NCBI GenBank assembly: GCA_034429195.1 | Contig: DAOUGQ010000007.1 | Location: 251,899 to 315,898 of the forward strand | Reading direction: 5' to 3' | DNA length: 64,000 nucleotides | Source: Anaerolineaceae bacterium | GTDB lineage: Bacteria; Chloroflexota; Anaerolineae; Anaerolineales; Anaerolineaceae | Part shown: positions 1 to 64,000 of the stretch, in pieces | How positions within the stretch are numbered: the first letter of the stretch is position 1 | Layout of the letters: each line of letters begins with the position of its first letter | Made by a program: the position numbers and the translations under genes | Notes under the pieces: model-generated | Told to the model about the DNA's origin: nothing | Seen by the model: only the letters and a program-made list of their open reading frames with translations | Database searches by the model: none

Positions 1-858
1 CGAAAAATCTTCAGAACCGCCATCCAGCTGGTAGGTGGCGCTGATGGTGTAATCACCTCCCGTTCCACCATCCGTTGGAGGTTGCATCTCCCCAGTACCA
101 GGCGCTTCCATACTGACCGGTGTGACCGTTACGCCACTGATGGATCCGAGTGATTGCAACAGTGCGTTGATCAACTCTGGAGTGATCATCATACGGCCAC
201 TACCGGCAGGGGCTTCTCCCATCGCAGGAGGAGTGCCTTCCTGCCCGGCTGGAGGTTTTCCGCTGCCAGGGTTAGTTGGTGGGGTTGCATCCTGGTCTGC
301 AGGGGGATTCATATCACCAGGTTTTTGTGGCGGATTAGTACCATCCTGTCCCTGTGGCGGGTTAATCCCACCGGGCATACCTGTGGTAATCCCTAATTCT
401 TCCATCTGTTTGGAAGCTGAATCCTGGGTAATCTGCATGGCCGCAATAGCATTGATCTGGTCTGGCGTCATAGCTGCCTGGATTTGTTTGATCAGCTCAT
501 CCAACTGTGTTTGAATATCGGTATTTCCTTGTTGTTCCTGACCAGGAATCATACTCATGGATAGAGTTGCATAATTTGTCCATAACGGAATCAACGCATC
601 TGCCTGCTCTTTTGTTAATGCTTGAGCAGTAGTGTTCAGTTGCAATGTCCCCAGGATCATTTGCATCGGTATCGATACGGCATTTTCATACGTAGTATTC
701 AAACCTACTGCTGTAACAGGGGTAGCGGTTTCTGCGGTTTCAGTTTCAGCAGTCGAATTTTCTGTAGCAGTTGTGACTTGAGTTTCAGATCCCTGAGATG
801 AGCATGCGCTCAATACCAGGATGACTAGAATAATCAGGCAATAGAAAAATTTCTTCAT
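1..858 (-). CDS. Secreted lipoprotein with a Pro/Gly/Thr-rich low-complexity C-terminal half; the C-terminus lies outside the window
   Basis: The reverse-strand ATG at 858 gives MKKFFYCLIILVILVLSAC, a signal peptide plus lipobox L-S-A-C. The frame stays open for 286 codons to base 1. It is missing from the ORF track only because no stop lies in the window. Confidence 0.6.
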   Translation of the reverse strand, partial: MKKFFYCLIILVILVLSACSSQGSETQVTTATENSTAETETAETATPVTAVGLNTTYENAVSIPMQMILGTLQLNTTAQALTKEQADALIPLWTNYATLSMSMIPGQEQQGNTDIQTQLDELIKQIQAAMTPDQINAIAAMQITQDSASKQMEELGITTGMPGGINPPQGQDGTNPPQKPGDMNPPADQDATPPTNPGSGKPPAGQEGTPPAMGEAPAGSGRMMITPELINALLQSLGSISGVTVTPVSMEAPGTGEMQPPTDGGTGGDYTISATYQLDGGSEDFS

Positions 859-1001
859 ATTTCTCCCTTGTTCAGTCTACAGAATGATATTCCCTTCTAA
901 TTCATTGATTGCATTCTAGAATATCCAGCTGAGAACCTCCCAAGGGAAACCTGTGAATTAGATGAGAAACTCCGAATTGTAATGGCAGTAAGTGAACCGG
1001 G

Positions 1002-2189
1002 TTAAAACACCTCGTCCATAAAAGGTATTTGTGGAGAGAACATGTGTCTCATGGTATCTTTTAAATAATCGGGCATGCTTGCCCACCCTCGCCAGGTAAA
1101 GTCATCAATATTATGAGTTCCATAGACAAGTGCTGAAAGAGCCTGAATGTTCATTTCACTCTCAGCGCTATTTACCCGAGTGACTCTCAACAAACCATCT
1201 TCAGATGAAAACTTCCAAAACCCCTGGTTCCATGGGCAAAACGGATCCCGAATTCTTGTTGTGAAACTTCCTTCACCCACCTGCATTCCACCTAATTTTT
1301 CCACATTGATAACTCTTCCCATGGGAGCGTGGTAGGATTCGGTTGTTAGTCGTAAATCTGAAAGCCATGTGTTTGGCTGTTCAGCAGGGGATAATACCAA
1401 TAGAACCCGATCAGCTTGATCTACATGCCGGGCAATCCATTGCAGCAATAAATATTTCGCCTGGCTCGAAAGATAATAAAAACAGAGAACACAAAATTGA
1501 AATTTTCCCCGGTCATGCTCACCCCCCTGTATCTGATATTGCATTAAACCTTCTACCCTGCCATTCAATACTACTTTAACCATCCAGGCTTTGTTCATGA
1601 TCCCCTTGGAAGGGTCTATCTGACGAGTTACCGTCATCCCATGCACACGTAGAAGATGTTGACGCAGGAAATTCTGGTAATCATCAAACCCATCCTGGAT
1701 ACTCGTGAATAGTATTTCTCCCCCGAGGTCTTTCTTCAAAAGTGACATTAATGCTTCAGGTTTAAATCTAGCTAATTGGGAAGCCGGGAATGTGGTATAT
1801 CCTAAATTTTCGTAAAATGATTCTTTAAAAGGATAGAGGCATGAAAATGTATTTCCTGATGAATAACTGTAAGTAAAAAGCGACATCAACACATGTCGGC
1901 AATAGCCCTTCCAGCGAACCAGAGGAGAAGTTGCAACACCAAAAACACCCGTTTGATCAAATATCTTTCCCCGGACATTCTGAATCATTGCCACTGACGC
2001 TGCACATGATAAAGGTTTACCATCTTCATACAATACAAATAAGGATTGCTCTGGGCGTTTTTCGATCCACTTTTGCCACTCATCTTTTTGGGGCATTGGC
2101 GGTGAAGGGTGGAATGCATAACTTGCAAATCCATAAAGGGTGTCTATCATCTCGTTTCCAAATATCTGGCGAATTAAGATATCTCCCAT
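1002..2189 (-). CDS. GNAT acetyltransferase with a C-terminal SCP2-like domain (Eis-like family)
   Basis: 395-aa ORF. The size and architecture (N-terminal GNAT folds, C-terminal sterol-carrier-like region) resemble Eis/COG4552 proteins, judged from memory of the family. Confidence 0.55.
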   Translation of the reverse strand: MGDILIRQIFGNEMIDTLYGFASYAFHPSPPMPQKDEWQKWIEKRPEQSLFVLYEDGKPLSCAASVAMIQNVRGKIFDQTGVFGVATSPLVRWKGYCRHVLMSLFTYSYSSGNTFSCLYPFKESFYENLGYTTFPASQLARFKPEALMSLLKKDLGGEILFTSIQDGFDDYQNFLRQHLLRVHGMTVTRQIDPSKGIMNKAWMVKVVLNGRVEGLMQYQIQGGEHDRGKFQFCVLCFYYLSSQAKYLLLQWIARHVDQADRVLLVLSPAEQPNTWLSDLRLTTESYHAPMGRVINVEKLGGMQVGEGSFTTRIRDPFCPWNQGFWKFSSEDGLLRVTRVNSAESEMNIQALSALVYGTHNIDDFTWRGWASMPDYLKDTMRHMFSPQIPFMDEVF

Positions 2190-2547
2190 TTTTGACTTCC
2201 TTTGTAGAAATTTTTATAATTTGACTTCCGCTCCAATCAACACCAACCAATTGTTATTCCTTACAAATAAGTTGCAAAATTATTATAGTTAATGAAGACA
2301 TATATCTATAATTTCTCTAATGGTATAATATATAGGTATTATATAGTAATGGCGGGATAATGATTTCTTAACCAGGTCGTCTGGCTAATCTATAGACAGC
2401 CTGGTTTCTTTACTAATTGTTCTTTGTTTCGAAAATGATGGGCGAAGAGATGTAATCATTTTATCGTTACCATAGGAGAGCAGTCCGCTTCAACTTAAGA
2501 ATAGTAAATTATTACCAATGGATAACCAGCCAGACAGGAGAAAAATT

Positions 2548-3033
2548 ATGAACATTAGCAGTATGATCAAAGCATATTATGCAGCGTTGGATTCTGCCGA
2601 TTTTGACAGAATAGATCAATTTCTTTCAAAGGATTATCGCCTGTTGGACTTCGCCCCACAACCAATGGACAAGAATGCCATGCTGGCTCTTTATCAGATT
2701 TTTCGAAATGCCATTCCAAATCTTCAGCATTCATTGAGTAATTTCATTGAGGTTAAACAAACAGTGAAAGTAACCATGCAAATGAGCGGTATTCATTCTG
2801 CGAATCTGGATCTGAGAAAAATCGGTGGTGGAATTCTCCCTGCGTCTCGAAGATTCATTATTTTCAATAATGAGATGCTTGAGCTGACCTGTGAGGATGG
2901 AAAGATTATTTCCGAGAGAAATATTTCTCCTCATTCACCCAACCGACGATTGTCTGGAATGCTAAAAGTGATGGGGATCGATAGTACACCTTTCCTTGAT
3001 CGATTATCCATGGAAACTCTGGTTTTGAATTAA
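2548..3033 (+). CDS. SnoaL-like / NTF2-fold protein (ester-cyclase-like)
   Basis: The N-terminus MNISSMIKAYYAALDSADFDRIDQFLSKDY is typical of SnoaL-like proteins. I chose the ATG at 2548 because an AGGAG lies about 9 nt upstream; the track start at 2518 has no RBS. Confidence 0.5.
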   Translation: MNISSMIKAYYAALDSADFDRIDQFLSKDYRLLDFAPQPMDKNAMLALYQIFRNAIPNLQHSLSNFIEVKQTVKVTMQMSGIHSANLDLRKIGGGILPASRRFIIFNNEMLELTCEDGKIISERNISPHSPNRRLSGMLKVMGIDSTPFLDRLSMETLVLN

Positions 3034-3071
3034 TAATCTGATTATTCTTTCCCTTAAACAGGAAATGTCTT

Positions 3072-4112
3072 ATGAAAGCAGTCATTTTTGAGCATTTTGC
3101 AGGTTCAGTTGATGTAAAAATGGTTCCGGATCCCACTCCTGCATCCCACGGAGTGGTGATCAAAGTGATGGCAACAGGACTTTGCTTAAGTGATTGGCAT
3201 GGATGGATGGGACATGATCCCGATATTCACTTGCCCCATGTACCTGGGCATGAACTTGCGGGCATCATCACTGCGGTTGGCAAAGATGTAACCCATTGGA
3301 AACCGGGTGATGCAGTTACCGTACCTTTTGTTTGCGCCTGCGGTACCTGCCCGCAATGTGTATCAGGCAATCAACAGGTTTGTGATCACCAATTTCAGCC
3401 AGGGTTCACCCATTGGGGTTCCTTTGCAGAATATGTCGCCATCGACCGGGCAGATGTCAACCTGGTACACATACCACCAGAACTTGACTATGTAACTACT
3501 GCCAGTTTGGGTTGCCGTTTTGCTACAGCTTTTCGCGCCATAGTCGCACAGGGTAGAGTATCTGCCGGACAATGGGTGGCAGTACATGGCTGCGGTGGAG
3601 TAGGATTATCTGCAATCATGATCGCCTATGCCCTGGGTGCTAACGTGATTGGAATTGATATCAAGGATGATACCCTTGATTTTGCGCGCTCAATAGGTGC
3701 GATTGCAACCGTCAATGGATCGAAAACCCCCGATGTGGTAGAAGCAGTCAAAGAGATCAGCCATGGTGGTGTACACGTATCCATCGATGCATTGGGAAAT
3801 CCGGTCACTTGCTTTAATTCGATTGCTAATTTAAGGAAACGCGGCAGGCATATCCAGGTTGGCCTGATGCTGGCAGAACACAGTCACCCCGCCATCCCAA
3901 TGGATAAAGTGATCGCCCAGGAACTAGAAATTCTCGGCAGCCACGGCATGCAGGCATACCGGTATGAAGCATTGTTCGAGATGATCAAAGCAGGAAAATT
4001 GCATCCTGGAAAGCTGGTAAGTCATCATATTCGCCTCGAAGACGCTCCCCAGGAACTGATGGGAATGCATGATTTTAAACGAATCGGAATTACGGTAATT
4101 GACCAATTCTAA
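3072..4112 (+). CDS. Zinc-dependent alcohol dehydrogenase family protein
   Basis: Contains the [12 protein letters not shown] catalytic Zn motif, the structural Zn cysteines [17 protein letters not shown], and the Rossmann motif GCGGVG. Confidence 0.85.
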
Positions 4113-4233
4113 TAGGTGGTTATGAATAATACCTGCACATGGGTAATTAAGCTACATAGGAATACAATTTATCTATAGATAATGCAACCAGAAGGTTAAT
4201 TATCCGTATATAGAACGATGATCATTATTTAGT

Positions 4234-5151
4234 ATGGATCTTAAAAACATGAAAAAGACCTCGCACCAGAACCTGGCTGCTGAGATCACCAGGAATGGTA
4301 GTAAACAGACATATTATACAATCAAGCTTTTAGTGGACCGTCCTTTGATTGATGATGCATACCGGGCTTACGCTTACTTCCGCTGGATGGATGATTACCT
4401 TGATTCAGAAAGCAACACTTCCACTGAAAGAGATGCTTTCTTCCTCCGGCAGCAAAATATTTTGGAAGCCTGTTATCGAAATGAAGCACCAGATTCTCTA
4501 ACCCAGGAAGAGCAAATGCTGGTAGACATGATCCATCATGATCATGAAGAAAACAGCAGACTACAGTCTTATCTGCGAAACATGATGAGGGTGATGGCTT
4601 TTGATAACCAGCGACGTGGTCGATTGATCTCTCAAGATGAATTGAATGCATATTCGCAGATGCTATCGATTGCAGTGACTGATGCCTTGTTCTATTTTAT
4701 TGGAAACAAATGTATTTATCCGCAGACAGAATTGCGTTATTTAGCAGTGCAGGGAGCGCACATCATCCACATGCTTAGGGATATGCTGGAAGATGCCACT
4801 ATTGGTTATTTTAATATTCCTCGTGAATTGATGGAAGCGGAAGGCTTCAAACTTCAAGAAGTAGACCATCCTGCTTATCGCCATTGGGTGAAAATGCGTA
4901 TCGAACAGGCAGAATTTTTCTTTAAAGCAGGACGCCATTTTCTAGCTTTAATCAACAATCTTCGTTGCCGGATCGCTTGCTGTGCGTATATTGCTAGATT
5001 TGAATGGCTTGCCCTTGTAGTAAAAAAACATGGATACCTGTTACATGCAAAATATCCAGAGCGGAAAACTTTAAAAGCAACATTATGGATGATAGGCAAT
5101 ATCTTTTCTACCATTTTGGGTATAGATCAGCGTGAGCAGCAAACTTTGTGA
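4234..5151 (+). CDS. Squalene/phytoene synthase family protein (CrtB/CrtM-like)
   Basis: Carries the Asp-rich motifs FRWMDDYLD and LRDMLEDA. It sits directly upstream of a CrtI-type desaturase. Confidence 0.8.
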   Translation: MDLKNMKKTSHQNLAAEITRNGSKQTYYTIKLLVDRPLIDDAYRAYAYFRWMDDYLDSESNTSTERDAFFLRQQNILEACYRNEAPDSLTQEEQMLVDMIHHDHEENSRLQSYLRNMMRVMAFDNQRRGRLISQDELNAYSQMLSIAVTDALFYFIGNKCIYPQTELRYLAVQGAHIIHMLRDMLEDATIGYFNIPRELMEAEGFKLQEVDHPAYRHWVKMRIEQAEFFFKAGRHFLALINNLRCRIACCAYIARFEWLALVVKKHGYLLHAKYPERKTLKATLWMIGNIFSTILGIDQREQQTL

Positions 5152-5186
5152 ATGTTCGTTAAATAATTTTATGTGAGTAAAATGTC

Positions 5187-6671
5187 ATGAAATCAAAAAA
5201 CTGTATCATCATCGGAGCAGGCATCGGGGGAATCTGCACTGCCATTCATCTGGCTAGAGAAGGAATGCATGTCACGATTGTGGAGAAAAACGCTCACCCT
5301 GGTGGGCGTTGTGACCATTTTTCACGCGATGGGCATACATTTGATATTGGTCCAACATTATTGGTCATGCGCAAGTTATATGAAGAAGAATTTTTTGAAT
5401 TGGGTGTTTCAATGAGTGAAATTCTGGATCTGCAGAGAGTCGACCCAACCTACCATTTATATTTCGATGATGGCAGTCAGCTTGAACTCACTTCAGATAA
5501 AAAAGCAATGCAGCATCAGCTCGATGCCATTGAACCAGGAGGGTTTCACGGATATGAGCAATACATGGCTGAAGGCAAACGTCATTATCAAATTGGGATG
5601 AAGAAACTGGTAAGACGTGATTTTCGAAAGATCACAGATTTCTTCTCGATTTCGAATGCCCCTCTCCTTTTCCAGGTTAAGCCTTTGGTGAATCATTATC
5701 GAAACATGTCCAATTATTTCACTGATAGCCGGCTTAAATCAGCTTTTACCTTTCAAGATATGTACATGGGATTGAGCCCATTCGAAGCACCGGCCACTTT
5801 TTCACTCATGCCATATACCGAACTGGAACATGGGGTGTGGTATCCCAAAGGAGGAATGTACAGCATCACTGAAACATTGGCCGAACTGGCTCGTCAGGCA
5901 GGTGTTGAATTTATATTTAATGCAAATGTTGAGCAGATCGAGATCATCGGGGGAATGGCACAAGGTGTAAGGCTGGAAAGTGGTGAACACTTGAAATCGG
6001 ATATCCTCGTAGCAAATGCGGATTTGCCCTATGTTTATCAAAATCTGCTTCCGCCAGATGGGATGGCGAAGAGACTGGCAAAAAAACATTACTCATGCTC
6101 TGTTCTCAGTTTCTTTTGGGGTTTGGATAAACCTTTTCCTTCCATTCCTCCCCACGCTTTGTTTCTATCAGAGGATTATCAAGGAACATTCGAATCTATC
6201 ATAAATGATCTGGGAATGCCCACGAACCCCAGTGTTTACTTCCATGCCCCAACCCGGTTAGATCCTTCCATGGCTCCTGAAGGGCAGGATACCTTGATCA
6301 GCGTTGTACCAATTGGCCATCTTTCAGGTGAAAACGACCAGGATTGGGAAACTTTCAAGAATCTAGCCCGTACCAATATTTTTGACAAAGCACGCAGGTT
6401 TGGCATCACAGACCTACAGGATCATATTAAGTTTGAGACAGTATTTACTCCCCTGACCTGGCAAAGACGCTATAACCTGGTTAAGGGTTCTACACATGGG
6501 TTGAGTCATCACCTGACGCAAATGGCATATTTCCGCCCATCCAACAGGCATGCCCGTTTTCACAATATATATTTTGTGGGAGCAAGCACTCGCCCTGGTA
6601 CCGGTCTTCCAACTGCTATGGTTTCAGGCAGGCTAACGGCACAAAGGATTATTGAAGAATCGCTAAACTAG
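5187..6671 (+). CDS. Phytoene desaturase family oxidoreductase (CrtI/CrtN-like)
   Basis: Has the N-terminal FAD fold IIGAGIGGICTA..VEK...GGR and the C-terminal FVGASTRPGTGLP signature of CrtI-family enzymes. Confidence 0.85.
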   Translation: MKSKNCIIIGAGIGGICTAIHLAREGMHVTIVEKNAHPGGRCDHFSRDGHTFDIGPTLLVMRKLYEEEFFELGVSMSEILDLQRVDPTYHLYFDDGSQLELTSDKKAMQHQLDAIEPGGFHGYEQYMAEGKRHYQIGMKKLVRRDFRKITDFFSISNAPLLFQVKPLVNHYRNMSNYFTDSRLKSAFTFQDMYMGLSPFEAPATFSLMPYTELEHGVWYPKGGMYSITETLAELARQAGVEFIFNANVEQIEIIGGMAQGVRLESGEHLKSDILVANADLPYVYQNLLPPDGMAKRLAKKHYSCSVLSFFWGLDKPFPSIPPHALFLSEDYQGTFESIINDLGMPTNPSVYFHAPTRLDPSMAPEGQDTLISVVPIGHLSGENDQDWETFKNLARTNIFDKARRFGITDLQDHIKFETVFTPLTWQRRYNLVKGSTHGLSHHLTQMAYFRPSNRHARFHNIYFVGASTRPGTGLPTAMVSGRLTAQRIIEESLN

Positions 6672-7064
6672 AAGATTTTTTGGCGTAAGTAAGTAAAAAC
6701 TGAAAATATCTCTCATTTGCCTGGTTATCAATACTCACAGCTCTTCGTTCTGAAGAATTTCTTCAAGGCCCTCTGACATCAGACAAATTGGTTTTTCATA
6801 CATCCCATACTTCGAAAACCAGAATGCCATATTAGAGCCGTATAGCGCAGTTTGAGAGACAACCGCACTCTTTCAAATAATAGTTTTTTGTATATCCTAA
6901 AAACCACATTCTAAGCGAGAATAGTAAAGCAATCTCAGAAAGAGATTGATCAATTTCTAAAGAACAAGGGCTTGCAAAGACAACAAAATCACCATTCAGA
7001 CAAAACTGTTTTTGGTTACAAACGATTTTTAAATCACAATTAAATATCTATGGCAAATTGGTCG

Positions 7065-7571
7065 TTACATGTATTTTCCCAACCCTGAAGTTTCTAGTGC
7101 TTCAAGGTATTTCAGGGTGTTTTTCATTTTATCTTTGACAAACATATCACTGTGTTTTTGGTTAGCCAGTATGTTTCTTAACTTCGGTATGGCACGAATG
7201 TCATGGAGGTTGGTGAGAACATCCAATAACATCAATTGGGCATCTTGAGAAAAGAGGTATATCCCACGATCTTTCTGCTGATCTAGCACCCATAACACAT
7301 GATTGACACTGGGTTTCCCTAAAGCGATCAGACAATTTCCACATTCCACCATTGTTTCACGGCAGTAGGTTTGACTTGCACCTGAGTAGGTTGATTTGTT
7401 GATCGTCTTGGCAAGCAACTCTGCTGCTTTATCAATGGCTTTTTTATTCCCACTCGAAGCGATTTCCCTGGAAAGGTTAAGTCTTGTATCATCGTAATGA
7501 GGTGTATCTTTTGTCAGTATATCTACCTGCTCTTTGGGAAGTTTAAAGAATAGATCATTAACGAAGCTCAT
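7065..7571 (-). CDS. Hypothetical helical-repeat (HEAT-like) protein
   Basis: 168-aa ORF in the same orientation as pepF. I recognised no diagnostic motif. Confidence 0.35.
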   Translation of the reverse strand: MSFVNDLFFKLPKEQVDILTKDTPHYDDTRLNLSREIASSGNKKAIDKAAELLAKTINKSTYSGASQTYCRETMVECGNCLIALGKPSVNHVLWVLDQQKDRGIYLFSQDAQLMLLDVLTNLHDIRAIPKLRNILANQKHSDMFVKDKMKNTLKYLEALETSGLGKYM

Positions 7572-7792
7572 TTCCTTCTCCTTTTATTAGTGATCCATAG
7601 GATGCAGTAGGCTAGTACAAACAGTAAAGGAAACCTCAAATAATAAAAATTGAAAAAGAATGACCACCCTGTAAAGAATTCTCTGATTTGATACTTTATA
7701 ATATTATATCTGTATTAAATATATAATCAACTTCAGGGACCATTGAATTAACCATTCTCTCCTTAAATGAATATGAGCTTTTTAACAACAAT

Positions 7793-7826
7793 AGATTCCC
7801 GAAGTTTTGAAAAACTTCGGGAATCT
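7793..7826 (-). terminator. Stem-loop downstream of pepF, a likely intrinsic terminator
   Basis: Perfect palindrome AGATTCCCGAAGTTTT-GA-AAAACTTCGGGAATCT. On the minus strand it is followed by ATTGTTGTT. Confidence 0.55.
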
Positions 7827-7861
7827 TTAATACTTTTACAAAGAAGGGGATCTGAAAGCTG

Positions 7862-9667
7862 CTAGACCAACAACTTTTCCAATTCCGTGATATACCCATC
7901 AAGGTCACGGAAAGCCTGATGAACAGGTTCGGGGGTAGAAAGATCAACACCAGCCATCTTAAGAGCATCCAACGGATAGAGAGAATCACCAGCTTTCAAG
8001 AACGAGAAATAATTTTCAACCGCTCCAGGTTTTCTTCCAAGAACTCCAGCTGCCAATGCATGTGCACCTGCGATGCCAGTGGTGTACTGGTAATTGTAGA
8101 AATTCCTGTACAGGTGAGTGGAGAACTGCATCCACAGACATCCATCGCGGTTCTCATCCACAACCACCCCTGCCCCATATCCTTCACGCAGGTTTGTTAC
8201 CATGATCTGATTAAGATCCTCTGCACTGGGAGCTTCGCCATGTTCAATACGACTATGTACTTCCAGGTCAAATTGCGCCAGCATGGGCATGGTAAAGAAG
8301 TAACGATAAAAATTCGACATAGCTTCTTCAAGCACTGCCAGACGGATCGCCCGATCAGATTTGGTTTTCAGCATGTAATCTCGCACCAATGCCTGATGAA
8401 AATTCGAAGCTACTTCTGCCGCAAACAACCCATATTGCGAATAGATCCATGGCTGCGTTTGACTAGAAAAATAGGAGTGCATGGAATGACCCAATTCATG
8501 AGCCAACGTACTCAGACTATAAATACTATTGTCATAACTCATCATAATGAATGGCTGGCAGCCCTTAACACTTGAAGAGAATGCCCCAAAGGTTTTTCCT
8601 TTATTGATAGCCCGATCTACCCAACGATCAGTGGTAGCACCTTTACGCAAAATCTCGACATATTCCTTCCCCATGGGTTCAAGTCCCTCACTAATCCATT
8701 CTATAGCCTGTGCATAGGAGATATCCACTTTAGTATCACTCATATTGGCATAGGTATCGTATACATGCAACTTTTTCAATCCCATTACCTTACGCCGCAG
8801 ATCCCAATATCGATGCCATATAGGTACATTCGCTTTGAAGGCTTGAATTACATTGTGAAATACCGAAACTGGAAGGTTCACCTGATCCAATGATGCTTCT
8901 ACAGAGGTTTTATAACCTCTTACTTTGGCAAAGAAAGCATCCTCTTTATATCCCGCGGATATGCAGTTTGCCATGGTATGTTTATATGCAAGATGTCCAT
9001 CCGCGTAACTCTTCCAGGCGCTACGCCGGAGTGTTCGATCAGGTGACGTATTCAATTCGCGCATCTTGCTATGAGCAACCTCGTGCTTTTTGCCCGTCTT
9101 ATCTACAGCAGATCGGAATTGAAGGTCAGCATTTACCAGAATGGAGTGTGTTTGTGATGCAGTCCCAAAAGGATCCAGGACCTGACTAAGTATTACTTCC
9201 ACTTCGTGTGAGCGAACATGGGCTGCTTTACGCTCCAATGTATCAAAGTAATGTGCATAAAACATCAACTTCGGTTCTTGTTTCATCCATGCTTTAATCT
9301 TGTCAAAACCGATCGCCATGATCTCGGGTTCTTCAAATGCCACTTCAGCAGCACATCTGCTCATCAACCCCATTGCACGCCCTGCCATGGTAGCATTTTC
9401 AGCATCGGTAGTATCTACAGAATAACTTAAACTTGCATATTGATAAATCTTGACCAACTTTTGTTCAAAGATTTGCTTTGTTTCTAACCATTCGAGGAGC
9501 ATTTCTGCGCTATCTCCCAGGTGTCCTTCGAAACGCTGTTTCAGAACAGGCGCGATAGCTTCCATTTCTTGAAAGGTCTCTTCCCAGGCTTGTTTCGTGG
9601 AAAAGATTGAAGCTAAATTCCAGGTTTCTTCCTGGGGAACATCTTTACGTGCAGGAATGACGGGCAT
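7862..9667 (-). CDS. pepF: Oligoendopeptidase F (M3B metallopeptidase)
   Basis: 601 aa with the HELGHSMH zinc motif and overall PepF-like length and sequence. Confidence 0.9.
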   Translation of the reverse strand: MPVIPARKDVPQEETWNLASIFSTKQAWEETFQEMEAIAPVLKQRFEGHLGDSAEMLLEWLETKQIFEQKLVKIYQYASLSYSVDTTDAENATMAGRAMGLMSRCAAEVAFEEPEIMAIGFDKIKAWMKQEPKLMFYAHYFDTLERKAAHVRSHEVEVILSQVLDPFGTASQTHSILVNADLQFRSAVDKTGKKHEVAHSKMRELNTSPDRTLRRSAWKSYADGHLAYKHTMANCISAGYKEDAFFAKVRGYKTSVEASLDQVNLPVSVFHNVIQAFKANVPIWHRYWDLRRKVMGLKKLHVYDTYANMSDTKVDISYAQAIEWISEGLEPMGKEYVEILRKGATTDRWVDRAINKGKTFGAFSSSVKGCQPFIMMSYDNSIYSLSTLAHELGHSMHSYFSSQTQPWIYSQYGLFAAEVASNFHQALVRDYMLKTKSDRAIRLAVLEEAMSNFYRYFFTMPMLAQFDLEVHSRIEHGEAPSAEDLNQIMVTNLREGYGAGVVVDENRDGCLWMQFSTHLYRNFYNYQYTTGIAGAHALAAGVLGRKPGAVENYFSFLKAGDSLYPLDALKMAGVDLSTPEPVHQAFRDLDGYITELEKLLV

Positions 9668-9748
9668 GTGTTTTACCTCCAGAAGGTGAATAAAATAAGA
9701 TTATACTCCCTCATTTATTCATGCTCGATTTTTAAAAATCAGAAGATA

Positions 9749-10378
9749 CTATTGTGATTTCGCCTTTTGAATAGTTTTCTTTACCCTGGCTGCTTGAGAA
9801 GGAGTCAACTCGGGGATTCTTAGTTGCAGACTATTAATAAATTCCTCACTATTTTCTTTATTGATGGCGGAAAGAATGCTTTCACTATGTTGAGGGACTT
9901 CCTTGCTACGACAAGTTCTTAAATGCCGCAGCAGGTAAGGAAATAACACATGAGAATACTCCGATTTTGCTGCTGCAATCGTACTTAATACTTTTATGCC
10001 ATTATCCACAGTGATTACAGAACCATCTGCCATCGCCTGCTTAATAACATCCAAGTTCTCAAAAAGATAATCTGGATCAAGATGCGCAATAGTAGATAAC
10101 GCAATCATGGTACCCCACACCATACGATTATGTTTACTGGCAAGCAGTTTGATAAATTCCTTGATGTATGGGGCGATCAATTCAGGTGAAAGATAACCGA
10201 TCTCATATAATACCTTGATACAGTCACTTTGCACTGAACAGTCCTTATCCCAAACATGCTTAACTAACTCTGCAATACCTTCAGAATTATTGCTTTCCAC
10301 CAGCTGTTTCGCAAGAATCTGATTAGGCACTTCATCTCGCCGGTTTTGGGCACAAGCCAATTGACCCAATACAGACAT
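9749..10378 (-). CDS. HEAT/ARM-like repeat protein, function unknown
   Basis: I chose the ATG at 10378 (MSVLGQLAC...) because AAAGGAG lies 6 nt upstream. The sequence pattern is helical-repeat. Confidence 0.4.
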   Translation of the reverse strand: MSVLGQLACAQNRRDEVPNQILAKQLVESNNSEGIAELVKHVWDKDCSVQSDCIKVLYEIGYLSPELIAPYIKEFIKLLASKHNRMVWGTMIALSTIAHLDPDYLFENLDVIKQAMADGSVITVDNGIKVLSTIAAAKSEYSHVLFPYLLRHLRTCRSKEVPQHSESILSAINKENSEEFINSLQLRIPELTPSQAARVKKTIQKAKSQ

Positions 10379-10409
10379 AAGTACTCCTTTTCCCATGAAC
10401 AACTTGTTT

Positions 10410-10438
10410 CAGGGCACGGTTGACGTTTCCGTGCCCTG
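10410..10438 (-). terminator. 10-bp stem hairpin after the GPH transporter gene (no clear U-tract)
   Basis: CAGGGCACGG-ttgacgttt-CCGTGCCCTG lies just downstream of the stop at 10462. Confidence 0.3.
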
Positions 10439-10461
10439 TATAGACATATTGTCAGGATGAT

Positions 10462-11787
10462 TTATGTTTCCTTTTTTACCGGTTGTCCCAAGGGGTATGG
10501 AGCAAATAAGAAGAAAGCGATGATCATCGTTATAGCCACTATTGGTCCAATGGCGATCACACCATATTTCCAATTCAAAAGAAGAGCCAGGATGGAGCCT
10601 GCCAGAGAACCAACAAACTGGTTAATCACCCCCTGTACTGCAAAGAACATACCTGCTCGATCCTTCCCTGTCTCTTTGGCATCAACGGCTGCAATATGTG
10701 CTGGAAAAGCATACGGTATAGTAAAGAAAGCTCCAATGGAAAAGCTAGCGACCACTCCTGCTATCATTCCGATGATCAGAGGTTGAATGGGCAGCTTCAG
10801 TTCTTGCCAACCCAATGTGAAAATGAGCATGGCAACTGCAAAAACAAGCAGGGATACACGAAAAGCAAACTTTGCTCCTTTCTTCCTGGATATCAGGTTG
10901 AAAATAATCAGCATAATTGGAACAGGGGCAAAAGCTGCAGCATTCATCATCCCAAGTTGCGCATCGCTAATCCCCATCATATCTGCGCCCATGAATGCAA
11001 TACCCCCCAGGAAAAATTGCAACCCAAAGTAGAAGGTTGCCACACAAGACATGTAGATCAAGAAGGTTTTATTGGTCAGAGTCATCTTGATGCTTTGGAA
11101 CAGAGGGACATCCTTTTCTTTTGGTCGTTCTGTATCACCAACGCTGGAACCTTCTTTGATCACCAGGATAGGTCCAATGAAGGTCACAATTCCTGGTAGT
11201 AACATTAAGGCAGTTGCGCGCACACCAAATTTTTCAAACATCATAGGCGCAACAACAAAAGTAAGCACGTAAGCGATGGTGTTAAATACCGTTTGCCAGC
11301 TTGCCACCCGAACCCGACTCTGCTCATCTGGTACTATTTCAGAGAGAGATGCCAGGTATGGAACAATAATAAATGTTTGGAAAAAGAAATAGCACGAACT
11401 GACCACTGCCACATATACAGCATTTGCCCAATGACCTTCTGGAGTGAGATTGGCTCCAGTTACTGGGGGAAACCAAAGCAAGACATAACAAATGATCAGG
11501 GGGATCAAACCAAAGACCATCATAGGTCTTCGTCTGCCCCAACGGCTTTTCAGATTATCTGTCCAGCTTGCAATAGGCAGATCAACCACACCATCCAGTA
11601 CCCTTGCAATGAACATCCCTACAGCATATGCAACCGCAGGAGCGAATACCAGTGCGCCAGTTTCAATCCTGGCTTGAGCAGGGCGGTAATAATATAACAA
11701 ATAGGTTAACACGACCTGATACATAAAACCGGGTCCTAATCCACCAATCCCGTAAAGGGGTTCCTGCCACTTCTTGATCGTTTTCAT
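10462..11787 (-). CDS. MFS transporter, glycoside-pentoside-hexuronide (GPH) cation symporter family
   Basis: About 12 predicted TM segments. Carries the GPH signature DGVVDLPIASWTDNLKSRWGRRRP. Confidence 0.8.
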   Translation of the reverse strand: MKTIKKWQEPLYGIGGLGPGFMYQVVLTYLLYYYRPAQARIETGALVFAPAVAYAVGMFIARVLDGVVDLPIASWTDNLKSRWGRRRPMMVFGLIPLIICYVLLWFPPVTGANLTPEGHWANAVYVAVVSSCYFFFQTFIIVPYLASLSEIVPDEQSRVRVASWQTVFNTIAYVLTFVVAPMMFEKFGVRATALMLLPGIVTFIGPILVIKEGSSVGDTERPKEKDVPLFQSIKMTLTNKTFLIYMSCVATFYFGLQFFLGGIAFMGADMMGISDAQLGMMNAAAFAPVPIMLIIFNLISRKKGAKFAFRVSLLVFAVAMLIFTLGWQELKLPIQPLIIGMIAGVVASFSIGAFFTIPYAFPAHIAAVDAKETGKDRAGMFFAVQGVINQFVGSLAGSILALLLNWKYGVIAIGPIVAITMIIAFFLFAPYPLGQPVKKET

Positions 11788-11806
11788 GACATTTCCTCCT
11801 TATCTA

Positions 11807-12955
11807 CTATTTGTGTGTCCGAAAGTAAGCCAGTGCGTCCTCCACCATGCTGGTATCTGTTGGTACTTCTGGTTGAGCTGCCCCCATTGCAGGGATAATG
11901 AATGAGAGCCGTTCCAATTCTGCAAGGATTGCATCTTTGTTTAAACGTCGTGGCAAAATACCTGTTAACCGCTCAAAATTGCCCTGATAGATTTTTGCCA
12001 GTATTGTTTCAGGCAATTGTATTCCCTGAAATTCGGCAGCAAATTTACCAAATAAGAATCCCTGCCCCTCATCAACCCGAAATGTTCCCTGTCGTTCAAG
12101 AAACCCGCGCACCAAATGAATTCGCGCCCTACTTTCTAAAGGTTCTATCCCTGATGGCGGGTTGCCCAAAAGAGCTTTCGCGCCAATATCCGTCCCGTAA
12201 AGAATCCTGTCTTGATACTTAATGAAGAAATCTCGAGTCTTTTGTGGGTCATGTGCAAAATTGTGATACATTTCGATCCCTGGGGTCAGGTCAATATGCA
12301 TATTGGGAAATCTCTCCAGGTATGCGGCCAATCGTTCTAGCTGAGCAGAAAGAAAGAAAAAGTGGGCAAAAACCACTTTAAGACCTGGATGTCTCTCCAT
12401 CACATGGATCACCTGGTTATATTGCACCTCATTATTGATAAAACTTCCATCTCCATAGAACCAACCCTGTTGTATCGCCCATTCGGGAACACGATCAGCG
12501 TCCCAAAATTCTTCAGGATCATTGACATGAAAGAGGAGTGGGAAACCCATTTCTTCCATCTTGGCCCAGTAGGGTTCATAAACAGGAGAATCAAAATCGG
12601 GAACAGGCAAGGTTTTCCGCATATCAGGCTTGCCCTCGATCATTTTGACACCATCACACCCCATTTCAGACAGCTTTTCTACATAACTGGCGAAAAACTG
12701 ACCGCAAGTTTCAGGTTGCATAAAGAAACTAGAAGTATCCAACCCACCATACACATAGACCTTTTCAGGGTAATGTGCCTTGAGCATTAAAGCCTCTGGA
12801 ATAAGGCTCAACCGGGTACGATGAGGGGTACAGACAATATTACAGCGAGAAATGTGATGCTGATCAAGTATCGCCACCAAATCTGACATCAATGAAGAAT
12901 GGGGATAATGGATGTGGCAGTCAATAATCTTCACACTGGATAATGGCGAATCCAT
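11807..12955 (-). CDS. Amidohydrolase-2 family metal-dependent hydrolase
   Basis: IIDCHIHYP metal-binding motif near the N-terminus. The ATG at 12955 has GAGGAGG upstream; the track start at 12997 has no RBS. Confidence 0.7.
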   Translation of the reverse strand: MDSPLSSVKIIDCHIHYPHSSLMSDLVAILDQHHISRCNIVCTPHRTRLSLIPEALMLKAHYPEKVYVYGGLDTSSFFMQPETCGQFFASYVEKLSEMGCDGVKMIEGKPDMRKTLPVPDFDSPVYEPYWAKMEEMGFPLLFHVNDPEEFWDADRVPEWAIQQGWFYGDGSFINNEVQYNQVIHVMERHPGLKVVFAHFFFLSAQLERLAAYLERFPNMHIDLTPGIEMYHNFAHDPQKTRDFFIKYQDRILYGTDIGAKALLGNPPSGIEPLESRARIHLVRGFLERQGTFRVDEGQGFLFGKFAAEFQGIQLPETILAKIYQGNFERLTGILPRRLNKDAILAELERLSFIIPAMGAAQPEVPTDTSMVEDALAYFRTHK

Positions 12956-13039
12956 GTTCCTCCTCACATTTTTTATTGAACAATATGTTAAAAACAAGAG
13001 TATAGAGGATACCGATATTAACTAAATCTGGCAATAAGG

Positions 13040-13070
13040 AATGAACTCACCGCTTTCAGGTGAGTTCATT
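13040..13070 (-). terminator. 12-bp stem hairpin between the ADP-ribosylglycohydrolase and amidohydrolase genes
   Basis: AATGAACTCACC-gctttca-GGTGAGTTCATT. On the minus strand it is followed by CCTTATTG. Confidence 0.4.
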
Positions 13071-13087
13071 GTAGCAGAAAACGAAAA

Positions 13088-14488
13088 TCAGGAATGCTGC
13101 TTTGCCAACCGGCTGGTACGAGCAGCAAGTTCCTTGATCGAAAGCCTTTCTTTCCCCGAGACATACGTCTCCAATACATCTCCTATGGGAGCTGCCCACG
13201 TTTCGGGTACATCATGAATGATACCCAGCACATTCCCAACCAAACCACCATTACAATCAACATCGTAGCCAGCTTTTGCCAGCAGTGCCATTGCCTCCGT
13301 GAAATCCCCTCCACTGTACCAGAGTGACAGCATATCTGCTGCGATGTTGGGATAGGCATGGATCCAGTTGTAGCGTTCAAAATGTTTTTCCAGAATCGGC
13401 CAGGCATCGAGAGGAGCCGTATGATCCTTGAGTACCTGGAAAATAAAATTCAATTTGGCTGCATATTCACTTCCTGCAGGGATGTAACGACTGCCTTCCA
13501 GAAGAATTTCGCGGGGATCCGACATTTCGAAAGCCAGGGAGGGTAGCACTGCCGCATACATTTCTCCATACACGCCGTTTGCTGCGTGCGAAACGATTCC
13601 ATCAATATGCGCCAACCAGGCTGCTTTCAGGGGATCAGCAGGAGCCAGCATTCCACAGACCATGCCGCGCATCTGTGCTCCGATCCAGTTTGAATATGGA
13701 TTAAGAAAATTGCCCGATTCAGGGGGGAAGATTCCCAAATTCAGGTTGCGAAGTGCCACACCTTCAGCAGAGACACCAAAAGGAAGCTGCCTTACCCATT
13801 CAATACCCAGTGCCTCTGATGTGATGGCATCTCCCATATTTTCATATACATCAAGCAGCAGCAATTCATATACCACATCATCGTTCATGGTTTCAGGTTG
13901 TGTGATATATCCTCTGACATCGCCATACACTTTGGCGATTTGAGATCCGATATATCCTTCAATCGCAGTACCAAACGACCCCCCCGCCAGTTGACCAACC
14001 CACCCCTGGTAAATGCGTGATTCATAAACGTCTTTCCAGGTTGAAAGTCGGTGGTATGAATGACTGGCCGGTATAGCAGCCTTGACCTCTTCCCACGTGT
14101 CGGGATGATGATATTGATGGTAAGGATGTCCTTCGATTTTCGGTGCTTCTTTGAGGGCTTTCATCAACCTGGCGGTCAATACTCTTAATTCAACGATCCT
14201 CCCTTCCTTGAGCAATCGAAAACCTTCAGGAAGCAGAGCTTCTGCTTCGCTAACATCATATCCCTGGTTGCCCCAGGCCTGGACCATACCCTGGTATGGT
14301 ATTTCAGGTGCAGAGGAACCTGGTACACTGATCCCCCAAAACGCCTTGATTAAAGCATCTCCTGAAGTTGCAATAGTGCCATCCCAATGCGATGGATGGA
14401 TGCGGCGGTCAACCGGTATCGCATTATCGCGCAGCTCACGTTCCATCAGCCAGGCTGGTTTTATTTCTGAAGTCTTTACATTCATCAT
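13088..14488 (-). CDS. ADP-ribosylglycohydrolase family protein
   Basis: 466 aa. The C-terminal GYDVDCNGGLVGNVLG and central GGSFGTAIEG motifs resemble ARH-family metal-binding motifs. Confidence 0.65.
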   Translation of the reverse strand: MMNVKTSEIKPAWLMERELRDNAIPVDRRIHPSHWDGTIATSGDALIKAFWGISVPGSSAPEIPYQGMVQAWGNQGYDVSEAEALLPEGFRLLKEGRIVELRVLTARLMKALKEAPKIEGHPYHQYHHPDTWEEVKAAIPASHSYHRLSTWKDVYESRIYQGWVGQLAGGSFGTAIEGYIGSQIAKVYGDVRGYITQPETMNDDVVYELLLLDVYENMGDAITSEALGIEWVRQLPFGVSAEGVALRNLNLGIFPPESGNFLNPYSNWIGAQMRGMVCGMLAPADPLKAAWLAHIDGIVSHAANGVYGEMYAAVLPSLAFEMSDPREILLEGSRYIPAGSEYAAKLNFIFQVLKDHTAPLDAWPILEKHFERYNWIHAYPNIAADMLSLWYSGGDFTEAMALLAKAGYDVDCNGGLVGNVLGIIHDVPETWAAPIGDVLETYVSGKERLSIKELAARTSRLAKQHS

Positions 14489-14495
14489 CTTCTCC

Positions 14496-15395
14496 TTATG
14501 AAGTTAAGGCTTCCTTTTTCTTTTTCCGTACCGAATACACAAACAACGCAATCAGGGTAGCCACATAAGGTACCATGGATGAGAATTGCGAAGGAAGCAC
14601 ACGTTGCATGAAAAGCCCAAAACCATCAGAAAACCCAAACAGGAGGGAGATCAAGGCAATTCCTAATGGATTCCCCGAAACGAGTATCACGGCTGCCAGA
14701 GAGATCCATCCTCGCCCCGCAGACATATTTTCAGAAAACAGGGTTACATAACCTAATGAAAGAAATGCGCCTGCCAATCCACAAAGAACACCACAGATCA
14801 ATAGTGACCAGATGCGAATGCGGTCAGCAGATACACCGCTGGTATCCAGGCAGGTGCGGTTGTAACCAGCAGCCCGCAGCCGCAGACCAAACCTGGTTTT
14901 AAAAACGAGATAATAAGCCAGGATTGTCACAATGATGGTGATGTATATGATCAGGTTTTGACCACTCAATATTGTTCCCAATACGGGAATATCTTCGATC
15001 AAGGGAATGTTGATCCTTGGTATCGGAACGATACTGGGATCTGCAAATGCACCTTTGACCTTGAATATCTGACGTAGCAAATAAGTAGTTACACCAAGCG
15101 CGAACAGGTTCAAGCCAATTCCTGTAACGAACTCATCCATCTTCAAGACAATGGAAAACAAGATAAAAAATAACGCCATGATCAAAGCACCTGCGATTGC
15201 AAAAAGGATACCCAAAGGCCATGATTGAAAATAATACGATCCCAACACGGCGAAAAATGCACCACTCAACATCATCCCTTCCATGGCGATGTTGAAAATA
15301 CCCGCATAATATGTTAACGATCCTCCCAGTGCAGAAAGCAAGATAGGAGTGGCAGCAGAAATCATGCCATTGATCAAACCAACAAAAATATTCAT
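14496..15395 (-). CDS. ABC transporter permease (BMP/nucleoside-sugar type, second permease)
   Basis: Polytopic membrane ORF overlapping the upstream permease by 4 nt, within the BMP-family operon. Confidence 0.85.
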
Positions 15396-16429
15396 ACGAT
15401 CCTCTCCTTTGCTTTCCTTCTAGCGGCAAGCTTCGCAAAAAGAATATCGAAGTATCCACGCCCTGCAACCACGATCAAGAGGATCACAGCTTGCAGCACA
15501 GTGATGAGCTCACTGGGTACCGCGGTGATCAACTCCATCCCCAACGAGCCAGTCTGTAAAATACCAAAGAAAACACCATACAGCAGAGTTGCGATAATCC
15601 CGTTATTGGCAACCATGGCAACCATGATCCCATCCCAGGCATAATTGGCGCCCAGACCTTTGATGAACCGGTGAGGGCCAGCCATAATGATGAGTCCACC
15701 AGCCAACCCTGCCAGTGCACCTGTAAGCAGCATGACAAGGTAATAGTTCTTGTCTACTTTAACTCCACCCAGGCGGGCAAACAGACTATTTTGACCTGCG
15801 ATTCGCCATTCATATCCTGATGTGGTGCGATTAAAGATGAACCAGACTACGACAAAAGCGATCAACATTACTACAACATTTGTATTAAAGTTGCCAATTT
15901 CAGGCATCCAGCCATTTTGCGTGATTAAAGGTGTTTGAGGAAAATTTGCGCCATCTTCAAAAAATGGGTAGGTGATCGCCCAATATGTGAAATAATCGGC
16001 AACAAAGTTCAACATTAGGGTGGTGATAAATTCGCTCATATTGAACAGCCCTTTCAATAGGGCTGCCAGACCAGACCATATCATGCCACCAAGCATCGCC
16101 AGTATGAGCAAGAGCGGGATCATTAAAATGGGTGGTAGATCGATATACAACCCCCCTATTGTAACGAGAAGAGCACCGATTAATAATTGCCCCGGTTGAC
16201 CAAGATTGACAGGCCCAGAGGCAAAAGCGATCGCAGCTGATAATCCGGTTAAAATGAGTGGTACGGAGTTGCGAAGTGTGGTTGCAATCGAGTAACCATT
16301 TCCCAAAGAATAATTGAACAACGCTCCATATGTCTCTAGAGGGTTGTATCCCTGGATGATCATCGTAACTGCCCCTAAAAGCATGGCAATTAGAACACCA
16401 GCCAGGTTGATAAGAATTTTACGCTTCAT
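15392..16429 (-). CDS. ABC transporter permease (BMP/nucleoside-sugar type, first permease)
   Basis: Polytopic membrane ORF, translationally coupled to the ATPase and the second permease. Confidence 0.85.
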
Positions 16430-17957
16430 GGGGTTTTCCTTCGAGCATCAGGTAGCCAATTTCGTTGATATTTGTCTTTTCGGTGACCAGGTCAGCCACA
16501 ATTTGCCCACGATATAAAACAAGAATTCGATCGGTAAGGCGAAATAATTCTTCCAGGTCAGCAGAGATAAGCAATATTGCGTGATTCTCATCGCGCATAG
16601 CAAGGATCTGCTGGTGAACAAATTCGATAGATCCCACATCCAATCCCCGGGTAGGTTGGTCTAGCAAGATGAATGGGGTGTTGAGGGATAATTCGCGCCC
16701 CAGAATCACTTTCTGTTGGTTACCTCCAGAAAGAGACTTAAAAGCCGCATCGCTAGAGTCCATCTGAACATCCAGTTTTTGACGGATTTTCTGGGTAAAC
16801 GAATCGGCTTCTTTATAATCGATCACTGCACCATTCCATCGAGTAAAACGTTTGTTCAACCGGTGATGGGTCATGATCGTATTCTCTTTGATCGTGGCAG
16901 TGATGCAAGCTCCCATATTTGTACGATCTTGAGGCACATAAGCGATCTTTTTCCGGCGGTCAAGGATGGTAGCTTTGACCAGATTCTGATCAAAAACTTT
17001 TACCTGTCCCTGATCGATGTGGAGTAATCCCATCACAGCGTTTACCAGCTCCAACTGTCCATTGCCCTCAACACCAGCAATACCCACAATCTCACCAGCT
17101 TTGACACGAATATTGATATCTTTCAGTTTTGGATGTTTGTAAGAATTGGTAAAGCTGACATTGGAAGCTTCGAAAACTACATCGCCAGGTTCTTTGGGCT
17201 GTTTTATCGATTCGAAGAAAACCTCACGCCCAACCATCATTTGAGCCAGCGATGTTTTGGTAGCTTTTGAGGTTTCAATGGTATCTATCTTTTTCCCTTT
17301 CCGCAGCACAGTGATGCGGTCGCTGAGATCGAGTACTTCATCCAGATGATGAGAGATAAAAACAATGGTATGGTTGTTGTCGCGCAACCGGCGCAGTTCA
17401 TCGAAGAGTTGAGGAATCTCTTGTGGTGTAAGCACTGAAGTTGGTTCATCCATGATGAGGAAAGAAACATTCCGGTAAAGCAGCTTAAGGATCTCGACTT
17501 TCTGACGAGCAGCTACTGAAAGATCACTCACTCTGGCATCTGGATTAAGGTTGAATTGGAATTCGTAAATTCGCTTGAGAACCTCCTCACATGCCTTCTT
17601 TTTATCAATTCGATCAAACAGTTTGACCGGCTCGACACCCAAAACAACATTTTCCCAGACTGTGTATTCCGGAATCAACAGAATTTCCTGATGTACCATG
17701 CCAATCCCATTGGCAATAGCTGTGCCTGGATTAGGTATATGAATAGGTTTCCCTTTATAGAGTATCTCACCTGAATCATACGGCTGCATGCCATACAAAA
17801 TTTTCATCAAGGTAGATTTCCCAGCACCATTCTCTCCCACAACAGCATGAATTTCGCCTTCGCGAAAGCCCACACTGACAGTATCCAGCGCCACAACATT
17901 GGGAGGGAATACCTTTATGATATTATTCATTTCAATAATATTGCCGACCATCAACAT
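16419..17957 (-). CDS. ABC transporter ATP-binding protein with duplicated ATPase domains
   Basis: Walker [18 protein letters not shown] signature and a second domain; 512 aa, typical of sugar/nucleoside importers. Confidence 0.9.
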
Positions 17958-17989
17958 CCTTCCTTGATCACAGTATTTGTCCGGTATAT

Positions 17990-18019
17990 CTTGAGACGCT
18001 GAAATTTCAGCGTCTCAAG
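17990..18019. promoter_or_regulatory. Perfect 30-nt palindrome between the binding-protein and ATPase genes
   Basis: CTTGAGACGCTGAAATTTCAGCGTCTCAAG equals its own reverse complement. It lies in the 103-nt gap between 18061 and 17957. Confidence 0.5.
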
Positions 18020-18060
18020 GATAATTCTATTAGACAATCTTCCAAATCCAGCGATCAGGT

Positions 18061-19083
18061 TTATGGAACGTAGAGTTCAATGGTTAATTTGCCGTCAATA
18101 ATCTGAGAACGAAGCTCATTTACTTTGTCGATGATCGTTTGTGGTAAAACATCATTATTTCCATCAAAGACAACGTCAACTGCGCCAGTCGCCAGACCAT
18201 AATGGATCACCTGACCTGGAACATAAGAACCGTCATCAATGGTTTTGTAAACATTAATGATGGCTGCCCCAACGTCTTTGATATCAGAAGCAACCACATG
18301 ACCAGGAACGATGGAGTTCTGGTTAGAATCTACACCGATGGAGTAGAGATCGCGTTCGCCAGACGCCTGTAATACACCCATACCGGCTGCTGCAGCGATC
18401 TGGAAGACAATATCAGCTCCCTGATCGTAAAGTTGTAGGGTAGCCTGTTTGGCTTTAGCGGTATCTTCCCAATCACCCAGATATTTACGCTCGACTGTGA
18501 TATCGGGATCGATCGATTTGGCGCCATTTTCATAAGCAAACATGAAAGCATCGATAACAGGGTCTACATCACCACCAACTGCACCAATAACCTTCTCTGG
18601 ATTGACATTAGGAATGGATGTATCAGTAGTAACCATTGCTGCTACTACACCAGCAAGGTAGGCGCTTTCCTCTTCGACAAAATCAATAGAGGTGATCGTC
18701 TTCTTGCTGTTTTCTACAACCGTATCCAGGTTAACAAAGATCTTGTCAGGGTATTTATCGGCGTATTCTTTCAGAACGTCTTCAAAGCCATAGGAAATAA
18801 CAAAAATAACATCTGCGTATCCCACTGCTGCCTCAAGAGAAGGCTCATATTGACCTGCATCAAAACCACATTCAATGGTTCGGGTTTCCAAGCCATAATC
18901 TGCAGCAATTTTATCCATGCCCTTTTGACCGGAATCATAGAAAGCATTATCACCTAGAGAACCATTGATCAGATAAACTGCTTTCGTTTTTTCAGCTTCT
19001 TTTGCTTTGGGTGCACATGCGCCAAGCACCAATACGAGAATGGTAGCTATCGTCATGAGAACCAGTAAATTACTTTTCTTCAT
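18061..19083 (-). CDS. BMP-family ABC transporter substrate-binding lipoprotein
   Basis: Signal peptide plus lipobox LGAC, with a BMP/PnrA-like sequence. It is the first gene of the ABC operon. Confidence 0.85.
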   Translation of the reverse strand: MKKSNLLVLMTIATILVLVLGACAPKAKEAEKTKAVYLINGSLGDNAFYDSGQKGMDKIAADYGLETRTIECGFDAGQYEPSLEAAVGYADVIFVISYGFEDVLKEYADKYPDKIFVNLDTVVENSKKTITSIDFVEEESAYLAGVVAAMVTTDTSIPNVNPEKVIGAVGGDVDPVIDAFMFAYENGAKSIDPDITVERKYLGDWEDTAKAKQATLQLYDQGADIVFQIAAAAGMGVLQASGERDLYSIGVDSNQNSIVPGHVVASDIKDVGAAIINVYKTIDDGSYVPGQVIHYGLATGAVDVVFDGNNDVLPQTIIDKVNELRSQIIDGKLTIELYVP

Positions 19084-19389
19084 TTTTCCTCCTGGAATTC
19101 ATTTATGAATATTATTGAATCTAGAATCCCTGTTACACTTCCCCACTTTTTTCGTAGAAGTATGGAATCCCATCATTCTCATCAAGATTATTATACGACA
19201 AATAATTTACAATTCCCGGTAAGCCACTTCTAATGATTTCTAAAATTTCATTCTTATCATTCAGGTGTAAAATTTATTCTGCGTTTTATAAAGGGCATCA
19301 TGATGCTGATGCTGTTTGATCTTTACACGATCCTTTCAGTGAGCTAAAGCAATTGCGATTATTTATCTGGCAACTATCAGGAAACCTGT

Positions 19390-20400
19390 ATGCACGTTGT
19401 GATCGTTTATAATCTGGATATTGGCACTGATTTTGGAGATTCTGAGGATATTGTTGCCATCCAAGATACTGATCATACAGCGAACTCCATTTTAAGTGCG
19501 TTGTTGCATTGTGGGTATGATGCGTCGATTGTCTCTGTCAGCAGTTCCCTGGATGAATTAAAACAAAAACTATCCCCTTATGATCCACAAGACACATTTA
19601 TCTTCCATAACTGTGATGGATTTATGGGTCGTTCGCTGGGGGCAGTGGATCTGGTAAGGGCAATTGAAGAATTAGGTTATGCGCACACAGCATCTCATCC
19701 TCCTGCCATTCTTGCTTCGACAGACAAGCGTTTGGCAAAGCGCTTGTTAACAGAAGCAAATATTCCCACCCCGGCATATCAAATTTGCGAATCAGTTGAT
19801 GACGTTATCACAGTCCCCTGCCCAGTCATCATAAAACCTGCCACAGAGGAAGCAAGCCTGGGCATTACAGTCGATTCTGTGGCTCGCACACCCGATGCAA
19901 TACCTCGACTGATCCACCACATTCTTACCGACTATCACCAACCGGCACTTGTCGAGCAGTTTATTTGCGGCAGAGAGCTGGCATGTGCAGTTTTAGGAAA
20001 TGATGATGACGCGGTTGTATTGCCATTATCAGAAATGGATTATTCTGAAATTTCTGATCCGATGGCACGCCTTCTTACATATGAATCAAAATGGATAGAA
20101 GGTACTTTTTATCATGACAATATCGGTGTGATTTGCCCTGCGCCTATGGATCCAATTGAACTAAAACGTGTTGAAAAAGCAGCTTTATATGCAGGGAAAG
20201 CCTTAAAACTAAGAGATTTCTACCGCCTCGATATTCGCCTGGAGAATGGTATCCCTTATGTTTTGGATGTAAATGACCTGCCCGACCTGGCACCTGAGTC
20301 TGGCTTTGCCCGTTCAGCCCTGGCTGCAGGGTATACATATTCTGGAATGATCGATGCAATCATGAAAATTGCAATGAAACGTGAAGGTTGGAATGGATGA
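19390..20400 (+). CDS. ATP-grasp enzyme, D-alanine--D-alanine ligase family
   Basis: 336 aa with the Ddl-like ATP-grasp core (IIKPATEEASLGI, LDVNDLPDL). Confidence 0.7.
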   Translation: MHVVIVYNLDIGTDFGDSEDIVAIQDTDHTANSILSALLHCGYDASIVSVSSSLDELKQKLSPYDPQDTFIFHNCDGFMGRSLGAVDLVRAIEELGYAHTASHPPAILASTDKRLAKRLLTEANIPTPAYQICESVDDVITVPCPVIIKPATEEASLGITVDSVARTPDAIPRLIHHILTDYHQPALVEQFICGRELACAVLGNDDDAVVLPLSEMDYSEISDPMARLLTYESKWIEGTFYHDNIGVICPAPMDPIELKRVEKAALYAGKALKLRDFYRLDIRLENGIPYVLDVNDLPDLAPESGFARSALAAGYTYSGMIDAIMKIAMKREGWNG

Positions 20401-20878
20401 AACAATTGAAATTCATGTGCCGGTTGAAGACGATGGCAAAGCCATCGTTTCAATTGCAGCCAGTACCTCTCTTTTTACTGAAGAAGAAGTTGCAACTGTA
20501 AAAGAATTATGGGATGACTTTATTGTCAGCCATGATAATAAAGATGATTATCAATTCCTGGCAGCTTATAAAAATGGTGTTATGGCAGGTTTTTCATGTT
20601 ATGGGCACAGGGCTCTTACAAGAAGTACCTATGATCTGTACTGGATCGCAGTGGATAACAGACTTCAACATCATGGAATTGGTAAATTGCTGTTGCAGGC
20701 AACAGAAGAAGCGATCAAGAAATTGGGTGGAACGATTATTGTGGTTGAAACTTCAACAACCGAAGTATACGCCCCAACACGCAAGTTCTATATTGCACAA
20801 AACTATCAAGTTGCAGGTGAAATTGCAGATTTTTACGAGCCCGGGGATGGGTTGATGCTTTTTATAAAGGCTTTATAA
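20393..20878 (+). CDS. GNAT family N-acetyltransferase
   Basis: Acetyl-CoA motif LQHHGIGKLLL. The ATG at 20393 overlaps the ATP-grasp stop by 8 nt. Confidence 0.7.
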   Translation: MDETIEIHVPVEDDGKAIVSIAASTSLFTEEEVATVKELWDDFIVSHDNKDDYQFLAAYKNGVMAGFSCYGHRALTRSTYDLYWIAVDNRLQHHGIGKLLLQATEEAIKKLGGTIIVVETSTTEVYAPTRKFYIAQNYQVAGEIADFYEPGDGLMLFIKAL

Positions 20879-23378
20879 GATCTGGGTATGGCATTTCGTT
20901 GGCATTTTCAAGAAATTCAACCCGGTTTCTCCCATTCTCTTTTGCGTTGTAAAGCGCTTTATCGGCTGTAGCGATCAATTGCTGCACATTGGTTGTTGAA
21001 TTCTCCAGAGTCGCTACTCCCAAACTAATTGTTGTTTGAATGGGTCCATAAGCAGAATTAATGACGGTATTGTTTACCATTTTCCTGATCCGTTCTGCTG
21101 CTGAGACCGCACAGGAAAGAGTTGTTTCTGGTAGAAGAAAAACAAATTCCTCTCCGCCATACCGTCCAGCAAGATCCATTTTACGGAGAACAGAAAGGAA
21201 GCATTCGACTGATAATGTGCGTAATACCTGGTCTCCGATCATGTGACCATAAGTATCGTTTATATTTTTAAAATGATCAATATCCACCATGACCAGAGAA
21301 AGAGGTCGATTGTATCGAATGGCACGGTCTACTTCGATCTCACCCAGGTTAAAAAATTGATGTCGGGTTAACAATCCAGTCAGAGTATCTGTGGTAGCCA
21401 GATGTTCCATTTCTGCATACAGGAGAGAATTAACGATGGCAGTTGCAACTGGTGCAGAAAAAGCAACCGCAATGTTTGCATCATCTTGATTAAAATGATT
21501 TAAATCTTTGCTATCGAAAGTGAGCATGCCGATTATTTTGCTCTTGTACTTTAATGGAATTCCCATCCATGAGTGTATTGACTTCAGGTGCTCAGCGTGG
21601 AACCCTTCATACTTATCCTGAACATCATCAACGATAAAAGGAGCACCTGTTTCAGATACAACTCTGTTTGGGTTATTTTCATTTAGAGAGAAACGGCTGC
21701 CAGCCAGTTCTACATTGTGAGGAAATCCAAAAGTATTCAGAATAACCATACTATCTTCATCGACTAACAGCACACTTGCACTATCGAATGAAAGCACCTT
21801 GTTCGCTTGCTCAAGGATCAATTTCGAAACCTGGTCAAGCTGTAATGTTGAGGAAAGGACCAGCCCGACCTGCCTCAATGCTTCTGTGACCCTTTGAGCT
21901 TTCTTTTCAGCTTCATATAATCTCTTCCGATCTGTAATATCCCGGCAAACGGCAATTGCGCCTTCGAAATTTCCTTCACCATCCTTAAGATAATGAGTGA
22001 CTACTTCCAGCCAGATGTATTCTTTACTCGCATGTTTAAAACGAAATTCATGGACAAGTGCAGTTTTGGGATCTAATTGATTTAAAGCGGTAGAAATCCC
22101 ATTTTTAATTTCTACATAGTCAGTGGGGATCATAAAGTCGTAAATCGATCGTCCAATCAGTTCGTCAGGAGAATATCCCAGTAAATCTTTTACAGAAGGG
22201 CTGATGTAGCTCAAATGCATCTGAGCATCAAACTCCATGATGACATCCAGCATATTATCAGTGATCCTTCTAAGCTGGTTCTCACTACGAGCAAGTTCAT
22301 CTTCTGCATGCTTCCGGCGGGTGATATCTTGCAGAATCAATAAATACCCGTGATTTTTATTCTTTTTATCCTTCAATGCAGATACGCGCAGATCGATTAT
22401 TGTACCCGGTATATCAGGAACAGAAATTTCTACATTAATTTCATCATTAACAGTGCTAAGAGCAGGGAATAGTGGCCAATGAGAAAATACTGCCTTAGCT
22501 GTAGTTCCAATAACCTCACTTGCTTTCCTGGTAATTATCTTGCAGGCTGCAGAATTAATATCAATAAATCTTTCTTGCGCATCCAACACAATCACGCCAT
22601 CTCGCATCATATCCACAACAGCACTTCGGGCAATAGGCACAAGATCAAGCAGATTAAAACGAAGTACAGCCCATATTAAAACAAGACCACTGATAGTGAA
22701 CGCTACACATGATAAATCAACCCCTGGGATTGGCGAAAGATCCAGCATGTAAATCACATTTCCTACCCAGGGAAAAATTGAGCCTATCAATACCATCACC
22801 CCCTGGTAACGATAAACTCCTTTGTGCGTAATCGTATTAATGAGCACCAGAATAAAACCGAATAAAAGACAGAGATAAAAATAACTGGTGGCAATCCACA
22901 ATCCAATGCCATGTCCGTATTCAACAAGGAAACTGTCACCAAAAGGATATGTAACAAATTTTGTCCAGATCAGGTGATGAAAATCATTTGTAAAAGCAAG
23001 AATGATCGTGATTACAGGTATCAACCACATCAAGAGAAAGTATTCTTTTTTCCGCCATTTTGTGTGGTTGGTATATTCAAGTGCAAAAATGAGATACGAA
23101 ACAGGCACTGTTGTAATACCAAAATATTGAAACCGTGAAAGCCAGATTCTGACGATCAGGGAAGAAGCGGTAAACTCCAATGCAGTAAAAAATGACCAGA
23201 TGGTAACGCCCAGCATCAGGCAAGCCAGCTGCAATCCCCCAGTCGTGTTTCGACGGCGCCATGCCATCCCTGTCAAAATGGCAGCCACAATCGCAGTAAT
23301 AAATATAGTAATAATAATTAGATCAAGTTGCCAATTCATAAAAAAAATAGTGAAAATAAGATGAATGGATTTTAACAT
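20862..23378 (-). CDS. Membrane sensor diguanylate cyclase (N-terminal 7TM, PAS, PAS, GAF, GGDEF)
   Basis: N-terminal multi-TM region, PAS-like segments, a GAF-like segment, and a C-terminal GGEEF active site with RYNRPLSLVMVDIDHFKNIND. Confidence 0.85.
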   Translation of the reverse strand: MLKSIHLIFTIFFMNWQLDLIIITIFITAIVAAILTGMAWRRRNTTGGLQLACLMLGVTIWSFFTALEFTASSLIVRIWLSRFQYFGITTVPVSYLIFALEYTNHTKWRKKEYFLLMWLIPVITIILAFTNDFHHLIWTKFVTYPFGDSFLVEYGHGIGLWIATSYFYLCLLFGFILVLINTITHKGVYRYQGVMVLIGSIFPWVGNVIYMLDLSPIPGVDLSCVAFTISGLVLIWAVLRFNLLDLVPIARSAVVDMMRDGVIVLDAQERFIDINSAACKIITRKASEVIGTTAKAVFSHWPLFPALSTVNDEINVEISVPDIPGTIIDLRVSALKDKKNKNHGYLLILQDITRRKHAEDELARSENQLRRITDNMLDVIMEFDAQMHLSYISPSVKDLLGYSPDELIGRSIYDFMIPTDYVEIKNGISTALNQLDPKTALVHEFRFKHASKEYIWLEVVTHYLKDGEGNFEGAIAVCRDITDRKRLYEAEKKAQRVTEALRQVGLVLSSTLQLDQVSKLILEQANKVLSFDSASVLLVDEDSMVILNTFGFPHNVELAGSRFSLNENNPNRVVSETGAPFIVDDVQDKYEGFHAEHLKSIHSWMGIPLKYKSKIIGMLTFDSKDLNHFNQDDANIAVAFSAPVATAIVNSLLYAEMEHLATTDTLTGLLTRHQFFNLGEIEVDRAIRYNRPLSLVMVDIDHFKNINDTYGHMIGDQVLRTLSVECFLSVLRKMDLAGRYGGEEFVFLLPETTLSCAVSAAERIRKMVNNTVINSAYGPIQTTISLGVATLENSTTNVQQLIATADKALYNAKENGRNRVEFLENANEMPYPDLIKPL

Positions 23379-23429
23379 GAAGCAAGCTTTTCATTACACA
23401 AAAAAGCTTACAATTACTCTTCAAAAAAC

Positions 23430-23458
23430 TTGACATAATAACCGAATTATATGATAAT
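23430..23458 (+). promoter_or_regulatory. Sigma-70-like promoter for the ArsR-family gene
   Basis: TTGACA (23430-23435), a 17-nt spacer, then GATAAT (23453-23458). Confidence 0.4.
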
Positions 23459-23502
23459 ATTTTCATCTTAATCGAATTGTTTTTACAATTTTAGGTTTGT
23501 TT

Positions 23503-24081
23503 ATGGATATAAATTCAATCCCCGACGAGATGCTTCAGTTCTTTAAAGCGCTGGCAGACGCCAATCGGTTAAAGATAATAGGCTTGCTTTCACAACAACC
23601 CTGTACGGTTGAACAGCTTGCTGCCATGCTTGGGTTGAGTAAGTCCACTACTTCACATCACCTTTCTTTTCTTGCAAAAGCGCACCTGGTGGAAGCACGT
23701 GCTGATGGGCATTATTTCTACTATTCTTTATGCACTGAGACGCTCGAAAAAATGTCAAAGAAGCTATTACAACGAGATTCTTTGCCAACACTGGCTGATT
23801 CCGTGGATATGGAAGCGTATGATCGCAAGGTATTGCAAACATTCACTGATTCTGAAGGACGGATAATTGCATTTCCTTCTCAGTTAAAAAAATACCAGGT
23901 TCTGTTGAAATATGTTGTAAAAGCATTCGAACCAGGTATTCGCTATTCAGAAAAACAGGTAAACGAGATACTATCTCGCTTCAATGAAGATACTGCTGAT
24001 CTACGAAGAGGATTGGTAGAGTTTAAACTCATGGCACGCGAGGGTGGTGGAGGAGAATATTGGCGTCTGGATACGCCTTAA
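23503..24081 (+). CDS. ArsR-family HTH regulator fused to a DUF2087-like C-terminal domain
   Basis: The ArsR signature is FKALADANRLKIIGLL...CTVEQLAAMLGLSKSTTSHHL. The C-terminal half resembles DUF2087. Confidence 0.75.
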   Translation: MDINSIPDEMLQFFKALADANRLKIIGLLSQQPCTVEQLAAMLGLSKSTTSHHLSFLAKAHLVEARADGHYFYYSLCTETLEKMSKKLLQRDSLPTLADSVDMEAYDRKVLQTFTDSEGRIIAFPSQLKKYQVLLKYVVKAFEPGIRYSEKQVNEILSRFNEDTADLRRGLVEFKLMAREGGGGEYWRLDTP

Positions 24082-24126
24082 GATATATTCTCATCTCAAC
24101 ATACTGTGGCAAAATACCACCAACGC

Positions 24127-24948
24127 TTACTTTGTCTTTCGAATGGTTGCATCCAGCTCCGCCAAATCAATCCGGGCAGTCATATCCAATTGTAGCGGGG
24201 TGATCGAGATCATACGGTCGTGTCGTAAAGTATAAATATCTGAATCTTTACTCACCAGGTCAAAACGATCCACGGGATGCCCTTCAATATAGGCGGGATG
24301 ATCCCAGTTTCCTTTTCTATTCAGGTAAGGCTCAAAATACCGGTGCTCACCAAGGCGGGTAATCCTCCATGGAGTCTCAGGTGTCGCATCATGGGGTACA
24401 TCAAGTTTGATAAGGTCCACACCATTTGGCAGACCGTGGGTTAAGATCCATTTTGCGAGCCTATGAGTATAGTTGGCTGCGGTAGAAAAGTTGATGTCGG
24501 TTGGATTATTTCGGTAATCCTGGATATTGATCATCTCCAAAGAAGCAGCAATAGCAGGAACACCCATCGCAGCTGCTTCCATGGCAGCGCCAACCGTACC
24601 AGAAACCGTAATGGAATTACCCAGATTCTCTCCGTAATTGATACCCGAAACCACCAGATCAGGCTTGACATCCATGACTTCCAGCAAGGCGTGCATCACC
24701 ACTTGGGCTGGGGTACCACCAATGGCATGCACTGTCCAGGATTGATCGCCAATTTGCAATTGCTTCACCAGGATGCGCCCATCATAGAACGTTGGCATAC
24801 TTCGGCCGCTGGCTGAAACCTGGTCGCGTGGAGCGGCTACGGTCACAAAACCGAGGGAGGAAAGAGCTTCAGCAGCAGCCCACAAACCGGGCGATTCGAT
24901 ACCATCATCATTAGTCAATAAGATTTGTTTTCGTTTTGGTTTTGCCAT
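24127..24948 (-). CDS. surE: 5'/3'-nucleotidase SurE
   Basis: The N-terminal ILLTNDDGIESPGL is the SurE signature. Confidence 0.9.
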   Translation of the reverse strand: MAKPKRKQILLTNDDGIESPGLWAAAEALSSLGFVTVAAPRDQVSASGRSMPTFYDGRILVKQLQIGDQSWTVHAIGGTPAQVVMHALLEVMDVKPDLVVSGINYGENLGNSITVSGTVGAAMEAAAMGVPAIAASLEMINIQDYRNNPTDINFSTAANYTHRLAKWILTHGLPNGVDLIKLDVPHDATPETPWRITRLGEHRYFEPYLNRKGNWDHPAYIEGHPVDRFDLVSKDSDIYTLRHDRMISITPLQLDMTARIDLAELDATIRKTK

Positions 24949-24960
24949 ATGAATACCTTT

Positions 24961-25001
24961 CCCTTTTTAAAACGAAGAGCGGTTATTATTATAACCGCTC
25001 T
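24961..25001 (-). terminator. Intrinsic terminator downstream of tRNA-Arg
   Basis: 11-bp stem AGAGCGGTTAT-tatt-ATAACCGCTCT (24976-25001). On the minus strand it is followed by TCGTTTT. Confidence 0.6.
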
Positions 25002-25008
25002 ATAAGTG

Positions 25009-25082
25009 TGCCCCCGGCAGAACTCGAATCTGCAACCTTTTGCTCCGCAAGCAGACGCTCTATCCAATTGAGCTACGAGGGC
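25009..25082 (-). tRNA. tRNA-Arg, anticodon GCG by manual folding
   Basis: Reverse-strand sequence GCCCTCGTAGCTCAATTGGATAGAGCGTCTGCTTGCGGAGCAAAAGGTTGCAGATTCGAGTTCTGCCGGGGGCA. It folds with a 7-bp acceptor stem, D arm GCTC/GAGC, T arm GCAGA-TTCGAGT-TCTGC and anticodon loop TTGCGGA. No CCA is encoded. Confidence 0.8.
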
Positions 25083-25242
25083 AGGTAAGCTTGCATACCA
25101 AATATACCTCGTACTGGAAGAATCGTCAAGACGATTTACAACAGACAACAGGTCAACTGTAATAAAGAATGTGCTGGTACTTCAGCCTCTTCTTTAAAAA
25201 TTCGACTTCTGAATTTTTTGGAATTTCAGGTGTCGGTGTTCT

Positions 25243-25926
25243 TTAAACCTGATAACTCTCTCCCGGTTTGAGAACCACTACTTCTGTTTTCGTCTGAGTA
25301 CGAACCTGTTCAGCCCATTTGTCAGCATCCTGGGCAATCAATTCCCAGGTGGAATAATGGATCGGGATAACAGCTCTGGGTTGTAGTAATTTGACAGCCC
25401 GCAGGGCGTCTGATGGTCCCATGGTGAAGTTATCGCCGATGGGAATCACCGCCAGATCGATACCTTCCTCACCGATCAATCGCATATCGCCAAATAGGCC
25501 GGTATCTCCTGCCAGGTAGATCTTCTTGCCCGATGCTAGGGTGATTAAGAAACCAGCCGGATTACCACCACAACTGCCATCCGGCAGGCAGGAACCATGT
25601 AGCGCCATCGTCAACTTTACATACCCAAAGGGATAAGAGAAACCCCCTCCTAGATGTTGTGAATGGGTCTTCACTCCGAATTTCTTCATCCAATCAGCAA
25701 TCTCTGCATTGCAGATAACCATAGCATCACATCGCTTGGCAATCGTAACAGCTTTACCAACATGGTCGCCATGTCCGTGAGTGACTAGGATGTAATCAGC
25801 CGCGATAGTATCTGGATTTGAAAATGAGGCAGCTGGATTCGGGAAAAAAGGATCTACCAGTAAAGTGGTACCCTCTATCTCAAGTTGCAATGCGGCATGC
25901 CCCAGCCATGTGATCTTGTAATCCAT
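25243..25926 (-). CDS. Metal-dependent hydrolase, MBL fold (UPF0173 family)
   Basis: HGHGDH motif; 227 aa, typical of UPF0173. Confidence 0.8.
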   Translation of the reverse strand: MDYKITWLGHAALQLEIEGTTLLVDPFFPNPAASFSNPDTIAADYILVTHGHGDHVGKAVTIAKRCDAMVICNAEIADWMKKFGVKTHSQHLGGGFSYPFGYVKLTMALHGSCLPDGSCGGNPAGFLITLASGKKIYLAGDTGLFGDMRLIGEEGIDLAVIPIGDNFTMGPSDALRAVKLLQPRAVIPIHYSTWELIAQDADKWAEQVRTQTKTEVVVLKPGESYQV

Positions 25927-25938
25927 GCTTTCCTCCGC

Positions 25939-26757
25939 TCATTTCGAATTTTTCTTTTGGATTTCATCCAACAATAATGGATGGAGTGCGGGATTGGCTA
26001 CCAGAACATTGCAGGGGTGTATCAGGTAATTGGAGCCACCCAACAAGTCGGTAACTTTACCTCCTGCTTCTTCAACGATAACTGCACCTGCAGCAATATC
26101 CCAGGAATGGATGGAGTTTGTCCAGAAGCCATCAAGTCTACCGGCAGCTACATAAACCATATCCAAAGCAGCAGAACCCATGCGCCGCACACCCTGCGTA
26201 ATTCTGGATAAATGCACAAACAATTCAAGAGAAACACGTCTTTTTTCGCCTTCGTCAACAGGGAAACCTGTCACCAGCAAGCTGTCGATCAATCTACTGG
26301 CATTGGCAACATGGATGGGTTCACCATTCAATGTGGCACCCTTTCCATGTTCAGCAGCAAAACATTCATCCCGCATGGGATCATAGACTACTCCCATTAC
26401 TGCCTTGCCATGCTCGGTAAATGCCACTGAAACACAAAAAATTGGCAGGCTGTGGGCATAATTCATCGTACCATCCAGCGGATCTATGTGCCAGCAGGCT
26501 CCGTCATCCCCTTTTAGAAATCCACTTTCCTCCGTCATTATGGCATGGTCAGGAAAATTGCTGCGTATCTGTTCGAGCAGGTAGGTTTCTGATTTCTTAT
26601 CCATTTCGGTTACCAGATCTATTGCACCTTTGTGATGGATCTGGTGCTCTTTGCCAAAGCCTTCGCGCAGAATCGCACCTGCCTGGGTTGCCCATTGGGT
26701 CATCTGATTTAGTGTAGGTTTCATAATATCTCGTTCCTCAAAAAATTCATCTTTCAT
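25939..26757 (-). CDS. Inositol monophosphatase family protein
   Basis: Motifs WHIDPLDGT and WDIAAG. The true start may be the ATG at 26724, which has GAGGAA upstream. Confidence 0.85.
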   Translation of the reverse strand: MKDEFFEERDIMKPTLNQMTQWATQAGAILREGFGKEHQIHHKGAIDLVTEMDKKSETYLLEQIRSNFPDHAIMTEESGFLKGDDGACWHIDPLDGTMNYAHSLPIFCVSVAFTEHGKAVMGVVYDPMRDECFAAEHGKGATLNGEPIHVANASRLIDSLLVTGFPVDEGEKRRVSLELFVHLSRITQGVRRMGSAALDMVYVAAGRLDGFWTNSIHSWDIAAGAVIVEEAGGKVTDLLGGSNYLIHPCNVLVANPALHPLLLDEIQKKNSK

Positions 26758-27382
26758 ACCGCATTTCTGCAGCTAATTGCTCAAAATATGCCACCAGTGA
26801 TTCATGACGTTGTTGCGCCATCGCCCGGGCTGAAGGGGTAAATAACTTCTCGCGTATGTGGATTAATTTAAAAAGGTATTCGTGATATGCGCTGTGAGGT
26901 TCTCCTGGCTCATGCTCTCCGCTGCGGAGAAAAAGTTCTGAAGGTTCCGCAAATACAGGTTGGTCTGCCAGCACTGCATAGGCAATGGTACGGGCGGTAC
27001 CAATGGCACCGATCACATCCATTTTATCTGCATCAAAGATGATCTTCGCCTCCAACGTCTGGGGTTTGTTGCCATCTCCACGATAGCGATGAGAACGGAT
27101 GCAATGCTGCACGGCTTTGATCCTTTCAGGCTGCCATCCTTCCTCTGTTAGCACTATTCCGGCAAACTCTGCAGATGCAATATGATGCCCTTTTCGTTCT
27201 TCGGTTCCTGGTGCCGCACCTTTTACATCGTGCAGAAGAGCTGATGCCGCTACTATTTCCTTATCAGCCCCTTCCATTTCTGCCAGCTTCATCGCGGTAT
27301 GGTAGACACGGAGCACATGCTCAAAATCATGCGCGGCATCCGTCTGTTCGTACCACTTCTTAACCTTCTCAATGCTCACCAC
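26747..27382 (-). CDS. HD-domain phosphohydrolase
   Basis: HD motif LLHDV plus a histidine upstream. I chose the GTG at 27382, just after GAGGTGG. The track start at 27457 would overlap hutI by 89 nt. Confidence 0.65.
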   Translation of the reverse strand: MVSIEKVKKWYEQTDAAHDFEHVLRVYHTAMKLAEMEGADKEIVAASALLHDVKGAAPGTEERKGHHIASAEFAGIVLTEEGWQPERIKAVQHCIRSHRYRGDGNKPQTLEAKIIFDADKMDVIGAIGTARTIAYAVLADQPVFAEPSELFLRSGEHEPGEPHSAYHEYLFKLIHIREKLFTPSARAMAQQRHESLVAYFEQLAAEMRYER

Positions 27383-28652
27383 ATTCCACCTCGATATGTT
27401 CTGTGATGGGATATATTTTTCCTTTTTTAATGACTGTATCCACCAGGTTGCTGCCAAAACGATACATTAGTTGGCGATAATCATCCACCGACAGGATCAG
27501 AAGGTCTGCCTGTTTACCGGGTTCGATCGAACCCAGCCTGTCAGCTCGTTGAATGGCAGCTGCAGCGTTGATGGTTGCGGCTGTCAGTGCTTCTGCGGGG
27601 GTTATTTTCATATACCTGCATGCAAGCGCCATAACAAACTGCATATTCTCACACCATGCCGTACCCGGGTTGAGATCGGTTGCCAGCGCCAGTATTCCGC
27701 CTGAATCAATGATGGCTCGTGCTGCGGTGTAATGCTGGTCTGCCAAACCAAAGGGTGTACATGGCAAAGATACCGCTACAGTATTGCTCTTTGCCAGAAG
27801 GCGGAGTTCTTCGGGAGGAGTTTTCACCAGATGGTCGGCAGAGGCTGCTTTAAGTTCGACTGCCAGCCGGGTGCCGCCCAATGCTTCAAATTCATCCACG
27901 TGAATTTTCAACGGGAAGCCCAACGCTTTCGCTTTCAAGAAAATCTTCCAGGTTTGCTCCAGAGAAAATGCGCCTTTTTCGCAGAATGCATCTACAAAAG
28001 GTAAAGGAAGATTGGAGGCATACTTCTTCCACCATTCCAGAACTGCAGGAAGCATTTCAGTGCAAAGAATATTGGTGTATTTATCTGGATCATTTTTATA
28101 TTCAGGGGCGATGTCATGCGCACCCAGAAAAGTGGGGACAAGTTCCAGGGGGCAAACCTCGTTAAGCTTCAAAATGGTCTGTAACTGGTCAAGTTCAGCG
28201 CGGATTTCCAACCCATACCCGCTTTTCGCTTCTGCGGTAGTGGTGCCATACGAAAACATCCTGCGCGCTCGCGGCAGAGCCTGCTTTACCAACTCTTCCA
28301 CGCCAGCTTCCCGGGTGGCTCGTACTGTAGAAGCGATCCCGCCACCGGCTGCCATGATCTCCATGTAAGTTTTACCCTGGAGACGCATTTCGAATTCTGC
28401 CGCCCTGTCTCCCGCCCAAATTAAATGCGTGTGAGGGTCAACAAATCCGGGAACAATCGCTTTCCCTCTCGCGTCCAATTTTTCCTCTTCAGGGTAGGCT
28501 GCTTGAAGTTCTGACGAGAGTCCCACTGCTTCAATTTTTCCATCCCGTATTAAAACAGCCCCGTCAGCCAGGATGTTCAAATCGTTCATGCGAGCACCCC
28601 TGCGAACTCCACCAGCAAGGGTAACTAACTGTGAAGCAGAATGAATGAGCAT
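27369..28652 (-). CDS. hutI: Imidazolonepropionase-type amidohydrolase
   Basis: PGFVDPHTHLIWAGDRAAEFEMRLQGKTYMEI..GGGI..TVRATR matches HutI as I remember it. No hutU or hutH is nearby. Confidence 0.7.
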   Translation of the reverse strand: MLIHSASQLVTLAGGVRRGARMNDLNILADGAVLIRDGKIEAVGLSSELQAAYPEEEKLDARGKAIVPGFVDPHTHLIWAGDRAAEFEMRLQGKTYMEIMAAGGGIASTVRATREAGVEELVKQALPRARRMFSYGTTTAEAKSGYGLEIRAELDQLQTILKLNEVCPLELVPTFLGAHDIAPEYKNDPDKYTNILCTEMLPAVLEWWKKYASNLPLPFVDAFCEKGAFSLEQTWKIFLKAKALGFPLKIHVDEFEALGGTRLAVELKAASADHLVKTPPEELRLLAKSNTVAVSLPCTPFGLADQHYTAARAIIDSGGILALATDLNPGTAWCENMQFVMALACRYMKITPAEALTAATINAAAAIQRADRLGSIEPGKQADLLILSVDDYRQLMYRFGSNLVDTVIKKGKIYPITEHIEVECGEH

Positions 28653-28655
28653 GTC

Positions 28656-29735
28656 TTAATCCTCTTCCGTTTCTGTTCTTTTAGGTATATAGGCAATTAA
28701 TTCAACTACTTTTTCTGCCAGAGAATTGATCTCTGGCAGGTTGGCTTGCTCGATTTTACCCGTATCGCCTAACCGTGTAATTTCTGGGGTAATAGGCAGA
28801 TGTGCTAACACTTCGCTTTGAGCTGCCAAAGCGATCTCGTTGGAGTGGCTTTCACCAAAGAGGAAGTATTCTTTCCCCGTATCAGGAGCGCGGAAGAAAC
28901 TCATATTTTCCACCACCCCCAAGAAGGGGATGTGCAATGCAGCGATCATGCCCACTGCTTTCCTGACCACCATGGCTGCCAGTTCCTGTGGAGTTGTTAC
29001 CAGCAGCACACCCTGGAGCGGCAGCCGTTGCGTTACGGTCAGCGCGGCATCCGAAGTTCCAGGAGGAAGGTCCACCAGCAGGTAATCCAAATTTCCCCAT
29101 AGCGTATCAGTCCAAAATTGCTGAATGACCCCGGTGATCAATGGTCCCCGCCAGATGACAGGAGCATCTTCATCTCTTAATAAAAGATTAGTTGAAACCA
29201 CCTTGATCCCGCTCTGGGTCACAGCGGGTAATATTCCCTGTTCTGTTCCTCGCAGCCCGCCAGAAGGCAGCCCAAACAACCGCGGAATGCTCGGACCTGT
29301 GATGTCAGCATCCAAAATGCCAACCTTCTTTCCCTGTCTGCATAACGCTACAGCCAGCATGGCAGTTACAGAAGATTTGCCTACCCCGCCTTTCCCACTC
29401 ATGATCGCAATGAGATGATCCACTTTATTGAATTGGGTCAATTTTGGCAGGATCGTCTTTTTTGGCATGATGCGAGCCAGTTCTTCTTTGGTCATCTCGC
29501 CAAAGGTGATCTCAACCTGCCGCACACCGGGAAGCGCCATCACTGCCTGCCGTGCATCACTTGCGAGCCTGTCCTTCAGGGGACAGCCGGGGGTGGTCAA
29601 TGCCAGGGTGAATTTTACCCGCCCAAAATGATTGATCTCCAGGTTACGGATCATATTCAGTTCTACTAAATTTCGGTTCAGCTCGGGATCCATTACTTTG
29701 GATAAGACGTTATACACCTGTTTTTCATCAACCAT
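28656..29735 (-). CDS. Mrp/NBP35/ApbC Fe-S cluster carrier ATPase with an N-terminal DUF59 domain
   Basis: Deviant Walker A SGKGGVGKSS and a DUF59-like N-terminus. The ATG at 29735 lies downstream of GAGGAGG. Confidence 0.85.
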   Translation of the reverse strand: MVDEKQVYNVLSKVMDPELNRNLVELNMIRNLEINHFGRVKFTLALTTPGCPLKDRLASDARQAVMALPGVRQVEITFGEMTKEELARIMPKKTILPKLTQFNKVDHLIAIMSGKGGVGKSSVTAMLAVALCRQGKKVGILDADITGPSIPRLFGLPSGGLRGTEQGILPAVTQSGIKVVSTNLLLRDEDAPVIWRGPLITGVIQQFWTDTLWGNLDYLLVDLPPGTSDAALTVTQRLPLQGVLLVTTPQELAAMVVRKAVGMIAALHIPFLGVVENMSFFRAPDTGKEYFLFGESHSNEIALAAQSEVLAHLPITPEITRLGDTGKIEQANLPEINSLAEKVVELIAYIPKRTETEED

Positions 29736-30190
29736 GAGAGAAAAATTCCTCCTCAAAGATTATACCTTTGAAAAGTCTGAACCATCCAAACAGGGTGTAT
29801 TTCAGTAAACATGGAAAGAAATATCTTCCATCGAACAAAAAGCAACGAGACAATCTACTCCCCTCTCATTGATGCTTCGCAAAGCCATTTTAGACAGATC
29901 TGAACCGAATGACATGATTACCCCTCCATCTATGATACGTGAACCCTGCTGTTGCTAAATTGTTTTAGGGAGACGATCTGAATTTCTATACTGCCTGTAT
30001 TTCCTCCCTGAATGAATCATTATGGGAAGATGCGGGGAGAAAGTCAAGAGGGATCAGCTCCAGTATCTTGACAGGGTGCGATTGCTCTACTCTGGAAATT
30101 AGTAGAGAAGACTGTACCCATCCTGCTGTTCTGGCGAGCTAATGGACCTTTGCAATTTCCTGATTAACCAGACTGTCTTTTCTTGTGGAT

Positions 30191-30775
30191 TTAAACTGCC
30201 AACGCCTTTTTTAATTTTGCTATAGCGGTTTGTAAAACGATATGTGCTGGTTCATTTTCAGGAGGGCTAATTTCCCCCCGTTCTAATTTGCCAGAATAAT
30301 CATCCTCAGGTAGATCTTCATCATTATCATTATCATCATCTTCATAATAATCTTTTGTACTTACAATAAAATTGAGTGCATCCTGCAGGCTACCCTGGGC
30401 ATTCGGATATACCACAGATGTGGTTACCAGGTACTTCCAATCATCATCTCGTGGTTCACTCCCTCCACTTACAAAATATCGCTCACCCTGATACTTGATT
30501 TCGGGGGTATATATTCGTTCTAAAAATTCAAGTGCCTCCGGGTTGCCTGATTCACCAAGCGTTTCGATGGCTTTTAATGAATCATCCAGATGATAATATT
30601 CCGGCTCTGGAGTATGTTCATAGGATTCCTTAGCCGTTTTCCAGCTCCACCAATGAGGTTTGACATCTCTATAACGGATTTCAGTGGGATATCGCAGTCG
30701 AATGCCACCATTAACGATGTTGATCAGCTCATGAATAGATTCAGTAACCATAATTGCTTTTGAGTTTTTATTCAA
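30191..30775 (-). CDS. Hypothetical protein with a strongly acidic tract
   Basis: 194-aa ORF containing YYEDDDNDNDEDLPEDDY and a HEAT-like LGESGNPEALEFLERIY segment. Confidence 0.4.
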   Translation of the reverse strand: MNKNSKAIMVTESIHELINIVNGGIRLRYPTEIRYRDVKPHWWSWKTAKESYEHTPEPEYYHLDDSLKAIETLGESGNPEALEFLERIYTPEIKYQGERYFVSGGSEPRDDDWKYLVTTSVVYPNAQGSLQDALNFIVSTKDYYEDDDNDNDEDLPEDDYSGKLERGEISPPENEPAHIVLQTAIAKLKKALAV

Positions 30776-30907
30776 CGATTATTTTAGCAGGTGTAGCAAT
30801 AATATGGTAGAAAATTCGCCTGTTTCTTAAACAATAACATTGGGGGGGAGTGGCTACATTCAAATAAGCTAGCGTATTGCATTTAGGAATATTTTTACAA
30901 TCTTAAT

Positions 30908-31855
30908 GTGGGAAATGCTTGGAAGTTTTCCGGCCGAAGTATGGCAAATAATTGTCAGACAATAGATGAAGCTGTTCACGGATTTGAAGAACGGTTGAAT
31001 GATCACTTTTGCGGCAGGTGTTCGATGCTGCCGGTGTTGAAAACCTGGCGGGAGATGGGATTTGATATTGATGAGGTAAAAGACAAGCAGCCGAGAACTG
31101 GAAAAGAAGCGTTTGAACGCCTCTCTCATACTGAGCAATTGAGCATTCTCGGACCTGCGAAATTTGCAGCTTACAAAGATGGCGCTTTTCAGTTATCTGA
31201 TCTGGTTGGGGAAAAAGCGAATTCGCGCTGGGGATCAATGCGGTATGAGAAAAGTTTGAAGGAAGTTCTAGGTGAGGAAAAAGCGAAGGAATATACACGG
31301 TTGGCGCTGCTGGGTGTGGCAAGAAATGCACCAGGGTATTCGGCTGATGACCTTATTCGAGTGGTGGGAGTGGGATTGAGGGAATTGACACCACAAGAGT
31401 TGAATAAAGTTATTGAACATGTGGCTAAAGTTAAGTTCAATTCAAACGGAAAAGAAAAAGCCAGGAAAGCAATTTGGGGGCAATTATGGAATGGCAAAGT
31501 TATTCAACAAGGTGATATCGTTTCTCCAGATGTTGCTCATTATCTAAAACATGTTAAAGTTAATAATGAATGGCCTCAAGATGTAGAACTAGATGATTAC
31601 ATTCAAAGTTTAAAGGATGTAATAAATAATCCAAAATCAGGTATTTTTGTTTCCAGATACAATGAAGCCTGGCAAATTGGTTTTATTGATGAAAGTGGTA
31701 AATGGAAAGGTGAAAAAGGTTTTTCACACATTCTTGTTGAATATAAAGTAAAATATGGATATTGGGTTACAGGATTTCAGCCTGAAAATATTGGAACCCA
31801 TATTCAAAAGAATAGAGATAATTTTGTATGGATCAGGAAATTAATTTTAAGATAA
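30908..31855 (+). CDS. 5'-truncated MuF (phage head-morphogenesis) C-terminal segment fused to an unclassified C-terminal toxin-like domain
   Basis: NDHFCGRCSMLP resembles the H-x-x-CRC-x-x-P end of the Phage_Mu_F domain, and LSILGPAKFAAYKDGAFQLSDLVG resembles the post-MuF linker. The frame is closed by a TAG only 7 codons upstream of the GTG start. The last 140 or so codons switch to AT-rich composition. Confidence 0.45.
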   Translation: MGNAWKFSGRSMANNCQTIDEAVHGFEERLNDHFCGRCSMLPVLKTWREMGFDIDEVKDKQPRTGKEAFERLSHTEQLSILGPAKFAAYKDGAFQLSDLVGEKANSRWGSMRYEKSLKEVLGEEKAKEYTRLALLGVARNAPGYSADDLIRVVGVGLRELTPQELNKVIEHVAKVKFNSNGKEKARKAIWGQLWNGKVIQQGDIVSPDVAHYLKHVKVNNEWPQDVELDDYIQSLKDVINNPKSGIFVSRYNEAWQIGFIDESGKWKGEKGFSHILVEYKVKYGYWVTGFQPENIGTHIQKNRDNFVWIRKLILR

Positions 31856-32088
31856 AACAAATTCTTAACGATTTGTTTGATTTACAAGAACAGGAAGAAG
31901 ATTTTTCTGCAAATTCAGACCTGCTCACTATGTATTCATATGATTGGATCAATAATTTGTCAAGAATTACTTCCATCTGGCATTTGTTAAATAACGAGCA
32001 GCAAAAATTAATTACTCAGAAGTACGAGGAAGTAAAACCAATAGCGATAAAGTTGAAACTTCCCTGGCCAGAGGAATTGAGTAGTTAA
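31828..32088 (+). CDS. Putative cognate immunity protein
   Basis: 86-aa acidic ORF overlapping the toxin 3' end by 28 nt, with the same AT-rich composition, followed by a terminator. Confidence 0.35.
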   Translation: MDQEINFKIKQILNDLFDLQEQEEDFSANSDLLTMYSYDWINNLSRITSIWHLLNNEQQKLITQKYEEVKPIAIKLKLPWPEELSS

Positions 32089-32146
32089 GAAGTAATTTTG
32101 TGCTATACTGATTTTGACAAATAAATAGACGGTATTCAGTCGTTTC

Positions 32147-32196
32147 CGCCCGACACGTTTCTCAAAAGTGAGAGAGTGTTCGGGCGATTTTGTTTT
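32147..32196 (+). terminator. Intrinsic terminator after the toxin/immunity pair
   Basis: Stem CGCCCGACAC / GTGTTCGGGCG with one bulge, followed by ATTTTGTTTT. Confidence 0.6.
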
Positions 32197-32218
32197 AACC
32201 AACTTTGGAGGATGACAA

Positions 32219-32659
32219 ATGAAAGTTTATTTGAAGTGGATTGGAATCGGGCTGGTTGTTCTGGTGATCACTTTGCTGATCTTGCTGGCAGCTTTTGGGG
32301 CGATGTTCCCGGAAGGCACTCAAGCCAGTTCGGAGGTGCTGATCGTGCTGGCGGGCGGTGTGCTTTCGCTGGTGTTCATGTACTTCCCGGGGATGCGGGT
32401 GCAATTTGCAGAGTTGCGATCTGAGCAAAAGCAGTTGATCAACCTGGTACTTATTATTCTGCTGGCTGTTGGGATGCTGGTCATGACATGCACAAACTTT
32501 TACGTGATCCCAGGCATTTTGTGCACGAAAAACGGGGTGCTGCAATTGTTGATCTATGTATTTCTGGCAGGCGGTGGGAACCAGTTGACGTATAAGTACA
32601 GCCCTGAACCGGTGGACGTGAAGAATGCAAAAGCTGTTCGAGATGATGTATCTGGGTAA
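32219..32659 (+). CDS. Small membrane protein with four predicted TM helices (holin-like)
   Basis: Four hydrophobic segments and a charged C-terminal tail. GGAGG lies upstream of the ATG. Confidence 0.5.
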   Translation: MKVYLKWIGIGLVVLVITLLILLAAFGAMFPEGTQASSEVLIVLAGGVLSLVFMYFPGMRVQFAELRSEQKQLINLVLIILLAVGMLVMTCTNFYVIPGILCTKNGVLQLLIYVFLAGGGNQLTYKYSPEPVDVKNAKAVRDDVSG

Positions 32660-32664
32660 TTTTT

Positions 32665-32922
32665 ATGGAAGCTTACCTTTCAGCCATCATGGGAGTTGTA
32701 GGAGTCGTTGCGGGCGCTTTAATCACAGACGCAAGTCAACGGCATAAGGTGAAAGCTGAATCTGCCAAAGCGGAGGCTGAAGCGGCAAAAATCAAAGCTG
32801 AAGAGAATGAGCAGATCCGGCAAACGGTCATGTCATTGATCGAACCGTTGCAAGAGCAAATCAATTCATCCATAACACCCACACATAAGGAAATTGATAT
32901 CTCTAAATTAAAGTGGATGTGA
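32665..32922 (+). CDS. Single-TM protein with a coiled-coil tail (holin/spanin-like)
   Basis: N-terminal TM segment AIMGVVGVVAGALI, then AESAKAEAEAAKIKAEENEQ. It starts 5 nt after the previous stop. Confidence 0.4.
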   Translation: MEAYLSAIMGVVGVVAGALITDASQRHKVKAESAKAEAEAAKIKAEENEQIRQTVMSLIEPLQEQINSSITPTHKEIDISKLKWM

Positions 32923-33726
32923 GGCACAGGTTCTATCGTAGATTTCTTTTACTTCCTGTCGCAACACCTTATATTTTTCATAAGCCATATTTATCGTATT
33001 TGCATCTGACCCCAATTTGATTATTTCACAAAGCTGCTCATAAAAGGATTGCGGAATGAAATGGAAATTCTGGGTGATCTCTTGCACACGTTTTCTGCTT
33101 GGGAACAACACTTCATTCATTCCATATACCAACTGCAGAAGATTATCGATCGCATCGTCGATTGAGATATGAAAGAACAATACATCACGTCGATTGACTG
33201 CCCGCAATAAGTCTTCATCATCATCCAATAAAGCCAATGAACGTTTAAGAATGGCAGCTTTCAATTTTGGCGGATAAACATCCAGATTATTCTTGATATT
33301 TGTCAGAAAACCATCCTTTTCATGAAGAATCTGAATATTTTTGAACATGGCCAATCGTCCGGTTGGATAGTACCCATTCTCTCTTTTATATTGTTTACCT
33401 TCGATGATCGATGTGCAATCTTGCGTTACTTCGGATTCGGTAAAGTACATGATCCAGGTATCAATTCTATTTAAAAGTAGAAAATCTACATCTCCCCAAT
33501 ATTTCGAAACCATAACCCTTGTTTTCAGTGAGCCATTTTCTTTCAAATATAATGGGTACAGCAATTCACGAGTTTCAACAGGAGGAATTTCCGAACAATA
33601 GACAAATAGATCAATATCTCCTTCAGAACTTTTTTGTGGAATTGGATTACTGGTTAAACCTATTGCTTTTACTGGTTCGGCACGAGCGATATTATCAACA
33701 AGATCATCAATTGCTTTTTTTATCAT
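32908..33726 (-). CDS. Nucleotidyltransferase-domain protein with a DUF4037-like C-terminal region
   Basis: GDIDLFVY (G-x-D-x-D NTase motif) near the N-terminus; 272 aa. Confidence 0.5.
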   Translation of the reverse strand: MIKKAIDDLVDNIARAEPVKAIGLTSNPIPQKSSEGDIDLFVYCSEIPPVETRELLYPLYLKENGSLKTRVMVSKYWGDVDFLLLNRIDTWIMYFTESEVTQDCTSIIEGKQYKRENGYYPTGRLAMFKNIQILHEKDGFLTNIKNNLDVYPPKLKAAILKRSLALLDDDEDLLRAVNRRDVLFFHISIDDAIDNLLQLVYGMNEVLFPSRKRVQEITQNFHFIPQSFYEQLCEIIKLGSDANTINMAYEKYKVLRQEVKEIYDRTCASHPL

Positions 33727-33802
33727 ATTAACTCCATTGAAACCGTAAGAAATATCTTTCTGTCAGTATCATGAATAATCTCAAAGATTATATATCCTCT
33801 TT

Positions 33803-34654
33803 TCATATCGAATTCTTTATATCTGTAAATCGAAATTCATAATATTGAAATTTTTGGGCAGGCTGAAACGAAAGATGCATTGCAAGTTTTTTGGAAGGAA
33901 TATTTTCATCATCAGTTCCCCAATGGGGTGTTAAGCCATTTTGCAAACACTCATCGATGAATGCCTGTGCGACTAGCCTTCCATATCCTTTATTTCTTTC
34001 TTCTTTTTGATAGGTTTCAATAACGATCTCATGATCAGTTCCTGTAACTGCACAGGAGAAACAACTACTGATTATTTGCTTATCTTTTACAAGATAAAAA
34101 CCAATCCCTTTCTTCATAAAGTCATCGAGGGTTAGCCAGAACTCAAGAATACATTCTGATAATTCTTCTATCTCTGCGAACTGATCTGCTCGATTTTCGA
34201 TCTTCTTGATCTCTATTTTTCCTCCATTCCTGTCGAGAGGATTTTTTTCTTCTCTATACAACTTTTCATTGAAAATGAAATCTTGCCGGTATCCTGTTGC
34301 AAATTTTTCGTCTTTTAATATTTCAGATAAGGCATTGGAAAAACCGCTGTCATTTATGATAGCTCCAATAAATGTAGTACAACCTTGCTCCAGGTTCATT
34401 GGCGCCAGGGTATCCCTGAAGAGTTGCAAAAGTGACCCGTTGAAATCCCTATTTTTACCATCTCCAACAAAATAGAACAGGCAATTAATAGCCCAGACTA
34501 ATGCTGTTTTTGGGTTTATTGGATCGTCAGCAAAGATCCTTCCCCGAGTATTACACTCGATCACTGACTTTATTACGGTAGCGTAATTTAAATATTCAGC
34601 ATCAAGCAAGGGAAGGATTCTGGCATATTGAGAAGAGTCAAGCTCAACGATCAT
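33803..34654 (-). CDS. GNAT family acetyltransferase (C-terminal GNAT domain)
   Basis: NKGYGRLVAQAFIDECL is an acetyl-CoA-binding type motif in the C-terminal half. Confidence 0.5.
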   Translation of the reverse strand: MIVELDSSQYARILPLLDAEYLNYATVIKSVIECNTRGRIFADDPINPKTALVWAINCLFYFVGDGKNRDFNGSLLQLFRDTLAPMNLEQGCTTFIGAIINDSGFSNALSEILKDEKFATGYRQDFIFNEKLYREEKNPLDRNGGKIEIKKIENRADQFAEIEELSECILEFWLTLDDFMKKGIGFYLVKDKQIISSCFSCAVTGTDHEIVIETYQKEERNKGYGRLVAQAFIDECLQNGLTPHWGTDDENIPSKKLAMHLSFQPAQKFQYYEFRFTDIKNSI

Positions 34655-35016
34655 TGATGAAAATCCTCCTGAAGAAATAAATTGTTACGTAAAAGCTCAA
34701 TCAATATGATTGCTAGCAAAAGAATTTTATTTTCAAAAGAACTGGCATGTCGTTTGGTAACGATATTTTTTACTTGGTTAACCCCATAAGATCGGAAGAT
34801 AACAATTCACTTATGTGAAACCCCAAAGCATCTATGCTGTGCTACAATGGCAACGGGCTGAATATTGGCACTAACAAATCTAGATCGAGCATATAGTGAA
34901 AATAATTGGATTCTACCAACAGCAGCAATTATCGTTGTGAGTTTACAGTATAACAAAATTACACCGAATTAACAGCTAGATGAGTATTTAGACAAAAACA
35001 TTAGTAAAGAGATAAA

Positions 35017-35769
35017 ATGACGATCGCCGAATTCTACGATGAATTTTATGATAGAGCAGAAAAAAGTCATGCTCATGCTGTATTTTGTGAGCGGGTTTAC
35101 GGAATAAACCTGTGCCAACATGGCATGGCTGATGTACATCAGATCGAGTTGATGCTTGAATCGTTAAATCTGGATGAAACATGTTGCGTATTGGATTTAG
35201 GATGTGGTCCGGGTTATATATCAGCCTACATTCAAAAAAAGCTGCAATGCCACCTTGTGGGATTGGACATATCTTCAATAGCTATTCAAAGGGCAAATGA
35301 TCGATTTGGTTTGAAAAACCCAGATCTTCAATTCATCACAGGTGATATGGAGAATCTTGATTTTGGGAATGAATTGTTTGATGCCATTTTATTGATTGAC
35401 ACTCATTATTTTGTGGATGATTTTACCAGGATGATCCCAAAACTTCTTACACAGTTAAAAGAAAAAGGGAAGATCGCAATTTTTTCAGATGAAGGAAAAG
35501 GGATTGAAGGTCTGGATGAATCAAAAACAGAGCCTTCTGAGACAATCATAGGGCAATACTTGATCCACAAAAAGATTCCTTTTAAGGGTATTCGTTTATA
35601 CGAAGAAAATCGTGCTCATTGGATCAAGAAAAAGGAAGCTCTCGTTGAATTAAAAGAGGAATTTGAAAGTGAGAACAATCAGTTTCTTTATAACAACAGG
35701 CTGGCAGAATGTGATGATCATGATAGAACCCTGGATGGAAGGTATTTATTCATCATCAGCAAACCTTAA
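35017..35769 (+). CDS. Class I SAM-dependent methyltransferase
   Basis: Motif I VLDLGCGPGYIS, with a post-I acidic residue and a motif II-like segment. Confidence 0.8.
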   Translation: MTIAEFYDEFYDRAEKSHAHAVFCERVYGINLCQHGMADVHQIELMLESLNLDETCCVLDLGCGPGYISAYIQKKLQCHLVGLDISSIAIQRANDRFGLKNPDLQFITGDMENLDFGNELFDAILLIDTHYFVDDFTRMIPKLLTQLKEKGKIAIFSDEGKGIEGLDESKTEPSETIIGQYLIHKKIPFKGIRLYEENRAHWIKKKEALVELKEEFESENNQFLYNNRLAECDDHDRTLDGRYLFIISKP

Positions 35770-35868
35770 TTCATGAAATGCCCGATACCAGCACTCCGCT
35801 CCTGTGCCGTGTTAATTACTTCAGTAACCGTATAAGTTGATTTTCGCTTATTGCGGTTATCGAGAATT

Positions 35869-36432
35869 TTATATCCTGAGCAAGCCACGAAAACCCCTTA
35901 CAGCATAGTAAGAGGATGCACCGTTATGATACACAAATACATGATCGTAACGACGATCGCCGAAGATGGCTCCACCAAGTTTTCTTATTTCTGGCGGTGT
36001 TTTCAACCAGCTGGATGTTTTCGTATCAAACTTGCCAAGGCTTTGCAGCTCTCGATATTGTTCTTCGTTTAATAGCTCAATACCCATATCATTTGCCATA
36101 TCGATTGCGTTATCGCCAGGTTTGAACTCTTTCCTCGATTCTAGCGCTTCACGGTCATAACAAATATTTCTGCGACCTGCAGGGCTTTCTGCTGAGCAAT
36201 CGAAGAAAATGTATTCACCTGTCTCATTGTCATACCCCACAACATCCGGTTCGCCGCCGGTTCTTTCCATCTCACTGAGCGACCATAGTTTTTCAGGATT
36301 TGCTTCCAGCTTTAGCTGTACTTTTGCCCATTCGATCGTTTCATGGCGGTTCGTGTTTTTCTCAAAACGTTTTTTTAATGTTTTAAGCAGGTCTTCACGT
36401 TGTTCTGGTGATAAATCTTTTTTCGTACCCAT
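35869..36432 (-). CDS. DUF4256-family protein
   Basis: LEANPEKLWSLSEMERTGGEPDVVGYD and the overall 187-aa layout resemble DUF4256, judged from memory. Confidence 0.55.
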   Translation of the reverse strand: MGTKKDLSPEQREDLLKTLKKRFEKNTNRHETIEWAKVQLKLEANPEKLWSLSEMERTGGEPDVVGYDNETGEYIFFDCSAESPAGRRNICYDREALESRKEFKPGDNAIDMANDMGIELLNEEQYRELQSLGKFDTKTSSWLKTPPEIRKLGGAIFGDRRYDHVFVYHNGASSYYAVRGFRGLLRI

Positions 36433-36606
36433 AATCTTGTACCTCTATAAGCATCTTCGTTTTTATTACAGTAGAACGCATATCAATTCATTTTCATTAT
36501 ACATATATTAGAAGGTATAGATCGGCCGTATTCATGTTCAAGATACCGAGTGCAACCAATCTTTAACGCTTGATGTTGATAAAACCTTTACTGTTGCTTG
36601 GAAGGA

Positions 36607-37085
36607 TCAGGTTTTCCACATCCAGTTGTGGTGAGTGATGATGGATTGTGCATCCAGGGGCAACCTATCCCAGGCTGTGTGCCCGTCTTTTACAACCATC
36701 ACTTCGTAGTTTTTACTGGCAGCAACATGGATGGCGGTGTCTGCATTAAAATTAGTTGCACAGCCCGTAATGATGCACGTTTTCAAACCATGATGTTCGA
36801 GAAGATCAGGCAACTTGGTTTTGTAGAAAGAATCGCAAGCCTGGTAGCAGAACAACAAATCTATATCCATTCGTTCAAGAGACGGCAGAATTTGCCAGCC
36901 TTCTGATCCTGGTGTAAGCCTGCCTGCATTTTCATGCTGGATGAATATGACGATACCACCCCGGCGGCATGTACTACCCTGGCGATCTCATTTACCCGCT
37001 GGACAACACCTTTAGTATCATAGCGTGGTATGTCTCCATCAAATCATCCTGTTTGCATATCAATAACGTGCAGAACTACTCTCAT
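36607..37085 (-). pseudogene. Isochorismatase/cysteine-hydrolase family pseudogene
   Basis: MRVVLHVIDMQTG, then an in-frame TGA, then FDGDIPRYDTKGVVQRVNEIARVVHAA. A frame change near CGCCGGGG leads into GGIVIFIQHENAG...IITGCATNFNADTAIH. The usual catalytic Cys position also appears to be lost. Confidence 0.65.
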
Positions 37086-37519
37086 AAAACCTTCTTTCAT
37101 ACCCTGAGATATATAAGAGATTGGTTCAGCGGTACAGTCTATGACTATACCCGTTTACGTACTGTAGACCGGATGGATATAGGTTTGCAAGAATATCGTA
37201 TTATGTTGCTTATCGCAACGAATTTTCGTATTACTACTCCCCCTTTCATTACATATTTTTTATAACTCTTCACTTCCTATCATCAAACATATCACCCAAT
37301 GCAATTTAATAGAAACACCCAGTCTACCTGTTTTGGGATGGCCGCATTGATTCTTTACAGGCAAGATACCAGTAGTAGATATAGGTAAAAAGAGAAGTAG
37401 TGTTTGGAAATGGTTGAGATTTCTGTAGAGTTATAATAAGTTTTATCCATTTTATAGAAGTGTTTACAAAATATTTTCTACTTTTGAATTTTTACTTTCT
37501 CGATTTGTTCCACTGGCAG

Positions 37520-37906
37520 TCAGTCATCCATATTCCCATAATCACTCTTGTCAATTCGAAATGGTTCCACGGTTTGCGCATCACTTATTTCGATCAACAC
37601 CAGATAACGATTACCAGCCCACCTGTCATATTGCTTTTTGGTTAACTGGAGTCTGTCTTTATTACGATCAATTAACTGGTTAGACTCATCTTCTTTTAAT
37701 CTTTCTGAGTTGAATACCCTTTTTACTTTTGCAGAGGTTCGTATCATCCCTTCGGAATTGTTGTTGATGAAGTAGAGCACATCATTTTCGTTAACCCTGC
37801 CACAGGGCATCTTTCGACCCGCCGCGCCCCGAATGATCATCGTTTTCTTCCCGGAAAGTAAATCCAATTCTTTTGCATTTACATCCACATAAACCACATG
37901 ATCCAT
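37520..37906 (-). CDS. ASCH/PUA-like domain protein (tentative)
   Basis: 128-aa ORF with a beta-barrel-like pattern (KKTMIIRGAAGRK...VLYFI). The assignment rests on general resemblance only. Confidence 0.35.
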   Translation of the reverse strand: MDHVVYVDVNAKELDLLSGKKTMIIRGAAGRKMPCGRVNENDVLYFINNNSEGMIRTSAKVKRVFNSERLKEDESNQLIDRNKDRLQLTKKQYDRWAGNRYLVLIEISDAQTVEPFRIDKSDYGNMDD

Positions 37907-38166
37907 GATTATTGTCCTAAGATTGCTTATTTAGGTTTTGCAACCTTATAGTTTGGGTTATGAAGTACGGTCTGGCATAATGATCTGCCAAACAATTAAA
38001 GAACAGAAATTAATATACATTGAAGTAGAATTCCACGATAATGAAGTATTACTTGCTTAACCTTTTTTATGACAAAATTTTTCTCGTTAGGAAATAGCCT
38101 CATTATATGTTGTGTTTCTTGGTATAGTTTGACCAGTAGCCTGTTCTGCGATATTGATTAGTTTAT

Positions 38167-38604
38167 CTACGATTTTTTAGCAAATACACAAAGATGTTCA
38201 GCATCTTCATAATTAGCAATTGATGGATTGATTATTCCATGTGAAATATCATTGCAAAAAATGACTAGCTCATCAAATCCAGGAAATTCAATTGGAAGTA
38301 TCTTGTACCATTCTTCAATTCCTTTTCTGGAAGTTAATTTTGTTTGGGCAAAGTAGGAATTGTAAAACCAAGCCATTTTATCTTGTAAACCAGGGTGCTT
38401 CTTCTTTAAGAAATTATTCATTTCTTGTTCTTTTCCAAGCGTTTCAATAATTTGGGTTAAATTTGCTTCGATAAAAAAACCAGCAAAAACTAAGGCAACA
38501 ATACAGTCTGAAATTTCTGTAAGGTGATTATCCATTTTTGCTCGTTTTAATGCTTGCCAACTAATCGCAATCAAAATGGACGCATCTTTACTTATTTCTG
38601 GCAT
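38167..38604 (-). CDS. Hypothetical all-helical protein, HEPN-like with a variant motif
   Basis: FCNDISHG sits where HEPN proteins carry R-[ND]-x-x-x-H-G, preceded by FFIEANL. The gene is AT-rich. Confidence 0.35.
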   Translation of the reverse strand: MPEISKDASILIAISWQALKRAKMDNHLTEISDCIVALVFAGFFIEANLTQIIETLGKEQEMNNFLKKKHPGLQDKMAWFYNSYFAQTKLTSRKGIEEWYKILPIEFPGFDELVIFCNDISHGIINPSIANYEDAEHLCVFAKKS

Positions 38605-38801
38605 TTCTTTCTTTCCCTAGGTATATATCTGATTTGTAGAATATGGATTATCGAATAAAGCTATTCATTGATATATGGTTGTAGACTCGCCTTGAAAGCA
38701 GAACTATTTCAAATCGTTTTTTCCGGAACAGGAAATGTTTGAAAATGCACAAGAATCTGTAATGAAGAGATACCCAAATTGGGGGGCATTTTTGTTTAGC
38801 A

Positions 38802-39578
38802 TCATACCCAATTAGGTTCTTTACAATGCGGACAGTTTACCCGAACTTTTGGCACACTTTCTCCTGCAAAACCCTGAATTACTTTTTGCGCCACAAAGCT
38901 CATTCCACATTTTTGACAATTTATAAATATACATGAGGATATTAAACCAGCCGCCATTGAGACTGACCTAGTGATTTTCACATTCGTTTCAGATGCTGTA
39001 CCTTCTCCAACTTTGCTTATTCTTTTACCAATACCTGAACCTGTATTTGTAATAATCTCTCCAACACCTTCACCCACAACCGTTATTTTCTCTCCTGATT
39101 CCTTATGATCAATTGTTACGTCAAGTCCTATCCCACTACCAGCATTTTGAATGATGCTTCCAAAACCGCCATCTGAAACCATAACTTCTCTGATAGGAAC
39201 TTCTCCTGATTTGCGTCTAGAAATGAATTCTTCGTGTTCTTTTTTCCAAGTGTGAAGTAAATCAACTGTATATTTTCGTACGTCCAAATCTATTTCCCTA
39301 GCACAATTTTTACAAAGCCATATTCCATTTGAGATATGCCTTCTTTGAGCATCTGTCATATCAGGATCATATCTTGCTTGACCTTTTCTGGCTGCCTTAA
39401 TATGAGCAGCTTCGCCTAGGTTAATAGCTTTATCGTCTTCCGAATGTGCAAAGCTCGTAGACATTCTACATTCAGGATTGGAGCATGTCTGTCCTGCACG
39501 CTTTGCCAATATGTCCTTTGTTTTCTGCGTGAAATCGGGACCTTCTAACATTTTCTTGCACCTTTGATATTTTTGCAT
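38802..39578 (-). CDS. HNH-type nuclease domain protein with Gly-rich tandem repeats and a C-terminal zinc ribbon
   Basis: CSNPEC...GEAAHI...NGIWLCKNCAREID gives the HNH-like core. Five G-x-G-x-G-type units follow (GGFGSI, GSGIGLDV, GEGVGEI, GSGIGKRI, GEGTASE), then CQKCG...CPHCKEP. Confidence 0.6.
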   Translation of the reverse strand: MQKYQRCKKMLEGPDFTQKTKDILAKRAGQTCSNPECRMSTSFAHSEDDKAINLGEAAHIKAARKGQARYDPDMTDAQRRHISNGIWLCKNCAREIDLDVRKYTVDLLHTWKKEHEEFISRRKSGEVPIREVMVSDGGFGSIIQNAGSGIGLDVTIDHKESGEKITVVGEGVGEIITNTGSGIGKRISKVGEGTASETNVKITRSVSMAAGLISSCIFINCQKCGMSFVAQKVIQGFAGESVPKVRVNCPHCKEPNWV

Positions 39579-39759
39579 ACATCAACCACCCCATTTACTA
39601 TTAGCCTAAATATGATTTGCTATGTGTTAATCTTCAAAATATTCTTTTTAGCAATAACAAATACTTTTCTTTTCCAACCCTTAAGCACACCCCACTCTTG
39701 AATAAAATTATATACTAAATATCCTGCAAATCTCCCTGATTAAAATCCCCCTTTGCTTT

Positions 39760-40160
39760 TCATTCCTTTGCCCCGTACCTGGTCAACAAGTCCACTATCT
39801 CCGTCAGTTCTTTTTGGGATGCCATTTGCAGGGGTGTTCAACCTTCCTGGTCGGTGGCATTCACATCTGTCCCCAGTTTTAATAATTGTTCAATGGTAGC
39901 CAACCCAATCTTGCCAAAATAGATTGCTGTGTGCAGTGGTGAGAAGCCGCTGTAACAGCCTCCCGTGGTCTGAAGATTGACATCGGCACCATACTCCAGT
40001 AACAAAGCCACCACCTCTTCATGTCCTTCTTTCAAAGCGGCATGTAATGATGCCATCCCCCAGGGGTCTTGATAATTGACATCGCTACCCGCCTCCAGCA
40101 GCTCGGCAACGATGACTCAGTCGTTGCTGGTCACAGATTATCCAGACAACAAATGGAAAC
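39760..40160 (-). pseudogene. Ankyrin-repeat gene remnant
   Basis: The ankyrin-like reading is NGFHLLSG(TAA)SVTSND(TGA)VIVAELLEAGSDVNYQDPWGMASLHAALKEGHEEVVALLLEYGADVN...DQEG(TGA)TPLQMASQKELTEIVDLLTRYGAKE. It has three in-frame stops and no N-terminus, and it abuts the peptidase gene stop. Confidence 0.65.
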
Positions 40161-40163
40161 CGT

Positions 40164-41045
40164 TTATTCTGTCCAACCGGGAGTGTCACAGGAATTGACA
40201 TCTCCAGATTGTATGCCATCCATAAAGGCTGCCTGGCGCTGTTCGGATGATCCATGCGTCCATGACTCGGGAGAGATATAACCCTGTGTCTCTCGTTGAA
40301 TTCGGTCATCACCCACTGCTGCTGCGGCATCCAGGCTTTGAGCGATTTCCTCGTTTGTGGGCGCAGTCAGGTATCCGGTTTCAGCTGCGTGGTATGCCCA
40401 GACACCAGCCAGGCAGTCTGCCTGAAGCTCGATGAACACCGACATGCTTTGCGGTCCCGTTGAATTCCCACTGGTCTGTTCGAGTATACCGAGAAGGTTT
40501 TGAATATGATGCCCGTATTCGTGAGCCAGCACGTATGCTTCCGCGAATGGGCCTCCTTCTGCTCCAAAACGAGATTTCAGCTCTTCGAAGAAAGAGAGGT
40601 CAAGATAGACCATCTGGTCACGCTGGCAATAAAAAGGTCCAGATGCTGCAGAAGCATAACCACATGCTGCCTCAGTTGCTCCACTGAACAGCACTGTTTG
40701 CGCCTGTGTATATTGCACATCATGGTTGGCAAATTCCGTAGACCAATAATCTTGGATACTGTTAACATAGCCTACGATACGGCAATCTTCTCTAGTGTTG
40801 GCATCGGCACCTGTCTGACATTCTGTCTGAAGATCATTGATTTCGCTTTCGGTTTGATTGGATGCCGGTAATTCAGTTGTCACGAGTTCTGATAGATTGT
40901 TCGGATTTACTCCAAGGAGCAATGCAACCAAGAGAATGATCAGCCCCAAACCGCCACCACCAAATGCCACTGTCCGTCCAACACTTCGACCACGGCGATC
41001 CTGAACCTGAGAGGGATCAAGACGAGATTTTTCATTAAAAGGCAT
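40164..41045 (-). CDS. Neutral zinc metallopeptidase (YpfJ-like)
   Basis: N-terminal QVQDRRG, a TM segment and the HEYGHH zinc motif. Confidence 0.8.
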   Translation of the reverse strand: MPFNEKSRLDPSQVQDRRGRSVGRTVAFGGGGLGLIILLVALLLGVNPNNLSELVTTELPASNQTESEINDLQTECQTGADANTREDCRIVGYVNSIQDYWSTEFANHDVQYTQAQTVLFSGATEAACGYASAASGPFYCQRDQMVYLDLSFFEELKSRFGAEGGPFAEAYVLAHEYGHHIQNLLGILEQTSGNSTGPQSMSVFIELQADCLAGVWAYHAAETGYLTAPTNEEIAQSLDAAAAVGDDRIQRETQGYISPESWTHGSSEQRQAAFMDGIQSGDVNSCDTPGWTE

Positions 41046-41295
41046 ATGAATGCTCTCCTTTCATAAACCTCAATGGCTCGTTTCTTAATTTAAATTGTAA
41101 CGCTTTTTACCTTTATTTTTCCATCTGGTAGTTCATTCTTAAGAGGTAGATTTTCTACTAAACTTGTATAAACAATCGCTTTTGATCCATTTTCAGAATC
41201 AAATTTAGCAATTAGGGCAGGCTTTCTCAATCGAATAGAATCCATGGGATGAAGAGAATTCACCAGCTCCTATGTGAAAGCGGATGAAACTAAAG

Positions 41296-42075
41296 CTATT
41301 GTGTAAAAAACATGATCTGATCTTTTGAGGGAATGGAATCGTGAATTTCGACTGTATTTCCATTTTCTATAACGGAATACTGTGAAAAAATGATTGGCAA
41401 TCCTTTTGCTTTTCTGAAGTCCAAATCATCCATTGCTTGAAGGTGAAGATGTGGCATCGTGGAGTTGCCAGAATGCCCCAGTTTGCCGATCACCATTGAA
41501 CTATCAACGCTTTGCCCTGGTTTTACCATGATAGAATTCTTTTGCAGGTGGGCTATTACGATATATTCCAGATTATCGGTTTTTATGATGACACTATTTC
41601 CCAACAAGTATTTTGGGTCGACTAAATTATCCTTATACGATCGTGTTATTTCAGCCGCATAACGAAGATCGTCGAAAACATTCACCGGGTTTCGCTCATC
41701 AATGCCATCAACAACTTGAACAACAACACCTTTTACTGGGGAATAGATATCGATCCCGTATCCATAAAAATCTGAGAGAGGCAATCCCTTCGTCATATAT
41801 GTGAAGAAGCTGGATCGGTAGGGCTTTTGGGATTTTGCGTTATCATCCACGATCACAAAGTCGATCGCGTATTCAACGCCGTATTTATCAATCCCATGGC
41901 TTGGAATTTTGCTGCCAGGGGTATTCGGGCAAATAAAAAAAGCGTGAACAGGAATTTGCAGCAGCACAGGATTTTTCATTGTATATTCTCGAGGATCGGG
42001 ATTATCGATGCCTTTGCACGAATTTAAAACAAACAGGCATAATACCAAGTAAAAAATGACATTTCTTTTTATCAT
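41296..42075 (-). CDS. M23 family metallopeptidase, probable lipoprotein
   Basis: GHSGNSTMPHLHLQ M23 motif. The ATG at 42075 gives MIKRNVIFYLVLCLFVLNSC, a signal peptide plus lipobox. Confidence 0.8.
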   Translation of the reverse strand: MIKRNVIFYLVLCLFVLNSCKGIDNPDPREYTMKNPVLLQIPVHAFFICPNTPGSKIPSHGIDKYGVEYAIDFVIVDDNAKSQKPYRSSFFTYMTKGLPLSDFYGYGIDIYSPVKGVVVQVVDGIDERNPVNVFDDLRYAAEITRSYKDNLVDPKYLLGNSVIIKTDNLEYIVIAHLQKNSIMVKPGQSVDSSMVIGKLGHSGNSTMPHLHLQAMDDLDFRKAKGLPIIFSQYSVIENGNTVEIHDSIPSKDQIMFFTQ

Positions 42076-42189
42076 ATTCCAAATATAAACAGCGCGTCTA
42101 CTTGATGGTGGGTATGACCTGTTAGCAACGAGCGCAGCGGGGAGCAAGGTGGATATTAGCCGTTGTTGAATGGTGCGACAATTATACTT

Positions 42190-42750
42190 TTAGAACGACA
42201 CCTGGCGATCTTTTTTGAGCAAAGATAGCATTACCACATCAACATACCCTTTCTCTTCATGTTCGTATTCTCTCAAGATTCCTTCTTCTACAAACCCTGC
42301 TTTTTTTAGCAGGCATAAACATGCAGCATTTTCTGGATCAACTACTGCCTCGATACGATTGAGTTGCATCACCATAAATCCATATTCTAGAACTTGCTCC
42401 AAAGCTTCTGTCATGATCCCTTTATTCCAAAATACTTTTGTCAATTTGAAACCAATTTCGGATCTGGAATGGGCTTTTACGTAATTGTGGAAACCAATAT
42501 CTCCGATGTAATTTCCTACACCCTTCTCAGTAATAACCCACCGAATCCCTTCTGCCTGGGAATATATCTTATTGAACCAGTTAATTTCCGCCAGAGCTTC
42601 AACTTTGTTCACAAACGGTGCCATCCCATAATACTTCATAACGGCTTCATCTTGAGTGGCTTCCAGCAACGCAATTGCATCTTTCTGCAAAGGTCTTCTT
42701 AGTTTTAATCGTGCGGTTTCAATAATCGGAAATTTCTGCTGATTTATCAT
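42190..42750 (-). CDS. GNAT N-acetyltransferase (RimJ/RimL-like)
   Basis: RLKLRRP...WNKGIMTEAL pattern typical of the RimJ/RimL subfamily. Confidence 0.8.
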   Translation of the reverse strand: MINQQKFPIIETARLKLRRPLQKDAIALLEATQDEAVMKYYGMAPFVNKVEALAEINWFNKIYSQAEGIRWVITEKGVGNYIGDIGFHNYVKAHSRSEIGFKLTKVFWNKGIMTEALEQVLEYGFMVMQLNRIEAVVDPENAACLCLLKKAGFVEEGILREYEHEEKGYVDVVMLSLLKKDRQVSF

Positions 42751-42855
42751 TGCGCTTCATCCAAATTATTAAGAGATTTTCAGCTACTCAAGGGTTTGCG
42801 TTATCTGCTGGCTGGATTATCAACCGATGCTTTTAGCAGAAGATTCTTAACCTAT

Positions 42856-43412
42856 TTATCCTTTCACATTATCAATTTGTGAATCTGCATAGTTTATGAA
42901 TTCCAGAGTTCCATCAAGCAGTATTTGTTCTGCTCTCTGATGTATTTTTACCATAAATCGAACACCTTCCCATTCATTCCATGCCTGTTCAATTAATTTT
43001 ATCGATTTTGGGTCTAGAAATTGTTCAGCCCATCTCGATCCAGCCCTTTTTGATTGCATTGTCCCTGTGTAAAGTGTTTGCAACATACGGCAAAAAGTCA
43101 AAACAATGAGGGCTGACCAAATTTGAAATTTGCAAAACTGAGTTGTGCAGGATAACAATCCATAGCATGAATTTTTACCTGGATATCTTCGAGGGGTTTC
43201 ATGGCGGTTACTCTCAATTCGGTGTTTGTCACAACAAAAAATCGATATCACTGTCAAGATTAAAATCTCCTGTTGCTAGTGAGCCAACCAGGTATAAATG
43301 CGACGAGATTTTCTTTAAATACCACAGCAATTTCACCAGCAATGAGTTGGAGCACCTCTCGTATTTCTGGGTAAGGTTGAAGGGGTATTCTGCAATCAGC
43401 GAGAAATTTCAT
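42856..43412 (-). pseudogene. Nucleotidyltransferase (MNT/AadA-like) pseudogene with several frameshifts
   Basis: The NTase motif LYLVGSLATGDFNLDSDIDF is readable in one frame and VVTNTELRVTAMKPLEDIQVKIHAMD in another, with a slip at a T6 run. The N-terminal 30 or so codons and the C-terminal 60 or so codons lie in further frames. Confidence 0.6.
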
Positions 43413-43680
43413 GTGAAAAATTTTAATCTACACATTGGTAGATAGAAGGTCCAGAGGATCACTTCTTTGGGCCAATGAACCAATTCATTCTTGCCGGATA
43501 TAAAACATTGCTTATAGCAAGCAAACAGCTTGACAAGACCAGGCTAAAGTGCCAATCCTCTCAAGGCGAAACGTCCAGGGTATTACCCTACCGAAATAAT
43601 TTATGTTCACCAAAATGCAATACATGTTACACATTGAAATCTTTACTATAAAAGGTGAGAAATGTAATTCTAGCAACTGA

Positions 43681-43722
43681 TTGACATGAAAATCGAATGT
43701 TTTACAATTAAATTGTTCGATT
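43681..43722 (+). promoter_or_regulatory. Sigma-70-like promoter with an overlapping inverted repeat, upstream of the hydrolase gene
   Basis: TTGACA (43681-43686), a 16-nt spacer, then TACAAT (43703-43708). AATCGAA (43691-43697) and TTCGATT (43716-43722) flank the -10 element. Confidence 0.45.
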
Positions 43723-43781
43723 TTGACTTCCCACCCAATGGATCATTTGTACGAGACTTAACTTGAGAAGGAGATACTGCT

Positions 43782-44993
43782 ATGTCTTTACAAACAATGG
43801 AAAAGCAAAAGCCCCCCTTCAAATTCCACTATGGTTACTATGATGATTTACATCCCGATTATGGGGTGAATTTCCAAATGAACCGCTGGATCAACTATCT
43901 GGGCAGCCAGGCGTTGGATGACTTCCGCGAAATCGCATCTCAGCTTACGGATTACCCATCCTACATTCAATCATTCCTGACTCTTGGGGATAAAGTACTG
44001 AGTCAAGGTCGTAAGCTCCATGCTGCTTACTATTACCGCTCAGCCGAATTTTTCATGAGGTCGGACGACCCACGGAAAATTCCAACCCGCAATAAATTTC
44101 TACAGCTTGCCCTGGAATATTGGGGAATTAAAGACAGCGATCGCTTCACGATCCCTTACGAACAGGATTCCAGGAAGATTTCCCTGTACGCTTACCGCTT
44201 TACAGCCAACCAGCCGAGGGGGACCATTGTTATTTTTGGCGGTTCTGATAGCTACATTGAAGAATTTTTTCCCTGCTTAATGGTCATGGTCGAAAGGGGA
44301 TATGATATCGTTGTTTTTGAAGGTCCAGGGCAAGGTAGAGTGTTAATAGAGCAGCAAGTACCATTAACAGCCGAGTGGCAAAAACCCGTTAAGGCAATCC
44401 TGGATTATTTCGAACTGGATGATGTTACGGCGATTGGAATCTCGATGGGAGGTTACATGGTTCTGAAGGCTGCTGCATATGAGCCCCGAATTAAGCGCGC
44501 TATTGCCTGGGATATCCTGTTTAACGGCTTCGATATCTGGATTGGAAAACTTGAACCAGCCGAACGCGTTCTCTTGAAATTTCTCTTCCATTTGCGAGCA
44601 GCATCCATCATCAATGCCCTGATCGGACAGGCGATGAAAAAGAGTATGGTCGTTGATTGGGGCATTCGTCAATCCATGTATATATTGGGCGCGAAGACAC
44701 CTTATGAATATCTACACAGCCTTCAAACATCTTATCCTGATGATTTCTTTCCCTTGATCAAGCAAGATGTGCTGCTTTTAGCCGGCAGCGAGGATTTTGG
44801 AATACCGTTGGATCAGTTTTACCGACAAATCGAGGCCCTTAAGAATGTGCGTTCTCTGACCGCAAGATTGTTCACCCGAGCCGAACAAGCTCAGAACCAC
44901 TGTCAGGTAGGCAATCTGGAGCTGGCTCTGGATGTGATCATGAACTGGATTGAGTTTACCAGCCAGCATTCATACACAACACAAGTACCCTAA
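43782..44993 (+). CDS. Alpha/beta hydrolase
   Basis: GISMGG nucleophile elbow and an AAGGAG RBS; 403 aa. Confidence 0.7.
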   Translation: MSLQTMEKQKPPFKFHYGYYDDLHPDYGVNFQMNRWINYLGSQALDDFREIASQLTDYPSYIQSFLTLGDKVLSQGRKLHAAYYYRSAEFFMRSDDPRKIPTRNKFLQLALEYWGIKDSDRFTIPYEQDSRKISLYAYRFTANQPRGTIVIFGGSDSYIEEFFPCLMVMVERGYDIVVFEGPGQGRVLIEQQVPLTAEWQKPVKAILDYFELDDVTAIGISMGGYMVLKAAAYEPRIKRAIAWDILFNGFDIWIGKLEPAERVLLKFLFHLRAASIINALIGQAMKKSMVVDWGIRQSMYILGAKTPYEYLHSLQTSYPDDFFPLIKQDVLLLAGSEDFGIPLDQFYRQIEALKNVRSLTARLFTRAEQAQNHCQVGNLELALDVIMNWIEFTSQHSYTTQVP

Positions 44994-45131
44994 GCCCTTT
45001 TGTCCATCTGAATTAACGACTAAGGGGAATGCTGTGCATCGCTGAACGTATGACTCAGTTTGCATTGGAATGTGAGGGTGTTGATCTACTAGCTCAGGTT
45101 CGCATTTGCTGATGATAGGGATAGGCATGGA

Positions 45132-45163
45132 TTCTGCTCGAGAGTGTCAAACAGGAGAGCGAC
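45132..45163 (-). repeat. Possible heavily decayed CRISPR repeat
   Basis: Only 14 of 32 positions match the consensus, mostly the terminal GGAGAGCGAC. However, it ends exactly 66 nt (one repeat-spacer period) before the end of the orphan repeat. Confidence 0.3.
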
Positions 45164-45197
45164 GAGATTGGCTCTTGTATAGGCTGATTTTAGGTTT

Positions 45198-45229
45198 ATT
45201 TCAATACACGCTCCCGAACGGGGAGCGAC
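45198..45229 (-). repeat. Orphan CRISPR repeat (31 of 32 identical to the array repeat)
   Basis: ATTTCAATACACGCTCCCGAACGGGGAGCGAC differs from the consensus by one C-to-A change at repeat position 9. It lies 888 nt from the first array repeat. Confidence 0.85.
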
Positions 45230-45519
45230 CTGACGTAGCAGGGTAAGCACATCACGACACAAATCATCCATAGTGCCTCCGTAAATATTTGGTAGGTATA
45301 AACAATCCTTGTATGTTTATACTCTTATAGTATGTACGTTGTCAAATGGCAATAACTATTAGTATTTTGTTATATTATTTTCCTATAACTTTATTATATT
45401 TACTTAATAACGTTTTATTGACTTTCCAGCGCAAACAGAATACCACTTACAGCATAGTATGATTGTTGCAACAAAGTAACGATTATAAACATTTGATGAT
45501 AGAAAGGAGGATTGTTGAA

Positions 45520-45936
45520 ATGATAGTTGTAGACAAGGAGAAAGCACAAAAGTGTTCAGCGTTCTTGCGAGACGGGTTCATGATGTACATAGAGCGAGAA
45601 TTGAGGCGAACCCGCCGTGTACCATCCCAGAACAGTTTTGCTGCCTGGATGGGGGTTCCACCAACAAGCCTTTCCACGTGGATGTCTGGACAGCGTTTAC
45701 CTTTGGGGAACAACGTTGATAGCATTGCCGGTAAACTTGGACCTGAAATCTATAATATTCTGGATGTGCCACCGAGGATTCCGAAAGATAAGCAATTACT
45801 CAAAATAGCTACGAACTGGCACAAACTGACAGACAACCAGCAGGCGCAGTTGTGTGAGTGGGTCGAAAACCTGACCTTTGAAAATGAGTCAAAAAAAAAG
45901 AAGGATGATCAGGGATTAGAAACACAACCCATATAA
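45520..45936 (+). CDS. XRE-family helix-turn-helix protein
   Basis: SQNSFAAWMGVPPTSLSTWMSGQRLP is a classic XRE HTH. The ATG at 45520 has AAAGGAGG 8 nt upstream, and the C-terminal tail is lysine-rich. The gene is antisense to array transcription. Confidence 0.65.
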   Translation: MIVVDKEKAQKCSAFLRDGFMMYIERELRRTRRVPSQNSFAAWMGVPPTSLSTWMSGQRLPLGNNVDSIAGKLGPEIYNILDVPPRIPKDKQLLKIATNWHKLTDNQQAQLCEWVENLTFENESKKKKDDQGLETQPI

Positions 45937-46117
45937 ACCATTTATTTTACCGACTCGACGAGTCGGTAAAAAAATCATGCAAGATAGAACATTTATACTA
46001 CGAGGAACATCATGGACTTCAAAGGCATAGCCGACCGTTAGGAAGAATTACCAGAGTGGAAAAAGTTATTGGTATATTATCGGATCATGGCAACAGAATA
46101 TTGTGAAGTCTATACAG

Positions 46118-57101
<10,984 letters not shown>

Positions 57102-57268
57102 TGCACTATATGGGCACTTCCTTTCCTATACCCCTATATTTGGGGGTTATGTAATTAATTGTTCTCTATATTCTCCTTTTTCCTAATAGTTTTATCTTTT
57201 TGAACTAGGTTTTTGTCTCTTTTTCCTGCGAACCTCCCGGTAATTCTCTGTTCACTTGGGGTTCGCAC
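57102..57268 (-). promoter_or_regulatory. CRISPR leader
   Basis: AT-rich 167-nt segment between the cas2 stop and the last repeat. It contains the inverted repeat GCGAACC (57228-57234) / GGTTCGC (57260-57266) just after cas2. Confidence 0.6.
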
Positions 57269-57559
57269 CTACACCACCAGAGTCCCCTCCAGGTCTATCC
57301 CCGGTTTTGCTCCGATATGTTCTACACGTTTTCGCCATTCATCACCGAGAAAATAGAACCGCAGGCTATCTTTTTCTACATCAATAATCTTTGTTAACTT
57401 GCTCTGGATCACCAGTAATTGTGTAGGATCAATAATACACTCAAACACCGAATTTTGCACGCGCTGCCCATAATTCTGACACTCTTTTGCCACTTTGTGC
57501 AACCGCTTTTTCCCCTCTTTCGTTTCAGTATTCACATCGTATGTGATTAGAACCATCAT
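57269..57559 (-). CDS. cas2: CRISPR-associated endoribonuclease Cas2
   Basis: 96 aa; MMVLITYDV...RVQNSVFEC is typical of Cas2. It lies adjacent to cas1 and the leader. Confidence 0.9.
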   Translation of the reverse strand: MMVLITYDVNTETKEGKKRLHKVAKECQNYGQRVQNSVFECIIDPTQLLVIQSKLTKIIDVEKDSLRFYFLGDEWRKRVEHIGAKPGIDLEGTLVV

Positions 57560-57568
57560 ACTTCCTCC

Positions 57569-58600
57569 CTAGCTCCAAAAGAATGGCGGGTATGCATCCA
57601 GGTCACCGCGCAGATAACGAGATAGCAGAAGCGCCTGAACATAAGGGATCAAGCCAAATTTTATCCGTTCTTTAAGAAAAGGATGCTCTATTTCTTCGTT
57701 CTTCCTCTCTTGCCAGGCATTTAATACCAGTTTTCTGGTGTCATCGTCCATGATGACCCCACCACTTTCTTTTGTTGTAAAGCCAGAACCTGATATTTGT
57801 TTGCGATTGATCAGAGATAGAGCCAGCCGATCTACGAATACTGGGCGCAATTCTTCTATCAGATCAAGAGAAAGTGAGGGACGCCCTGGTCTATCCTGAT
57901 GCAAGAATCCAACATAGGGATCCAACCCAACAGTCTCGAGCGCTGATGATGTTTCATTGGTCAGAATCGTGTACAGGAATGACAGCAGTGCATTGACATT
58001 ATCCAGCGGCGGGCGTCGATTGCGTTCTTTGAAATAGAAGGCATCCTTTTGTTGCAGGATCATTTGATCAAAGACACCAAAATACAATTTGGCAGCGCTG
58101 CCTTCAACTCCCATCAACTCTTCCTGCGAATGGCATTCGGGTAGTACTTTCATTGACTCTTTTAATTTTTGGGAAATACTTTTTAATGAATCTGCATCCA
58201 GCAGCATGGCATGGTCACGCACAGCACGGTCAAGCACTTTTCGGCAATTGTATAGTTTGCCCATCAAGAAAGAGGATGAGATTAGAATGCTCTTTTCTCT
58301 GCATTCCGAATATGCATACTGGGTTTTTCTAAGCAGCACATTCCCTTTCACCTTTCCTGAAACACGTGCCAGGAACCTGCCATGAGGGGTTAAAAAGCAC
58401 AACCCAATGTTTCTTTCTGCACAGATGCCCATCAGAGCCGGACTGGCACCCTGGTATCCAAAGCAAACTATATTTTCCAGATTGTGTAAAGGAAGCCGAA
58501 CGGTTACATTTTCCTCCTTTTTTATAACAATGGTTTCCCCCTCAAGTGAAAGATAAGCGTCTGGGAAAGTTACATACAGAACATTGAGGAGTTTTTTCAT
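57569..58600 (-). CDS. cas1: CRISPR-associated endonuclease Cas1 (I-C type)
   Basis: 343 aa with a Cas1 fold sequence (LDPYVGFLHQDRPGRPSLSLDLIEELRP). Its ATG overlaps the cas4 stop as ATGA. Confidence 0.95.
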   Translation of the reverse strand: MKKLLNVLYVTFPDAYLSLEGETIVIKKEENVTVRLPLHNLENIVCFGYQGASPALMGICAERNIGLCFLTPHGRFLARVSGKVKGNVLLRKTQYAYSECREKSILISSSFLMGKLYNCRKVLDRAVRDHAMLLDADSLKSISQKLKESMKVLPECHSQEELMGVEGSAAKLYFGVFDQMILQQKDAFYFKERNRRPPLDNVNALLSFLYTILTNETSSALETVGLDPYVGFLHQDRPGRPSLSLDLIEELRPVFVDRLALSLINRKQISGSGFTTKESGGVIMDDDTRKLVLNAWQERKNEEIEHPFLKERIKFGLIPYVQALLLSRYLRGDLDAYPPFFWS

Positions 58601-59271
58601 CAGCTTTCATCCAAGTACATTTGGATATATTTTGTGGCAGGGATGACATTTTCCTGCAGCTTAGGCAGGCAGATATCGTTGATTGAACAGGATTTACACG
58701 CTTTGGAGGGTTTTACCTGTGGAGTGTATCCTTTTTCATAATAGGAGTGCATTTCCAGGGCGTACTTTTTCACCAGTGTTCTTAACATATCTGTCATGAG
58801 TATTTCTTCACGGCGACGGATTTCGAAGTAATAGAGGTATGCCGAAGAGATGTTCACGGCGAGCATCTCTTCAAGGCAGATGACCTGAGCACAGAGTTGT
58901 ACCTCATCGCATTCATCCCATTTTGGTTTACCATGTTTATATTCCACTGGAACGGGTAAATACATGCCTTTACGATGAGGTAGCTGCACTCCCTCTGGTG
59001 AGGGGATGAATTCGACGACATCACACCTGCCGATCAAACCCAATTTATACGAGGCGATCGGCATGGAACGGGTGATGATCACCCCATCTCTTACTTCAGA
59101 GAAGTAGGGATCATCAGCCCGTTCGTGCATCTGTTTTCCTTCTACAGTCAGGACGTTTTCCTTCCACTGGTCTTCTACATGGATAAGCGCCCATTGCCGT
59201 CTGCAGAACGCAAAATGCTGGATGCCAGAAAGTTGCAAGAGTTCTTCAGAAGAGTATTCGGATCTATTCAT
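58600..59271 (-). CDS. cas4: CRISPR-associated exonuclease Cas4
   Basis: RecB-like nuclease with an N-terminal Cys (FAFCRRQW) and a C-terminal C-x2-C-x5-C cluster (CKSCSINDIC). Confidence 0.9.
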   Translation of the reverse strand: MNRSEYSSEELLQLSGIQHFAFCRRQWALIHVEDQWKENVLTVEGKQMHERADDPYFSEVRDGVIITRSMPIASYKLGLIGRCDVVEFIPSPEGVQLPHRKGMYLPVPVEYKHGKPKWDECDEVQLCAQVICLEEMLAVNISSAYLYYFEIRRREEILMTDMLRTLVKKYALEMHSYYEKGYTPQVKPSKACKSCSINDICLPKLQENVIPATKYIQMYLDES

Positions 59272-59282
59272 CCAAAAGAGTT

Positions 59283-60158
59283 TTATTCGCCATCGATCAC
59301 TTCACATGCAAGACCTGGTAATGTATTCAGAACTATATCGTAATCTTCTATACCTTTGGGCTCATCAATACCAGGCTTGACAGCGATCTGCAATAGCCGG
59401 TGTACTTTAGCTGAGGAATACTGTCCATTTGGATTATTATGTTTCCACCAATATAGTTTGTTAACTTCCATGCTACCTTCTGGGCGTGCCGATGAAGCAT
59501 CATTACGGAACAGGGTTTTCAACGCTTCCTTGATATCTTCTGCATCTTCATCAGAGAAGCCCGTGTTCGAAGCAAGGTGTGGATTCATGCTACCATAAAA
59601 TACATATACCCCATGGTCTACACGATGCTTCATCCCCATCGTGTCCGAAGCCTTTTTCGTGCCATCGCCTTCACCGCTTACGCTCTTGGTGATCTGAATA
59701 CTGGAAACACGATCGAGTACTGGAACCACTGAAAATGCGGGGTGAAGCGAAACAGGACCACGAATACCGATAGAAACACCAGAAGCATTGCCCGCTCCTC
59801 CGCTGAATGCAAAAACCTGTCCAAAAGCGCGCACATCTACCCATGTTGCACAGGCTGCAGTACGAAATGTGTTTTCATATTTTCTCTGCTCAGCGCTTAA
59901 AACTCCTTCTGCGCGGGAACGAAGGCTTGGATAATCATCTACCCTCTTATCATCGGATTGAACAAAGATAGCTTTCTTCATATCCATCAGCCGGTTTCGA
60001 ATTTTTCGCTTTAAAGCAACATCAGAAATTTCACCATTTCCATCGTAGTCATACCGGGGGCGGTTGCCATTCAACGGATCACCATTGGGATTGGCATGTT
60101 TTACTGAAATGATCACTGCAAAATCTATTTTATTCGTTAGAGTAGTCATTATGTTCAT
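59283..60158 (-). CDS. cas7: Cas7c (Csd2)
   Basis: ANPNGDPLNGNRPR is the Csd2/Cas7 signature. The start may be the ATG at 60149. Confidence 0.9.
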   Translation of the reverse strand: MNIMTTLTNKIDFAVIISVKHANPNGDPLNGNRPRYDYDGNGEISDVALKRKIRNRLMDMKKAIFVQSDDKRVDDYPSLRSRAEGVLSAEQRKYENTFRTAACATWVDVRAFGQVFAFSGGAGNASGVSIGIRGPVSLHPAFSVVPVLDRVSSIQITKSVSGEGDGTKKASDTMGMKHRVDHGVYVFYGSMNPHLASNTGFSDEDAEDIKEALKTLFRNDASSARPEGSMEVNKLYWWKHNNPNGQYSSAKVHRLLQIAVKPGIDEPKGIEDYDIVLNTLPGLACEVIDGE

Positions 60159-60181
60159 TCCCTTTCTATTCGAATTTTTTG

Positions 60182-60580
60182 TTATTCCAAATTTTCATGG
60201 TTATTTTCGTGCTCTTCAGATAATAAATTATCTTTCTTCTCAGTCAGCTTCTGTCGCTGGCAGTAATACCCAAGGAGGTATTCTCCAGTAAGAGCTTTAT
60301 TGCTGATGAAGTCAGCTGGATCGAATAAGCTTTCAACTTGAGCGATCAGGTTTTTGTAATAATGAGCACCCCCTAATCGAAGAATGGAAGGCGCAAGTGA
60401 ATCATGGATCTGTTTCCAGGTGCGGAAAGGACTCTGAGAGAACTGTTGCATATACCGTGCAGCATTGGTGGCACGTTTTTGTTCATTTTTATAAAGTGCC
60501 CTTTCTTCAAGAATATCCGCAATAGCAAGAAGCCTTCCATAGAGGTAGTCACGAGAATTTCTGGTTTCATCCAATGGCAT
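60182..60580 (-). CDS. cas11: Cas11c small subunit from an internal start within cas8c (predicted)
   Basis: In-frame ATG at 60580 (MPLDETRNSRDYLYGRLL...) preceded by AAGGAGAG about 8 nt upstream. The 132-aa helical product shares the cas8c stop. Confidence 0.5.
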   Translation of the reverse strand: MPLDETRNSRDYLYGRLLAIADILEERALYKNEQKRATNAARYMQQFSQSPFRTWKQIHDSLAPSILRLGGAHYYKNLIAQVESLFDPADFISNKALTGEYLLGYYCQRQKLTEKKDNLLSEEHENNHENLE

Positions 60581-62113
60581 GTTAAAACTCTCCTTTCTTT
60601 CTTTATATTTTTTAAACAAAGCACAGGCTATACTGAGTGTTTTTTCCCAATCCCAGTTATTCAATCCAATTCGGTTCGATGCTCTTCGGACTGTTGATTC
60701 AACAAGATCACGGGGGATGGGCAGACCATCCACAATACAAGGAAGCAGGCGGGAAATCGTAGCTTTTCGGAGCTTATCATCCACGCGAATTCCATAGGCA
60801 GCTTCTGCGATGTCAGTTGGGGCAGGTGCACCAATGAATGGAACGATCTGTCTTTTACCACTTTCACTATCCTGAACTTCTCGATAACGATGTAGCCATG
60901 CACATGTTGCGTGCCAGGTTTCAATTCTTTTCAGAAAATCTGGTCCTGATAGTTCGTTATAGTAGGTAATGGACATGCGACCTGGCGTTGCTGAATCCAA
61001 TGCTATGACAGTGATCTTTTCTCTTATATCCATTTTCCTGCCATACCCAGCAATTCTGTTCTTCAGTTGCACAGCAGTTTCTTGCGCCGTATAGGATTGA
61101 AAATCCTCATCAGAAGGAATATCGCCAAATAACAGTGTGATCGGATCATCGGTAGGCTGTGGGACTGGAGCGCCTGATAACGCCCAGGCAACAATAGCAA
61201 GATCTCCTTTTACATATCCTTGTCGGCTAATTAACCAAGAAAGCACATAATGAGCTTTTTGAGAAACCTCAAGGCCAACCTTGCAGGCTTGTTCATCACT
61301 AATGAAACGTCCTCGAAAAGTATAACCGTTTGAATCATTGGCAGAAATGATTTTTGCCCCATCGCCTTCTCTGCGAATGTATTTGGGATGGTTTTTAGAG
61401 ATAATCTGATATTCTCCTGTAGCATAACAGAGAGATTTATCATTCCTATTCTTAAGATAAAAATCTATCCAACTTTTCCATAATGTTGGATCCATCCACA
61501 CTCTGCTCTCAGAAATGCCAGGTTCTTCAACAATCCAACGGACAAATGCGTTTTCCTGGGGATCAACAACAGAAAAAATATCCTTCTGATTTTTGTCTCT
61601 ACTTACTTCTCCTTTATTTAAGAATTTTCCATCTTTTCCAACATAAAGAATCTGGTTTGCAATCAGGTCTTCGATCAATGCTTTTTTCTTAACATAATTC
61701 AAGACAGCTTGTGCTTTTGGATGAGCGTATGGTGACATGCACCACATAGAAAGTATTTCAATGTAATCATTATAGGGTTGCTCTGGAGAAAAACCAGACG
61801 TCACCTTGCCGCCATGATTGGTAAAATCTCCTGCTACATACTGAAGCTTATCGCAAAGAGGGTGATTTTCTGGACGACTTCCACTTCTGCTGCCTGAACC
61901 TTCAGTACAGGGAATAATTGTAGTCGAGTTGGCTTTCTCAGTAATCACGCTTGCCCGTCTGAAGTTACCCTTGTGATCTATTACAATTTCGATATGAGCC
62001 TGCGTAGTAATATGGCATATAGGTAGTAAAGGTCTTTGTTTTTCTTTCCCCGAATAACCAATACTATCCTGGCAATTCTCATAGGTTTGATATAGGTTCT
62101 GGAGCCAACTCAT
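60182..62113 (-). CDS. cas8c: Cas8c (Csd1) large subunit
   Basis: MSWLQNLYQTYEN is a Csd1-type N-terminus. The ATG at 62113 lies 1 nt after the cas5 stop and has AAGGAG upstream. Confidence 0.85.
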   Translation of the reverse strand: MSWLQNLYQTYENCQDSIGYSGKEKQRPLLPICHITTQAHIEIVIDHKGNFRRASVITEKANSTTIIPCTEGSGSRSGSRPENHPLCDKLQYVAGDFTNHGGKVTSGFSPEQPYNDYIEILSMWCMSPYAHPKAQAVLNYVKKKALIEDLIANQILYVGKDGKFLNKGEVSRDKNQKDIFSVVDPQENAFVRWIVEEPGISESRVWMDPTLWKSWIDFYLKNRNDKSLCYATGEYQIISKNHPKYIRREGDGAKIISANDSNGYTFRGRFISDEQACKVGLEVSQKAHYVLSWLISRQGYVKGDLAIVAWALSGAPVPQPTDDPITLLFGDIPSDEDFQSYTAQETAVQLKNRIAGYGRKMDIREKITVIALDSATPGRMSITYYNELSGPDFLKRIETWHATCAWLHRYREVQDSESGKRQIVPFIGAPAPTDIAEAAYGIRVDDKLRKATISRLLPCIVDGLPIPRDLVESTVRRASNRIGLNNWDWEKTLSIACALFKKYKERKESFNMPLDETRNSRDYLYGRLLAIADILEERALYKNEQKRATNAARYMQQFSQSPFRTWKQIHDSLAPSILRLGGAHYYKNLIAQVESLFDPADFISNKALTGEYLLGYYCQRQKLTEKKDNLLSEEHENNHENLE

Positions 62114-62114
62114 C

Positions 62115-62843
62115 TTACACCACTCCTTCCTTATATCCTTCGAGAAGACCTTTTTCCTCAAGTCCGCTGGAAAGAATTGGCTTCGCTTTCATCATCCTCA
62201 CAAAATTACGTGTGATGGATTTATCCTCTGGAGGTGGAAATTCAACTACCCCTTTGATCATTTTTGGGTGCCAAAAGCGAGCCCAAAACTCACCATCCTT
62301 CACCTCGTCTGGATAATCAAAACCATGAAACATCAGCCCAAAGGACAGCTCATCTGGATAATTGTCATAAAAACCTATACCTTCTCCGAAAACGCAGGGC
62401 TCAACATAACCCTGACATTCGCGTGTACCAAGAAAAATGTCTCTCCGTCCTCCCCTCTCTATCATGCGTTTAGCAACAAAGTAATGTTTATTCTCGTTTT
62501 GGTCTGCAGCCATATCTTTCCTTTGACAATTCCAGATAAAATGTGCCTGAACCTGATATTCAACATCAGAAAGATAGGTATAGATTGAGAGATCATTGCT
62601 ATTGGTATGATATTTAATCGGTCTGATACTGCGAGATTGCGTTTTGATGGGTTTCATCACCCTGACCTTGTCAATCACCCAGATGATCGTTGGCTTCCAG
62701 TAGACCGAACTCAGAATCCCTTTCAGTGCTTCATATGTGGGAATCTGATATGAATACTTCTCACCTCCTATCTTTGTTATGGGGTCGGTAAACAACGCAT
62801 ACTTTCCCCACACTTTGAATTCCACAATATTCTTATTTTGCAT
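62115..62843 (-). CDS. cas5: Cas5c/Cas5d pre-crRNA endoribonuclease
   Basis: EFKVWGKYALFTDP...YWKPTIIW is typical of Cas5d. The ATG at 62843 has AGGAGG upstream. Confidence 0.9.
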   Translation of the reverse strand: MQNKNIVEFKVWGKYALFTDPITKIGGEKYSYQIPTYEALKGILSSVYWKPTIIWVIDKVRVMKPIKTQSRSIRPIKYHTNSNDLSIYTYLSDVEYQVQAHFIWNCQRKDMAADQNENKHYFVAKRMIERGGRRDIFLGTRECQGYVEPCVFGEGIGFYDNYPDELSFGLMFHGFDYPDEVKDGEFWARFWHPKMIKGVVEFPPPEDKSITRNFVRMMKAKPILSSGLEEKGLLEGYKEGVV

Positions 62844-62853
62844 TGAGACCTCC

Positions 62854-64000
62854 TTAAGAAAACTCACATGTCACATCATTTGCATTCTCAGTATTTAATC
62901 CAAATTTTTCATCGTAACAATTTTTCTTGAGATAGAAAATACCTGCACCTTTCTGAACTTCAGAGATAGCACCTGAATCCACAAGCTTTTGAAATACATA
63001 AGGGAAAAGGTTAACAGAATATTTTTGTGCTCGCCGGAGTAATCGGTACTGCTTATCAAGCTCAGATGTACTGCATAATTCATTCACAATATCTTCCCCT
63101 TCTCTTCCATAGTAAACCACTACACCACGTGTCGGAGAATCAATCACACGGAAGGATTCAGCCGCACTTTGAAATGCCTGTGGAAAACAAATATCGGGGG
63201 CGGTTTCATAAATGGCTTTGTATTTTTTTACAGAAAGAGTATTCTGCGAAAGGACATTGACTAAATCATCATCCCTGCCCATAGGTGAATTAACACTTAC
63301 TTTGTATCGCATTTCTCCCCTACGGACGTGATAATAGTATTGGTAATATGCCGCCATCGCATCAAGCCCGATCAGATCATTTTCAAAAAGGCCTGGTTCA
63401 TTTATAAAATCATCTAAAACGCGCTCTGCTTGTTGTGAACCAATTACAATAGGTTGCAATCTTTCGATGTTTTGTTCTATTGGATTTATGATTAAAACAT
63501 TTCCAAACCCTGCCTGCATTCCATTCCGGTTACATCTCCCTGCAGATTGAGCGATTGAATCTAATCCTGCCAGATAACGGATTACTGCGCCAAAATCAAT
63601 ATCCACGCCTGCTTCAATAAGCTGCGTACTGATGCAAATTACGCGCTGCTGTTTAGAAAGTTTTTCTTTAACTTCATTTAATACATTCAAGCGATGCGCT
63701 GGACACATATTAGTACTCAGATGGTAGAGGTTCAGATCTTCCATTTTCCTGTTTTCAATGGTTTGGTACAATGAGCGAGCAGATTTTTTTGTATTAACAA
63801 CGACCAATACACTTCCTTTACACTTAAGTTGTTGTTCTGCCAGGCTAGCTACTTCTTCATCATTCCATCCACCGACTTTACGATTGTCAAAAACCTCTAC
63901 CCGTTTTAACTTCTTGTAAAGTTCTTTTTCATTCTGGATAATCCGTTGGTCGGCCTGAATAGTCAGTGAATGGTAAGCAGAATCAAGCTTATCAAGAGGT
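62854..64000 (-). CDS. cas3: Cas3 helicase-nuclease, C-terminal part (the 5' end lies outside the window)
   Basis: Helicase motif VI IAQSAGRCNR. The reverse frame remains open from 63807 to base 64000 (...KELYKKLKRVEVFDNRKVGGWNDEEVASLAEQQLKCKGSVLVVVNTKK). Confidence 0.9.
   Translation of the reverse strand, partial: PLDKLDSAYHSLTIQADQRIIQNEKELYKKLKRVEVFDNRKVGGWNDEEVASLAEQQLKCKGSVLVVVNTKKSARSLYQTIENRKMEDLNLYHLSTNMCPAHRLNVLNEVKEKLSKQQRVICISTQLIEAGVDIDFGAVIRYLAGLDSIAQSAGRCNRNGMQAGFGNVLIINPIEQNIERLQPIVIGSQQAERVLDDFINEPGLFENDLIGLDAMAAYYQYYYHVRRGEMRYKVSVNSPMGRDDDLVNVLSQNTLSVKKYKAIYETAPDICFPQAFQSAAESFRVIDSPTRGVVVYYGREGEDIVNELCSTSELDKQYRLLRRAQKYSVNLFPYVFQKLVDSGAISEVQKGAGIFYLKKNCYDEKFGLNTENANDVTCEFS

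Follow-up and report, generated by a model that had tools for sequence, protein, structure and literature searches.

A phage-type regulator gene between two complete repeats near the trailer end of a type I-C CRISPR array in an Anaerolineaceae bacterium

The window analysed here, a 64,000-nucleotide (64-kb) stretch from an Anaerolineaceae bacterium (GenBank assembly GCA_034429195.1, contig DAOUGQ010000007.1), contains a long type I-C CRISPR array at 46118–57101. It runs on the minus strand and consists of 167 identical, mismatch-free 32-nt repeats (GTCGCTCCCCGTTCGGGAGCGTGGATTGAAAT on the transcribed strand) that enclose 166 spacers of 31–36 nt, with a leader at 57102–57260. Past the leader, also on the minus strand, lie cas2, cas1c, cas4, cas7/csd2, cas8c/csd1, cas5c and the 3′ part of cas3 (57269–63807), which set both the subtype and the direction of array transcription; NCBIfam matches above cut-off were obtained for Cas1c, Cas2, Cas4, Csd2, Csd1 and Cas5c. 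The gene order adjoining the array is that of type I-C (cas3, cas5c, cas8c, cas7, cas4, cas1, cas2), and the complete cas operon, with a WYL regulator upstream, is seen in a further locus (L027). Because the type I-C cas genes are located on the minus strand upstream of the array, position 46118 marks its trailer side. The last repeat on that side (46118–46149) is perfect; a degenerate terminal repeat is lacking in the main array.

Exactly 888 bp beyond this last repeat stands one more copy, ATTTCAATACACGCTCCCGAACGGGGAGCGAC (45198–45229, minus strand), in direct orientation with the array. As a sequence-only reading of this DNA had reported, it is 31/32 identical to the array repeat, and a scan of the 64-kb window that allowed up to 8 mismatches returned no additional copy besides this orphan. 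The repeat hairpin is intact; the sole change, C to A at plus-strand position 9, equals G24 to T on the transcribed strand and falls within the would-be crRNA 5′ handle. Behind the orphan repeat lies a stranded spacer of 34 nt (45164–45197), the oldest of the locus, for which no significant target was found in the window or in the cas promoter. The same reading had recognised a much-decayed repeat-like unit across this spacer-sized gap, and the statistics bear it out. The unit in question, GTCGCTCTCCTGTTTGACACTCTCGAGCAGAA (45132–45163, minus strand), matches the repeat at 14 of 32 positions overall, a level reached at ~1.3% of background positions, and its last 10 bases (GGAGAGCGAC), which end exactly 34 nt ahead of the orphan repeat, agree with GGGGAGCGAC at 9 of 10 positions. 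A 10-mer match of that quality occurs at 1 per 103,440 background positions, which corresponds to a chance of ~6e-5 for six spacer-length phases. On the transcribed strand, the conserved piece corresponds to the 5′ end of the repeat; these 5′ 10 nt alone are kept, the 3′ end is degenerate and the repeat hairpin can no longer form. Terminal repeats usually decay with their 5′ end kept, and a 3′-degenerate repeat in phase is the normal end of a chromosomal array. An extra decayed repeat was looked for at 45264 and not found. A spurious ORF (45089–45271) is called across the orphan repeat.

The 888 bp between the orphan repeat and the main array (45230–46117, hereafter the insert) occupy a spacer slot between two complete repeats. 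The insert had been described as AT-rich, a description that fits 45290–45519 (27.8% GC) and fails for the gene that follows (45.6%); as a whole, the insert has 39.3% GC, compared with 42.6% in the non-array part of the window. The AT-rich region, upstream of the gene on the plus strand, holds promoter-like hexamers (TTGTCA-18-TATTTT, 45339–45368), several inverted repeats, among them those within 45301–45324 and 45453–45492 (e.g., ATGTTTATA / TATAAACAT at 45313 and 45484), and the ribosome-binding site AAAGGAGG (45504–45511). It leads into an intact gene for an XRE/CI-like helix-turn-helix (HTH) protein of 138 aa (45520–45936, plus strand), the one HTH gene that had been noted on the strand opposite to the array, and thus convergent with array transcription. 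Directly past its stop codon there is a hairpin (45945–45973) with a perfect 13-bp stem, TTTTACCGACTCG-A-CGAGTCGGTAAAA, and a free energy of -15.9 / -17.8 kcal/mol (z ~ -5). A possible remnant of a next gene occupies the rest of the insert (45976–46117, plus strand); it has a promoter-like TAGAACATTTATACTA and an ATG at 46012, runs into an in-frame stop at codon 10 and is truncated by the repeat at 46118.

The traces of insertion that the sequence-only reading had envisaged at the two junctions are missing: direct repeats, inverted repeats and a target-site duplication were sought there and none was found, there are no partial repeats, both flanking repeats being whole, and no TTC PAM is present at either junction. 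Within the insert, a search for a transposase, an integrase and transposon ends gave nothing, and the 888 bp include no integrase-sized ORF. The terminal ~34 nt of the insert could be either phage DNA or spacer remnants. A phage or plasmid origin, likewise raised at the outset, gained no direct match, as blastn of the insert against phage and plasmid databases returned nothing, the source phage was sought in phage, plasmid and IMG/VR collections and not found, and a degenerate motif scan of IMG/VR produced 0 matches. An Rfam search yielded nothing but a chance miRNA-hairpin match. The array spacers matched neither the insert nor the homologue loci described below, and megablast of the whole array against phages was also negative.

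A word-based protein search with the HTH protein found itself alone. At the profile level, its family counts 491 relatives at E <= 1e-3, of which 77 reach E <= 1e-10, and all are full length and about 120–145 aa. PHROG 8 was matched by 34 of 42 family members and PHROG 4 by 26 of the 42, both groups being transcription regulators/repressors, and the window protein by itself reached PHROG 8 at E 9e-5. Its match to Pfam HTH_31/HTH_3 (E 0.03) is below the cut-off, and there was no NCBIfam match. The family profile gave weak matches to the HTH domains of CI of TP901-1, P22 C2 and PezA, and a match to a CI N-terminal domain in the PDB at E 2e-3; a structure model of the window protein (pLDDT 66) retrieved XRE-type folds, all at non-significant scores. 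With phage CI/Cro-type XRE regulators (PHROG 8, 4, 2967 and 638), the family shares a putative HTH core, SQxxFAxW.GV.PTSLSxW, the small size, the position at a divergent early promoter and the weak profile similarity to the N-terminal CI domains of TP901-1 and P22 C2; it differs from them in that the window protein stays below Pfam thresholds and in that the family has extra N- and C-terminal helices.

The five homologue loci examined (L014–L018) resemble phage early regions, and none of them was seen to be part of a CRISPR array. The homologues lie at divergent promoters, with RecT-like, replication-initiator, Dam/N6-N4 methylase and HNH genes as neighbours, and downstream of them come the same hairpin as in the window and then the gene of a small membrane protein. 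In the locus of the closest homologue (L014), the same hairpin element is found in the same place; the non-coding similarity between this locus and the insert is marginal (z ~2.4–2.8 including the next-gene remnant), and the similarity of the putative remnant to the small membrane protein gene that follows the homologues is weak and again marginal (z 2.4). A family-profile search yielded short contigs only. Judged from these sequence relationships, the HTH gene is of phage type and belongs to a family of phage early or immunity regions that is without a described member. The window protein keeps every family-conserved residue and the gene its own expression signals; expression may persist, and the protein could act as a repressor of related phages.

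The split locus is not an assembly artefact. Thirteen public contigs were examined (nine flank loci, L001–L009, and four array-only contigs, L023–L026), and all are from the same strain. In six loci from independent assemblies (NCBI MAG, ENA, JGI), the orphan repeat and the insert sequence next to it show no base difference over the length that each contig covers. Four of these six loci extend to the first array repeat and keep the 888-bp spacing, while L004 and L006 end inside the insert; three further JGI loci have the same gene order (gene order, not bases, was compared). The mini-array formed by the orphan repeat, its single spacer and the degenerate repeat is identical across assemblies. 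An insert-free relative was sought in genome and metagenome collections and none was found, every one of the 13 contigs belonging to the same strain. Repeat scans of metagenomes and genomes returned one MAG (R103_13) and four same-strain array pieces, and a 25-mer from the orphan spacer gave 0 matches in a metagenome contig collection, though JGI contigs elsewhere carry it. Relatives of the hydrolase at 85–92% identity have no CRISPR array nearby and therefore provide no ancestral state.

R103_13 is the only other genome found with the repeat, and it also has a homologous leader and a syntenic flank; its array and that of the window have no spacers in common. The two leaders align (GGAGRATATAGAGAA...CCCCCAWATATRGGGG...TATRGTGCA), and the region upstream of the orphan repeat does not align with them. 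A spacer slot of this MAG (contig DAOUFE010000045.1, junctions within 75,160–75,200 and 95,880–95,940) contains an apparent ~20.7 kb of phage DNA (one 8-kb tile, 80,001–88,000, was unread and, in a MAG, misassembly is possible), with VapE-like, head and neck genes and a tape measure gene cut at one third. The segment is bounded by 'repeat-spX' and 'repeat-spX-repeat', and begins with an exact copy of the neighbouring spacer. On a small scale, a shared start of this sort is seen in the window array as well, where the two newest spacers have the same start and lengths of 32 and 35 nt.

The reading that we favour, and consider probable, is that a spacer slot close to the old end of the type I-C array received a piece of phage DNA, which became fixed there and cut off the last unit. 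The array anatomy, the family and phage context of the gene, the lack of mobile-element hallmarks and the stability across assemblies are shown by the data. The array would formerly have ended in ...repeat-spacer-repeat (45198)-spacer-degenerate repeat (45132), and the phage piece would then have been fixed in one spacer slot beside that end. That the orphan unit was the original array end, severed by inserted DNA, is supported because the main array lacks a degenerate last repeat and the orphan lacks a leader motif upstream. Thus, the earlier proposal that the array had been split by insertion or recombination stands insofar as an original degenerate trailer was cut off (minus-strand cas genes, perfect array end, in-phase 3′-degenerate orphan, no leader motif and a gene of a phage family); the direction and mechanism of the event, as well as any function, we infer. 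The piece itself would derive from a region that controls early or immunity functions of a phage, with an AT-rich promoter/operator, the intact CI/Cro-like HTH gene, a hairpin resembling a terminator and the decayed beginning of the gene that comes next.

As to the route, recombination between phage DNA and the array, by spacer-homology-facilitated or illegitimate joining, would be the most likely, because both neighbouring repeats are whole and no transposon or att mark is present. Capture by the adaptation machinery would be an alternative, and a self-inserting element is less likely. If the recombination were a double crossover, between two spacers and two protospacers, the trailer-side 31–37 nt should be preceded by a TTC PAM, and none is there in the window insert or in R103_13. 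The oldest spacer would be cut off from leader-driven pre-crRNA, and it is probably dead regardless, because its 5′ handle is mutated and the Cas5c hairpin cannot form in its 3′ repeat. So near the trailer, an insertion would cost the host almost nothing, which would explain the persistence of the insert.

Other histories of the locus have to be set against this one. Genomes often have several arrays of one repeat type close together, and upstream of the orphan repeat, as read on the transcribed strand, there is AT-rich DNA, in keeping with a scheme in which 45132–45229 is an independent mini-array, the AT-rich DNA its leader and the HTH gene an ordinary resident. Such a pair of separate arrays seems unlikely to us: the leader motifs common to the window array and R103_13 are missing upstream of the orphan, the degenerate terminal repeat is in the mini-array and none is in the main array, the gene in between comes from a phage early-region family, and the mini-array, with the same one spacer in all assemblies, gives no sign of acquisition. 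Alternatively, the orphan repeat might have arrived with the mobile DNA, as a solitary phage-borne repeat (a Racr-like RNA anti-CRISPR) or a viral mini-array together with an Aca-like HTH gene, and have been joined to the array via repeat homology. Recombination through such a repeat would leave two complete repeats, as found; moreover, the orphan lies directly downstream (minus strand) of the divergent promoter region of the gene, and the R103_13 segment, with 'repeat-spX' on each side, fits an element carrying a repeat plus spX. We nevertheless give this scenario little credence, as a 3′-degenerate repeat follows the orphan in exact spacer phase, the HTH gene has no acr-sized ORF ahead of it in an operon, PADLOC and NCBIfam made no anti-CRISPR-associated assignment, and no CRISPR-repeat match was seen in L014–L018 in comparisons that had the window spacers and the insert as their queries. 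The general shape of the orphan unit, a good and a degenerate repeat around one spacer near a cas-associated array, would also suit a regulatory mini-array of the CreA/CreR type, whose spacer guides Cascade to repress a toxin or cas promoter through partial complementarity. An 11-nt match to the 5′ seed of the orphan spacer does occur at 23488–23498, but it has AAC rather than a TTC-type PAM and falls in an unrelated intergenic region; seeds in the insert and in the promoter region of the WYL regulator-cas3 operon reach 7 nt at most, a small toxin-like gene is absent beside the mini-array, and the 3′ repeat cannot form a processing hairpin. With no PAM-flanked partial target, no toxin and no 3′ hairpin, this type of mini-array is largely refuted and is very improbable.

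A CI-like repressor is a typical gene near the end of a prophage, and such a gene might point to a self-inserting element that was eroded to 888 bp, be it an IS, a Tn7-like array-targeting transposon or a PhiAP1.1-like prophage with the repeat as attB. Elements of these kinds are documented in CRISPR arrays (10.1101/2020.10.09.333658; PMC11837452), yet their presence here is doubtful. For an IS or Tn7-like transposon, transposition genes, terminal inverted repeats and a target-site duplication are expected, and none was found; for PhiAP1.1-like integration, an integrase and a repeat split between attL and attR are expected, and neither is present, integration at a repeat core being bound to leave two partial copies where both repeats are in fact complete. 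Erosion to one contiguous gene module with intact junctions would, in addition, need several more events. A different kind of origin is implied if the insert and the ~20.7-kb segment of R103_13 are 'giant spacers', that is, long phage fragments integrated by Cas1-Cas2-Cas4 with the far end left untrimmed. This would explain why each fragment takes up a single spacer slot, with a complete repeat on either side, why genes are cut at arbitrary points and why the R103_13 segment starts at the same base as the neighbouring normal spacer; we regard it as an outside chance. If true, a captured intact phage repressor gene could add repressor-type immunity to CRISPR memory.

The sequence-only reading had held that no known class of feature covers a regulator gene inside a CRISPR array, which is too strong, since mobile DNA in such arrays has been documented (10.1101/2020.10.09.333658; PMC11837452). 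In Streptococcus pyogenes, phage PhiAP1.1 integrates into type II-A CRISPR repeats; it is a complete, inducible prophage that has an integrase and interrupts the repeat, within which its 8-bp attP core is located, whereas no prophages were found in the type I-C arrays of S. pyogenes in the same study (Varble et al., bioRxiv 10.1101/2020.10.09.333658). Common to PhiAP1.1 and the present locus are phage DNA inside an array, often at the terminal repeat, the separation of spacers from the locus and the rearrangement of arrays; in contrast to PhiAP1.1, the insert here is an 888-bp fragment without an integrase, flanked by two complete repeats of a type I-C array. Among insertion sequences, IS6110 sits in the DR locus of M. 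tuberculosis. Tn7-like elements are known to target CRISPR arrays (PMC11837452). Both share with our case foreign DNA between complete repeats, where the array suffers little, but they come with transposition genes, defined ends and target duplications, none of which is seen here. Spacer-protospacer recombination between phages and CRISPR loci, reportedly described by Varble and colleagues in 2019, is said to be a route to the transduction of CRISPR loci. In that process, phage DNA becomes joined to an array through short stretches of spacer homology, and the R103_13 segment likewise starts with a copy of the neighbouring spacer; the window differs in having a stable chromosomal insert and junctions without detectable spacer homology or PAM. 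CreTA/CreR mini-arrays and Racr resemble the orphan unit in that a single-spacer unit with a degenerate repeat is found close to a cas locus and a repeat lies beside mobile DNA and an HTH gene; they are unlike it in that the orphan unit has no PAM-flanked partial target, toxin or 3′-repeat hairpin, and that no repeat was seen in the homologous phage loci compared. The locus is an unusual scar of a documented sort, not a new system.

For annotation, the practical consequence is that such loci get reported as two arrays. For CRISPR biology, the locus indicates that a long piece of phage DNA, even one with a complete regulator gene, can take the position of a spacer and persist in an array with none of the machinery typical of mobile elements. 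Should more such cases turn up, as R103_13 hints, they would represent a route of recombination or capture between phages and type I-C arrays that is undescribed for stable chromosomal inserts, and one that would also let hosts pick up phage repressors.

Beyond the trailer-side end of the main type I-C CRISPR array lies an orphan repeat (45198–45229) that is one base off the array repeat and separated from it by exactly 888 bp (45230–46117), both as the sequence-only reading had described. Six independent assemblies (NCBI, ENA, JGI) were compared base by base, and the orphan repeat and adjoining insert are identical in them as far as the contigs reach; four of the six extend as far as the first array repeat, again 888 bp away, and three further JGI loci, assessed by gene-order comparison only, have the same gene order. 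Given this identity across independent assemblies, the split-array structure is not an assembly artefact.

The CRISPR-Cas system of the window is encoded on the minus strand. Cas2 (57269–57559, minus strand), Cas1c, Cas4, Cas7/Csd2, Cas8c/Csd1, and Cas5c all score above their NCBIfam cut-offs, the C-terminal part of Cas3 matches below cut-off, and the complete cas operon is visible on a longer contig of the same strain (L027), where it is preceded by a WYL-domain regulator. Encoded at L027 2284–3261, just past the high end of the window, this 325-aa HTH, WYL, and WCX protein lies directly ahead of cas3, so that a regulator dedicated to the operon is already in place. Between cas2 and the main array (46118–57101, minus strand) is a leader of about 160 nt (minus strand), and the array consists of 167 identical 32-nt repeats (GTCGCTCCCCGTTCGGGAGCGTGGATTGAAAT on the transcribed strand) and 166 spacers of 31–36 nt. 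Since the cas genes are on the minus strand and the leader is upstream of the array, the low-coordinate end is the trailer, as had been proposed. Spacers 140 and 147 have their last 14 nt in common. The two newest spacers (56971–57069) come from a single protospacer: they start at the same base on the leader side and are 32 and 35 nt long. Spacers 125 and 127 from the leader (about 48655–48820) are identical and flank a third in an A-B-A pattern; thus, it is normal for this system to sample one PAM site more than once, with a far end that varies. Compared with window 46118–57101, same-strain contigs (L001, L002, L005, and L023–L025) contain two spacers absent from the window, after spacers 61 and 67 from the trailer, and some of these contigs also have spacer 98 in duplicate, which shows that mid-array spacer loss and duplication are ongoing in this strain.

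The decayed unit claimed to lie one period before the orphan repeat is present at 45132–45163. Its match to the repeat is weak overall (14/32, a level found at about 1.3% of background positions), and its last ten plus-strand bases match the repeat end at 9/10 positions, with a gap of exactly 34 nt to the orphan repeat. Among 103,440 background positions, a 10-mer of this quality occurs once, which corresponds to about 6e-5 over the six possible spacer lengths. On the transcribed strand, it is the 5' end of the repeat that is preserved, the end that is usually conserved when terminal repeats decay, and the array end of the metagenome-assembled genome R103_13, the only other genome found with the same repeat, decays likewise (terminal repeat GTCACTCCCCCTCCTGGCGAGTGCATTAAAAT). 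Allowing up to 8 mismatches, no repeat copies besides the orphan were found elsewhere in the 64-kb window. The leaders of the main array and of R103_13 align well, with a CCCCCAWATATRGGGG palindrome and TATRGTGCA adjoining the first repeat, and nothing similar was found upstream of the orphan repeat. Because the last repeat of the main array is perfect, with no degenerate terminal repeat there, because the orphan unit is exactly the end that is missing, and because no leader precedes it, we favor the earlier view that this unit is the original array end rather than a second array.

A functional crRNA is unlikely to come from the stranded spacer (45164–45197), whether or not the insert is present, because the only change in the orphan repeat, G24 to T on the transcribed strand, falls within the last 11 nt, the part that becomes the crRNA 5' handle in type I-C systems, and because the degenerate repeat is unable to form the repeat hairpin. 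A CreA/CreR-like regulatory mini-array was also considered and rejected: the best partial match of the orphan spacer is an 11-nt seed at 23488–23498, with AAC instead of a TTC-type PAM, and neither the insert nor the promoter region ahead of the WYL regulator and cas3 contains a seed longer than 7 nt. This 11-nt match, to the 5' end of the spacer, is intergenic between ORFs 20862–23378 (minus strand) and 23497–24081 (plus strand) and is probably due to chance. A 60-aa ORF (45089–45271, minus strand), preceded by a GGAGG ribosome-binding site, begins within the insert and continues across the orphan repeat, spacer, and degenerate repeat; it is listed as a gene in public gene calls and is most likely spurious.

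The sole substantial ORF of the insert (45520–45936, plus strand, 138 aa), with a ribosome-binding site (AAAGGAGG) 8 nt upstream, is a real gene with a predicted HTH product. A full HMMER scan of 1.84 billion representatives recovered 491 relatives at E<=1e-3 and 77 at E<=1e-10, all of about 120–145 aa and aligning end to end, and the window protein keeps every nearly invariant family position. Alone, this protein is marginal against Pfam HTH_31/HTH_3 (E 0.03) and PHROGs 8, 638, and 4 (E 1e-4 to 1e-3); PHROG 8 is matched by 34 of 42 family members and PHROG 4 by 26 of 42, both comprising transcription regulators/repressors, and with the family profile, weak matches were obtained to the CI N-terminal domains of TP901-1, P22 C2, and PezA. 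A single-sequence structure model (pLDDT 66) is all-helical, with XRE-type fold matches of which none is significant; PADLOC returned a weak RmrA-type HTH match (E 1e-5) and nothing else, and no NCBIfam match was obtained.

The genomic context of HTH relatives was read at five loci (L014–L018), and in all five the gene lies at a divergent promoter region. A small opposite-strand gene is found upstream wherever the contig extends (all but L014, which starts just before the gene) and is HTH-like in L016–L018, while a hairpin and then a small membrane protein follow downstream; the wider neighborhood encodes a RecT-like annealing protein, a replication initiator, Dam and N6/N4 DNA methyltransferases, and an HNH nuclease. 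Judged by this gene content, the loci are phage early or immunity regions, and the insert is the same module in miniature. The insert was described as AT-rich, which holds for 45290–45519 (27.8% GC) and not for the gene (45.6%), the whole insert being at 39.3% GC versus 42.6% for the surrounding genome. It has promoter-like hexamers and several inverted repeats in its AT-rich region, and directly after the HTH stop codon a perfect hairpin with a 13-bp stem (z about -5), and L014, the closest locus, has a hairpin in the corresponding position whose stem ends are identical (TTTTACCGA...TCGGTAAAA). After the hairpin come a promoter-like TAGAACATTTATACTA and a short ORF, which contains an in-frame stop and extends into the repeat at 46118. 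The likenesses of this ORF to the small membrane protein and of the non-coding insert DNA to L014 are only marginal (z 2.4–2.8) and are taken as suggestive.

The flanking repeats on both sides are complete, and the insert therefore fills exactly one spacer slot. Tn7-like elements target CRISPR arrays (PMC11837452), but an IS or Tn7-like element that inserted itself is argued against by the insert, which has no target-site duplication, terminal inverted repeats, or transposase-sized ORF. PhiAP1.1 uses an attachment site with an 8-bp core inside the repeat, so that its integration interrupts the repeat (10.1101/2020.10.09.333658); a prophage integration of this type is argued against by the complete repeats and by the absence of a partial repeat or an integrase-sized ORF. 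The junction check for duplications or partial repeats that the sequence-only reading had suggested was thus negative, and its proposed search of the insert against phages and plasmids did not find the source phage in GenBank phages, PLSDB, or IMG/VR. The observed anatomy would also arise if two adjacent spacers recombined with two protospacers of the same phage in a double crossover, but the TTC-type PAM that this model predicts just before the trailer-side 31–37 nt of the insert is absent; spacers of the main array and of R103_13 do not match the insert, and its outer ~34 nt on each side may be phage DNA or spacer remnants. Integration of long phage DNA as a giant spacer by the type I-C adaptation machinery is quite improbable. 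As the source element was not found, the orphan repeat may also represent a Racr or solitary repeat with an Aca regulator, but spacer and insert comparisons, as opposed to a direct repeat scan, showed no repeat match in the homologue loci, no acr-like ORF lies ahead of the HTH gene, and the orphan unit has normal array-end anatomy. For an interrupted old array end, the route would be homology-facilitated or illegitimate recombination with phage DNA, or aberrant capture by the adaptation machinery, and the trailer-adjacent site would be the least costly, since only one old, probably dead spacer is lost.

A possible counterpart occurs in R103_13 (Anaerolineaceae bacterium R103_13), a different species. 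Its flank is 89.7% identical to window 24176–29796, its cas genes are the same, its leader is homologous, and its array has a matching neighborhood and orientation; none of its spacers is shared with the window. On its contig DAOUFE010000045.1, the array extends up to 75159 and is followed by a 34-nt spacer (spX) and, where a repeat is expected, by about 20.7 kb of phage-like DNA (75160–95938; L021 3160–8000 and L019 1–7938). The gene content of this segment was read on either side of an 8-kb tile (80001–88000): before it are genes for DnaJ-domain, VWA, and VapE-like proteins, and after it those for head scaffold, major head, neck, tail terminator, and tape measure proteins, the last cut at about one third of profile length. 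The first 34 nt of the segment are an exact copy of the neighboring spacer, and it breaks off at an arbitrary position within a gene, 26 nt past an in-frame stop, at a complete repeat, after which come spX again, a further repeat, and the contig end; on contig 20, adjoining the syntenic flank, the remaining array comprises spX, three more spacers, and the degenerate terminal repeat. The sequence shared at the junctions is 34 nt or none, too short to explain a k=99 mis-join, and this metagenome-based structure may again be a long phage fragment in a spacer slot near the trailer. The degenerate terminal repeat of R103_13 abuts the homologue of window 29796 to 24176 (window 29797–29860 versus L020 564–640), with homology breaking at the last 4 nt of that repeat, and the window strain has about 15 kb of accessory genes (29.86–45.1 kb) between syntenic flank and array end: methyltransferase, DUF4256, ankyrin, Zn- and M23-peptidases, GNAT, AadA_C fragment, and alpha/beta hydrolase. 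Separately, an R103_13 array spacer matches (34/34) an ISL3 transposase gene at L015 1515–1548, on a phage-like contig that also bears an HTH-family member; the bases upstream of the match are ATTCC, with TTC offset by one.

The sequence-only reading knew of no standard class for a regulator gene within an array, but insertions of foreign DNA into CRISPR arrays are known, as with IS6110 in M. tuberculosis. Further cases are Tn7-like elements and PhiAP1.1 (10.1101/2020.10.09.333658). Unlike these, the window insert is a short phage control-region fragment with one intact regulator gene and replaces exactly one spacer between whole repeats without any mobility hallmark. It also differs in its setting: the array is of type I-C, the host is an uncultured Anaerolineaceae bacterium, and a sister species may have a counterpart that is much larger. 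The HTH gene copies are all identical across same-strain assemblies, and the gene is intact with its ribosome-binding site, promoter-like region, and hairpin, the sequence after it having a premature stop. The gene is convergent with pre-crRNA transcription, and read-through from the array would therefore produce antisense transcripts of it. On the simplest view, the insert with its HTH gene is a tolerated scar; possibly, the gene is a retained repressor that would block related phages.
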